Of a stretch of 64,000 nucleotides of DNA, positions 1 to 64,000 are shown one piece after another. Both the position numbers and the translations under genes were made by a program. The notes beneath the pieces are model-generated. The model was not told where the DNA came from, did not search any database, and saw only the letters and a program-made list of their open reading frames with translations. Position 1 is the first letter of the stretch. Each line of letters opens with the position of its first letter. Origin of the DNA: Ascoidea asiatica JCM 7603 (Eukaryota; Fungi; Ascomycota); assembly GCA_001600695.1 (NCBI GenBank), contig BCKQ01000012.1:457312-521311 (forward strand), written 5' to 3'.

Positions 1-1861
1 TTTCTGTTGGGTAAACTTCAATACCAAGCATTTTTACAGCCTTGGTAGTTATGAAACTTATTTGTGCACCTGGATCTAGAGTGATGTACTCAGTGTTTAA
101 TTTTATGTTACATTGAAATTTAATAAGAGGAGCGGTAAACCAGGCATTCTGAAGTAAAGGTAAACAATCAGGGTCATAATGACATGTTTCAGTAATTAAC
201 CATTTTTCATCAGATTCTTCCACGAGAACTCTACCTATTTTCATATTATCTAAGGTAGGGGCTTGTTTAGCAGCAAGAAAAGGTCTTGATTTTGATTTAA
301 TTTTATTGATAATATTTTGTACCAAAGATCTATTATTTAATCCTAGAAGGTTTTTTATACTAATAGAAACAGGAGTGTCTAATATTAAGTCAATAAATTC
401 TCCTTCTTCAGCAGGAGATAAGCTAACATCAGTGTAACGTTGACTACCAAAGGGATATCTCTTTTCTGTGGATTTATTATCTTCTACACTTAATGCATTG
501 AGTAAGTTGCTAATTTTTGGCGAATGAGAAGCCCTTTTAAGTTGTTGAGGATCTCTTAAATCCGATTTAGCATGTCTTTTGGCAGCTTTGACAAAGAGAT
601 CAGTTAATTCTAAAGCATCATCAGGATTAAAATCTCTGAGTTCAACTTCAGCTTTCTTTATTTGAGGATCCAGTAATGATTTGAAGGTATCTGAATTATT
701 ATAAGGAATACTAGAAAACTGGAGCCATTTCCTAAATTTATCACCAATTCGACCGTTAATAAAAGTAATAATTCCGGAAGATACATAATGATTTATATCA
801 GAGCACTCCCTCCAATGATGTCCATTTGTTCCACAGAAAAAACATGATAAGCCATTAGATTTCAAAGATGGTCTTTCTCTATTTTGATTTAAAATTTGGG
901 AAACATCTATACTAAGACTTTTGAAATCGTTGATAAAATCTTCAGGTTGATCTTTATTGTTATCTTGAAAGTATTTTGGACCATCATCACTAGTTATAGA
1001 AGAAGCATAAGAAGTAGATTCTGAAGTTGATTCATTTGTTTGTGAGATATTGTTTGTTTTTGGAAATTTAGTTGAGTTAGAGTTATAATTTGAGGTAGAA
1101 TCATACTGTGATTCTATTTGTGGAGATTTTTTATGAGATTTTTCATATGAGAAATGTGGATTAGATGGATCATGAGTTGCAAATGATGAATTTTCTTCAA
1201 GTTTCTGGCTAAATAGTTGCCAATTTTTATCAGGGTTACCAATTTTCCTGTTTGAAGAAAGTTCTTCATGTAGTTTAGGGAAATGTGGTATAGTTAAAGT
1301 GAATAGGAAGGGGTACTTTGATCTGAAAAAATCGTAGATTGATCTCCATGGAATTTTATTTCCCAAACTCTTTTGGTCATCAATCATATAGTCAATGATT
1401 GCAACTAAAGTACTAATTTCAAAATTGTATTCTTCGTTTGAGCTTGATTTTAGATCGGTATACTTTTTTTCTAAAGTAGCCTTAAATTCATTATCCCTTT
1501 TAATTGGCTTAGGCATTCTTTTTAGTCCAGCATCATAGAAATCCCAATTAATTTTATATGTTCTTTCATACAGTAAGAATAACACTGTAAAAAAGATGTG
1601 TAGCTTCTTTGAAACTTTTTCTTTTAAATGGTTGATAATTGAATATTCAGGAATTGAGCATAGCTGGCAATGATCTTTGAAACCTTTCAAATAACTATTG
1701 ATCATTGCCCAGTCAGTAATGTCTCCGACTGTAAGTGGAATATAATTAGGGAATTGTCCTTGTTGAAAAAATATTTTTAATGCATTGAACTCACTTCCTG
1801 CTGATAGTCCAGCGTGAATAGGTAAGATTGGTGAAGTTGGTGAATCTGGAGGTGAGGACAT
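1..1861 (-). CDS. Ty3/gypsy-type retrotransposon Gag-protease polyprotein (partial, runs off left edge)
   Basis: Hand translation from ATG at 1861 (MSSPPDSPTSP...) stays open to base 1. It contains the CX2CX4HX4C knuckle CFFCGTNGHHWREC (~803-844) and, in the same frame, the retropepsin-like motif YITLDPGAQISFIT (LDPGA at 65-79). Missing from the ORF track because there is no stop inside the window. Gypsy versus copia cannot be settled without the RT/IN order. Confidence 0.85.
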   Translation of the reverse strand, partial: MSSPPDSPTSPILPIHAGLSAGSEFNALKIFFQQGQFPNYIPLTVGDITDWAMINSYLKGFKDHCQLCSIPEYSIINHLKEKVSKKLHIFFTVLFLLYERTYKINWDFYDAGLKRMPKPIKRDNEFKATLEKKYTDLKSSSNEEYNFEISTLVAIIDYMIDDQKSLGNKIPWRSIYDFFRSKYPFLFTLTIPHFPKLHEELSSNRKIGNPDKNWQLFSQKLEENSSFATHDPSNPHFSYEKSHKKSPQIESQYDSTSNYNSNSTKFPKTNNISQTNESTSESTSYASSITSDDGPKYFQDNNKDQPEDFINDFKSLSIDVSQILNQNRERPSLKSNGLSCFFCGTNGHHWRECSDINHYVSSGIITFINGRIGDKFRKWLQFSSIPYNNSDTFKSLLDPQIKKAEVELRDFNPDDALELTDLFVKAAKRHAKSDLRDPQQLKRASHSPKISNLLNALSVEDNKSTEKRYPFGSQRYTDVSLSPAEEGEFIDLILDTPVSISIKNLLGLNNRSLVQNIINKIKSKSRPFLAAKQAPTLDNMKIGRVLVEESDEKWLITETCHYDPDCLPLLQNAWFTAPLIKFQCNIKLNTEYITLDPGAQISFITTKAVKMLGIEVYPTE

Positions 1862-2039
1862 GATGATAAATAGTCAAATATAGTTTTTTTTTTTTTTTTT
1901 GTAGTTTATCTCCAGGGATATAAGAGATAATAAATATTGGTTTTAAAGCTTAGCAATAGTTGTAGTTAAGCTTAAATAACAGTAGTAGCAAAAGGGTGAT
2001 AGTAAGTAATATTGGATAATATAATAAGTGATGCTTAAT

Positions 2040-2460
2040 ATAAGAATCTAGCAATAATAGTAGATTATAATAGAAGTAGTTCTGAATATATTATAGTTAA
2101 TGATAGTGAATAATAGATCAATAAAGATTTATAATAATTGAAATAAAGTAAGGATCTGATAATATTAATTAAAAATAGTATATGATGCTGAATAAATCTA
2201 GCAACTATAAACCAGTTTATAATAGTGAATAATAGATCAATTACTTATAATAATTGTTAAATAAGCTGATCGTATGAAAATAATAAATAATAATAGTATA
2301 TGATAATAAATGATAGTAGAAACTAGATGCCAGTTTATAATATTTAATAATAGATCAATTACTTATAATAATTGCTAAATAAGCTAATGATATGATAATA
2401 ATAAATAATAATAGTATATGACAATAAATGATACTAGCAACTATATGCCATTTAATAAAA
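2040..2460 (-). repeat. ~118-bp imperfect tandem repeat (~3.5 copies) in the retrotransposon 5' leader
   Basis: Core AATAGATCAAT..TTATAATAATTG recurs at 2112, 2231 and 2349; AATAGTATATGA and (CT)AGCAACTATA-like motifs recur with the same period. Confidence 0.75.
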
Positions 2461-2606
2461 TTGATTAGCTAAAAAGATAAGTAATTAGATGAAATGGATA
2501 CTGTGATGAATAAAATGTTTTGCAGTAAATTCTACCTAAATTATGACCAACACTGTGATATTTGATAATTAATTTTGTAACAGAAAACAATAAAACTTGA
2601 AAGGTT

Positions 2607-2624
2607 TCCTGCTGGGGACCACCA
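2607..2624 (-). promoter_or_regulatory. Primer-binding site, complementary to a tRNA 3' end (tRNA-Ile(AAU)-like)
   Basis: Plus strand reads TCCTGCTGGGGACCA-CCA; minus strand reads TGGTGGTCCCCAGCAGGA. This 18-nt GC-rich island lies upstream of gag and resembles the 3' end of yeast tRNA-Ile(AAU) plus CCA (recalled, not aligned). Confidence 0.7.
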
Positions 2625-2631
2625 CTTTAAC

Positions 2632-3432
2632 TGCTTACAAAAGTCAGATTTTTTTAATTCAATGTAAAAACAATAATATTTATTAATAAGTTGAGGTTGT
2701 TAAAAACAAGTTGAATGATGATAATTCAAAAATGAATAAAATTAAAAAGAAAAAAAGAAAAAGATTAAAGTTTTTTATAGTAAATGTTTTTTTTTTTTTT
2801 TTTTGAAATGATTATATGATTTGCACGTGCATGAATTAAGTTTTGAAACATTCTTTTAGTTTTATTATTAATAAAAATATCACTTGAATCATCAATAAAC
2901 AAAGATGTGTCCTTATGTTGAACATAAAATTCCAAAATCAGAGGGAGATAAAGTCCTAACTTATTTGCAAATTGTTTAATTGTTTCAATTAAGGAGGGGG
3001 ATGGTAAAATTATTAAGTTATTAGACATGTGATATAACTAAGAAACATTAATAATAATTTAAAAAATAAATTAAAATGAAATAAAATAATTATAAGTGTT
3101 GCAATATCTCCTTATATATCATGCTGGTTTCCAAAATGTAAACAAAAGTTCACCTAATGAAGAAATAAATAAACAAACACAAAAACATAAAAAAATAAAT
3201 AAACAAATTAATCACGTAATAAATGTCAAAACACAAAATTGACACATATAATAAAAATTGAAACACATAATAAAAATTGAAACATATAACAAAAATTGAA
3301 ACAAAAAAGTGAACCATATAATAAAAATTGAAACACATAATAAAAATTGAAACAAAAAAATAGTCACAGGATAATAACTTAGTATTATAAGAACTGAGGT
3401 CAGAAATAATTGTTGAAGCATTTCTGTCAACA
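2632..3432 (-). mobile_element. Putative 5' LTR of the retrotransposon (boundaries unresolved)
   Basis: Lies just outside the PBS. Has a minus-strand TATATAAG at ~3112-3119 and possible TG starts at 3368 or 3432. No second LTR in the window to confirm. Confidence 0.35.
3200..3360. repeat. ~19-bp minisatellite (AAAAATTGAAACACATAAT)n
   Basis: Unit AAAAATTGAAAC(A/-)CATA(T)AAT is repeated about 6 times between 3235 and 3355. Confidence 0.75.
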
Positions 3433-4842
3433 GTTCTGCGATAGAAGACCCTGAATTGAAAGTATATGAAAAAACTATTGATTTTTACAATATTTTAGCT
3501 TTTGAAAGCGGTATTTTGACCAATTTGGATTTCTTTTTTCTGTTTCTGACTGACTATTCTTAAATTAGAGAAATTGAATTTTTATAAGTTGACAAATCAG
3601 AATTGCCAAAGGAAGTTTGTAAAGACCAGTTTTTCCTTCATGAAAGTGAAATTAGACAAAGATAGCCTTGATCCAATTGCATGTAAAATAAAATACAATC
3701 CTAATATTTTTGTATTTGGTAATCATTTTTTGAGACTAAACATATTAATGTATATGAAACCATATGATGATTTTCGGAAATTTGTATTGCCAATCCCACT
3801 ACTAGAGTTAGCAAAATAATTCTTTATTGCTTTTGCTTATTAGAAGCAGATGAAATTAATAACTTTGAAATGGGGAGACTTAAACTTTTGGCCATGGTGT
3901 ATTTTTCATCTATTTCACTTGAAGCATTTAGTTTTCATTTATCTCATAATCTGTTAAACTTCTTTACGTTTCCTAAATTCCATAGAAAGGCCTGTTTGCC
4001 GTGATCCTAATCTACAGTATTAAAATAGGTGAGTCAACCCTAATATTGTTTGTCCCATAACGTAAAACACATAGTTAAATTTAGTGCAGCGGAGATATCC
4101 ACTCGCTTGAGAAAGGACAATAGGCTTGCGCAAAAGTTAAAAAAAAGATTCCACATAAAGCGGACTGTAGCTGCAGAATATTATGATTTCCTACGTGCAC
4201 TACCAAACAGTATAAAACAGCTTTAAAGATTTACTAAGCGTGCGGATGCAGAACATCCGACAGCCGCCACTGCCTCTTCTCTTGTTGCCAGCACCACCCA
4301 AGCTAAGCTGTATACAGCCTCTTTACAGAATTCACCAATTTCTGGAATCATTTCAACTTTGTACAGTAGATTGGATATCTGTTTCATTATGGAAAGAAAA
4401 CAAAGTCAATGAATGATATCAAAAAACATACCAAAAATCATAACAATAACTATCTTGATAATCATAATGGTAATGAGGACGATAAAGACCATGATAATGA
4501 TATAATGATATAATGATACAACGATAGAGGTAATGAGAGTGGTAATGATAGAGATAATGAAAAGAAGAAATACTTTAGAACTAAGATGATTTGCTATTTG
4601 AATTAAAAAGACAAAACATTGGATTATAAATGATACTTTATACAGTATTTGTGATTATTTGATACCTGTTTTATTACAAAATAATGGATAATTCATAAAG
4701 TATATTTATGTTTTACTAATGTCTGGTATAAATAAGCTATTTAATCAGCTTATATTCCATTTTTTTTTTTGGTTTTCTTGACTTTTTATAATAAGGAACA
4801 GTACTTCTAAGTATTATAATCATTAGAACTAGTATAAATAAT

Positions 4843-6183
4843 ATGAGCAAAATAAATAATATTAATAATTTAAGAGAATTAAGGAATTTAAATAATTTAA
4901 ATGATTTAAATAACTTAAATGATTTGATTGATAGAAATGACTTTAGTAATATTGAATTTCAACTAGTTGTTGTTCAACAGCCAAAAATTGCAAGAATGTG
5001 TGGTTTAGGCGTCAAAGATAAAAGATATATAACTCCACCACCAGTGATAAAATTAAATTTAATCAATAAAAGAAACAAAAAATTATATTCAATTAAAGAT
5101 TTTAAAAATTTTCCAAATTTTATATTAATTTGTCAATTAATTGATCCTGATCAAAAACAAACTACAAATTTAAGTTATATAAATTCAATTCCTGAAAGAA
5201 AATCTTCATCAACTAAAAATAAACTCAATTCAAATAATCAATCTTTACTTTTATCAAATTTGAACCAAAGAAACTGTACCAATCATTATGACAATAATTA
5301 TAATAATTCAAAGTACACTACCAATATTATAAAAAATAATAGCTCATATAATACTTTGATTTATGATATTGAGAAAAAGAAAAAATTCACACTTCAAACT
5401 CAAAATCAGTTTCAATTCCAATCTCAAGCTCAATTTAATAATCAAATTCAAAATCAGAATCTTTGTGATAATCAATTTAGAATGAATTTGAATATGAATA
5501 ATAATGTTCAAGTTAATGATTTACCTGTAAGAAATTTAGAAGGTGAAATTGTTAAATCTGCTGTGAAATTGAATGATCTTAATAATAATGAATGCTTATG
5601 GTTTGCATTTCCCGAAATATCAATTAGAATTTGTGGAAATTTCAAATTAAATTTCTCTTTATTTCATATTAATAATATTTTCAATAATTTAAATAAATTA
5701 AATAATAATAATAATAATAATAATATAAACGATTTATATTCAACAGTTTTAGCTGATGTTTTAACAGATTCATTTAATGTTTATATGCCAAAAGATTTTC
5801 CAGGTGTTGGAATTTCAACGGATTTAAGTAAACACTTAGCTAATCAAGGTTTGAAAATTCCTATTAGAAATTTAGAACCAAAAAAAAAATCATCAATTGA
5901 TAATTCCCATATACAATCTCAAAAAAATATAAAGAATTCAAATAATCAAAAGAATAAAAGTAATAAGAATAGCAAGAGTAACATTGAAAACTTTCAAAAT
6001 ATTCCCACCTATAATAATATCAATAATATTAATTCAATTCCCAAATATTCTTCATTAAATACATCCAATTCAACTTTTTATCTGTCTTCAATTTCAAATC
6101 CTCAATATTTTAACATAAATCCAAATAATACAATCAATTATGGCTCAAATTCTTTTCCACTGGGCTCTTTCAATTTTAAATGA
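4843..6183 (+). CDS. velB: Velvet-domain transcription regulator, VelB/Ryp3-like
   Basis: N-half LVVVQQPKIARMCGLGVKDKRYITPPPVIKL. C-half RNLEG...WFAFPEISIRICGNFKLNFSLF and FPGV..STDLSKHLANQGLKIPIR. The domain is split by an N/Q-rich insert as in VelB. Confidence 0.88.
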   Translation: MSKINNINNLRELRNLNNLNDLNNLNDLIDRNDFSNIEFQLVVVQQPKIARMCGLGVKDKRYITPPPVIKLNLINKRNKKLYSIKDFKNFPNFILICQLIDPDQKQTTNLSYINSIPERKSSSTKNKLNSNNQSLLLSNLNQRNCTNHYDNNYNNSKYTTNIIKNNSSYNTLIYDIEKKKKFTLQTQNQFQFQSQAQFNNQIQNQNLCDNQFRMNLNMNNNVQVNDLPVRNLEGEIVKSAVKLNDLNNNECLWFAFPEISIRICGNFKLNFSLFHINNIFNNLNKLNNNNNNNNINDLYSTVLADVLTDSFNVYMPKDFPGVGISTDLSKHLANQGLKIPIRNLEPKKKSSIDNSHIQSQKNIKNSNNQKNKSNKNSKSNIENFQNIPTYNNINNINSIPKYSSLNTSNSTFYLSSISNPQYFNINPNNTINYGSNSFPLGSFNFK

Positions 6184-6888
6184 CAGTTTTTGAAATGTAC
6201 CTCTTTTTTTTCATTCTTTTTAACTTTGAGTGAGTAGTCGACAACTTGAATCAATGCGTTCCAAATTTAATTTATGGGTTAATTCAATTATTCTTTTTCT
6301 TTAATTTTATATAATACTTGATATAGAGTGATATTTGAAACCATTTTTTGTTCATTGATTTTATATATTTTGCCTCGGTCTTGGTTTATATTTTACAGGG
6401 AATTAACCCTTTTTTTATTATGGCTTAAAATTTGTTTATTTTTATTTTGTTATGACTATTTAAGAGCATAGCTGTTTTCTTTCTAGAAAGACTAGTAAGA
6501 CTCTGTTCTTGAAAGATGACAATCTATACTACAATTGGTAAAAGTTCAGTTAACTGAAAGTAATCTATAAGGTTAAATTATTGGTAATTAATTCTCGAGA
6601 TAGGAGTTTGTACTTAAGAAATTTGTTAATGATTACATATAAGAATTTTTAGACTACCTTGAACCAACAGAGACAAAAATACCATATTCATTATTAATTC
6701 AGTGTTTATAAATGTTATATGCATAAATTTTCTATATTAAACATAAAGTGAATAATCTCTTCCATTCCACACAATTGAATACTAAAAGAAAAAAAGAAAA
6801 AAAGAAAAACTTAAAAGAAAAAAAATCCGAAAATTAAAGTTATTTAATTTCCATTAAGCAAATTCTAAGATTTATAGATTAATTTTTT

Positions 6889-8757
6889 TTAAAAATAAAC
6901 ATTTTCAATATTTTTTAACATATCTAATAATGTATAATAATGAAATATTATACCAAATAAAACACAAATATGCCAAAAATTATGTGATGAACAAATATAA
7001 TCAACCCACCATAAAGATAAAAAAGATTTTGAATTTTTTAAAATTGTTGGTTTATTTTTAAAATATTTAATTACAATTAATTTTTTTTCAATAGTTTGAT
7101 GAATAGGATGACCAATTGGAATTTTAGAATTTTTTGTATTTAATTTTAATTTATATTTTATTTTTTCAATTTCATTTAAAAAATTATCTTTATTTAAAAT
7201 TTCTTTATCAAGTTTAATATCAGTTCTAAATCTTTCTGGGATAAAATAAGCATAAAATATAATACCAATTGAATATGAACTTAAACTTTTAAAAATTTCT
7301 TTATAAAATTGAAAACTAATTTTAAAATTTTTTAAATGAATTAATAAAAAAAAAGAAAAAAATCCTAAGAATGATAATAAAATAAAAAACAGTAATCTTA
7401 AAAATTTATTTTCGAACATTGGTAACCAATTTAAGAAAAATCCAATTAAACCTAAAATTGAAGTTGAAATTAAGAATAATTTTTGAAAAATTGGATAATA
7501 ATTATAAGTTATATATTCTATTGATAAAATTGAACAAGTGATTAAAATAGTTATACCAGTATAATCAATACAAGCATATCTTGATCTTAATTTTAAATTT
7601 GTACAACCTGAGAAAGTATGCCAAGAAACAGAAGAAATTAAACAATTTAAAGAAGCAAATAAGAATAAATAAATTGGTATAAATAAATTTTTTTTATTTA
7701 AATTTAAAATTTCAAATTTTTTTTCATTTTCATTTAAAAATTTTGGAAATTGTAAAAACATGAAATAAAAAATTATAAAAACTCCAATTAAATGAGACCA
7801 AATATTAATTGATTCATTATGATTAAATTTTAAAATTGAAAAAATACAAGATTTATTTTTATTATAAAATCTATAACCATGAATTATATAATGATTTTCT
7901 CTCCAACCAAAAGGTAAATCATAAAAATGTAAATAATTTTTATTATAATTTGATTTAATTAAAGCATTTTTAAAATTAATTAAATTTATATAAGTAATAT
8001 AATTTGAATTATTTATATAAATATCAGAATTAATAATTTTTAATTTTGAAGAATTAATTTTTAAATTTAAATTATTTAATAAATTATATATAAGTAGGTT
8101 ACTATTATTATTATTATTATTATTTAAAGTATTTGTTGAGTTAACATTTGAAGTTTGAATAATTATGAAATTTTTAAATAAATTTAAATTATTATTGATT
8201 AAAGATTTTAAATTTTTTATATTAAATTTATTATTATTAAATTTATTATTATAATTATAAGAAGCTTTTGATTTAAAAAATTTTAAAACTTGAATTAAAT
8301 TTATAACTAAATTTCTTAAATCCGAATCAGAATCAGAATCAGAATCTAAATTAGAATTTGAATTTAATTTATTAGAATTTGAATTTTTTAATAAATTATT
8401 ATGAAATAAATAATTATCTAAGAAATCTAAATTTTCTTCAATTGTTAAAAAGAAATTATTATAAATTTTGATAATAATTTGATCTAAAGTATCATTTGAA
8501 TCTATAACTTGATCATCATTATTATTTTCTGTTAAAGATGTAGAAGTTGAAGTAGAATCTGAGTTTGAATTTGAATTAGGGTTTAAATTTGAATTTAAAT
8601 CAGAATCAGAATTAGATAAATCTGTTAAAATTTTAATTGAGGAATTAGTTTTTGATCTTTTTCTATTTTTTATAGAATTTTTATTATTAAATTGAGAAGA
8701 TTGAGAATTATTTGAATGACATTGAGTTTGTGAAGAAGAAGAGATTATTGAAGTCAT
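6889..8757 (-). CDS. IZH3: PAQR / hemolysin-III family membrane protein, Izh3-like
   Basis: LPFGWRENHYIIHGYRF, HNESINIWSHLIG, WHTF, CIDYTGITILI, IPERFR and SHNFWH motifs; long N-terminal extension typical of Izh3. Confidence 0.88.
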   Translation of the reverse strand: MTSIISSSSQTQCHSNNSQSSQFNNKNSIKNRKRSKTNSSIKILTDLSNSDSDLNSNLNPNSNSNSDSTSTSTSLTENNNDDQVIDSNDTLDQIIIKIYNNFFLTIEENLDFLDNYLFHNNLLKNSNSNKLNSNSNLDSDSDSDSDLRNLVINLIQVLKFFKSKASYNYNNKFNNNKFNIKNLKSLINNNLNLFKNFIIIQTSNVNSTNTLNNNNNNNSNLLIYNLLNNLNLKINSSKLKIINSDIYINNSNYITYINLINFKNALIKSNYNKNYLHFYDLPFGWRENHYIIHGYRFYNKNKSCIFSILKFNHNESINIWSHLIGVFIIFYFMFLQFPKFLNENEKKFEILNLNKKNLFIPIYLFLFASLNCLISSVSWHTFSGCTNLKLRSRYACIDYTGITILITCSILSIEYITYNYYPIFQKLFLISTSILGLIGFFLNWLPMFENKFLRLLFFILLSFLGFFSFFLLIHLKNFKISFQFYKEIFKSLSSYSIGIIFYAYFIPERFRTDIKLDKEILNKDNFLNEIEKIKYKLKLNTKNSKIPIGHPIHQTIEKKLIVIKYFKNKPTILKNSKSFLSLWWVDYICSSHNFWHICVLFGIIFHYYTLLDMLKNIENVYF

Positions 8758-9469
8758 TTCAATAATACTAATAAAGAATAAAAATTGAAAATAATGAAAA
8801 GAAATGAGATAATTATAAGAAATAATTATATGAAAAAGATTGAGATTGAAATAAATAATGAAATAAAGAGATTATATGAAATATTTATATTAAATGAAAT
8901 GAATTAAAATGAAATGAATTGAATTTTTAATAAAAAAATAATCGTTTAATAACGATATTGAATACCAGAGTTAATTATTAAAGAAATGAGTAATAATTTA
9001 TTAATTTATTAATTAATTAATTTAAGGTTAATATAATTGATAATAATTTTTATTTTATAGAATATAAGAATATTAAATGAGAATTATTAAATGAGAATTA
9101 GTTAAATTGAACTAGAATTTGATAGATTTAAAAGCCAGAGAAAGAATTTATAGAAATTATTGTTGGATTAAAAAGAATGAAGCGAAGTTAAAGTAGATTT
9201 ATTATATTGAACTGAAAGACAACTTTGAGCAGAGAATAAAAAAGAAAGAATAATTAAATATTTATATATATATATTTTATATCTTTGTATCTTTGTATAT
9301 CAATATTATTATTTACATTTATGATTCTTCTGAAGTAATTATTAGAGAAATAAAGCTTTATTTTCAAAATGAAGAAGTTAAGTAAGTTAAGTCAGATAAA
9401 TAAAAAGGTTCAGGCAAAATCAAATAACAATAAAATACAATAGAAAAAAGAGAAAAGAAAAAGAAGTTA

Positions 9470-9765
9470 GCGCTGAGGGAAACCAGCCTCAAGGAGAGGG
9501 AGTTAAGGCACACCTTCTTCCGCCGCTGCACACGCACGGGGCCCGCGCTGATTGGCTGCGGAAGGAAGGCGCCACGCACGTGAGCACCCGCGAAAGCCGG
9601 GTTGCACGTGTCTCGGATTTTGTAGATCATGTGCACTAGTTACACCAAATTCATGGATGTTTGGGGGGTCATGTGCCTCGTATACTCCAACTTTATGGGT
9701 CTTCTTAGTCATATGCATCAATGACACCATTTTTAGGGATATTCTTTAAACAGTCATGTGACTGA
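9470..9765. promoter_or_regulatory. GC-rich divergent promoter island (IZH3/RPC34) with CCAAT box and E-boxes
   Basis: CTGATTGGCT (reverse AGCCAATCAG) at ~9548-9557; CACGTG at ~9577 and ~9605; GTCATGTGAC at ~9753. Confidence 0.5.
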
Positions 9766-9960
9766 GCAGAGACCCATTTCATGGATCTCGTCTCTGGAGT
9801 TTTTTAGATTTATTATATTTCAATAATAAATAATAATTGGAAAGTAATAATTTATTAATTGAAGAAAGTAATATTTAATATTCATAGGAATAGTAATGAA
9901 AAGTTATTAACAAAAGTAAGAATAGTAAGAAAGGGCTAAGAAAAAGATTTATAATTTGAA

Positions 9961-11082
9961 ATGAATTCAAATAGTGGTGATGAAGAAAATCCAATTTTAG
10001 AAAAACTTTCGAATAATGCAAAAAGGTTATATAATGAAATGAAAAAAAAAATGGAATTTTTTTATGATACAAAACAATTACAAAATTTAATAAAAATTAA
10101 AAAACAAACAGATTTAGTTAATATAATTCAAGAATTAATTGATTTTAAATTAATTAAACCTGGTAAACAAGATGGTATATTAAAATTTAAAATAATTTCA
10201 TTAGAAATTTCAAAAAATTTTCAAAATTTAAATAAAGAAGAATCTTTAATTTATTCATATATTGAATCAAGTGGTAGAAGTGGAATTTGGACAAAAACTA
10301 TAAAATTAAGAACAAATTTACATCAACATATTGTTAATAAAGTTTTAAAAAATTTAGAAAATCAAAGATTTATTAAAAATATTAAAAGTGTTAAAAATCC
10401 ATCAAGAAAAATTTATATGTTATATAATTTACAACCAAGTATTGAAATTACTGGTGGTCCATGGTTTACAGATAATGAATTAGATACTGAATTTATAAAA
10501 ACTTTATTAAATGTTATTTGGAGATTTATAACTTCAAAATCATTTCCAATGGCATTTAAATCAAAACCCAAAAGAAAACATTCCAAGTTAAAAATTGATA
10601 ATAATAATAATAATAATAATAATGAATATAATTTTGATGCAATTAATTCAAATTTAAATGATTTACCAAATATTGATGAAATTTTATTATTTATTAGAAA
10701 TTCAAATTTAACAGAAGTTAATTTAAATCCAAATGATATAAGAAGTTTATGTAATGTATTAATTTATGAAGATAAATTAGAAAAATTATTAGATTTAAGT
10801 GGTAATGAAGTTTATAAATCAACTTTACAATCAATTATTGAAATTAGATCTGAACAATTGAATTTAAATGTTGATGATGATGATGATGATGAAGATCAAG
10901 ATGATGATCAAGATGCTAATCAAGTATCAAAAAATATGATAGATGATTATAATAATACATATGATAGTGATGATGATAGTGATTATAATGAATATAGTAT
11001 ATTTGATTATCATACTTTAATACCTCCAAATGTGAATGATGATCCAGATATTATTTATTTAGATGATTGGAATAATATATAA
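9961..11082 (+). CDS. RPC34: RNA polymerase III subunit C34
   Basis: YSYIESSGRSGIWTKTIKLRTNLHQH, KIYMLYNLQPSIEITGGPWFTDNELDTEFI, acidic C-tail. Confidence 0.95.
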   Translation: MNSNSGDEENPILEKLSNNAKRLYNEMKKKMEFFYDTKQLQNLIKIKKQTDLVNIIQELIDFKLIKPGKQDGILKFKIISLEISKNFQNLNKEESLIYSYIESSGRSGIWTKTIKLRTNLHQHIVNKVLKNLENQRFIKNIKSVKNPSRKIYMLYNLQPSIEITGGPWFTDNELDTEFIKTLLNVIWRFITSKSFPMAFKSKPKRKHSKLKIDNNNNNNNNEYNFDAINSNLNDLPNIDEILLFIRNSNLTEVNLNPNDIRSLCNVLIYEDKLEKLLDLSGNEVYKSTLQSIIEIRSEQLNLNVDDDDDDEDQDDDQDANQVSKNMIDDYNNTYDSDDDSDYNEYSIFDYHTLIPPNVNDDPDIIYLDDWNNI

Positions 11083-11196
11083 TATATAATATATAATATA
11101 TAATCTATAATTTATGATATATAATTAATACAGTAGGTATATTAATAAAGTATGTATATATATATATATATAGTAAATAAGTAAATAATTTTATAA

Positions 11197-12243
11197 TTAT
11201 TCTTTTGAAGTCATTGGTAAAACATTATTTCTTTGTTCATTTGCTTTTTGTTTTTGTTTTGCAACAGCATAAACTAAACCTGCAGAAAAACCTAAGAAAA
11301 TAGAAGAAACAGATAAGAAATTAACTGAAGCATCAAAAAATATTAAACCAGATAAAGCAATTGGTAATTTATTTAAAGCACCAACCATTGAATAAGTTGT
11401 TGAAGAAGTTACTCTTACACACCATGCAGAACAATAAGAAATACCAACAGAAGCTAAACCAGAAAAAATCATTGAAATAATTATTGAATTTTTTTGATCT
11501 TCAGGAAAATTTAATAATAAATTTTCTTTTGACCAATCTTCAATTAAAATTGTTGAAATTATTAAAATTGGAATTGATAATAAATTATTATAAAACATAG
11601 TATCAAAATCTTTAAAATTTGTTAATTTAATTCTTTTTCTCATATAAAGTACAAAAGTTGCACTTGCAAAACAATTTGAAAACATCCAATAATAACCTAA
11701 ATTTAAACCAAAAATTGATAAAGAATTTGAAATTGGATTACCATTAATATCTAATTCAATTGTATCAGAATTTGAAATACTACGTTTATCATCACCTAAA
11801 GCTGCAACAACAGATGATAAAACCATTAAAATAAATGAAGATAATGACATTGAAGTTACTTTACCACCAAACCAAAGTACTTCACCATAAGCAATTAAAA
11901 TTATTGTTAAATTTTTAAAAATTGTATAAATTGGAATTGAAAGATATTGAATTGCTTTTGAAGAAGTATAAATCATTAAAACTAATAATAAAGAAATTGG
12001 AAACCAATTTTTTGCTTCTTGATAATTAAATTCTCTATAATTTATTAATTTAAAAGTTTTTAAAAAAAATATCATTAATATACAAACAATTGATTGTATT
12101 GCTAATAATAAGAAATTTAAATTATAATTTGGATTACCAGATAAAACATATTTATTTGTTAAAGTCATTAAAATTGAAGAAAAACAATAACATGCTATGG
12201 AAACAGGTCCTGAATTAACAACAGAAGATAATTTTTTCTCCAT
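11197..12243 (-). CDS. VRG4: Golgi GDP-mannose transporter
   Basis: [49 protein letters not shown] (GALNK motif). Confidence 0.96.
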
Positions 12244-12892
12244 TTTTATAAATTATATATGAAATATTTTAGATTAATGGATGGAATGGATAAATGAAGT
12301 TGATAATATGAAAAAATAATGTAAGATAGAATATATTTATATTATATATATTATATTATATTATATATATATATATCTTTATATATATAAATTTATATAT
12401 GTGTATATTTATATATGAATATTGATATGGATATTAATAAAGGATATTAATAAAGGATATTGGATATTGGATATATAAATATTAATATTAAATATAAGAA
12501 AATTCAGTACTTTGTAAAAGTATTTATATATATATTTAATCTTGATATTTTTCAATAGATAAAATAGTTAGTTAGTTATCTTTGAAGTATTTGGAGTATT
12601 TTTGATAAATTTCTTATTTTTGATTATTTTTGAATATTTTTGATTATTTTTGAATATTTTTGATATTTTTGATATTTTTAGCATTTTTAGTATGTTTTCA
12701 GTATTTTTGATGTGGATGAGGTGGTTACAACTGTTAAGTATGGAAAAAGGCAGAAAAGAAACCAGAAAGCTGGCAATTTCACTGCTATTTCAGCGCAGAA
12801 GTTAGTTTGTCCACCAGGGCCACCGCGGTGGTAGCGCGCGGAGCAGCAGCACCCGCATATCTGGTTTGCGGAACTGGGATTTAGGTGTTGAT

Positions 12893-13042
12893 TGTAGTTC
12901 GAACGAAATATCTAATTATTACTAAGAAGATATCTAATTCAAATTATAAACAATTGTTAATTAAAATATAAAATATATAAAAATTATATAAAAAATATGG
13001 GAGGTAAGTGCCCAATTTATATTAGTGGAAAATAGGAGCGGG
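12893..13042 (+). mobile_element. Truncated LTR fragment, same family as 47348-47612
   Basis: About 150 bp collinear with 47348-47495 (TGTAGTTCGAAC.AAATATCTAATTATTA.TAAG.AGATATCTAATTCAAATTATAA...ATTAGTGGAAA). Confidence 0.7.
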
Positions 13043-13470
13043 CACCCACGCTCTCTACCCAGACAGCTGGAAGTGGAAGATAAGCGCGGAAGAGGGAATG
13101 CTGCCAGCCACACACTGGTTTGGAACACAGGTAAGCCCTGTTTCAATGGGAACCACCAACGCGCCGAGCAGTGTTAGCCGCAGAGATAATGCATGTGCCT
13201 TTCTCTGTCTCTACAACTGGAGGGTTACCCGCGTGCACCTTTTTTCCCTGGCATTCTCCTTCTTTTTTGCTTTTCTCTTTTCTCTTTTCTCTTTTCTTCT
13301 TTTGCTTTTGCTTTTGCTGTTGCTTTTGCTTTTTTTTCATTTCGCGTTTCGTGTCTCACTCGCCACTATCACACTTGCCACAACGAGGAGGTAAATTTTT
13401 AAAAAGGAAATGTTTAATTTTGATTTCCGGTTTAAACTCGGTCATTCCGGCGATGTTCCGGGGGTGTTTG

Positions 13471-13535
13471 AAATAAAATAAAATAAAATAAAATAAAATA
13501 AAATAAAATAAAATAAAATAAAATAAAATAAAATA
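13471..13535. repeat. (AAAAT)n microsatellite
   Basis: About 13 perfect pentamer units. Confidence 0.9.
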
Positions 13536-13778
13536 ATAAATAAATAAAAAATATCAATTTCAATGTCAATATCAATATCAAATCAATTAGATAAGAAAGA
13601 TCTATAGGAAAGATCTATTAATATAAAATATAATATCATTCAAAGAAAAGTAATAAGCTAAAAGATTCTTATTATTCCTTTTTAGTTACTTTATTCATTA
13701 AATTCCCCAATATTCCGATATTCTATACTATTTCATCATTTTATTCAATTTCAAAAAAAATCAATCAATCATTTAAAA

Positions 13779-14777
13779 ATGAGTGAAATTTCAAATAATA
13801 TTGAAATAAATAAAAATATTCATAATGACAATAATGATAATGATGATAATATAGAAAATGAAAGAAATTCTTTAATTAAATCTCAAGAAGTTGAAAAAAA
13901 TCAATTATTAATTCAAATTAAAGATTTAAAAAAATCTATAACTAAAAAAAATAAAAAAATTATTTTAAATCAATGTAATCAATTAAAACAAAAATTATCA
14001 CTTAATCATAAAAATCAATTAAATGATTTTTATAAAAAATATAATATTAATGAATCTAATATAAATATACCTGAAATTACTTCAACTTCAACTTCAACTT
14101 CAACTGAAATTAAAAAAAAAAGAAATAGACAAAAAGAAAAATTAATTAAAAGACAAGAAAAAATAAATGAAATTAAAAAAAATGCTGAATTAGAATATCA
14201 AAATGATTTAAAAAATAATAAAATTGAAATTGAAAATAAAAAATTAATTGAATTTGAAAATTTTAATAAAATTTATAATAAATTTAATTTAAAACCATTT
14301 AAAATTATTCAAGATGGTAATTGTTTATTTAATTCAATATCTCATCAAATTTTTATAAATTATAATTTAAATTATAATAATTTCAAATTACGTCAAATTT
14401 CTTCAAATCAAATTAAAAAAAATTATGAAAAATATTTACCATATTTAATTAATAATAATTTAAAAAATTATTGTAATGAAATTTTAAAAAATTTAAAATG
14501 GGGTAGTGATTTAGAAGCTGTTGCAATTAGTGATTATTTAAAAATTCCAATAACTATATTTATTTCAAATGGTAATCCAATTAAAATTAATCATAATTTT
14601 AAAGATTTTGATAATAAAATTGATTTAAAAATTGGTTTTTATAATTATATTTATGATGCTTTACCCCATTATAATTCTTTAATATCTATAAATAATGATC
14701 AAAATAATGACAATAATAATGACAATAATAATGATCAAAATATTGATAATAATAATGAAATTGAATCTACTTTTTAA
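13779..14777 (+). CDS. OTU2: OTU-domain deubiquitinase, Otu2-like
   Basis: N-terminal coiled coil (KKKRNRQKEKL); catalytic motifs DGNCLF, WGSDLE and HYNSL. Confidence 0.85.
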   Translation: MSEISNNIEINKNIHNDNNDNDDNIENERNSLIKSQEVEKNQLLIQIKDLKKSITKKNKKIILNQCNQLKQKLSLNHKNQLNDFYKKYNINESNINIPEITSTSTSTSTEIKKKRNRQKEKLIKRQEKINEIKKNAELEYQNDLKNNKIEIENKKLIEFENFNKIYNKFNLKPFKIIQDGNCLFNSISHQIFINYNLNYNNFKLRQISSNQIKKNYEKYLPYLINNNLKNYCNEILKNLKWGSDLEAVAISDYLKIPITIFISNGNPIKINHNFKDFDNKIDLKIGFYNYIYDALPHYNSLISINNDQNNDNNNDNNNDQNIDNNNEIESTF

Positions 14778-15440
14778 ATTTATATATATATAATGTATAT
14801 ATTACACTTATTGTACTGATTAATTTATAATATTCTACATTGCCTCGTATTTTACACATTTACTTCAAAAAGTCTTTAAATATTCACATATTCACATATT
14901 CACATAATTTAGTGTTTTTGTAATTAAGTTTGATCTTGTAGGACCCTTTAATTTTCCAAGCTAAGCCACATTATTGAAATTAATAATTTAAATAATAATT
15001 AAAGGGTTGAAAGGGTAAAAAAGCTAAAAGAAATTCAAAAATAAAGCAGCACTTTATAACAAAATATAAAATTATTTAAATAGTAGCATATTCTAATTAC
15101 CTTTAACTGCTTTTTTTATAAACACTAATTCAATTTTTTATTTACTTTATTTGAGGCAAATTTATGGAATTTGATTAAAAAGCCAAGACACTAAATTTCA
15201 CCCAATTAATTTTATCAATTTTATTTATTCAATCAATAACAAATATAAATATCTAATATGAATATCTAATTTGATGAAATACATTGCTTTATTATTGTAG
15301 TTGCAATTTTTTCTTATTATTTTCATTTATAAATATTAAAATAATATAAATATGAGTTAAAATTCATTTATTAAAATGTTTACTTTTCAATTTTAAAAAC
15401 TCATTATATAAAATTTGAATTATAAATAATTTCATCAAAA

Positions 15441-16883
15441 ATGTTTTTTAAAAATCAATTTATAAAATTTTTCATATTCTTTATCTTTTTTAATAGAATT
15501 TATTGTGGAATATTACCAATTAAAAAAGAATTAAATGAACGTTTATCACTTTTAACACTTACTTCAGATTCAACTTCAACTTCAACTTCAAATACAAATA
15601 CATTATCTGTAACTACAAGTATTAAAGCAACACCAAAAGCATTACTTAAAACTTCATCATCTTCTTTAACAATTTCAAATTTAATTCCTTCTTCAACTTC
15701 ATCTTCAACTTCAGAATTATTATTATCATGTCAAAATTCAAATAATGAAATTTGTTTAAAAGCAAATTCAATTTCAAATTCTTCAATTTGTTCAAGAAAA
15801 AATTCAACAATTGAAGCTTTAAAATGTTTATGTGAAATTTTATCAATTAAAGATTATTGGAATTATTTATATGAATGTTATAATTGTAATTCAAATAATG
15901 AAATTTTAAATATTAATGAAACTTTAGTTAATTCATTTAAAGAAGGATTTTGTGATTATATTAATGAAGTACCAGAAAAAACAATAACTTCAGTTTATGT
16001 AACAAAAACAATTTTTACATTAAAATCAACATTATCAACATTATCAACATTATCAACATATTCAAATTTAAATTCAAAGTTAATTGAATCATCATTAATG
16101 AAAATTTCTTCAATTCCAATTACAACTGAATATACAGAAACTTTAATAAATATTATTCCAATATATTCAACAGAAACAAATATAAATTCTCTTGAATCAC
16201 AAAATTTACCAATATCATATAGATCACCAAATTTATCAATTTATAAATATATTTCTTCAAATACTTTTAATTCTAATAGTATTGGTAAAAGACAAAATAA
16301 TTTTAATTTAAATAATGAACTTGATTCTCTTTTAAGTTCAGATTTAGATTCAGATTCAATTCTAGATTCTGATTCAATTCTAGATTCAGATTCAAAGTCA
16401 GATGAAAATAATGATAAAGAGGGTAATTCAAATGAGAATAATGATAAAGATGAAACAGAAGTTGAAGTTGAAGATTATGGAGAAGATAATAGTGATAATA
16501 TTGAAGATGACACAATTAATGATGATGACGATAATGATAATGATGATGATGATAATGAGGATGATATTGATGATATACAAATAAGTAATTCTACAATATC
16601 AACAAATCAATCGAATTTAAATGATAATACTGATAGTAGTGATGGTAGTGATAGTATTGTGAATAATGATAATACAACTAATGATGAAGAGAGTGATGGA
16701 AGTGATTCTTCCAGTTCTGGAACGAATGCTAATGCAGATTCAGATAGTGATAGTGATACAAAGAGTAGTACTAATAGTGATACTAATAGTGAAGCACAAT
16801 CAGATAATTCAAATATTGTTAGTATTTCCATCAAGAGTATATTCTGTATTATTGGAATCAATATAATTTTTCTTTTATTATAA
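15441..16883 (+). CDS. Secreted/GPI-anchored cell-surface protein with 8-Cys domain and acidic stalk
   Basis: Signal peptide, S/T-rich segments, Cys cluster (C..C..C..CLC..CYNC..C), D/E/N-rich stalk, hydrophobic C-terminus. Confidence 0.75.
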   Translation: MFFKNQFIKFFIFFIFFNRIYCGILPIKKELNERLSLLTLTSDSTSTSTSNTNTLSVTTSIKATPKALLKTSSSSLTISNLIPSSTSSSTSELLLSCQNSNNEICLKANSISNSSICSRKNSTIEALKCLCEILSIKDYWNYLYECYNCNSNNEILNINETLVNSFKEGFCDYINEVPEKTITSVYVTKTIFTLKSTLSTLSTLSTYSNLNSKLIESSLMKISSIPITTEYTETLINIIPIYSTETNINSLESQNLPISYRSPNLSIYKYISSNTFNSNSIGKRQNNFNLNNELDSLLSSDLDSDSILDSDSILDSDSKSDENNDKEGNSNENNDKDETEVEVEDYGEDNSDNIEDDTINDDDDNDNDDDDNEDDIDDIQISNSTISTNQSNLNDNTDSSDGSDSIVNNDNTTNDEESDGSDSSSSGTNANADSDSDSDTKSSTNSDTNSEAQSDNSNIVSISIKSIFCIIGINIIFLLL

Positions 16884-19160
16884 TTAAGAAATATAGGAAT
16901 TATTGATTCTCAATGATTTACTTATATATTTATTTATAATGTATAATTATATAAAATCAAGAGTGGCACAATATCCAAAATTTAATATATACCTAAGAAA
17001 TAAACAATCTTTGGAAACAATTCTTTTGTTTCTCTTTACTGAGAATGATTCCACTGATGAAGATATTGCAAGATTGAACAGAAAAGAATCTGCAGTGGCA
17101 AAGGAAGATGCAACGTCAACGCCAGCACGATTCAAACAGAAAAAAGAGACAAGCCACGCGCTGCGCCTCTGCTGCTCCACTGCACACCGTAAACGGAAGC
17201 CACTCTATACCAGCCACACCTAGCCAAACCTGCTTTAATCAACAATCAACAATAAACAACAACACTTTACACAATCTTAGCAGAAACACAACAATCTCTA
17301 CAATATTCAAAAGCTGAGAATGAGAAGAAGTGAGCTGTTGAAGGAAACTAGCAAAAGTCTCACAAGCAGCAGATGAACTTCGAAAAGGATGTTGTTCAGG
17401 TTAGAATATTTTCACACTGCCTGAATTAAAGTCTCTTAAATGTTCTTCAAGGGGCCTGTGATTCACTTCTTCTTGGATTTAAAAGCTCAAATTTATACCA
17501 ACCTTGACAATATTCAAGATTTAACTCCATCTTTCTACATTATTTATCTATCTTTACCACTCAAAACCACAAATGTGGTCTCTACTCGCCGGCTATAAAG
17601 GCACAGAACTATTATAACCACCTATTTTTCACCTTCATTGGACTTCTAAGAAGATATATTTATTTATTATATTTTTTAGGAATTTCATTTTTGAATGCCT
17701 CAAAATATTATTTCACAACATTTAAAAATTGAAATTGTTTTCAAAATGTTATTAGATTACTTGAATTGAATTGAATTGAATTGAATTAAACACTTTCTAG
17801 AACAGAATGTTATTGAATTGAAATATTTTGAAAAATTTGATATAAATATGAAGATTAATCACCTTTCTTTTTTCACATAATCTTTATAATTTCTTTCATT
17901 GAATATTATTTAATTATTCTCAAAGATGTAGTGACTCTAAAATTGAACAAAAAATCGTACCCCATATAATGTAAGCTAAATTTAAATTTAAACTAATAAC
18001 CACTTTAAAGTATATCATTTATAATCATTTATAATTAAATATAATGATGAATCAACCAAGACAAAATTTCAATAATCATTTCAATCCCAATATTAGAAAA
18101 AGAAAAAAAAATATTTTTTCTATTTTCTATGATTTTAAAATTGCTCACTGAATTTAATTTTAGTGAAATTTCAATATAATAACCATACTTTTAATCTAAA
18201 TCATTTCAACATATTTCATAACTAACAATATTTTTTTCAATTAATTACAAAGATTTATAAAATTTTCAATAAAAATTATTAATATCAAATTTGGAAAACA
18301 CGAAATTCTGCACCGTGGTGTATGTATGCGGGTCAGGATTTTTTTTTTTTTTTTCGGTGTTTTAAAATGAATCAAAATTTTAATAAATTTAATTAATTTT
18401 AAAACTGTGAAAAGAAATCAAAAAAAAAAAAAAACATTGAAAAGTAAAAAGAAAAAGTATTTTTAGAGTAAATTAATTGAATGAACAAATCAGATTATAA
18501 TTGATTGTTTCTATTATGACTTAAATTTTTCACAATTATTTTATAATTCTAATAAATATCTTTTAAAAGTTTTAAACCGAGGTTTTTTTTTTCTATGAAC
18601 TATTATTCCGCAATACAGTATAATGAAACCAAACGCGGAACAATGCAGTACATCTGTCAAAAATATTATCCTAAATCATGTAGTCAAATGCAAGTGGTTT
18701 TTAGAATAAGAAAAAAGAAAAGCAAAAAAAAGAAAGGGTTTTAAAAAAAGTTTTAGAAAAAAATTATAGATATAATTAAAGCTAAAATTGTAATCATAAC
18801 TACTATTCTATTTGATATATTCATAAGAAATTGACACTTTATATCATGGAATTTATAAAAAGTATATATAAAAAACAATAAATTTATTTATATATCAATT
18901 CAATTATGATTTATCTGGTTTTTTGACGTTTTTAATTTAAAATTTTAAGAGTTTCTAAAAATTTTTAAAATTAATTAATTCATTCATCCTAAAAAAAAAA
19001 TGATATAAAATGGATAGTTTCACTTCTTTATTTTTTTAAACAATTTAATGAAAATTTTTAATTATCAACACTTTCATTATTATTAGTGTGATTAACCTTT
19101 AACAATTTATAATCAAGTCGAAAAACAATCTATTGAAGTATTATTTGTGAATTAGTAAAA

Positions 19161-20153
19161 ATGGATGAAATTGGTGAAATTGGTGAAATTGGTGAAGTTG
19201 ATGAAATGGAAGATGAAATGGAAGATGATGATTTAACCATTACTGCTCCAGCTTCTCCATCAATTTCATTATCTAATTCATTAATCTCATCTTTTTCTAT
19301 TGTTGAAACTCCTGATCAATTTGCTGATCAATGTAATTATGGTCTTAATAATAAATTTATCAATGCTCAACCTTTTGGTAATTCTTTACCTATTTTTTTA
19401 AGACTTTTTTCTGAATTTGCTACTCAAATCAAATCATATCGTTATTTTGGTAATACTATGATATTTGATGTTGCAATGTCAGAAGTAGAATTATTTAAAA
19501 ATAAAGTTCAATATCTTTTTAAAGAATTATTTTTTTTAGAAACAGGATTTATTAATTTTTCAGTTTGGAGACCAGATGCTTTTGATGATTTTGATTGTCA
19601 TACAATTTTCAATTTAGAAGGAAATATGTATAATGTTCATTTTCATTTTCAAAGAAAAGAATGTATTTCAATTATTCATTCGAATAATCAAAATATTCCT
19701 TTTCTTCCATTTAAAGTCTTACCTTTTGAGAATTTAACTAATTTAAGTTTAAAATCTATGCATTTATTTGAATTTCCTAATGCAATTTTATCTTTAAATT
19801 CTTTAAAAAATTTAGATTTAAGTAATAATCTTATTGAAACTATTCCAAATTTATTTAATTTAAATCATTTGAAAAAAATTTATTTATCTGAGAATATTAT
19901 TACTGCATTTCCTAATAGTTTTTTATTTAGTACTCCAGATTTAGAAAATATTGATTTATCAAATAATTGTATTAAAGAATTAATTATTCCTGGAAATTTT
20001 TTCAACTTAAACACTAATTCTGAAGCAGAATTTGGTTTTAATAATTTAAAAAAATTAATTTTAAAAAATAATATTTTACCTAAAGCTGATTTTGCATTAT
20101 ATGAAGAACAATTTAAGCTAATTTTTCCAGAAGGAGATTTAAGATTATATTAA
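19161..20153 (+). CDS. Leucine-rich repeat protein
   Basis: LxxLxLxxNxL repeats (LKNLDLSNNLI, LKKIYLSENII, LENIDLSNNCI, LKKLILKNNIL). Confidence 0.8.
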   Translation: MDEIGEIGEIGEVDEMEDEMEDDDLTITAPASPSISLSNSLISSFSIVETPDQFADQCNYGLNNKFINAQPFGNSLPIFLRLFSEFATQIKSYRYFGNTMIFDVAMSEVELFKNKVQYLFKELFFLETGFINFSVWRPDAFDDFDCHTIFNLEGNMYNVHFHFQRKECISIIHSNNQNIPFLPFKVLPFENLTNLSLKSMHLFEFPNAILSLNSLKNLDLSNNLIETIPNLFNLNHLKKIYLSENIITAFPNSFLFSTPDLENIDLSNNCIKELIIPGNFFNLNTNSEAEFGFNNLKKLILKNNILPKADFALYEEQFKLIFPEGDLRLY

Positions 20154-20702
20154 AATTTGAAAATAAAGAAATTATAAATTTTTGAATTAATGATTATTGA
20201 TAATTTGTTAAATATTATATAAAAACCCCTTACTTATAAGATAAAATTGTGATTAAATATTTCTAAGAAAAATTTCTAATTTTCCTTTATATATTTTTCT
20301 TACATTTATTTTATTTTATCTTTATAATTATTTGAAATAACCTTTTTATATAATATTAATAAACAAATATCTTTTAAATTCCTTTACAAATGTAATATTT
20401 TTGTTTGCCATATAAAATGAGATAACTAGTCTATTTTGAAGACACAATTTCTATTTTACTATTATATTCTAGCCTACATTCATCAATTAACAATTCCAGG
20501 AGTTTGATTTTGCAAGAGAATTAGATTCTCTTTCATATATACTTACTAGTTATCGATCTATGAAAGCAATCATTATTCAATTTCTATTTACTGAGCAAAG
20601 TCGATTAAATATGAAATATAAGAGAAAGAAAAAAGTGATACCTTTTTTTGAATTTGCCACTAAAGACTGAATTTTCATTTATTCGTTTACAAAACAAATC
20701 AA

Positions 20703-20748
20703 CGGAGAAATCTCCGGGGGAGAAGAAGCCTTTTTCTTCTTATCTCCG
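20703..20748. promoter_or_regulatory. Candidate Zn2Cys6 binding site upstream of GLO1
   Basis: Perfect inverted repeat CGGAGA-AA-TCTCCG at 20703-20716 plus a further ATCTCCG half-site at ~20742-20748. Confidence 0.4.
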
Positions 20749-20945
20749 GCACTGAAGAAATCTCGTCAGGGCAAAAATTATTCTCGTATGAAGACTTTGA
20801 ATAAAGGAATAAAAAAAAAAGATATAAAACAAGGAGGAAAGAACTGATTAAATGTGAGAGTGAAAGTAAGAGAGGTTTACTTGAGTTCTTTGCTTATGTT
20901 AAAAGCCAGATCAGAAAGTAGTAAATATACAATAAATACTTAATA

Positions 20946-21902
20946 ATGGCACCTATTTTTAATCATACTTGCATTCATATCAAAGATCCAAAAGTTTCAA
21001 TTGAGTTTTATGAAAAAAACTTTGGATTAAAATTACTTAGAACTTTCAAGATTCCAGAATGTGAATTTAATTTATATCAACTTGGTTATAATAGAAGTGA
21101 ATTAAAAGGGTTTAATAAAAATTGGGCAGAAAAGGAAGGTATAATTGAATTAACTCATTGTTATAATTTTAAAAATGAAGATAATAATTTAAAACCAGAA
21201 CCATATAGAGGTTTTATTCATCTTTGTTTTTCAGTTGATAATTTAATTGAAAGTGAAAAAAATTTAATAAAAAATGGAGTTATTTTTAGGAAAAAATTAA
21301 ATGAAGGATCACCAAATTGTATTTTATTTATCTTAGATCCAGATGGATATTGGATTGAATTAATTCAAAATAGTAAAATTAATAAATTTGAAGAATTAAA
21401 ATTAATTAAAAATCCAAGTATTAATCCATCATTAAATTATTTATTTAATCATACAATGATTAGAATTAAAGATCCTAAGATTACTATTGAATTTTATTCA
21501 AAAATATTTGGATTTAAATTATTATCAATGAAGAAAAAACCAGAAAATAATTTTGATTTATATTTTTTAGGATATAATTCAGAAAATTTTCAATTACCTT
21601 TAACTGATGAACAACAAACAAATAAACAATCAATGATTGAATTAACTCATGAATATGGTAGTGAATTGGATTCAAATTTTAAAGTTTATCATAAACCTCA
21701 AGGTTATGGACATATTTGTGTATCCTTTGATAATGTTAAAGAATTTTGTGAGAATATTGAAAAAAATTATCCAGAAGTTAAATGGTCAGTTAAATTTAAT
21801 CAAGCACCAATTGCAAATATTGCATTTATGGAAGATCCTGATGGACATATTATTGAACTTATTCCAAAAACATTATTTCAATTAGATAATAAAAGTTTAT
21901 AA
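20946..21902 (+). CDS. GLO1: Glyoxalase I (lactoylglutathione lyase), two-domain fungal type
   Basis: FNHTC.HIKDP / FNHTMIRIKDP, IELTH twice, GYGHICVS, DPDGYWIELI / DPDGHIIELI. Confidence 0.9.
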   Translation: MAPIFNHTCIHIKDPKVSIEFYEKNFGLKLLRTFKIPECEFNLYQLGYNRSELKGFNKNWAEKEGIIELTHCYNFKNEDNNLKPEPYRGFIHLCFSVDNLIESEKNLIKNGVIFRKKLNEGSPNCILFILDPDGYWIELIQNSKINKFEELKLIKNPSINPSLNYLFNHTMIRIKDPKITIEFYSKIFGFKLLSMKKKPENNFDLYFLGYNSENFQLPLTDEQQTNKQSMIELTHEYGSELDSNFKVYHKPQGYGHICVSFDNVKEFCENIEKNYPEVKWSVKFNQAPIANIAFMEDPDGHIIELIPKTLFQLDNKSL

Positions 21903-22052
21903 TGACTTTTACTTGTTACAAAAAAAGACATAACTACATTTAATAATTTTAAGACTTTTAAGACATTTTTTTATTTACTTGTTCATTTATTTAACCTCCT
22001 ATTTAATAAACAATGCTAAAAATTATAAAATGTATTTTGTTAATTAATTAAA

Positions 22053-22466
22053 TTATAAAGCACTTAGTATTAAAACATTTACAAGAACCACTAGAATCAT
22101 ACTATTCATTAAAATAAAATTTGATTTCAATTGAATTCCAAAGAAATTCTTAGAAGCTGAAGAGTCATATGTTGATGTTGAAGAAGAAGAAGTTGTCAGA
22201 TTTGAAGAATTTGAAGAATTAGAATATGATGAACTTGAAGAAGAATAAAATTGAATAAAAGAATATAATGCATCTCTTTTTTTTAAATTCAATTTTTCAA
22301 TTGGAGAATTTATTAAAGTTATAACATCAGTTTCTTTTGGATAATTAGATTTTTTTAATGATAATTTTGAAGATATGATTTGTGTATTATATGTGCAAAG
22401 TATTAAATTTGGAAATATTATTAAAGAAATTAAGAATAATTTTATAAATTGATTTGAATTAAACAT
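22053..22466 (-). CDS. Small secreted/GPI-anchored Ser-rich protein
   Basis: Signal peptide, KKR dibasic site, Ser-rich tract, hydrophobic C-terminus. Confidence 0.65.
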   Translation of the reverse strand: MFNSNQFIKLFLISLIIFPNLILCTYNTQIISSKLSLKKSNYPKETDVITLINSPIEKLNLKKRDALYSFIQFYSSSSSSYSNSSNSSNLTTSSSSTSTYDSSASKNFFGIQLKSNFILMNSMILVVLVNVLILSAL

Positions 22467-23131
22467 TTTTGGTAATATTTCACAAATTAGAATTTATTTA
22501 ATTGATTTGATTAAAATTTATTTAATTGAATTACTATTTGGATAATGATTAAAGAAAAAGTTAAAAAAAAAAAAAGTAATTCAAAAATCAAAGAGATTAA
22601 GCAATATTTATAAATCATTGTTTAATGATCAAATTATGAAAGTAATGCAGTTTTAATTACAATATTTACAATATTTCCCAGAGAAGAACATTGCCTTGAT
22701 TTACTTTATTTAAAAGAGAAGAATAAATAAACAATTAATAGGTAATTGTAATTAAATAATTTTTCTTCTTAATTGAAGCTTGTTTGATCCTATTATTAAA
22801 CAGTTTTAAATATTTATTACTCCAAAGAAGAGTTTATTTATGAATAGCTATTTTCATTTCCATTTCCACTAATGCCCTCCACGGGATATGAAATGGAATC
22901 AAAGTCTCTTTTGAACTGCTTCGCCTGCTGCTGAGGAGTAAGCCACGGAAACCGGCATCTAAGCCTGCATGAAAAGCATCACTAAACAGGACCATACCGC
23001 ACGAACACCGAAGAGACACCGATCAGTTGCCGGTCAATTTTTACCATTTCCAAGGAAAAAGCTGAAAAAAATAAAAAAAAAGCAGATAGTCATAATGTTA
23101 AAAGTACTGTTGAAGAAATAAATAAATTCTT

Positions 23132-23203
23132 GGCCGTGTGGTCTAGTGGTATGATTCCTGCTTTGGGTGCAGGAGGCCCTGGGTTCAATTCCCAGCTCGG
23201 CCC
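23132..23203 (+). tRNA. tRNA-Pro(UGG), intronless
   Basis: GGCCGTGTGGTCTAGTGGTATGATT CCTGC-TTTGGGT-GCAGG AGGCCCTGGGTTCAATTCCCAGCTCGGCCC followed by a T-run Pol III terminator. Confidence 0.96.
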
Positions 23204-23744
23204 TTTTTTTTTGCAATATGTTTTTACATATTGCAGTAATATTTTTTTGATCTTTAAGGATTTACATCATTTAAATTATTTTATTAATTATCAAAAGATA
23301 TGAACTATGTAACTAATCATTAAACACAAGATTTTATGTTAGTAGAATTAATGAAAATATATGAAAGTAAAGAAAAGAAAGTTTGATTCTGAAGTTTTAG
23401 TTACTTCAAAATGCAGAATTTAGGTATTTGTTTTAAAAAATTAAGAATCACAATTATAATTTTAAGTAAAATAGTATATAAGAATAAGTTTTGAATCAAA
23501 ATTTATTACATTATTTAATTAACTTGATTTATTATTTTGATTTATTATTAAATATGAAATAAATTTAAAATTAAAGAATACAATAATAATTGAAAATAGA
23601 ATAGATAATTTTATTTATATATTTAATGGAATTATAAATATGGTAAGTTATTCTATGGGTTTTAATTGAAAAAAACATTCTTTTATGTGAATGTTTCTAA
23701 TAAACAAGAAACTTTTTAAATATATACATATATAAAAAGTACAA

Positions 23745-24248
23745 ATGAAAAGAAAATCAAACAAAGAAAAGCCAGTAAAAAAAATTGAGTCAAATTCATC
23801 AGGTGAAATTTCATCTGATGAGATTATTCATGGTTTGAAAAGAAAACAATCTAATCAGTCATTTAATTCTAAGAAATCTAACATTGACTTAAAAATTAAT
23901 GAAGATTATCAAAAAATTAATATTGAAGGTCATGTTGAAAAAAAATGTAAAACATCCGATGAACATCTTAGTTGTTTACCTACTAAATCAATCAATTTTA
24001 TTCCACTTGTTTTGGTAAATGAAAACGAACATGAAAGTGAAAAGCAAAAACAAACTAGAAGAAAAGAGAAGGAAGAAATATCATCAGAAGAGAAACCAAA
24101 ACCCAAAACCAAACCCAAAACCAAAAAACAAAAAGATAATGATGATGATTACTTTCTTGGACATGATTTTCTTGCTGGAATCCGAGCTGCTATTCAGGCT
24201 GCTACTAAACCCTCTTCTGATAAAACTGTTCCAGAATCTGAAGAATAA
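23745..24248 (+). CDS. Hypothetical K/E/S-rich protein (167 aa)
   Basis: ATG in AAA context, open 167 codons, low complexity, no recognised domain. Confidence 0.45.
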   Translation: MKRKSNKEKPVKKIESNSSGEISSDEIIHGLKRKQSNQSFNSKKSNIDLKINEDYQKINIEGHVEKKCKTSDEHLSCLPTKSINFIPLVLVNENEHESEKQKQTRRKEKEEISSEEKPKPKTKPKTKKQKDNDDDYFLGHDFLAGIRAAIQAATKPSSDKTVPESEE

Positions 24249-24371
24249 TATAAAATTGAATTTAACTGCAGTATATACAGCTTTGTATTATTTCTTTGTA
24301 TTATTTCTTTGTATTATTTCTTCATATAAAGTAAAGCAATAAAAGATAAGTTTTCAATAATAAAAAACAGC

Positions 24372-24445
24372 TGATTTTGCCCAGGATCGAACTGGGGACG
24401 TTCTGCGTGTTAAGCAGATGCCATAACCAACTAGACCACAAAACC
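24372..24445 (-). tRNA. tRNA-Val(AAC)
   Basis: Reverse complement GGTTTTGTGGTCTAGTTGGTTATGGCA TCTGC-TTAACAC-GCAGA ACGTCCCCAGTTCGATCCTGGGCAAAATCA; T-run downstream. Confidence 0.96.
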
Positions 24446-24866
24446 AGACTGGTACACACAAGATTTTTCGGTTGCGAAGAAAACAATAATAATGGAATTG
24501 CGTTAAAATGTGCCTTAAATGCAATTCCGTCCTTATTAACCGGAATGCGGAATTTAAATGCGGAAACATACATCCAGCTAGAAAGTGCATACTGTGCTCT
24601 GGAATGGTACGGTACGGACACGACATTTTTTATATCGACTTTGTTTAGAAGTGGCACTGGAAATAAAATAAAGGTGTTTGAAAATAAAGGTGTTGAAGTA
24701 AACTGGATATATTATCAGTTTTGAACTAAATTGAATTGAATTAAAGGAAGTTATAACGCTGGCTTTTAAAGAAGAAGGATGAATTAATTGAGATACAATA
24801 TATATATATATATATACATATATTGAAATCGAAAGTACTATTTATTTAGTATTCAAACTTCTTTTA

Positions 24867-26058
24867 ATGGAATCAAATACATATAATACTTTTAATCTTA
24901 ATAATGTATCTAAATATGACAATAAATATTTAAAAAAAAATTGTTTCCCATTTTATAAAAAATTACCAATTCATATATTAAAATTCATATTTAATGAATT
25001 ATCAAATGATATTTTATTAATATTATCAATTTCAAATGATTCAATTATAAAAAAATTAGCGCTTTATTATTTATATTCTACTATTATTTTAATAAATTCA
25101 AATTCAAATTCAATTTCAAATTCATATTTCAATTCATTTTTTAATTCAAATTATAAAAATGAATATAATAATGATGAAAATATTATTTATAAGAAAAAAA
25201 TTTTAAAATATAATGAAAAATATCATTTTAAAAAACTTTTAATAATTAATCAAGAAATTTTTAAAATTAATTCAAAAATTAATTATGAAATTATGTTAAA
25301 TATTTCTAATTTCACAAAACAAATTTATATTTTACCAATTGGTTCAAATAAACAATTTACTGGATTCTTTAATAGATCTTTTATTTTTCATAAATTTATT
25401 TTTATTTTAAATCATTTTAATAAACATCATTTAAATTTAAATTTAAATAAAATTATTTTAAAATATAAACAAATTTCTATAAAAAATATTAATAGATTTT
25501 TAAATCCTTTAAATTATTCAAATAAATATTATATTAATTTAAAATATTTAGAAATTTCAAATTCAAATTTAACTGATAATCATTTTAAATATATTAATGA
25601 TAATTTTAATAATAGTTTTAATAATAGATTAAAAAATTTATTAATTTTAAATCTTAATAATAATAATTTAACTTTAATTCCAAAATTTATTTATAATTTA
25701 AAAAATTTAAATTCATTAAATATATCAAATAATAATTTAATTAAAATTGAATTAGATTTTTTAAAATTATCAAAAAATTTAAAATTTTTAAAAATTTCAA
25801 ATAATAATTTAGATAAATTACCAAAATTTTTAATTGAATTTAAAAAATTAATTTTTTTAGATTTATCATATAATAAATTTAATATAATTTCATTTAATAA
25901 TTTAAAAATTTTTTTTTTAATTGAAATTAATTTAAAAAATTTAAAAAATTCATTTATTTCTTTTACTAATGGAATTTTTTTTTTTAAAACAAAAGATAAA
26001 AAATTATTAAAGAGATTTTTAAAAGTAAAAAAAAAAAAATCATTATTAAATGATAATA

Positions 26059-26099
<41 letters not shown>

Positions 26100-26252
26100 G
26101 AAGATATTATTATTGTTGAAGAAAGTTGGGGAAGATCATTTAAGAAAATTATAATTTCTATATTAAGATTATGGATAACTATAATGATTATTGGATTTAT
26201 TACATATATTTTAATAAGTAAATTAGATAATATTATTCAAAAAGTCTTTTAA
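24867..26252 (+). CDS. F-box-like + LRR protein with C-terminal transmembrane anchor
   Basis: N-terminal LPIHILKFIFNELS..ILLILS (F-box-like); LRRs LKYLEISNSNL, LLILNLNNNNL, LNSLNISNNNL, LIFLDLSYNKF; C-terminal hydrophobic helix. Confidence 0.7.
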
Positions 26253-26362
26253 ATATGAATAGGTAATATTTATTTGATTTGTTTATATTGATAAAATGAG
26301 ATACAAAAAAAAAAAAACATTATAATAGGATAAAAAATTACATAAATTAGTTGTTCAGGGAC

Positions 26363-26569
26363 TTAATCAAAAACAAGATTATTAAAACGAAAGTGCCTTC
26401 TCAAAGGTTCTTCTTCACTAAACCAAAGTCTTCTTTCTTTATTACAAAACATACAAATATCTGAGGGTTCATTATAAGCCCAACATCCACCACATCTCCA
26501 AACAGTACCAAATCGATTATGTTGATTATAAGAACCAGAATGATCATCTTTTTCACAAACTTGATACAT
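26363..26569 (-). CDS. 68-aa microprotein with RanBP2/NZF-like zinc finger
   Basis: ATG at 26569 in AAAATG context; WRCGGCWAYNEPSDICMFC = W-x-C-x2-C-x3-N-x5-C-x2-C. Confidence 0.55.
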   Translation of the reverse strand: MYQVCEKDDHSGSYNQHNRFGTVWRCGGCWAYNEPSDICMFCNKERRLWFSEEEPLRRHFRFNNLVFD

Positions 26570-27636
26570 TTTCAATTTATAAATATGAATTATTGTTTTC
26601 CTTGAATCAATCAATATTATTTTTTAAAAAAGAGGATAAATCGGATTTAATTCTAACGTAATAATACTTAATTTATAATATAAAGAAGCTACTTTTTCCT
26701 GTAAAAAGAAATATGGAAGAAAAAAAAAAAAGAACACATTCTTTAAGAGAATGATTAGGTTATATATACATCGCATGGAACTTCCCTGAAAGAAATAGTC
26801 TTCATTCACATTCATGTTACTCTGCCTGTGTCTTGAGTGAAGATTTGAACATTTATATATTCAATTAATTTTAGTAAAAGAGGTTTTAAAATCCTCAAAG
26901 CAAAAGGCTGTTTATTTCTCAGAGATGACCCACATAAAGTTTTGCATCTTCCACCCATTTCCAGAGTTCCAACCGAGTTCCAGTTTTTTGTCTTCTTTCC
27001 AAGGTGGTTTTTTTGTGTTGTGTACCTGGAAGTATCGCGTGCCATTGCTATTCCAAGACAATAAACACTTTACTCGGTTCAACCGAAATAAAGGTGTAGC
27101 ATTAACATTAAGTTACAAAGTTATAAAGTATGTCTTTATCCATTTTATCAGTCAAAGGTTTAATATATTGAGTAGTTATGTGAACTGAAAAAACAAGATT
27201 CAACAGTCACTTCCAGTTAATTTATATTTAAATGTTATTTTATTTGACTATTCTTTGGATTACTTAGATATGCAAATCATTCAAAAACAAATAAAAATAA
27301 GGCTTTTAAGAAGAGATCTAGAATTGTTATATATTTATATATATTTATATGTTTTCGGAAAATATTTATTGGAATTGTAATACTTATTGTCTAATTTGGA
27401 TTTGAATTTGAATCCAAATGAAAGGTAACTTTTCTTTAATGAATTAAAATTAAAAATAGTTAAAGTAAATTACCGAAATAGTGTTCTCAAGAATTGAAAA
27501 TATATAATAATAATAATGTAATATATAAACTTGAATAACATTTCTAAAATATGATAGAAGTAAAAATATATTAACTTTTTGACTAATTGATTTTTAATTC
27601 AAATTAAATTACCTAGAAGTTTATAAACAAACAAAA

Positions 27637-30487
27637 ATGATAATTAATTCATCTAAATCTTATTTCTTCTTCTCAGTTTGGATTTTATTAAATTCAATTA
27701 GTTTTTTAAATAAAATTAATGCAGAAGATTTAGTTTTATCAACTTCATATACAACTTCTGTATCAACTTTTATTTCAACAAGTACAAGTATTATAGGAAC
27801 TGTTAATACTGATAATAATTTAGGTAATTTTCTCTTAGCAATTCCACAAGCTGATGGTTTAACTACTTCTTTAAGTGTTTCAACTTCTCAAGGTCAAGCT
27901 TTCACTTTTGCTATTCTTTTAGCTACAATTGCAATAACAACAACCTAATCTTCAGAACTTCCAACGGTTATCACAATTTCTTCTTCTTCAACTTCTTCTT
28001 CAACTTCCTCCTCAACTTCCATTGAATCTACTTCAAAATCTACTTCAAAATCTACTTCGGAACCTAGCATAGTTGAAACTATTTCAAGCACATCATCTGC
28101 TAAGACAACTTCTAGTTCATCATCCACTTCCGTTGAAATAACTACATCTTCAAAAACTACTTCAGCTGAATCTAAAACTTCAGAATCTACCTCAGAATCT
28201 ACTTTAGTCGAAACTACCTCAAAAACATCATCTTCAACTGAAGTTACTTCAAGTACTTCATTTTCTAAGACTTCAAGTACACCCTCTAGTTTAGAGGAAG
28301 TAACTTTAACTTCGGAATCTATTTCAGACTTCATTTCAGTTGAAACTGAATCAAGCACCTCATCATTAATTGAAACTACTTCAAGCACTCCATCATCATT
28401 AGATGAAACAAAATTTCTTTAACGTCCTCATTATATGAAATCACAAGTACATCTTCATCTTCAACGCCTACAGTAGTAGAAGAAACTACTTTAGAATCTT
28501 CAGTCGTAATTGAATCAAGCATTTCCCCAACTTCAATTTCAACATCAGTCTCAGAAGAAACTACTTCAAGTTCTTCTTCGCTTGAAACTTCTAATGCATC
28601 ATCTTCCGTTGAATCTACCTCAAGTACATCCATATTAATAAAAGCTACTTCAACTTTAACATCAACATCATATTTAGTTGAATCTACACCAAACACATTA
28701 TCTTCCATTATTGAAACTGATTTAACCGAAGTATCTGAATCATCTTTAAATTCTGAGACATATACTTCGGAACTTACAGAGACTAGTTCAGTTTCAGTTC
28801 AAATCTCTTTACCAATTGAATCTATATCAGATAATTCTATAGGTTCAGAATCTACTAAAATGTTATATACATCAAGTGCTTCAATAACTAATTCTGAGGC
28901 TACTTATTCTTCGTCAGAGAGTACATTAAGTGATATTTTACCGGCAACATTATCTTCAGAAGAGTTCGTTTCTGAGACTACTGAATTTTCAATCGAAGAA
29001 GCAAGTCAATATGAATCAATTCAATCTGAATCAAAGAATACAGAAGAACTTTCATCTCAATTGAGACAACCACTGTCTCAATTACTTCCTTCACTTATTC
29101 TAGTAATGAAGCTATCTCAAGTAATATCAATGAAAACTCAGTAGAATCAAGTAATTCATTCATAGATATTTCTGAAGAAGTGAAAAATGTTGAACCTTCA
29201 AATTCTTTCACAGAATCTTCAGAATTCTCTGTTTCTTCTACCACTTTTACAGTTACTGAACTGACCTCAAAAAGCTCTACAAGTTACATTGTAACAAATC
29301 AAATTTCAACTTCCTCGTATTCTTCAATTTCAATCCCCACAATTATTTCACATTCTATTACTTCAGATATTATTTCAATAGAAACTTCTTCAGAAAAATA
29401 CGAAAACTCTTTAACTTTAGAATCAGAACATGAAGATGAAACAACAACTAAAAGTTCAATTGATTCTTCCTTTACAGAATTAGAAACAACACATATACTA
29501 GAGTCTACAACCACTCAATATACCACTACAGCACTAGAACCAGTCTCAAGTTATGAATTCAATCCCAGTTCCATTTTAATTTCTGATGATTCTGACTTAA
29601 ATCTGATTTCTTCTACCCCAGAAGTTACAATCACAGCTTTCAGAAGTGAAACAGAACTGCAAACAAAAATTTCTGAATATCCTTTTTCAACCTCTGAAAA
29701 TGATGATTCTGTTGAAAGTTCAAGCACGGTCAAAACAAGCTATACCTTAGAATCAAATTCTGATTCAATTTCTTTTATTTCAGATGAAATGACAACTCTT
29801 TCAGGAACATCTTTGACAATAAATGAAATATTAATCCCTTCATTTTCTAATTTAAATGAAATTTTCAACACCGGTTCCAATTCAATGCCTCAATCTACAT
29901 CTGAAATTATTTCAGAATCAGTAGTTACCTCAACATTCACTGAACTTCAGACTTTATCCTCCTTTGAAAAAGAAACAATATCTTCATTTCCTAGTTTTGA
30001 AGCAGGATCAGAAACTGGAAGTCATACCCAAACTATAGAAAATTCAGACACTCTAAGTGATTCTGAATATACAAATGGAATTTCAGGAACTACAGTATCA
30101 TCTGCTGACACAAGAATGATAAAAATAACTACACTGACATTGGAGAGTAATATAGAAGAAACACCTTTTTCATCAGTTGTATATGAATCTCAAGGTTCAT
30201 ATAAAACCGAAAGTTCTACTCACATCTCGTCCATTATTACCAAATCATCTTCAAAATCTTCAAGTAAAGATTTGTCTGAAAGTTCAGAAAGTGGTTCCAG
30301 CACAAGAAGCGCTACATTAATGGTCCAATCTACCCTTTCCCTGTCCATTCATGGAAATTCCTTAGAGTCCACTGGAACTACTGTTTTGATTCAGCAATAC
30401 GAAGCACAAGCTACTAAGCTCTTAAAAAGTTTCACAAAGTACATTGCTACTTTTATTGCAAATTTTTCTCTTATTTTACTTTTATAA
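27637..30487 (+). pseudogene. Disrupted Ser/Thr-rich GPI adhesin/flocculin-like gene (~950 codons reconstructed)
   Basis: Signal peptide at 27637; in-frame TAA at 27946-27948; frameshifts at ~28411 and ~29057. S/T/E-rich reading continues across the lesions to a GPI signal (QQYEAQATKL...). Paralog of 32123-33982. Confidence 0.8.
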
Positions 30488-32122
30488 TCTTCTCAAAAAA
30501 ATTTCACTTCATACTTACTTATATTCATTTCTTGAAAAAATCTAGAGCTTTTTATCAAAGATTAGTTGTTAATTTTTTTTTTTACATAAAAGATTGAATT
30601 TTTTTCTCTTAATTCAAAGCCCTTTTTTTTAGTATCAAAGCAGCATTATATTCAAAATTCAAAATTCAAACTTCTATTTCTATTTCTATTGTTATAATCT
30701 TTCTAAACTATGGTGATCTGTCACATTAACGTTTGTTGTGACATGAATTTTTCTTTTAATTCATTTGATATTTCTCTCCTGTTTTGATTGCAACTTGAGT
30801 TCGAGATCAAAAAGCCACACTGCAGCTAGGACGCAGGGTTAGTGCAGCAGGGCAACTGGAACGAACTTACAGGACAGGCCTGTAGAAACCATTTCTCCAA
30901 CCGAGCTTTACCGTTACTACCGGTAAAATGAAACCACTTTCAACTATTGAAGTTCTTGAAGTTAATTCTCACTGACGAAATATTTGAAGCATTAGATACT
31001 TATCTGATATCAAAGCAGTGGAAAATTGGAGTTCAAGTATGCTATATTCTAGGTATCTTTTTGGAACTCTTTCTTTATTAATATCAATTGCTTTATCTCA
31101 AATATTTTAAAGATAGGCTATTAGTATATAAGTGGCAGGCTGTTGATATAAGCTCTGCTTTTGGGACTTGTTCAGAAAACTTTGTGTTACTCAATGGGAA
31201 AATATGACGAGAAATAGTTTACTTTAAATGATTTTAAATAGAAATCCATTCAAACTATGTTTGAGAAGTAGCAATAAAAATTATTCATAATATTTTCATG
31301 CAAAGTTCTAGGTCAAATGCTTTTTTACAAGAAAAATATATAATATGGTAATACTTAAAAAACTATTTCTCACTAAATCAAACAATAAAACGGTTTTAAT
31401 TGATCCAACCAAGTTTTGTCACTGAAAAAATTAATAAACAAAAAACATTCGCTACAACAGCTGGACAATTAATAGCTGCAAAATCAAATATCGACCATTT
31501 TACCGTTTATTGGTAAATTTCAACAAAGAGACCAAAATTCCTGTTACCGCAGATCAAAAAATAAATATGGTGAAACCAATAAGATGTTTTGATAATTATT
31601 TTTTTGTTTGGAGATAAAAAAGCATAATTAATTTATTTGAAAATTATTGTAGTAATAAATTATTTGTATATTTACCATAGGGAATTACTTTTTTGTGCAA
31701 TTATAAGACATAACTTTTTTGGTTTAACAGTATATCCAAAACAGTGAAGATTTTTATTGATTATATCTATTATTCCAAAGAAAAGGATCTTTATAACAAT
31801 CTAGTTCTAGATTTGAAAAGAAAATGGTTTTAATAACTCATTTTGGTTTGGTTAAAACTCAAAATGAATATTTTTCAATTCATTTATAATTTGATTTATT
31901 ATATCACTAGCAGAAAATATATTTTAGAAATGTCCAAACTGAATACTTATTCTCACTATAAAAAAGAAGGATTATCACCAATGAAAGCTGAATTCATTTA
32001 TAAAGCTGAATTATTATATCTAATATTAATTCATTATTAAATTAATCGTTTTGACAAGGACAATTCTTAAAGGAAATTGAAAATAATTAAACCAATAGTT
32101 ATATGAAATCAGCAATCTCAAA

Positions 32123-33982
32123 ATGTCTTTTAATTTTTTTTATTTATTAGTTCTTTTCACAACGCTTTTTGGAAAATTGATTTTAGCAGAAGAAGGATTT
32201 TATTCTAATATTCAAAATACTGCTTCAAGTAGTGCTAACCTTGGTGACTTTATTGCAGCAGAAACTGGGACTACTGATGGAGCTTTAAGTACCTCTCTTA
32301 GCACAACTTTGATTACATCTTTAACTACTTCTTATACTACATCATATTCAACAATTGTTTCAACAAGCACCAGTGTGTTATCAACGGTCGATGCAACTAT
32401 AACAGCTGAAAATCTTTTTTCAGAACTCTCAATTTCCTCAGAGATTCCTACAAAAGGATTAACACTTTCTCTCAAAGTTTTGGCATTACAGGGAGGAAGA
32501 CAATCTACAGTGGGTGTACTTATTAGAACTATTAAGATAACAACTGTATCATCATCTGTTCTTCCTTCAGTTTTAACAACTACTAGTGCATCTACAGTAA
32601 AGTATTCAAATTCAACTATAATATCTCCAGATACCCTGAGCTCCAGTGAAACTTCCAAAACGGATATTTCAACATCATATACTCTGCTTACAACTGAAAA
32701 GAAACAAGTCTCTACAACAGATAAATCCACAGAAACAACAAGTAACTTAAGTGAAACAACAGATATTTCAATTACTTCAAAAGAAAGAGTTACAACTTCT
32801 ATTAAGAAGTTACCCACAACAACCTCAATTACTACTTTTGATACAACTTCTGTTTCCACTTCTAAGAGTATTGTAAGTACAAAATCTACTACAAGTACTT
32901 ACTCCAGCGAAACTGAAGCATATACTGAAACGGATGAAGTTAAAAAATATACAGCAACTATTACATCCCTTACTTCTACTTCTACAGGCTCTACAGAATC
33001 AACCGAAGCCAATTCATTAGCTGAAACTGGTGAGTATATTGAGACTAGTAAGTCTATTGAGTCGGTTGAAATTACCAAATATACTTCTACTATTACAAGT
33101 ATTGGTTCCACTGAATCCACTGACTTAGAAGAAGCTCAAACTTCAGTTAAAATTACAGAAACTACTGAAAGTACTGAAACTATGGAATCTTCAGAATCCA
33201 CTAGATATACTACGTCTACTACAAACACTAATAGTATTTACTCAAGTAATAGTATTATAAATGGTGGTTCCAGTGAATATACTTATTCAAGTGAAACTAG
33301 TGAATCTTTTGCAATAATTGAAGATATCCAGTCTACTGAAACTATTCCTTTTACTGATTCTACTGTTTTTGCTGGTTCGAGTGTGTCTACTGAATTTAGT
33401 GAATCTACTAGTGTAACTGCATCTAGTAGTTCCAATACATACACAGATTCTCCAAGAGCAATTACTATATCCGCTTCTTTATCGGTATTTGAGACCTCTA
33501 TGACGACTGATTCTAGCATTTCTTCCAAGAGTACAGGTGGTACTAGGAAAAGTACTTCTGATGAAATAACTGAATATTCAACAGATTCTTCATTTGAAAG
33601 TAAAACAAATGAAATGTCAACTGTAACTTCAGAAGAGGTTTTTGTTTCAAATAATGAATATTTTTCCAAAACTTCCTCGGAACACATTACTGAAACTTCT
33701 TCACATTCAACAGCGATTTCAAGTTCAGATATTAGTGAAACTGGCAAAGCTTCAATTGTTTCACATAGTTCATCTTCTTCAAGCGATTCCAAAACTTCAG
33801 GTCCAAATACTTTTTCTACTCTATCTACTGTTTCAATATCAATTCAAGTAAGTACATCACTTACAAGTGAACCATCAGCTGTAGTATCACAATATGAAGG
33901 TAAAGGTAATAAAGTCTTTACTTCATTGAAATTTTTTGCCTTTGCAAGTATCTCAAATTTCATTTTTATTTTACTCTTATAA
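32123..33982 (+). CDS. Ser/Thr-rich GPI-anchored adhesin/flocculin-like cell-wall protein
   Basis: Signal peptide, TES/TET-rich stalk, SQYEGKGNKV plus hydrophobic tail. N-domain shared with 27637 (TSYTTS.ST..STSTS...TV; GLT.SL.V...QG; TI.ITT). Confidence 0.85.
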   Translation: MSFNFFYLLVLFTTLFGKLILAEEGFYSNIQNTASSSANLGDFIAAETGTTDGALSTSLSTTLITSLTTSYTTSYSTIVSTSTSVLSTVDATITAENLFSELSISSEIPTKGLTLSLKVLALQGGRQSTVGVLIRTIKITTVSSSVLPSVLTTTSASTVKYSNSTIISPDTLSSSETSKTDISTSYTLLTTEKKQVSTTDKSTETTSNLSETTDISITSKERVTTSIKKLPTTTSITTFDTTSVSTSKSIVSTKSTTSTYSSETEAYTETDEVKKYTATITSLTSTSTGSTESTEANSLAETGEYIETSKSIESVEITKYTSTITSIGSTESTDLEEAQTSVKITETTESTETMESSESTRYTTSTTNTNSIYSSNSIINGGSSEYTYSSETSESFAIIEDIQSTETIPFTDSTVFAGSSVSTEFSESTSVTASSSSNTYTDSPRAITISASLSVFETSMTTDSSISSKSTGGTRKSTSDEITEYSTDSSFESKTNEMSTVTSEEVFVSNNEYFSKTSSEHITETSSHSTAISSSDISETGKASIVSHSSSSSSDSKTSGPNTFSTLSTVSISIQVSTSLTSEPSAVVSQYEGKGNKVFTSLKFFAFASISNFIFILLL

Positions 33983-35334
33983 GGTTTTAGTTCTTAGTTA
34001 CATTTGCTTTTTTTTTTTTTATTTCAAATTCTTTCAACTTTCAATCGGAAAGACTGATGAGTGTAATCCGATTCTATTTAATATCCAATAAAAGATTTTG
34101 TTTTCTCTCCTGGGCTTATACAAATAACCTTAAATTTTCGCTACAAAATCATTTTATTTTCATAATTTAATACATATTTTCTTCAAATCATTGCTATATT
34201 TGCGTTTGTGTTGTCCCACACGTATTATTGTGTCCGTGAATGTTTCACTTTTTGTCCTGAATTTGTTGATAAAGCTTAATTACTCTATTTGTGAAAGTCT
34301 AGTTTCCAGTATTACTTACTATCAATAATATGCTTTGTGATAATCTCTGAGCAATAAAAAGTACCTCTGAATTAAATTACAGGTGTATTTGTAGGTGGTT
34401 AGTGAGTGATAAGAAGGAAAAGCAGCTCACTCTTTAACATGACAGCTAGGGTTAACTTTACTTCAAGCGAGGGGTTCAAAAAAGGAGCGCCGCAAAGCTG
34501 GTTTCGGGTGTCTACCCGGGCCGGTGTTTTTAGGTTTGATTTTCCCTGAGTTTGTTTGAGTCCCATGAAAAGAAAAAAGAGCAAGAAACGGAGAGCTGAC
34601 AGAGAGCAGAAGAAGAAGAAGAAGAAGAAGAGGAAGATGATGATGATGAAGGAGAAGAAGAGAGCAATGATGTTGGAGACGACTGCAAGGAAAACAATTA
34701 TAAACACCAGCAATGGGGTCTGGAGATAGAGAAGACCCTGGGTGATATTCTTCCAGTCTTTGATCTCAGAAGAACAGGAGTAAATAAACTTCTTCCATAA
34801 CAATCTTCCATTTACTCCAAAAACCACATCGGGAAGCAATACATAATTCGAAGGGCTGGAACTTCTGATAAAGAATAGGTGGAGTAAAACGTCTAAAGTA
34901 GTCACTCACCCTGAAATGAGAAATGAGTTTTTTATTATATTCAATCTTTGGAACTAAATGTAAATAGGGAAACAAAAGTAAATAAATAGATAAATGAGCA
35001 AAGTAAATAAGCATAACAAATAGGCAAATTGAGCTTAAAAATTGTGCTTATCTCATCTTGCATTTGTAATTTTCAAATTGCAATATTGTAACTCCCCATA
35101 TAACCCCAACTAATCCAATATAATCTAAATTGAGATACTTTAATCATATAAATCAAATTCAACTATCTCTAATTATATATTCAATTGTATATACAGTATA
35201 ATTGAATATATAAATGTGACAGATTTCATCCATCTTTTTCAAAAATCCAGATTCACTTTTAATCTTTTAATTAATCTCATATATAAAATCTAAACTGAAT
35301 AATAATACTTTATAAAATCTACAAAATCTACAAA

Positions 35335-37518
35335 ATGTTAAAGGAACAAATTAATATCAAAACAAACAGTGAAATAGTTTCAAATTTAATAAAAAATAAT
35401 ATGTATCAAAATAATAAACAAATTAATAATAATAATAATGACAAGAATCAGAATAATATTAAAACTATAAATATTTCTAAATTAAATTCAAATTTAATTA
35501 CTGATTTTAATAAAAATTCAAGAAATTTAAAATCTTTTGAACAATATAAAGAAATGTATAATGATTCAATACAGGATCCAATAAATTTTTATGAAAAACA
35601 AGCTATTGAAAATTTAACTTGGTTTAAAAAATTTGATTTAGTTAAATATCCAATTTCAAATAATAATAAAAATTCAGATGATATTCAAAATACTTCTTGG
35701 TTCTTAAATGGTAAATTAAATCCTTCTTATAATTGTATTGATAGACATTGTATTAAAAATCCAAATAAATTAGCTATAATTTATGAACCTGATGATCCTT
35801 TTGAAAAAAATAATTTAAAATTAAAATATACATATTCTGAATTATTAATTGAAGTTTCAAAATTATCTCAATTATTAATTTCTTTAAATATTAAAATAAA
35901 TGATATTATTACTATTTATTTACCAATGATTCCACAATTAATTATTTCAATTATGGCTATAAATAGAATTGGTGCTATTCATTCTGTAATTTTTGCAGGT
36001 TTTTCTTCAAATTATTTAAAAGAAAATTTAATTAATTCAAATTCAAAACTTATTATAACTTCTGATCAATGTAAAAGAAGTAATAGAATTATTGAAACAA
36101 AAAAAATTGTTGATAATGCAATTTTCAATAATTCAACAAATGTTAAAAATATTATTTTATTTCAAAGAACTGGAAATTTAAATATACCATTTAATAATAA
36201 AATTGATTTATGGTGGCATGAAGAAATTAAAAATTTTAATAATTATATACCTCCAGTTGAAATGGATAGTGAAGATTCTTTATTTTTATTATATACTTCT
36301 GGTTCAAGTGATAAACCAAAAGCTTTAATTCATTCAGTTGCAGGTTATTTATTAAATTGTATATTAACTTGTAAATATATGTTTGATTTATGTCCAGATG
36401 ATATTATATTTACAGCTGCTGATATTGGTTGGATCACAGGTCATTCATTTGTTTGTTATGGTCCATTATTAATTGGTGCAACTACAATTATTTATGAAGG
36501 TACTCCAACATTTCCAAATCAAAATAGATTATGGGAAATTATTGATAATTATAAAGTTAATCAATTTTATATTGCTCCAACTGCTTTAAGATTATTAAAA
36601 GGTTTATCTTATGGTGATGATTCAATTGATAAATTTAATTTAAATTCTTTAAGAACAATTGCAACTGTTGGTGAACCAATTGAATCAGATTTATGGTATT
36701 GGTATTTTAAAAAAATTGGAAAAAGTAAAATTTCAGTTTTAGATACCTATTGGCAAACAGAAACTGGTTCACCAATAATTGGTCCAATATCTGGAATAAC
36801 TCCATTGAAACCAGGTTCTTGTTCATTACCATTTTTTGGAGTAAAACTTGCAATTTTAGATCCTCAATCAGGTAAAGAATTACAAGGTAATAATGTTGAA
36901 GGAATTTTAACAGTTTCAAGTGCTTTTCCTTCAATTGCAAGAACTTTTTATAGAAATCATTTCAAATTCTTGGATACTTATTTTAACCAATTTCCAGGAT
37001 ATTTTTTCACAGGTGATGGAGCTTCTAGAGATAATGATGGTTATATTTGGATTTTAGGTAGAGTGGATGATGTTGTTAATATATCTGGACATAGATTATC
37101 AACTACTGAAATTGAATATGCAATTCTTAAATCTCCATTAGTATATGAAAATGTTTGTATTGGTACACCAAATTTAGTAACTGGTCAATCATTAATTTGT
37201 TTTGTTATTTTGAAAGATATAATGAGTGAAATCGACATTGAAGTTTATAAAAAAAATATAATCAGTCAAGTTCGAAAACAAATTGGAACATTAGCTAGTC
37301 CTTCAAAAGTTTTCATAGTTAAAGATTTACCTAGAACTAGAAGTGGTAAATTGTTAAGAAGAATTTTAAGAAAAATTGTAAATGGTGAAGAAAATCAAAT
37401 TGGAGATATTACTACTTTAACCAATCCAGAATGCATCGAAGATATAATTTACCTGGTCAGAGGATCAGATTCTCATAGACGAAGGTATAAAATCAAAAGC
37501 TCAAAGATTGAGAAATGA
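35335..37518 (+). CDS. Acetyl-CoA synthetase family (acetate-type pocket, variant P-loop)
   Basis: DIGWITGHS, TVGEP, DTYWQTETGS, GRVDDVVNISGHRLST, PRTRSGK; P-loop reads YTSGSSDKPKA. Confidence 0.9.
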   Translation: MLKEQINIKTNSEIVSNLIKNNMYQNNKQINNNNNDKNQNNIKTINISKLNSNLITDFNKNSRNLKSFEQYKEMYNDSIQDPINFYEKQAIENLTWFKKFDLVKYPISNNNKNSDDIQNTSWFLNGKLNPSYNCIDRHCIKNPNKLAIIYEPDDPFEKNNLKLKYTYSELLIEVSKLSQLLISLNIKINDIITIYLPMIPQLIISIMAINRIGAIHSVIFAGFSSNYLKENLINSNSKLIITSDQCKRSNRIIETKKIVDNAIFNNSTNVKNIILFQRTGNLNIPFNNKIDLWWHEEIKNFNNYIPPVEMDSEDSLFLLYTSGSSDKPKALIHSVAGYLLNCILTCKYMFDLCPDDIIFTAADIGWITGHSFVCYGPLLIGATTIIYEGTPTFPNQNRLWEIIDNYKVNQFYIAPTALRLLKGLSYGDDSIDKFNLNSLRTIATVGEPIESDLWYWYFKKIGKSKISVLDTYWQTETGSPIIGPISGITPLKPGSCSLPFFGVKLAILDPQSGKELQGNNVEGILTVSSAFPSIARTFYRNHFKFLDTYFNQFPGYFFTGDGASRDNDGYIWILGRVDDVVNISGHRLSTTEIEYAILKSPLVYENVCIGTPNLVTGQSLICFVILKDIMSEIDIEVYKKNIISQVRKQIGTLASPSKVFIVKDLPRTRSGKLLRRILRKIVNGEENQIGDITTLTNPECIEDIIYLVRGSDSHRRRYKIKSSKIEK

Positions 37519-37761
37519 AGAAAGTTCTGTATTTGCTTTCTTAAAAGATGAAAAAAAACAAATAAAAACATAAAAAAAAAGGTTGATTTTGGTTTTGCGG
37601 ATGTATTGCCGATAGCCGGTTCTTGAAGGTTATTGAACTTTGGTTCTCGACGCTGATTGGCTACTGAAAAGAATATTGTTTATTGGAATATAAATATATA
37701 TATAAATTAATTATGTTATGTGATGTTATGATACAGAATTATGATTGTAAGGAAGAGAATA

Positions 37762-39729
37762 TTAACAGAATAGAGCACCATATGTACCGAATATAGCCAA
37801 GATTGAATTGAATATAATTATGAAATAAAAGAATATTTTCTTTGAGAGTGAAAATTCATTGTAAAATAATTTTAAATGAAATGAGAAGGGTAGAATAATA
37901 CAAATTAAAAAACAAATTAAAGATCCTAATAATGCCATTAATTTTCCGAAATTTTTGAAAATTAGAGATAATAAAAACAATAATAAACATGAGATAAAAT
38001 TTGATAAAAGTGTAATGTTTTTATTATGTAGACTTAAAAATTTATTGAACATTCCTTGAAAAATTGTTAGTATTGGTTTAATAATTAAAGGACCTTTAGT
38101 TATTGGTAAAATAATCATTAAAAATATTAAAAAAATAGATAATTTTGAATGAGAACCATTATGTTTACCATTATTTTCATCTCTATTAATGATTGAATTT
38201 GTAATTAAATCTGAAATATCATTACCAAACATTAAATAACCAATAATTGCAATTAAAAAATCTAAGAAAAAAGTAAAAGAAAAAGAAATTATTGAACAAA
38301 TTTTAAAATTTTTAGGTTTTTTCATATCATTATAAATATGAGGAAATACAGCATGACCACCAAAAGGTGCTAATAATATTCCAATTGATAATAAAAGATC
38401 TTTATAAGAGTTTGGATAAATTATATTCAAGCTATCTTTTTCAGTAATATTGAGTGTAGTAATAATTTTAAGTAATGAAAAATTTTCCCAAAATTTTGAA
38501 GATATTGTAATTAAAATAACTGATAAAGAAGTTGAAATAATGGAAATGAAACTTAAGAATGATAAAATATTTAAAGGTAAAAAACTTAAGAGAAAAAAAA
38601 TAATTGAGATTAAAAGTTTATAAAATATTTTATTTAAAAGAAATTGATTATCATAATTTAAAAATACAATTAAAAATTTAAAAGAATCTGCAAATAAAAT
38701 AACTAAAGATAATAAAGCACCAAATAAATCAAAAATAAATATAAAAGTTATAAGATATTTTATAATTTTACCAAATGAAAAAAATGCTAAATCATCATAT
38801 GAATTAATTTTAATATTATAATTAGTATACAATTTATATTGAGATTTTATAATTAAATTTGCAGAATAATTAGTTATTATTGCAAAATATAATAATAATA
38901 TTGAACCTATTAATATTCCAGAAGATTTAAAAGCAAAAGGTAATGAATATAAACCAATTCCAACTAAAATATTAATTGAATTAAAAATAGTTTGAAAGTT
39001 TGAAGATTTATTTGATATTGTATTAATATTATTTTCAATTTTTGTAGGATCATTTGATTTTAAGTTTTCAATTTGATTATCATTAATAGAATTGAAATTA
39101 TTATTCTTATTATTACTAATATTTTTTTTTGATAATAGGTTTGAATGTTCAGTTATATTTTCGTTTATATTCTCATTTGAATTTTCTTCTATGAAATAGC
39201 TTGAGTAATTATTATTATTATTATTGTTATTATTATTTATAATTGGTATACTATAATTTGAAGAGTAATTTGAATCGATATGAGGATTGGAATGAAGATT
39301 GTTTTGAAAGTTTTCATTACCGGAAGTAGATATTGAAATATCTCCACTACTTTGATCAAAGACATCAGAATAATGAGATAAAATTCTTTGTAAAGATTCT
39401 GGATTTCTATCTAGAACTTCATTTCGGGAACTGTTAGGAAATTCCCTATCATTGACATCATTTATATTATTTATATTATTTGTACCAACTTTATTATTAA
39501 AAGTATCTTTATGTGAGTTAAGTAAAACATCATTAAAATCTATTTTATTTATACTGAAACTTTGAGCTCGTTGATAAGAAGAAGCAAAATTCTGTATTGA
39601 GTCTTTAATTGAGGATCTTCTCTTTGGAATTAATCTTCCTGGAGATGTTGAATTTTGAGTATTATTTATACAGTTTTCAATATCTTCATTTTCATTGTAT
39701 GGGGTGTTATTGCCAGTGGTATGAATCAT
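37762..39729 (-). CDS. AVT1: Vacuolar amino-acid transporter, Avt1-like (AAAP family)
   Basis: First ATG at 39729 (the track uses an upstream TTG). SIQNFASSYQRAQSF, QTIFNSINILVGIGLYSLP, APFGGHAVFPHIYNDMKKP, many TM helices. Confidence 0.85.
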   Translation of the reverse strand: MIHTTGNNTPYNENEDIENCINNTQNSTSPGRLIPKRRSSIKDSIQNFASSYQRAQSFSINKIDFNDVLLNSHKDTFNNKVGTNNINNINDVNDREFPNSSRNEVLDRNPESLQRILSHYSDVFDQSSGDISISTSGNENFQNNLHSNPHIDSNYSSNYSIPIINNNNNNNNNNYSSYFIEENSNENINENITEHSNLLSKKNISNNKNNNFNSINDNQIENLKSNDPTKIENNINTISNKSSNFQTIFNSINILVGIGLYSLPFAFKSSGILIGSILLLYFAIITNYSANLIIKSQYKLYTNYNIKINSYDDLAFFSFGKIIKYLITFIFIFDLFGALLSLVILFADSFKFLIVFLNYDNQFLLNKIFYKLLISIIFFLLSFLPLNILSFLSFISIISTSLSVILITISSKFWENFSLLKIITTLNITEKDSLNIIYPNSYKDLLLSIGILLAPFGGHAVFPHIYNDMKKPKNFKICSIISFSFTFFLDFLIAIIGYLMFGNDISDLITNSIINRDENNGKHNGSHSKLSIFLIFLMIILPITKGPLIIKPILTIFQGMFNKFLSLHNKNITLLSNFISCLLLFLLSLIFKNFGKLMALLGSLICFLICIILPFSFHLKLFYNEFSLSKKIFFYFIIIFNSILAIFGTYGALFC

Positions 39730-40409
39730 TTCGTCGTTATTGAATAGGTTTTTACTTATACATTTATCTGAATAAGAAATATATTGATTATAAAAAAACA
39801 AAGTCAAAAATAAAGCTTTATTTGAAGAGAGAAAACAGCAGCAAAAAAAACCATCGAAAAAACAACAAAATATAAAAAAACAAGAAAAACAGAAGTAAAA
39901 ATTGAAATAAATAAAATTGAGAAGCCGCCAGCAAGAGAACCGTCACATTGGTTTCAGGAGAGGAAAGACCAGTTTTGTGGGTAACCTGGAGAGCAACAAG
40001 AATAAAAACTAGAAAATACAAAAAAAAGCTCACTCTCAGGTTCAAACTAAGGACCAACAGATTTGCAATTAGAATTGCCATTTTTGTTGTAATTTTCAAA
40101 AAACAAGATGCTGTCTATCAATTTTTGAGTCTCTATTAAAAAATCTCTTGAAACTCTCCAACTTCTAGAAATTTGAACAAAAGAGAATAAAGAATCAAAA
40201 AACTAAACAAGAAAAATTAGTGATAGAGTAAATTATTATGAATTTTGGAAAACTTATTGAATTGATGTTAGCATTTTAGTCAGAATTTGAAAAACAAAAG
40301 TTTAGATTTGAGAATAATATCAATTTGTATAACCATTATGCGTTTGATAGAAAATTCTATAGAGTAATAAATGTGTTAATTAGATATATTTATTATAAAG
40401 CTGAGTAAA

Positions 40410-42515
40410 CTAAACTCTTGATTGTTTTACAGCATCGAAGATATTCTGAATAACCAATGGATCCTGAACTGCACTAATATCTCCTAAATCATTTTCATCT
40501 CCGAGTAAAATCTTTCTCAATAATCTTCTGACAGTTTTTCCAGTTCTTGTTTTTGGTAGCTCTTTGACAATGAAAACCTCTTTAGGAGCAGCAAATGCTC
40601 CAATTTCATTTCGAACTTGACAAATTACACCTTTTTTAATTTCTTCTGGCAATAACTCATTTCCATCTTCATTATTACTACTATCATCTCTTAGAACCAC
40701 AAATACAGATACAGATTCTCCTGTAAGTTTATTAGGTTTAGAAACTGCTGCACTATCAACAACATATTTATAATGTAAAACTGATCCTTCAATTTCAACA
40801 GTTGATACCCTATGTCCAGAAACATTTACAACATCATCAAGTCTACCCAATAAATATATATATCCATCTTTATCTCTGGAAGCTGCATCTCCTGTGAAAT
40901 AATATCCTGGAAATGGTTTTAAATATGTCTCCAAATATCTTTCTCTATCTCCCCAAATACCTCGAATCATTCCAGGCCACTCATTTTTAAAACATAATGC
41001 ACCTTCAACATCATCACCTTCTATTTCTTCTCCTGTTTGAGGATCTAAAATTGCAACTGAAACTCCTAAAACTGGAAAACCTGATGAACTTGCCTTCATA
41101 GGTGTCACTCCACTTATAGGAGCAATCATTATACTACAAGTTTCTGTCTGAGCATAAGAATCTTGAATAGTAATTTCTGTTTTACCAAAATTATAATAAC
41201 ACCATTTCCAATCTTCAATTGTACTAGGTTCACCTCCACAAAGAAATGATCTAATTGATTTTAAATCAAATCTATTAATTAATTCATCTCCAAACTTATT
41301 TAACATTCTAATTCCAGTTGGTCCTAATAAAGTATGAGTTACTTTCCATTTTTCTAAAATTTCATAAAATCTATGTTCATATGGGAAAAATGGTATACCT
41401 TCAAAAATAACTGTTGAACATCCTGTTAATAATGGTCCATAAGTTCCAAATGTATGACCTGCAATCCATCCTATATCTCCTAAACAAAATATAACATCAT
41501 TTTCATTTTCATCCCATGTATATTTTGAATTCATTACTGAACTTAATAAACTTCCTGCAGTTGAATGAATTACACCTTTTGGTTTACCAGTAGATCCTGA
41601 AGTATATAATACATATAATGGATCTTCACTATTCATTTCAACAGGTTTAATATATTTATCATATAATGGAACATTTTCATCCCACCAAAAATCACGTCCT
41701 TTAGTCATTGATGTATCTTTTGAACCAGTATTTCTGTAAACAATAATATTTTTTACACTTTCACAATCTTTTTTAATTGCATCATCAATAATTTTTTTTA
41801 ATTTAATCGTTTTTTTTCCACGAATTAATTCATCAGAAGTTATAATAATTTTAGATTTAACATCAGATATTCTATCTCTAACAGATAAATAAGAAAATCC
41901 TGCAAATATACAACAATGAATTGCACCAATTCTATTAACTGCCATACAAGAAATTATTGCTTCTAAATTCATTGGCATATAAATACAAACTGTATCACCT
42001 TTTTTAATACCTAGATTAATTAAAAAATTACTTAATTGACAAGTTTGTTCCAAAAATTCTTTATAAGTTAAAATTTTAGAATTATTTGGTAAATTTCCTT
42101 CGAATATTAAAGCAGCTTTATTTGGATTTTTTATTGCATGTCTATCAATACAATTATAAGAAGCATTAATTTTACCATTTGTAAACCAATTATATTCTAA
42201 TTTTGAAATATAGTCTTGATCATTATTATTGAATTGATTTGAATTAGATGAAATTAAATTTTTATAAATTTTTGGTTCTTTAACTTTATCAAAATTTTTA
42301 AACCAAGTTAAATGTTTTAAAGCCATTTCTTTATAAAATTCATCAGAATTATTTATTGAATGATTATATAATTTATAAAATTCATTCATTGATTTTATTA
42401 AAGGTTTACCAGTATGTCTTTTGAAATATTCTTTACTTGGTTTAATCGGTTTTGATAAATCATGTTCAATAAAATTTTGATCATGCCTTGGATTTGAAAT
42501 TTGTATATTCTTCAT
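40410..42515 (-). CDS. Acetyl-CoA-synthetase paralog with altered acyl pocket (acyl-CoA synthetase)
   Basis: YTSGSTGKPKG, GRLDDVVNVSGHR and PKTRTGK intact; pocket motifs changed to GWIAGH, CGGEP and DSYAQTE. Confidence 0.9.
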   Translation of the reverse strand: MKNIQISNPRHDQNFIEHDLSKPIKPSKEYFKRHTGKPLIKSMNEFYKLYNHSINNSDEFYKEMALKHLTWFKNFDKVKEPKIYKNLISSNSNQFNNNDQDYISKLEYNWFTNGKINASYNCIDRHAIKNPNKAALIFEGNLPNNSKILTYKEFLEQTCQLSNFLINLGIKKGDTVCIYMPMNLEAIISCMAVNRIGAIHCCIFAGFSYLSVRDRISDVKSKIIITSDELIRGKKTIKLKKIIDDAIKKDCESVKNIIVYRNTGSKDTSMTKGRDFWWDENVPLYDKYIKPVEMNSEDPLYVLYTSGSTGKPKGVIHSTAGSLLSSVMNSKYTWDENENDVIFCLGDIGWIAGHTFGTYGPLLTGCSTVIFEGIPFFPYEHRFYEILEKWKVTHTLLGPTGIRMLNKFGDELINRFDLKSIRSFLCGGEPSTIEDWKWCYYNFGKTEITIQDSYAQTETCSIMIAPISGVTPMKASSSGFPVLGVSVAILDPQTGEEIEGDDVEGALCFKNEWPGMIRGIWGDRERYLETYLKPFPGYYFTGDAASRDKDGYIYLLGRLDDVVNVSGHRVSTVEIEGSVLHYKYVVDSAAVSKPNKLTGESVSVFVVLRDDSSNNEDGNELLPEEIKKGVICQVRNEIGAFAAPKEVFIVKELPKTRTGKTVRRLLRKILLGDENDLGDISAVQDPLVIQNIFDAVKQSRV

Positions 42516-43794
42516 GATTGAGTTTGAATTTTGATAAATAATTTTCTTATTTTTGCTTTGATTGAATGATGAGATAGATAGATATAATTATGAGAATGAA
42601 AATAGATACAAAAATAAACAATAAATAATAAACAATAAATAATAAATAATAAACAATAAAATAAAAAATATAATAAAACTAAAAAAAAAACAAAAGTTTG
42701 CAAATCATTTAGTTTTTATATTAATTAAAAAAAACCAAAATGGTTTAATTATTGAAATAGATAGTTAAATAAGAGATATGAGATGATTAAAATAAAGTTT
42801 ATCTTAATTAAATATGGATAGACATATGAAAGGCATACTAGTGGATAAACGATTTAGGGGATAAAACATATTTTATTTTAGTATATTTTGAAAGAAAGGT
42901 AGTAATAAATCATTTCAAAAGAGACTTAAATTTTTTGTCGTAGTCTTTATCATATCGGAATTTGATTGAAATGTTTGAAATGTATAAAATAATTGAAATT
43001 ATGGAGTTGATTGAGTTAAATTTAATAATTATTTGAAAGATTAGTAAGAAAAATTATTTGATAAAATTTATTTGAGTTTATTTGTTTATTTGTTTAAATA
43101 AAAGAAGTCATAAGAAAATATTTGACTCAGAAGTTTTTAATAATTGAACGAAGTTAAAGAAAGTATATGATTAATAAAAAAACGATTGGTTATTGAACTG
43201 TTCAATTAATTTGTCTCGATAATTATGGGACATATTGAAGATAGTGAAGAAAAAGATAAGATGATGATTGAATAGAAATACTTGACTGCATATTGAATTA
43301 ATCTTTAAAAAGAACAGTTAGACTCTGAATTTATTATATTAATGAATACATATTGATTCATGTATTAGAATCAAAATAATTTGGAAGTTATTATAATTTG
43401 AGTAACAAAACAACCGATTCACATAAGCAGATATCCGAAGACACAAATTTTTATTGGATAATAGTTATTAGATAATAGTTATTAGATAATAGTTATTAGA
43501 GATTTGATATTGGTTAATTTAAATATGAAAGTAGTATTTAAAAAGAAGGTTTATTTCATTTATTTGAGTAACCTTTCAGAAGTTAAAGTGCAATTAAATT
43601 CATATTTTATTTTTGATATATTTTTATAATCATCAGTGAATTGCAGCTTCAGAAATTAGAAAAGAAAATAAGCACAGCTGGAGTCACATATAAACAATGC
43701 CCTGTGAAATCAATACGTTTTGAGTAAACATAGTAAAGGAAGTTTCCGTTTGGCTCAAGGGAAGTGAAAATAGATAAGCAGCAGACAGAGAGCA

Positions 43795-43806
43795 CCCCGC
43801 ATTCAA
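43795..43806 (-). promoter_or_regulatory. Candidate Mig1/CreA carbon-repression site in the ACS-like/pectate lyase divergent promoter
   Basis: Minus strand TTGAATGCGGGG (AT box + GCGGGG) inside a GC-rich island at ~43670-44070. Confidence 0.4.
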
Positions 43807-44937
43807 TGGAACTCTGCTCGGATCTCCAACGGCAGGGAAGTTCTCGGCTAAGTTGAATGCCAGCCCAGACGCCACCCTCAAGAGCACGTGCTTTGTGACA
43901 GTTGCATTGCGTAAGCACTGACGTAAGCAAGTTAACCCCCTTTGCCACACCCCGTAACAGGGTTTCATATAATTTGAGACCATAATCATGGAGCTGCTCT
44001 GGTTCTGCCCAAGCGATACGTGAGACAAAGACAAATTCAGTTTGACAAGAGAATTTTGGTGAGTGAGCAAATCAAGCTTTAGATACCTTTGATAAATATT
44101 ATCAACTTGGCAAACTTGGCAATAAGCACCCTTTTTTTTTTTGCTTTCTATCTAGCTTAAGATATGAATCGGAAACTATTGTCATAACTGTTATTGAAAC
44201 ACGTTGAGCCCACTTATTGCTTAATTTCTTAAAAAAGCTTTTTTTTCAATCAATTGATTTTTGAAAGGGTTGACTTATTCTAAAAAAATTGTATAAATAT
44301 GTATTAAAGTTCGTAAATTTTACTTGTTTCAATCAATTTATTGAATTTAGTATTCACCTTATTTATGTTATTATTTTTAAAATCTTTTTTCATTATCTAA
44401 TTTACTTTTTTTTATCTATATTAAAAGTTATGGAGAATTTCATAGATATGATCATCGCATATTTAATTCCAACAACAGATTTATGTTAGAGATTGAGTAT
44501 ACTTTTAATTTAAAACTATACAGAATGATATTCTTTTTCCTTAACAACCGTTTTTTCAAAATGTGAAATTATCTATTGATATCAAATTTCAATTTGTTTT
44601 TTTCTTTCAAATTTATTTCTAGAAAATGTAAATATAAAAAGCTTTATGTTTTCCATAAACAATTCAATTAAATGTAAAATATTTAAAATAAATTATCAAA
44701 TTATCAAATTATTAAATTATTTTATATTACTATATTATTATATCATTAGTATAAAATTTAAATCTTGAATTAATAGCTGCTTATATTTTTATTATATTTT
44801 AGTATATTTATTCATTCAGATAAACTAGTCATTCCTTCAAAACAATTTTAATTCTCACAAATCCTTATTTTTATTCTTCGGAAATAGCAAAAAAAAACAA
44901 AACAAAACAAAACAATTCTCGTTAAATTTCTAAATCA

Positions 44938-45942
44938 ATGATTTTCGCTTCTGTTGCTAAAACATTATTTGCTACTTTTATTGCATCTAATTTTATTAAA
45001 ACTTCAGCTATTCCAGTTGATAATGAAGCTTCTGAATTAGCTAAAAGATATGAACAAGAATTATTAGCTAAAAGATCTGATGATTCTGCTTTTGGAATGG
45101 CTTCCTTAAATGGTGGTACAACTGGTGGTACTGGTGGTACTACTGTTGAAGTTAGTACTTTATCTGATTTACAAACTTATGCTGCTAAATCTGGTAAATA
45201 TATAATTTATATCACTTCTGATATTACTGGTGATGATGTTGTTAAAGTTTCTTCAGATAAATCAATTTTAGGTAAATCTTCTGGTATTACTTTAACTGGT
45301 GTTGGTTTAAGAGTTTTAAAAGCTTCTAATGTTATTATTAGAAATATTGCTGTTGCAAAAGTTTTAGCTCCAACTGATGCAATTGCTGTTCAACAATCAA
45401 ATAATGTTTGGATTGATCATTGTGATATGTCTTCAGATCAAGATCATGGTAAAGATTATTATGATGGACTTATGGATATAACTCATGGTTCTGATTGGAT
45501 TACTGTTTCAAATTGTTATTTACATGATCATGAAAAATCTTCTTTAGTTGGTCATTCTGGTAATAATGGTGCTCAAGATTCTGGTCATTTAACTGTTACT
45601 TATGCTTATAACTACTTTAAGCAATTGAACTCAAGAGGTCCAAGTTTAAGATTTGGTACTGCACATATTTATAACAATTATTACTTAAATATGAATACCT
45701 GTATTAATGTTAGAAAAGGTGCTTCTGCTTTAGTTCAAAATAATGTCTTTTCCTCCACAAATAAACCATTATATTCTGTTGATGGTACTGGAAAAGCTGA
45801 AGCTTCTAGTAATGATTACGGTAATGCCACTGCTGTTATTGATTCTACTACAGTTTCTCTCAATTATACATACACACTAAAAGATACATCTGATGTAGCT
45901 TCTTATGTTGAAAGTAATGCCGGAGCAAACTTATCATTTTAA
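44938..45942 (+). CDS. plyA: Secreted pectate lyase, polysaccharide lyase family 1 (PlyA/PelA-like)
   Basis: Signal peptide plus KR propeptide; AFGMASLNGGTTGG, NVIIRN, DAI, VWIDH, DYYDGLMDITHGSD, K-SLVGHS, SRGPSLRFG (catalytic RxPxxR). Confidence 0.95.
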   Translation: MIFASVAKTLFATFIASNFIKTSAIPVDNEASELAKRYEQELLAKRSDDSAFGMASLNGGTTGGTGGTTVEVSTLSDLQTYAAKSGKYIIYITSDITGDDVVKVSSDKSILGKSSGITLTGVGLRVLKASNVIIRNIAVAKVLAPTDAIAVQQSNNVWIDHCDMSSDQDHGKDYYDGLMDITHGSDWITVSNCYLHDHEKSSLVGHSGNNGAQDSGHLTVTYAYNYFKQLNSRGPSLRFGTAHIYNNYYLNMNTCINVRKGASALVQNNVFSSTNKPLYSVDGTGKAEASSNDYGNATAVIDSTTVSLNYTYTLKDTSDVASYVESNAGANLSF

Positions 45943-46266
45943 ATAAATTTAGTCACAATTAGTTTATAGAATCAAATCAAAACACCATAGTACTATTTAA
46001 CTATTTCACTTACTAATTAGCAACATATTAGAAAACAACTCTTTTACACTGTAGTTCCAAGATTGAATTTTTGAATCCAGCAACAGTTTGTTCGGTATCT
46101 ACTCTAACAAAAGCGCTATATACTTGGAATACTGTACACCCCAAAGTTATACTTAGCAATTTGTTTTTACTAAAACAACTACACTTTTCTGCAGCGTGCC
46201 GCTAGCCAAGCCGTCCACTGCAAAACCGCTTTTACAAAACCGTCCAGTATCCATAGTTCCATCCGC

Positions 46267-47283
46267 TGTAAGTAAACGATTCAAATTAAATTGAAATCAC
46301 TTACTTCCATTTGTCATTTATCCGTCCACGGTTTCAATTTCCGTATATATTCCGTCCCAGCCTATCCTCTAGCATTTTTTAATTTTTTTATCAAATCCAG
46401 GCCATCTTTATGGATCGCCTCCCAGTAAGGCATGTTTCAAATTTATATGTTATTTTTACATAGTGTCTTCCACAAATCAATAATTCGGCCTTCTTGGTCA
46501 AGGTTTGAGTCTCACAATCCAACTATTAAATCTCTCATAAAAGCAAGCATTATTGCCAATGTTCCATACTTTAGTCTCATAGGTCAATCATTTGGCATTA
46601 GGATGCTCAGTTGAATCTCTTACAAAATTATTAATCATTTTCATGTCAAATCAACTATTGATATATTCCAGATTTGCAGTTTCAGAATCCAACAATTGGT
46701 TATCTACAGTTTTTCCGCCAAGCTGAAGTTTTCAATTTCAACAATTATTTTCCAGTTTTGCTATTAACAAGCTTACAATTTCAACAACTAGTTGTCAGTT
46801 TTACAATTTACAACCTTACACTTTCAACAGCTATTTTTAAATTTTAATATTTACAATCTTACAATTTCATCGATTATTTTTAAATTTTGCATTAGTTAAT
46901 TTCACAATTTCCACAAGTAGTTTTGCCTTGTAGTACTGCAATTTAAACAACTCCTTTTTAAATATTTGTGCCTTTAAATTCTCTATAAATACTCTTACAT
47001 TTATTTTTTTATTAGTATAAGCTATTGGAAAAATTAAACAACAATAATGCAATTTTAGAAGTTTAAACTTAATCAACAATACAAGACTCTAAATCAAAAT
47101 ATTAAACAGTAAAATTAAAATTGAAAATCTAATGTTTTGGATCTGCCCGTTTTTTTGTTACACTTTGTTGGTTGTACCTTTTGGTTTTAATAGTAAGCAT
47201 TTTGAGCTGCTATTTATTAACTGCTCGATACGTGATAATATTGATTATCTTATTGGGTGAGTAGGATCGATGAGAGTTTTACA
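46267..47283 (+). mobile_element. TG..CA-bounded element, copy A (1017 bp), 4-bp TSD CCGC
   Basis: CCGC|TGTAAG...GTTTTACA|CCGC; both ends homologous in reverse orientation to 54581-56474. Confidence 0.8.
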
Positions 47284-47347
47284 CCGCCTGTGTGAGTTTG
47301 AAAAGGGGATGCAAACCAGGTTCCACCATCTTACGCCACGCTCGGAT

Positions 47348-47612
47348 TGTAGTTCGAACTAAATATCTAATTATTATTAAGGAGATATCTAATTCAAATT
47401 ATAATTAATTGTAAATTAAAATATAAAATATATAAAACTTATATAAAAAATATGGGAAATAAGTTGCCTATTTATATTAGTGGAAATAGAAGCGGGTAAC
47501 CCATCTTAAGAATAAATATGTAAAACTACTATCTGAAAGTTCACTTTCCATACTTAAAAAAAGAAATAGAATAATGCTCTGTTCTGGAAAACAATACGTC
47601 ATTCTAACTACA
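47348..47612 (+). mobile_element. Solo LTR (265 bp)
   Basis: TGTAGTT...AACTACA perfect 7-bp terminal inverted repeat; second partial copy at 12893; no TSD seen (CGGAT vs AACAA). Confidence 0.7.
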
Positions 47613-48499
47613 AACAAAACAATTCCAGTACACTCGAGATGCACACGGAATATTGAAGCAAGAATAAATAGTGCAGACCCAAAACGTTCTAATTCATTTA
47701 ACATGCAATAGGCAGTTGTGAGAGTGCGATAGAATGTAGTAGAATACGCTATGCCATCTTAGAAACTCTAATAGTAGCCTAGTATTTGCAAGACAATTCT
47801 AATAAAAAAATAAAATGATTAACAATCATTTCCACCACACCGCTCCGCTGCTCACAGATATTCGCGTCAGGTCCCGTCTTGTATAAACGCACCCGCAATG
47901 AGCAGCCGACATTAAATTATTGAGATGCAGTACCTTAGAAATGGATTCTACTATTTGCTGAGAAACTTCTCTGTAAATTGTCCAAGACTCTCTATTAATA
48001 GCACCACTCTACAAGCAGATCCCCATTATTCAGATATGGTTATTACAATTGTGCGTAACTGTTATTACTATCTTCACTACCCTTTTTAGTAGTACTACTA
48101 TAATTAGTAACTGATTAGTTTTACTATTAAACGTATTAGTTTTTATAGCCTTGCTTCACTTAATACGGTTGTTAGTTTATTTAGTTATATTCCTTTTTTG
48201 CAATAATTAATATGCTGATTATTATTTTTATTATTATTAGTATTATTAGTAGTATTTTTATTATTATAATTATTATTGATGTAATCATTATTGTCATTAT
48301 TTTAATCATTGCAATTGCTAGTTTTTTGTGGCTTGGTTGAAACATTCAAGTGTTCGTGTTGTTCAAGGGATGATTTACCGTGCTTCTTAAAACTATAAAC
48401 AAACAATTTTGAAAAGAAAAAAAGGCATATTTTGCCAGCTACCACGCCGCGCAATATCACGGATATAAAATATCTGACGTTTTAGAAGACTGTTCTTTG

Positions 48500-50840
48500 A
48501 CTCTGAACTATCATCAAATTGATTTATGATTAATGCCGTTGGTAGTTACGATCTGCTTACTGCATTTGTTTTTTTGGTGTTCCAATATAAACAACAACAA
48601 TCATTCAAAGAAATTTGAATATGTGCTCTAAATGATAGGGCTCGTGGTTGACTTATATTATTTTGAGCGCAGCATAAAATAGTGGTTCGCGTTTTTACAA
48701 AGTGTAGATTTTAATCAATTGCTTGATTCAATTTTAAAAAAAACAGCTGATCTCTCATCACTGACTAGTTGGGCAAATCAAAACCCAGGATTTGCTAGCA
48801 CAGACCTTGTGTAATATCGTAAAAGAAAACCATTCAAGACATTTGTTACCCGTGAAAATACTTACAATCCTCAGTTTAAATGGGTCAAGAATCCTAGCTT
48901 GGAAGCGTTCTTTTCTTTTGGCACCAACAAAATTGTGTTAGCTTCTTTCTTTCACGTTGAACAAATAAATGTAAGTTTGCTTGGAAACTGCATTCTACAT
49001 TTAGCAAAATTGTATTAGAAAAGTATTTATGATGAACGTGCTGCTTACAGGATCTATACATTTGGTTCATAAAATTCTGAATTATATTTTTAATTTAGAA
49101 GTTAGATTAGAAGCTAACAATGATTCATGAGATGGTATGAATCTAGGAGTACCTTCAATTTATCAGGTAATGCCTGGTTTCTCTAAAGAGTTTCATTACT
49201 TAAAATCTCTGTAGAATGCTGACAGAGAAATTACCATAGCAAGTAAACCAAATCACAAGAGCTGGCATGACAAAGTAGGCTGCTAGTTGCCATGGCCAGT
49301 CTTCAATGAAACTTCATGAGTTGGGAGTTGTTATAAACCAAGCTGCAAATCACAATCCTCAAATAAAAGATAGTGATATGAAAATAAATGCAAACTGATG
49401 GATCAAATACTCAAAAAGGAAGCCTCGTTATCTCATTCTGCTTTTGAAATAACAAGGTCTTTACCAATTATTTTTGTAAGGGTTTATAACTCTCTGGGTG
49501 TGCCGTTAGCCTCTGCTGAAATTAGAAAAGCTATTGCCAAATTAAAAGACACACAAAATTCTGTAGAATCTAAAGGAGTTGCTGACTGGGAAGGCAAAAT
49601 CTGTTGAAATAATTAACCAGTTTGCCTGATTAGAGAGTTGCTTCGAGCGATGGTACAGTAGTTATTGGAAAACATGCGTTTCTCCAAGAACTTAAAGCTA
49701 GAAAATTGGTAATATTTGACGGTACTCCTTCCACAATGATATATAAGAAGACATATATAACCTTTGGCTATATAGACAATAATGGTTTATTGGTTTCCTG
49801 GTGCTCATGCTGTTGTAGATTCTGAAAATAGTCTTCAAGTATTACTAATTCTTAACTTGCTTTCAGAAATTTTTACGGTCCCCTCTCAGCAGAGTTTTTT
49901 GTTTGTGATAACTCAGTATTTCTTCAGAAATGCTGTATCAGAGTTTAGCAGAGGTACTATTAAGATCTATTTATTTATTTGGCATGTTTCCACTTATCGG
50001 TCAAAGAAATTAGGTCGCATATATTATCGTTTAATTTTAAAATTACTATTGGATGCCATGCATACCAACTCCAGAAGAGATGTATTAACTTTTGTACAAA
50101 ATGCTAATGAAGCTGGTGGTCAAATTGGCTCACATATTCAAACGTATATTGGGGTTCAGCGTACGCTGATTGCAAATTTTCAATAAGTTACAGGGTTTTT
50201 TTCTCCACTGTTGCTTCCAACCCTTAGTACTCACGCTTTGGACGGTCTTCATTCTCAATATAAGTCACCATATTTGGGTAAATTTCCAAAAGCACATCGT
50301 CTATTTCAGTTAACCAAAAAGCTAACTGCATTTCAGTCTGCAATTGACAAAAGAAAAAATGTTGGGGCCTTTAAAAACATTTACCTTTCCTCTTTGTCTG
50401 CAGCAAGATGGCCTCAGTTCCTAAATTTTTCAGTAACACCTCAAAGAAAAATGGGTTCTGAAATATTACTTGCGATGAAATCCAAAGAAAGGCCTGGTCT
50501 GGAACTTAACAAAGTTGATGGCGTGAATGATGCGTGTAATTGTACCTTTTTCTTAAAATTTCAACTAGCTTTCAAACATGTTTTCTTTTTGGATCTCAGA
50601 AACGAAGACGCACTGATCAATTGGGAAACTATTTCCAATCGATTTGGCCGAGGTGGATTAGAAGCTTATGAAACTATTGAAAACATTGACACTTTGAATA
50701 ATGGTACTTCTGGTCCAATGGGTTCGCTGTGGTTGCTCAACGAAGAGCAACATTCGATGAGGAATTAGAGAAAATAAGATTACAATATAATAGTTCTCTT
50801 CAAGAGTTCAACATTGATGATGCGGTTATGATGCTCTTAG
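48500..50840 (+). pseudogene. Long decayed orphan ORF (possible endogenous viral/plasmid sequence)
   Basis: Successive plus-strand fragments (49398, 49782, 50211); the last two are in one frame separated by a single TAA. Higher GC and no Asn runs, unlike host genes. Confidence 0.4.
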
Positions 50841-51633
50841 CGGTAAGTAATATTAATATTATATAAATAAGTTAGCCCGATTTACTTATACATGTTTAAT
50901 AGTATTTCCAGTGCTTCGTGCGAAGCTTTTCTCGTTGTTTAGCACTGGAATTATTTACAACTGCCAGGTTTCAACTATTATACTGTGCAAGACATATACT
51001 TTTTTTTTTAGTCTAACTGCAACGAGGAACCCACAAGAATTTAAATTCTCACAAAAATTGGAATATTATTTTAGCTTATATTTTTGCGTTCCAGACCAGC
51101 ATGATACATGCCCAACAACTTTCAACTTTTTTTATCCGTCTATAAAAGGGATTTTATCCATTGGTCATTTTTCATGCTTTTGGACACAAACAAATTCGAA
51201 TGCCAAACGGTAATCTATAAAACCTGTTTTTGAAGGAACTAAAAATAAAATAATAAAATGTTCCTAAACAAAAGTATTTCAAAGAGGGTAGTCAAAGCAG
51301 CCAAAAAAATGTATTTAAATACAACGATACTGAGTAAGCCACGGGCTAGAGTTTGTTAAAAGCAAGTGAGAACTAAATGCATAAAATAATGTATGAGAAA
51401 AAAAAAGGTTCTTTCTGTTAGCATTCTCTTTGTATGGTTTCTAAGTTTCTCAAAACATACTTCCACAAAGGTTTGCGCATCAACGGTGCTCTGAAAAAAT
51501 ATTATTATGCATTTGTTGGTTTTTACTTTTCTGTTGTTGGCTTGTTTTCGAATAATTTTCTAAGGCATTTAATATTTGGCACTGAAAATTTCAGAAATAT
51601 TTTAATTACTATCTTTTGGAGTTAAGCTCTCCT

Positions 51634-51999
51634 ATGTCCCTTATCAATCCTGATATTGGAGAGGATATTTTTTTAGAAACTTGCAATGATTCAGGTAAAA
51701 CCAAAAACTTAATGAAATTTCATCAAGCAGTATTAAATGAAATTAAAATAATTGACATAGGAATATTGGAAATAGATGTAGAGAATGAATTTTGATCTGA
51801 ATGGGAAATAAATTACGTAGGTATTTATAACAAAAGCAAAAAGTTAAGCTGTTTTGACTGTATTGGTGAGCAATTTAAATTGTTTCCAAAAAGTATTGAT
51901 TCTGACATGTCGGCAGAAGCAGTAACTACAGATGTAATATTCCGACCTATAATATTGGTATCTAAACAGTTTATAGATGCTGAAACGTTTTATTTATAA
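51634..51999 (+). pseudogene. 121-codon orphan ORF interrupted by one TGA
   Basis: MSLINPDIGEDIFLETC...ENEF*SEWEINYVG...AETFYL; internal TGA at 51793-51795. Confidence 0.4.
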
Positions 52000-52859
52000 A
52001 TGCCCTATGTGACGTATTTCAACAAAATTCTAATTTACAAAATTTTGCAATCAAAGTTTGTTTTAATTGTATTCTTGCTACTTAAGCTATCGTCTAACAT
52101 TTGTTTACTCTTGGCAAATATATGCTTTATCAGATTTTACTAGTCACATCCGCTATGTTAACAAACCATTAGGATAATCCGAATTAACGAGTGCCATTAC
52201 CCTGCCGCCGTCTTAAGCATGTGAAATATATTTAGATCTAATAGCATATGCTTACGTAATCTATGGATTATTACGTAAACTGCGAAACTGCAAGTTTGAC
52301 TTTTCTATGCTTTAGTGAGTTAGCTGGATTTCTTGCTTTTTCTCCTTTAAACTTAGCCAAACTAAAGAAGAGAAATATTTTTTTTTTACATTTTTAATTA
52401 CATTTACTTTCTACTAGTAGTACAGATAACTATAGTAAGATGAGCAAACCACATCCGTGGCATTTAATTTCCTTTACCTGGCTTTGAAACATCAACTCGT
52501 CTGGAAATTGTTGAAGAGGTGATGAGAAGATATGACATCAACCAGCTTCCAGATAGTCCTCAAATTATTTTCAGAAAAAATGATTTTATTGACATTTTGG
52601 AGGCGGCAAATCAGATTGTTGGTGGAGATGCAACTATCGATGAACTTTGCCACCGAAGAAACAGTATACGTACTGCAGTACCTGTGTCAAAGAAAAGAAA
52701 ATTGGATGCATCTGTTGAATTCGGTGATTCTAATGAGAAAATTAGTGACGGTGATGTCGGTCCCGCTGAGGTAACGTTATCACTTTTAAAATTGAAAGCC
52801 GAAGGTCATTTGAATGAAAATTCCTTTTATGCTTTAATTAAATCTTCGCCAAAGTAAAA

Positions 52860-54270
52860 GAGGATCCTCATTTAAGTATTACCGGAAGAATCCCTTAAGT
52901 CAAAGGTTTATCTTGATTTCTTATCAAAACAAATTTCTTTTTATCCTTCCTTTGTATTGATTTAGATTATGTAAAGACTATATAGCCATATATAAAATTA
53001 TCTTTAAAACAACTAGAATCTAATTCCATTTTTAATTTTTCAACAATTACAGCTCCATCCTTAGCACCTACTTCTGAAGTTGGTTGGGTTCCTTTTGCAA
53101 CTTTTAATTTTAATAATTGCTTTTCATGATCTATAATCACAGAAGAAGATTTCAAGAACCGAGTTGACCATATAGTTGGTAAGACATCATTGTTGTATAT
53201 CTTATTTGCAGTATCAGACTAGCATGCTGGATCTACTGCATTTATACAGATAATTTCTTCGTCTTTATGATCAACTGGAAATGTGTCGATATTTGTATTC
53301 TTAATTTTATAAGATTTTAAGTCAACTTTCCATGTAAAAATTGACTTTGTTCTAGGAAGGACCGCTATTAAGTAATGTGAATCATACGTTTTATGATCAT
53401 AAAATTCATGAAAATGAAAAAATGAAAATAAATCATCTTTGGGAATATTTTCAGGTAAATTTACAGGTATGTTAAACAGTTCTTTGGTCAATTGTAAGCC
53501 TTTACATTTAAATACATATAATGATTGATTTGTTAAAAAATTAATAAACATTCACCATCTGCTAGTAAGGTAGCATATATTATAGAGTAACTCGTTTATA
53601 GTAAAGTTTTTTTTAATAAATTTATTAATTTCAGACTTGAATCACGATTCGGAAGATTAAAAGGAATCCATACATGATTTTTATTGAATCTGGATGCAGA
53701 AACCACAGCTTCCCATTATTCGTTTTAAATAATTTTTGAATTGACTTTTGATAACCAGAGAGTTTATCATGCAAACCAGTTAAGAAAATTCTTTTTTTCT
53801 TAAAATTAGAATGAAAAAATAAACTTAACTGATCATTATCAATAGTTTCAATATTTTGTTTATCTTTATTTGTGAGCATTCCGTTTTACAAAGAATTAAA
53901 TGAAGCTTGATGAACAATATTATTAATATCAACATCATCAAAAAGTTCGACAAATTGTATTAATATATGACTTATATTTTTATTTTTCAATTCATGAATT
54001 AGTAAAGAAAGATCACCATTTAAATTATCAATAGATTTATTCAGATAATACTGATTCTTGAAAGTAATTAATTGATTCGATAAACTAAATTCTGCTTTTG
54101 TTGGGATTATATCACTGAAATTCAAATTCTGAATGAACATTTTTAAAATCAATTTCAGTATTATTAACATAATTTTTTAAACTATTAATATCAATTTCAA
54201 TAACAGCAACGAAGTAATTCTTAAAAGCATTACCATAAACAAACATTTGTTGAATTATTGGCCATTACTA
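52860..54270 (-). pseudogene. Decayed orphan ORF
   Basis: Four abutting minus-strand fragments (54170, 53879, 53551, 53155); the last two are joined across a single stop. Confidence 0.45.
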
Positions 54271-54580
54271 TGACCATCAATAGTAGAAAAAAACAGATAT
54301 CACTATTTTTATTTTCATTGCTGCCCCCATAAAAATGGAACATTTAGTTTTTGAGGTTGTATTTCCATTTACGATTTTTGGCGGAACCGACAAGGGTGAG
54401 ATGCATAACGAGGTAGCTGTTTTGCTTTTCGTAATGTGAGATCCTAATATTATTTACGGTGTTGTGTGTGTTAATCTAAGTATATACAGAGGGCGTACTC
54501 TAAGTGAACCGCTATATACTGCCAGAAAAACTAAATAGCACCCCAAATTATTCCAAAATTTACCAATAATTATCTCACTG

Positions 54581-56474
54581 TGCAAGACTTCACAACGATC
54601 CTACTCACCCAATAGGATAATCAATATCACCAGGCGTCGACGAGTTAATAAATATCAGTTCAAAATGCTTACTATCAAAAACCAAAGGTACAACCAACGA
54701 AGTGTAACCAAAAAGGGGGGAGGAGGGGCTGATCCAAAAAATTGATTTGTTATTTTAGTTTTACTATTAATATATTGATTTATATAATCTTTTATTGTTT
54801 AGTAAATTCGATTCTTCAAAATTGCTTAAGAATTGCTTAATTTATTTGATAATTTTAAAGTAATACTAAAAAATTATAAAAGTATTTATATAGTTTAGCA
54901 GGCATACATATTTAAAAATTAATTGTTGGAATTGTAAAATTGTAAAATGTAAAATTGAAAAATAATTGTTAAAATTGTAAGATTTAAAATTGTTGATGAA
55001 ACACAAAAAAAGATAAAAATAGAAAAAATATTAATTAGTTAAAGGTAACACAGAATTTTAATTACTATATAAAAAATATGAAATTTTATTAGTATTTAGG
55101 GTAACATTATATAACGCTGCATTAATTAAAGGAAATCATTGTTTTTTATTTTTAGCTTTATTTTGATAAAAGAATTTAATTGAAGTTAAAATTACTTGAT
55201 TTGGATTGAGAACTTATTTTGGTGATACGGTCGATTATCTTGTTTTGAAATTTATCATAATAAATATGTTTCTTGATATGGTGAATAAATCCTGGAGGCG
55301 GAGAACCATTTTTTCCATTTAAAAGATAATTGTAATGATCAATATTAAAGGTAACCTTATTTCCTTGGAAATGATTAAAGGAAGTTTTGATTCTTTCATT
55401 ATTATTGACTTCATTTTTAAATTGATTTAATAATTTTTGATCTCTATTTGAATGTAGTTTTGAATAAGTGATATAATTTGAAATCATAATGGAAAATATT
55501 TCAAAATAAATGGTATTTCTAAATGAATACTTTTTTGATCTAAATGATTGATCAATATGAATAACAAATTGAAAAGTTAATGAAAGATTATTAAATGAAA
55601 ATTTATTTAATTGTTGATTAAAGTATTTTAATTTAATAGGTTGAAGTTTAATGTGTTTTGAAACTGATCTTGATAATTGATTATAAATTGTTTGAACTAA
55701 AGGATCTTGAAATTGAATATCGAATAATTCAAGTTTATTTTTATGAAATTTAATAATAATTTTAGTGTTAAAAGATACATGTAATATTTCTGATTGCATA
55801 CCAGTGGTAACACAGTTAGCTAGAAAAACTTTTAATGCTCGATTCTTAAATAGATCGTCGTAATAGATTAAAATTTTGTTATCTTATTGAAGAGTTTTGA
55901 ATATAACTGATCAATTTGAAGAAATAAAAACTTGTTGTTGTTGAATTGATGTAAAAGTTTCTTGATTATTAATTAAATAATTCTTGGAATCTCATTGAGA
56001 AGATTCTCAATCATTAATATCAATTATTGTAGGCATTCTGAAAAGAATAATTTAACTTGATTGCATAATATATAATAATAAGGAAAATATATTTGAAAAT
56101 ATGTGAAATTCAGCTAAATTTGTACGGACCAAATTCTTGACAAATTGGCTTGAAAACTTGACTTATCAGCCCGATTTATTCAATTTTTTGAACGATATTT
56201 TTGTGAAAGACCTAATTGTTGGATTTTTGGGCTGAAAACTTGACCAAGAAAGCAAAATTGCTGATTTTGGGGAGAAATTATGAAAAAATAAAATATGAAT
56301 TAGAGAAAAGGTTTACTGGGAGGAGATCCATAAAACTGGGGTTGATTTGATAAAAAAACTAAAAAAAGTTAACGGATAGGGTAGGAAGGAATATATACCG
56401 AAATTGAAACTGGGGACGCAAAAATGACGAATGGAATTAGGTGATTTCAATTTAATTTCAATCGCTTCCTTACA
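54581..56474 (-). mobile_element. TG..CA-bounded element, copy B (1894 bp) carrying an internal ORF
   Basis: Reverse complement starts TGTAAGGAAGCGATTGAAATT and ends GTCTTGCA. Plus-strand flanks are ACTG / ACGG (3/4 TSD; CCGT in element orientation). Both ends align to copy A. Confidence 0.8.
55176..55799 (-). CDS. Orphan ORF inside element B (5' part decayed, extends to ~56040)
   Basis: 207-aa open frame in element orientation; coding-like sequence with stops continues upstream; no recognisable domain. Confidence 0.45.
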   Translation of the reverse strand: MQSEILHVSFNTKIIIKFHKNKLELFDIQFQDPLVQTIYNQLSRSVSKHIKLQPIKLKYFNQQLNKFSFNNLSLTFQFVIHIDQSFRSKKYSFRNTIYFEIFSIMISNYITYSKLHSNRDQKLLNQFKNEVNNNERIKTSFNHFQGNKVTFNIDHYNYLLNGKNGSPPPGFIHHIKKHIYYDKFQNKIIDRITKISSQSKSSNFNFN

Positions 56475-57199
56475 ACGGCAATATTTTATTTGCCCCTCGT
56501 GAAACGGAATTCAATTTATTAATATTTCCCCAGTTTTTCTTTTCGGATATAAAGGGAGCCCACATTTCCCACATTCATTCCTGTTTCGAGTTAGAAGGAA
56601 TTTGGGTCGCGAACAAAACCCGTTTCAAAAGGTAGGGTGTGCTGTAAATTAATAATACCCATTTTCAAAAAAGGACACAAACCGATACATTTGAACAATC
56701 CTTAACAGTTGGTAACCTCAAGTACATATTTAGACCGTTCTAAAATAAAAGCAAAAACCACGGGGTAAGGCGCTACACGTCTTACAGTACAAATCATTGA
56801 ATTCATAATTCTGTCATCTACAATGATGAGTTTTACTTTCAGTATGAAAATCATTTTCATTTTTCAAATAATTTTTATAATCTTTTTTAATACAGGATTA
56901 AATTAGAACCTAGATAGGTCACGCGTGTATTTATGTGGAATGGCGAAATTTGAAAAAAATTTGCTTTTCCACGATTTTCGAAATTTTGCCCAAATTTTTG
57001 CATTTGTTCCACATTTTGCATTTTCAATTTTCTATCAATTTTTTTTCCAAAATTTGCTTCCAAAATTTGCTTTTTATCAAACTTTGCTTTTGTCAAGATT
57101 ACAATCAATCACTTTATAAATTAAAAATCCAATAATCTCAAATCCTCATTCAAATTAAAACGAAAACAAAATAATTGAACTGAGATAAAACAATGAAAA

Positions 57200-58520
57200 C
57201 AAAACAACATATATCTTAATAGCTTTATGAACAATATTATTTATCTATTAACATGGCGTTGGCTATTTTAAATTCTGTTGCGCGAAGTAGAAACATCACG
57301 TTTTTAATAAAAAAGAAATCCAAAATATAATTCTAATAGTCAATCAAAGGACGATAATAATGGTGAAAAACCGTCTGTAATTGATTTAAAAGAAGTTTCA
57401 GGATTACCGCTAACGGCATTATTTGATTTTGCCCAAACAACATTCGATGAGCATTCAGAAGAATTTTAAAGTACTTATGGAAGATTTTTCGAATCCTTTT
57501 ATAAAGAAAATAAATTTTAGAGAACCAGACTTCATGGGGATACTACAGGATTTGAAGAACTGTTAGAAATGCTTGAAACACCAAAAACTTTCGAAAAAAT
57601 ATTGGGCTATCTTGATCATGACTCCAATTGTAATGTAGTTATTAATGAAGAGATTGACTCTGAACATACAAACATCAAACATTTTCTAGATCATTTAGCT
57701 ATTTGTGCGGGTACATCATGGTTGTTCTATTTTGATACTCCAAACAAAGTTTAATTGGTATCAAAGATCAGATGATCACCCTTTTTGAGGCTACCAAAAT
57801 CATCACTGTTGAATCTATAGGTGAAAACATTTCTTTTGAATCTAATATTTCATTGGAAAAACTATTGGTCACCATTCCTTATTATGATTTCATGTTAAAT
57901 GCCTACTTAGGTTTATTAAATATTCAACTACAAATTGTTAGTTGTACTGTATCTTACTGCAATTATGTTGAATCTAAATCATACTGCTTTAAGAAAAATT
58001 ATTATGTCTATATTAGAGCTTTATTACCCAATATCAAATTTTACTACATCATGCAAAATATCAAAGATCAAAAAGCTAAAGCTGCCAATCAATTCCAAGA
58101 TTCCACGGCCTTCGATGATTCAGAAGAAACAAATTTTGATTCCAAGTTCATCTCAACTTTGGCATATGATAACTTATTTAATACTAATGAAGATCGTATG
58201 AGGTTAGTTAAACCCACTTCAATTACACCCACTAACTTATTAAGTCACAAATTCATTAACTCCAAATTAAGATATTCTAAAAATAATAAATCTTCAGGTA
58301 TTGAAATCTCTACTTTTGTCATTTCTCCATTCGATATGCATCATGTTATTATGGCTAATTTATTTGGTAACACGTTTACTTCTAACCGAAATGCCTCTGC
58401 CTATGTATGTCAGAAATATGAGTATATCAATATTGATGCAATCTCTATGTGTTCTCTTATTTATTAACCATATCGTAATTCTTCAGATTATGATACTATT
58501 GCGGAAACTTATGCCTTAGA
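57200..58520 (+). pseudogene. Decayed orphan ORF preceded by short AAAATTTG repeats
   Basis: Fragments 57569 and 57772 plus upstream coding-like frame (GEKPSVIDLKEVSGLPLTALFDF...) with stops; AAAATTTG(C) repeats at 56945-57090. Confidence 0.4.
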
Positions 58521-60099
58521 AGCTCGTTATATTTAGTACTTCAGGCTCTTTCCTGTTTGGTGTTGTCTCTATTAATATACATATCCCCATCAATTCTCGG
58601 TTTTTATTTCAATCTGTTTTTTAAATTATCACTTTTCATATAAAGAATCCATCGATCACATTTAAAATTATTATTTACAAACTTGTTAACTTTATCATTA
58701 TTTTTACTACAAATTTATTTATCAAACATTATTAAAAATCATCCAAAAAAACATAAAAAATCAAATATCAAAAAATATCTTTCTTTCCATGATAATGTTC
58801 AACTCAACTACTTTGTAAATATCTAACAACCATAAATTCGTTATTAGAAATCAACAAATAAATTACAATTTTCTCTCTACTTTTTTCTTAGTTTGTTTTA
58901 CTCTCCCTGTTATTGTGAATTCATTACACATTTGCAGTTTATTATCTTTTCAATCCTTTCTCTAGTTTGCAACTCAATATTTTATAGTTTATAGCTTCTG
59001 TTTCAAATAATTAGTTATTTCAATAAGAATGATTTATAATAAATATATTGATTTTTTCAGATGAATTATTTATTTAGAAAGATCTGTTTATAGGTAGTGT
59101 CAACACTGGCATTACACGGGTTAACAATAAGGGATAAGTATTGCCAACCATACCCCATAATTACTCAAATTCTATACTCCTCTACATAAATAGTGCCAAC
59201 TAAATGAATGTGAAAACAAATGCGGAAAATTCAAAAACCTAGAAACAATTAACAATTTGCTTTAACATAAAAAATTTTTCAAACAAGCATATAACTAAAC
59301 CTGTATGGATTGGTCTTAAATATAATTAACAGAAAAAGAAATATTATCCATCAACTAGGAAACTATTAGGTTAAAGATAATAAAATTACTAAATACCGAA
59401 CCGCCATTCTGGGGCAAATAATGCCAAGCACTGGAAAATGTAATGCGTGTGTGCTTTAACGAAATATGTAGGGGCTGCTGTTTTCAATCACAGTATCATT
59501 CACATTATCTTTTAGTGCTTGTTTCCTTTTTACCCTTCCGTAAAACTAAACTACAGCAATATACTATTTATGCTTATATGAAAATCACGTTATTTTCAAA
59601 TATGCTTTCAGGCCCTCTTGCTTCTTCCAAGCAAAATGCTCTACTGCTGGAACGGTTTAATGTTTTTATAATTAACCCCGTGGCGAAATGGCATATGTTC
59701 TATTAGGAAACAAAAGCAACAAGGTCATCCAGCTAACAAACACTCATGGTGCTGAAAATGAAATGATCATGATGGATATACCTTAGCCTGATCTGCAAAT
59801 AACCATAAACATAGGTTTGTCAAAGTAGGTGCTTAGTATCCTGAAAGAAACTCAACCATTGATATGGGTTCTTCTCTTAAATATGTTCAAACGCTGCGTC
59901 ATAATCATGACATTCTGGCCACTTATAATAATTTTGCTGTAAGTGGATCTAATGAATTATAGTAGGGGAGGTAGCCAAAGGATATAAACAGCTCAAAAGT
60001 AAAAAACCATAACAAATAGATTAGTTGATTCATATGGAACTTTAGCAGCAGACAAGATCTGTAGTGGTTGAAGCGCTACCGTATTCTAAAGTTTAATCA

Positions 60100-61272
60100 A
60101 AAATTAAAGTAGCCCCATGGTCCCCTCACAAACCGTTGCTGCGGATATGGATTTACCCGTTGTTCTCTTTGAGATTTCGGAAAAAAAGTTTTGGTCACTT
60201 GTCGGAGTTACCATGATTTTCTTTGTAAAATCTGTTTTGGCTGGATTTTTTGACACTGCGTTGCTTATCATGGACGCCACCCACTGCACAAATCGGGTGT
60301 TTTCTTTTATTTAAAATTTCCTTTAATGATAAGAGTTATATTGTCACACCACATGCTCATTTTAGTGTAAAAAGTGAAAATAATATTGACACTAAAACTT
60401 GTTTAGGCGAATTAGAAAGGCTTAGTGCTCGAATTTTTCGTTCGCAGTATGTTATTACGAATACCGGTGCGGTGTAAAGAAAAGCGTTAAACATGTTTTG
60501 GCCTAGCAGTAAGTTTTACTTTTGTGGCTGGCATGTGGAAGAGTTCTGGCAAGGAAAAGTTCAAAGGTACCCGTCAGGTGGTTTAGTTAAACTCCTTGTT
60601 AAAGCAAAATGTGTGCAGAGACTTGGGAACATGCAATTGGATATGGAGGCTAATCACCGAAGCTAGTTGTATTGGGTTAGTTGCAATTGAAAATTATGTT
60701 AGGACTTAGGTAACATCTCTTCAATTTTGGTCTGTGGCGTATAGAAGATAAAGTAAATACCTTCTTCAAATATTGTCCACTTAACTTGCAGAAAGTACGC
60801 ACTCCCAGCTCAAAAGTGTTTTTTGATGGAGGTATTGTAACAACGGACTCCATTGAACTATCGGTTACAAAATTATAAAAAAAGCACCTGACCATTGATG
60901 AAAGAGAAAAGAAGGCTGCACATGATCAAAGTTACAAAGTAAATTATGGAACAAAAAAATGGCCCGACATTCAAGGGTTTTCGACGGTTTTTCAAAACAA
61001 AATGGGGCTGGAGATTATGCATGGTGAGGGTAACATGGAGCGGGAAGTGTCAGATAGGATTAGCCCAGCCACATTTTCTAATGAATGTAACGTTTTTCAG
61101 GCGTATGATCTACCCTAGAGACAGATATGTTTTGCAGATATTTTAAAAGGTTATGATTCCTTGAATTTTTCTCAAATTCGCAATATTTTCTGTAATTTAG
61201 TGGTGGAAGCCTATCAACTTTTGACCCGAGGATTATAAATGTTTCCGAGCATACTGTAAACATTGCGTTTAA
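60100..61272 (+). pseudogene. Mutator/MULE DDE transposase remnant
   Basis: Across frameshifts and stops: LIMDATHCTN (first D), PHAHFSVKSE, VITNTG (second D decayed), FWP..FYFCGWHV (CxxH), FWSVAYRR...LAESTHSQLK (E), and SWIM-like DYKCFRAYCKH at ~61230-61265. Confidence 0.85.
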
Positions 61273-61446
61273 TCGGGATATTATTGAGTACTGTTGACAG
61301 AGATGGTTTTTCGATTATTTCTGACCTCAGTAACTAAAGTAGTCAATTAGAGTAATCTTTAAAAAATTTCATTCTATTTTTACTAAAAAGTTACCTTCTT
61401 TTTTATTTTTTTGTTTACTTATTTTTTATTTCTTTATTATTTTTTT

Positions 61447-61646
61447 TGATACATATTTGTATCATTTTTATATCGGATAATGCTTCCGTGTATCACTTTT
61501 TTTTTTTTGATACACATTTGAACCAAATTTATATCGGATATTAATTCTGTGTTTCATTTATTATTTCCTGATACATATTGTTATCAATATCCTATCGGTT
61601 TACATTTCCTATCTCCTATTTACTCTCTTGATACAGTGTTGTATCA
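61447..61646. repeat. Four ~61-bp tandem units each with a TGATACA-N4-TGTATCA palindrome
   Basis: TGATAC at 61447, 61508, 61569 and 61629; TATCGG at 61471, 61532 and 61593. Confidence 0.8.
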
Positions 61647-61686
61647 TTTTTATTTTTATTCTTTTAAATTTTATTATTATTATCAA

Positions 61687-62691
61687 ATGAATTTCAAAAT
61701 GTCAATGAATGGAACTATGACATTACCAACTTCAGCGTTTGTTATTCAAGTATGGAAAGAAGTTCCTAAAATACTCAAATATTATTCCGAAAACTCAAAT
61801 TTACATTTTTTTCTTGATGAGACTTCAATTAAAAGCTTATCTCCTTCTATTCAAACCTTATTTCTTAATCTAGTTAACGCAAGCGGCAAACATTTCCCTA
61901 TCACTTTTTATTTTGTCAAGGCGGCATTATTAATTTCATATAAAGATAGTACCCTTTCATATATGGCAGAAAATCAAATTCTATTAAACTATTTAAATTA
62001 TATTCTTAGACTAAATCATTTTGATCCCTCTAAAATTGAAATTATTAAACCTAACAGTTTCAATTCGACTATTAATTTACCTTTGGATAGTCATGTTCAA
62101 TCAACAAAGTTTATTTTTATTTTACATTCAATTTTATTTCCAACCAATCAAAATCAATTAAATTATCAAAAAGAAATTTCCGGAATTATTTGTGATATCA
62201 TCCTACCACCACATAAATATCACTTACTTAATCAAACATACATTCAACTTATCATTGCGATCATCATCAAAAACTCAATAATCTTGAAACCGGAACAATG
62301 GAACTAGAAATTATTACTCAAAAATTTATTACGTCATCAAATTATAATATTGTCAAAAATGAACTTCCCGGAGAAATCAGATCCCTTAACCGTCTTACAG
62401 GCTTTAGATTATACAAAAATACAAATAATAAAATTTACTATAGGAAAGCCAAATCCGAAATAGGAAAAATTGTAATTGATTGTTCCAACAAATTACACTG
62501 ATAATGTTTTACACATTTTCCGTGTTGAATTCAATGGACAGGTTCTATCCAAAATTGAATTATGGAACAAAAATAAAGGTAAGTCTCATAATATTACCAA
62601 ACCAATGTTTGAAAAGATATTTTCTAAATTTCATTTAGTAATTGCCGCTTCATCAGACACTGATTCTCATGATCTTATTATGCTAAATTAA
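61687..62691 (+). pseudogene. Frameshifted orphan ORF (~330 codons) directly downstream of the 61-bp array
   Basis: First ATG at 61687; overlapping fragments to 62307, 62501 and 62691 imply two frameshifts; no recognised domain. Confidence 0.5.
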
Positions 62692-62719
62692 CTCGATTTT
62701 CTATTTTTTTTTACTTATT

Positions 62720-62795
62720 TTTTTATTTATTGCTATTTTTTACTATTTATTACTATTTATTACTATCTATTACTATTTATTACTATATACTACAT
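62720..62795. repeat. (TACTATTTAT)n decamer repeat
   Basis: About 5-6 units directly visible. Confidence 0.7.
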
Positions 62796-64000
62796 TGTTT
62801 TTTATATAAATAATCCCCAAATATATTCTTTTTATTTCAACTTTTATTTTATTTTTTTATCTTCACCAATTCTTTATTCTTAATAATTATTAATTTTTTT
62901 TAAAAGTCAAAAATCTGTAGTTGTATCTTTATTAGTATACAGTACAGCGAAACTCTAGAAAACTGCCATCAATTATTTTAAAATTTTCACAACGAGTTGG
63001 ACTACGCTCAATGTCAAGAGTTAAATTCAAGTACGCAAGATTTAATGAAAGAATTTTTGTGGCGATAGTGGTTTTATAGTTTTAATAAATATAGTCTCCT
63101 TGAACATTTTGGGAAAGTGATTGGCTGAAAGCTGATCACACCTCAATCATTAATTATGTTAGAATTTTGAACCCTTACTAATACAACCTTGAAGTCTAGC
63201 CTTTCTCGCGCAGGTTGAGGAGTTCCAAAAATTAGATTTTTGAATTTTTGTTGGTATCATCTTACACCACCTGTATATTGGATTCCTTTCTTACTATTGC
63301 ATTGGGCTGGTATGAAAGGCCGCTGTCGCGGTATCACAACGAACATGTTCACGCCAGAGGCAAAACAGTTGTTTGACAATAAAAAATAATCGAAATTACG
63401 TCTTATACCTGCCAAAATCGCCCACATGGTGGACCAATCGCGAGACCCTACGGATCAGGGGATTAACGACTAGCTATTGCACAAAGTAAGCTTCTTACTT
63501 GAAGTTTTGATATTTTTCTGAATGATGCTGTGACTCAATGTCCATTATGCTTTTTGGCAGATGCCATAGCTCACCTTTTTTCCCTGTAATGCTAGTTGTA
63601 TTCCAATCAAATTTCAAAAAAAGTTAATCAAAGAAATATACTTCATTCACAATTTGAATCAATTGATGATCCAACGTCAGTTGATGCAAATAATGTTTTA
63701 CTGCAATTTATGGAGTGGAACGTGTTAGAAAGCAACGTTGCTATCCTTTTTTGTTGGAAGTTTTGGCTCAGCCAATGGAAAGGCTTGTGCTTTTGTTTGA
63801 TTGCCACAATTGAATATTGTTAATATCAAAGGCAAATCCTCTTCTTTCTGAACAACAATTTTTACAACATATATGTTTCTATGAGGATTAATGCTTATAT
63901 CTATTATCTGTCTATTCCACTATTTTAAATGCTATCTATTTATTATAAATGATATATAAGGAGGCTGTTTTCCCCTATTCTTTTATTTGATTTTATTTTC

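Follow-up and report, generated by a model that had tools for sequence, protein, structure and literature searches.

The window, a stretch of 64,000 nucleotides of contig BCKQ01000012.1 of the yeast Ascoidea asiatica JCM 7603, carries a gene that poses a question of specificity: which acid does an ACS enzyme activate when its catalytic motifs are retained and the residues that line its acetyl pocket are replaced? An earlier note on this DNA, made from the letters alone, had reported intact adenylation motifs (YTSGSTGKPKG and PKTRTGK) side by side with the altered motifs GWIAGH, CGGEP and DSYAQTE, and had placed the alterations at positions 311, 386 and 414 of Salmonella Acs. All five motifs do read as reported.

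Scaffold, catalytic residues and acyl pocket

The gene is a single uninterrupted frame of 701 codons without a stop (Table 1). It also lacks CTG codons, so that the ambiguity of the CUG code is irrelevant to how it is read. By descent and scaffold its product belongs to the ACS family: it scores 742.9 bits against TIGR02188 (acetate--CoA ligase; cut-off 724.95), also exceeds the cut-off of PRK00174, gives a confident AlphaFold model (mean pLDDT 91.8), and has fungal ACS enzymes as its closest solved structures (Foldseek TM 0.90 to C. albicans Acs2). The A3 P-loop, the A5 QTE, the A7 Asp, the A8 Arg/Asp/Gly and the A10 Lys, all present, assign it to the ANL superfamily. In the alignment, the P-loop, G387-E388-P389, D411, Q415-T416-E417, D500, R515, D517, G524, R526, R584 and K609 are kept, and the N-terminal CoA residues F204, G206 and R232 are unchanged.

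The pocket was mapped by way of a bacterial ACS, P0116, which aligns without gaps to residues 285-623 of Salmonella Acs and then links to the multiple alignment. A352, G427 and A455 fall on 311, 386 and 414 without gaps, just as the earlier note had it; this gapless mapping and the absence of CTG codons rule out misalignment or a genetic-code artefact. According to PMC8383264, PMC10455477 and PMC3098103, the equivalents of T311, V386 and W414 form the acetyl pocket, where the Trp acts as a wall; the first of these sources attributes the favourable contact with the acetyl group to that Trp, and PMC10906504 adds ACSS2 Tyr407 as a fourth pocket residue. With Trp414, Val386 and Thr311 taken as the mark of the acetate-specific enzyme (EC 6.2.1.1), the aligned residues would place the 701-residue protein outside that class. 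T, V and W are found at the three positions in 120/120 of the best word-search homologues; one of the 120 lacks the regex motif, yet has the W aligned there.

The pocket changes extend beyond the triple noted earlier, to Y355L, G384L, S385C, T412S, G419C and H421I. V386G would open the pocket, and the bulk of G384L probably provides a new floor, a role assigned to it from its position.

Table 1. Features of the ACS1-derived gene and of the adjoining paralog (window coordinates; residue equivalents in Salmonella Acs numbering)
Feature	Position	Strand	Reading and basis
ACS1-derived AMP-forming acyl-CoA ligase gene	40410..42515	(-)	intact ORF, 701 aa; ACAS_N + AMP-binding + AMP-binding_C
A3 P-loop, Y304-G314	41574..41606	(-)	canonical; motif reading
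A352 = T311	41460..41462 (GCA)	(-)	pocket, shrunk; alignment
L396 = Y355	41328..41330	(-)	pocket position, ACSS2 Tyr407 equivalent, shrunk; alignment
L425-C426-G427 = G384-S385-V386	41235..41243 (G427 41235-41237, GGA)	(-)	alignment
S453-Y454-A455 = T412-W413-W414	41151..41159 (A455 41151-41153, GCT)	(-)	Ala replaces Trp wall; alignment
C460, I462 = G419, position 421	41130..41138	(-)	G419C, H421I; second-shell hydrophobic additions; alignment
K660 = catalytic K609	40536..40538	(-)	A10 motif, with S607T; alignment
Ser-Arg-Val C-terminus	40413..40421	(-)	weak putative PTS1-like tripeptide; aligns to -SRK, -TRK of ACS1 paralogs
Adjoining ACS1-derived paralog	35335..37518	(+)	727 aa; T/V/W kept; P-loop degenerate at 36292-36324

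Origin, selection and the placing of the changes

The A. asiatica genome (20.3 Mb, 71 contigs) has five ACS genes. One is ACS2-like, one is the canonical ACS1 (G000:C1:1058.5 kb), and the other three, this gene among them, are faster-evolving derivatives of ACS1. In the ACS phylogeny its product lies inside the yeast ACS1 clade (support 97/99), apart from Acs2, and joins the other ACS1 copies of the same genome (94/97); its branch, of length 1.45, is the longest among the paralogs. Yeasts are thinly sampled in this tree, its far prokaryotic rows were thinned after a first tree, and a long-branch caveat applies to it; support for the inner grouping could be raised by an AT bias that its members have in common. 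On its placement in the tree, then, the gene is the product of a lineage-specific ACS1 duplication. Horizontal transfer from Trp-less prokaryotic enzymes is ruled out: a joint grouping with them is rejected (AU p=0.0045).

The adjoining paralog keeps T, V and W, as the earlier note stated. Its P-loop reads TSGSSDKPKA, its C-terminus carries a basic extension, and of 263 other ACS-like proteins one shares the Asp that it has at the position of G269. Its pocket is that of an acetate enzyme, but its catalysis may be weak. A tandem ACS1 paralog (L003:1459-3462; G000:C1 at about 1063.1-1065.1 kb) has T311L (GWVLGH) and retains V386 and W414, which makes it a second and different pocket variant in the same genome.

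Purifying selection on the 701-codon frame is clearly indicated. Invariant columns are 73% identical to the canonical ACS1 and variable ones 36%, the first and second codon positions differ from ACS1 by 38% and 28%, and simulated neutral substitution at 5% left the frame open in none of 1000 runs. The invariant-column identity and this simulation rule out an old pseudogene. Some relaxation is nevertheless real, since the gene sits on a very long branch (1.45 changes per column) and has changed at a quarter of the invariant columns: 56 of 218 near-invariant columns are altered here, whereas the four paralogs have 8, 23, 40 and 14 such changes.

These figures, the continued passing of the acetate--CoA ligase cut-off, and the fact that three of the seven pocket sites had prompted the finding in the first place all suit a relaxed, broad-range or weak enzyme, still working mainly on acetate or propionate, whose pocket has drifted in a redundant copy. 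Because the divergence spans the whole protein, the concentration of changes in the pocket was tested. The pocket positions were set by the GrsA specificity code, in a mapping onto ACS that agrees with PMC3098103. Invariant sites have changed at 6/7 pocket positions (T311A, V386G, W414A, Y355L, G384L and T412S), at 7/52 motif positions, with the key catalytic residues not among the seven, and at 43/159 of the remainder (Fisher p=0.0013). When the three prompting sites are set aside, 3/4 pocket sites have changed, which is still nominally significant (p=0.047); the tests are indicative only, because sites are treated as independent and the reference set is redundant. Direction is a separate matter: 17 of 162 derived changes are to G/A/R/P and 62 to F/Y/M/I/N/K, and T311A, V386G and W414A run to Gly and Ala, against the AT drift that most derived changes follow. 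The drift account is further weakened by the other long-branch paralog (0.92), which retained T, V and W, and by the favourable contact that the Trp makes with the acetyl group, the loss of which should cost affinity for acetate. We consider a merely relaxed acetate enzyme quite unlikely. A real variant of a known enzyme family, an ACS1 duplicate of this lineage with a selectively remodelled acyl pocket, is a well-founded reading of the sequence comparisons.

Acyl range and metabolic context

Residue equivalence, kept catalytic residues, pocket enrichment and the example of enzymes engineered at these three sites together support a move away from acetate; from them we infer, with good support, that specificity has shifted on an ACS scaffold. 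An ACS1 duplicate, freed by the redundancy of five ACS genes, would have been retuned to larger acids. W414A, V386G, T311A and Y355L would open the pocket, and G384L, S385C, G419C and H421I would partly refill it with aliphatic side chains, creating a new floor of Leu, Cys and Ile. The side-chain volumes of the triple (-247 cubic angstrom) and of the second shell (+134) leave a net gain of about 113 cubic angstrom, or some four methylenes, by a crude bookkeeping of residues that does not describe a cavity. Space of this size would suit straight or branched alkanoates of C4-C6 rather than aromatic or long acids, and an active ligase for such aliphatic acids is what we think the gene probably encodes. 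Its likely substrates would be butyrate, valerate, hexanoate, isobutyrate, isovalerate and 2-methylbutyrate, with acetate used poorly; the chemistry would be the normal two-step ANL reaction, in which acid and ATP yield acyl-AMP and, after domain rotation, the acyl group passes to CoA. The methyl group of Ala414 may limit chain length or activity; a literature search turned up no paper on W414A.

The earlier note had offered medium-chain, branched or aromatic acids as substrates. The shift from acetate that this presupposed is borne out, as far as sequence can speak to it; aromatic or longer medium-chain substrates are unsupported, because W309 remains in place and the space behind the former Trp wall has gained Leu, Cys and Ile. 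A ligase active on a non-alkyl acid, be it an aromatic or heteroaromatic one (benzoate, phenylacetate, furoate), an unsaturated one, or a hydroxy or oxo acid, would suit the decaying wood and beetle galleries in which Ascoidea lives, the remodelling of many pocket positions (315-317 and 357/360 among them), and the lack of an aryl-CoA ligase among the ANL genes found in the genome. It has to contend with a new lining that is aliphatic and without a polar anchor, and with aryl-CoA ligase models that score far under their cut-offs (128.9 against 375.25 for the benzoate-CoA ligase model TIGR02262), so that the protein falls outside that class. It must also accommodate the retained W309: PMC3098103 gives 4CL and the medium- and long-chain ligases a His at this position, and the 4CL-type His is absent here. 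A non-alkyl substrate strikes us as rather improbable.

A third possibility bears on activity itself: the copy might carry out a half-reaction only, serve a structural, non-catalytic role in ACS oligomers, or have been silenced recently. Changes along the CoA/pantetheine path (C201, C202, G398, G401) would fit, as would the release of acyl-AMP by a natural medium-chain ligase given poor substrates. A FarA-type motif lies upstream of three ACS paralogs, unlike this gene, upstream of which no ORE, CSRE or FarA motif was found. Retention of F204, G206, R232, G567, R569, R635, D560 and K660, an intact frame and a confident structure model all tell against such a loss, and we judge it very unlikely.

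For the C4-C6 ligase that we prefer, the genome offers a partial metabolic setting. Its other ANL genes, by sequence reading, include at least an FAA1-like gene, four FAA2-like genes (L015-L018), and FAT1-like, Lys2-like and DIP2-like genes; no Pcs60-, ACSM- or 4CL-like ligase is among those found. Acyl-CoA oxidase is represented once and a methylcitrate dehydratase is present, and acyl-CoA dehydrogenase and methylcrotonyl-CoA carboxylase have no match in the genome. A straight-chain product could therefore enter peroxisomal beta-oxidation, and, speculatively, such an outlet would fit the weak PTS1. The tripeptide -SRV is non-canonical as a PTS1 and differs by a single residue from the -SRK of a paralog; the FAA2-like ligases end in SKL or SRL (three of the four), and no yeast evidence for SRV as a PTS1 showed among the papers listed by a literature search. 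Branched acyl-CoAs would lack a catabolic outlet, given the missing dehydrogenase and carboxylase matches, and might more plausibly, again as speculation, be turned into esters by the products of eight AATase-family genes. These ATF/SLI1-like genes occupy eight loci in the genome; S. cerevisiae has about three genes of this family.

Nothing beyond proximity speaks for a functional cluster with the neighbouring AVT transporter and pectate lyase. The latter (44938-45942, (+); PF00544) is an enzyme of secreted type in a budding yeast, and its protein is less AT-skewed than those of its neighbours. Two ORFs rich in Ser/Thr at 29180-33982 (+), whose hydrophobic C-termini resemble each other, probably encode GPI-anchored wall proteins, and the end of the window (46000-64000) has few genes, higher GC and short unassigned ORFs.

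Relatives and comparison with known enzymes

No relative with more than about 50% identity was found in the word search or among 50%-cluster representatives. The best of the word-search matches listed is 49% identical, in a search of at most 8000 candidates that missed S. cerevisiae Acs1 itself and whose blank is accordingly weak; the best full-length match among the representatives is 45%, and clusters can hide a member. A pocket-region search for an orthologue gave no match, an Atlas search returned generic AMP-binding clusters only, and the metagenome loci matched were all canonical for T/V/W, none with an altered pocket. No orthologue thus emerged in which the pocket could be seen to be conserved between species. 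None of 263 other ACS-like proteins has Ala at 414, Gly being the usual small residue, and no Trp-less ACS scaffold from another fungus turned up in the searches.

Trp-less ACS scaffolds are not unique, since 14 of 128 scorable 50% representatives have a small residue (Gly) at 414; among Trp-less representatives, changes tend to be found at 355, 384, 386 and 412 as well, in a comparison that ignores kinship. These W414G proteins are apparently prokaryotic, to judge from their place in the tree. The likeness can be close, P0182 having A311/G386/G414 and P0243 having L384-C385-G386, but these unnamed proteins (P0188 is another) are only 33-38% identical to the Ascoidea protein, and a common origin with it is rejected (AU p=0.0045). 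The novelty claimed for the enzyme thus stands in part: a natural fungal case is unusual, whereas Trp-to-Gly ACS scaffolds already exist naturally in prokaryotes. The Gly-at-414 proteins (P0163, P0168, P0172, P0182, P0188, P0205, P0220, P0231, P0237, P0242, P0243, P0251) vary in their pockets and constitute unexplored natural specificity variants; about ten further ACS-scaffold proteins have Phe at 414.

That a smaller residue at W414 widens the substrate range is already established. What the Ascoidea gene offers is a eukaryotic case in which nature itself puts the Trp-wall model to the test, and in which second-shell changes added by evolution and absent from rational design become visible. 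Should it prove active on C4-C6 acids, the enzyme would supply ester, polyketide and olivetolic-acid pathways with a butyryl/hexanoyl-CoA ligase native to yeast, and it would put a gene to an activity that no other gene found in the genome covers. The most ambitious version, a first natural fungal ACS1-derived short- or branched-chain ligase that arrived independently at the engineered hexanoyl-CoA design, built its own hydrophobic floor and, in a yeast of beetle galleries, feeds the synthesis of volatile esters through an expanded family of alcohol-acyltransferases, is tentative and, taken whole, unlikely.

With Saccharomycotina Acs1 (EC 6.2.1.1; TIGR02188) the protein shares domain layout, fold, and catalytic and CoA residues; it differs in its very long branch, in an identity of 45-50%, and in having smaller residues at T311, Y355, V386 and W414. 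PrpE and ACSS3 resemble it in a small residue at 386 and an altered 311. They retain the Trp, and the PrpE models PRK10524 and TIGR02316 score the Ascoidea protein at 477 and 421, where their cut-offs lie at 955 and 827, which places it outside their family. Macs of M. acetivorans and ACSM2A likewise carry a small residue in place of W414, and have a C4-C8 or branched range like that predicted here. They belong to another subfamily (E 1e-40 to 1e-32 versus 1e-200 for ACS) and carry Gly rather than Ala; the Ascoidea protein, with Ala at 324 and Trp at 234 (GrsA numbering) instead of Gly and His, and with far lower scores, is not a member of it. In Macs another Trp forms the pocket floor.

The closest parallels are engineered. 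According to PMC8383264, M. thermautotrophicus ACS W416G takes acids up to C7 and branched acids; as PMC11061225 relays Sofeo 2019, Arabidopsis ACS V399A/W427G uses butyrate, and the triple mutant T324G/V399A/W427G uses hexanoate with a kcat of 5.07 /s and a KM of 0.14 mM. Residue identity and spacing agree, and AtACS 324/399/427 are therefore taken as 311/386/414. The Ascoidea enzyme would then be an unusual natural fungal counterpart of the engineered triple mutant, altered at the same three positions with a comparable loss of side chain (-247 cubic angstrom, versus -275 in AtACS), but reading A/G/A instead of G/A/G and having G384L, S385C, G419C and H421I, which the engineered enzymes lack.
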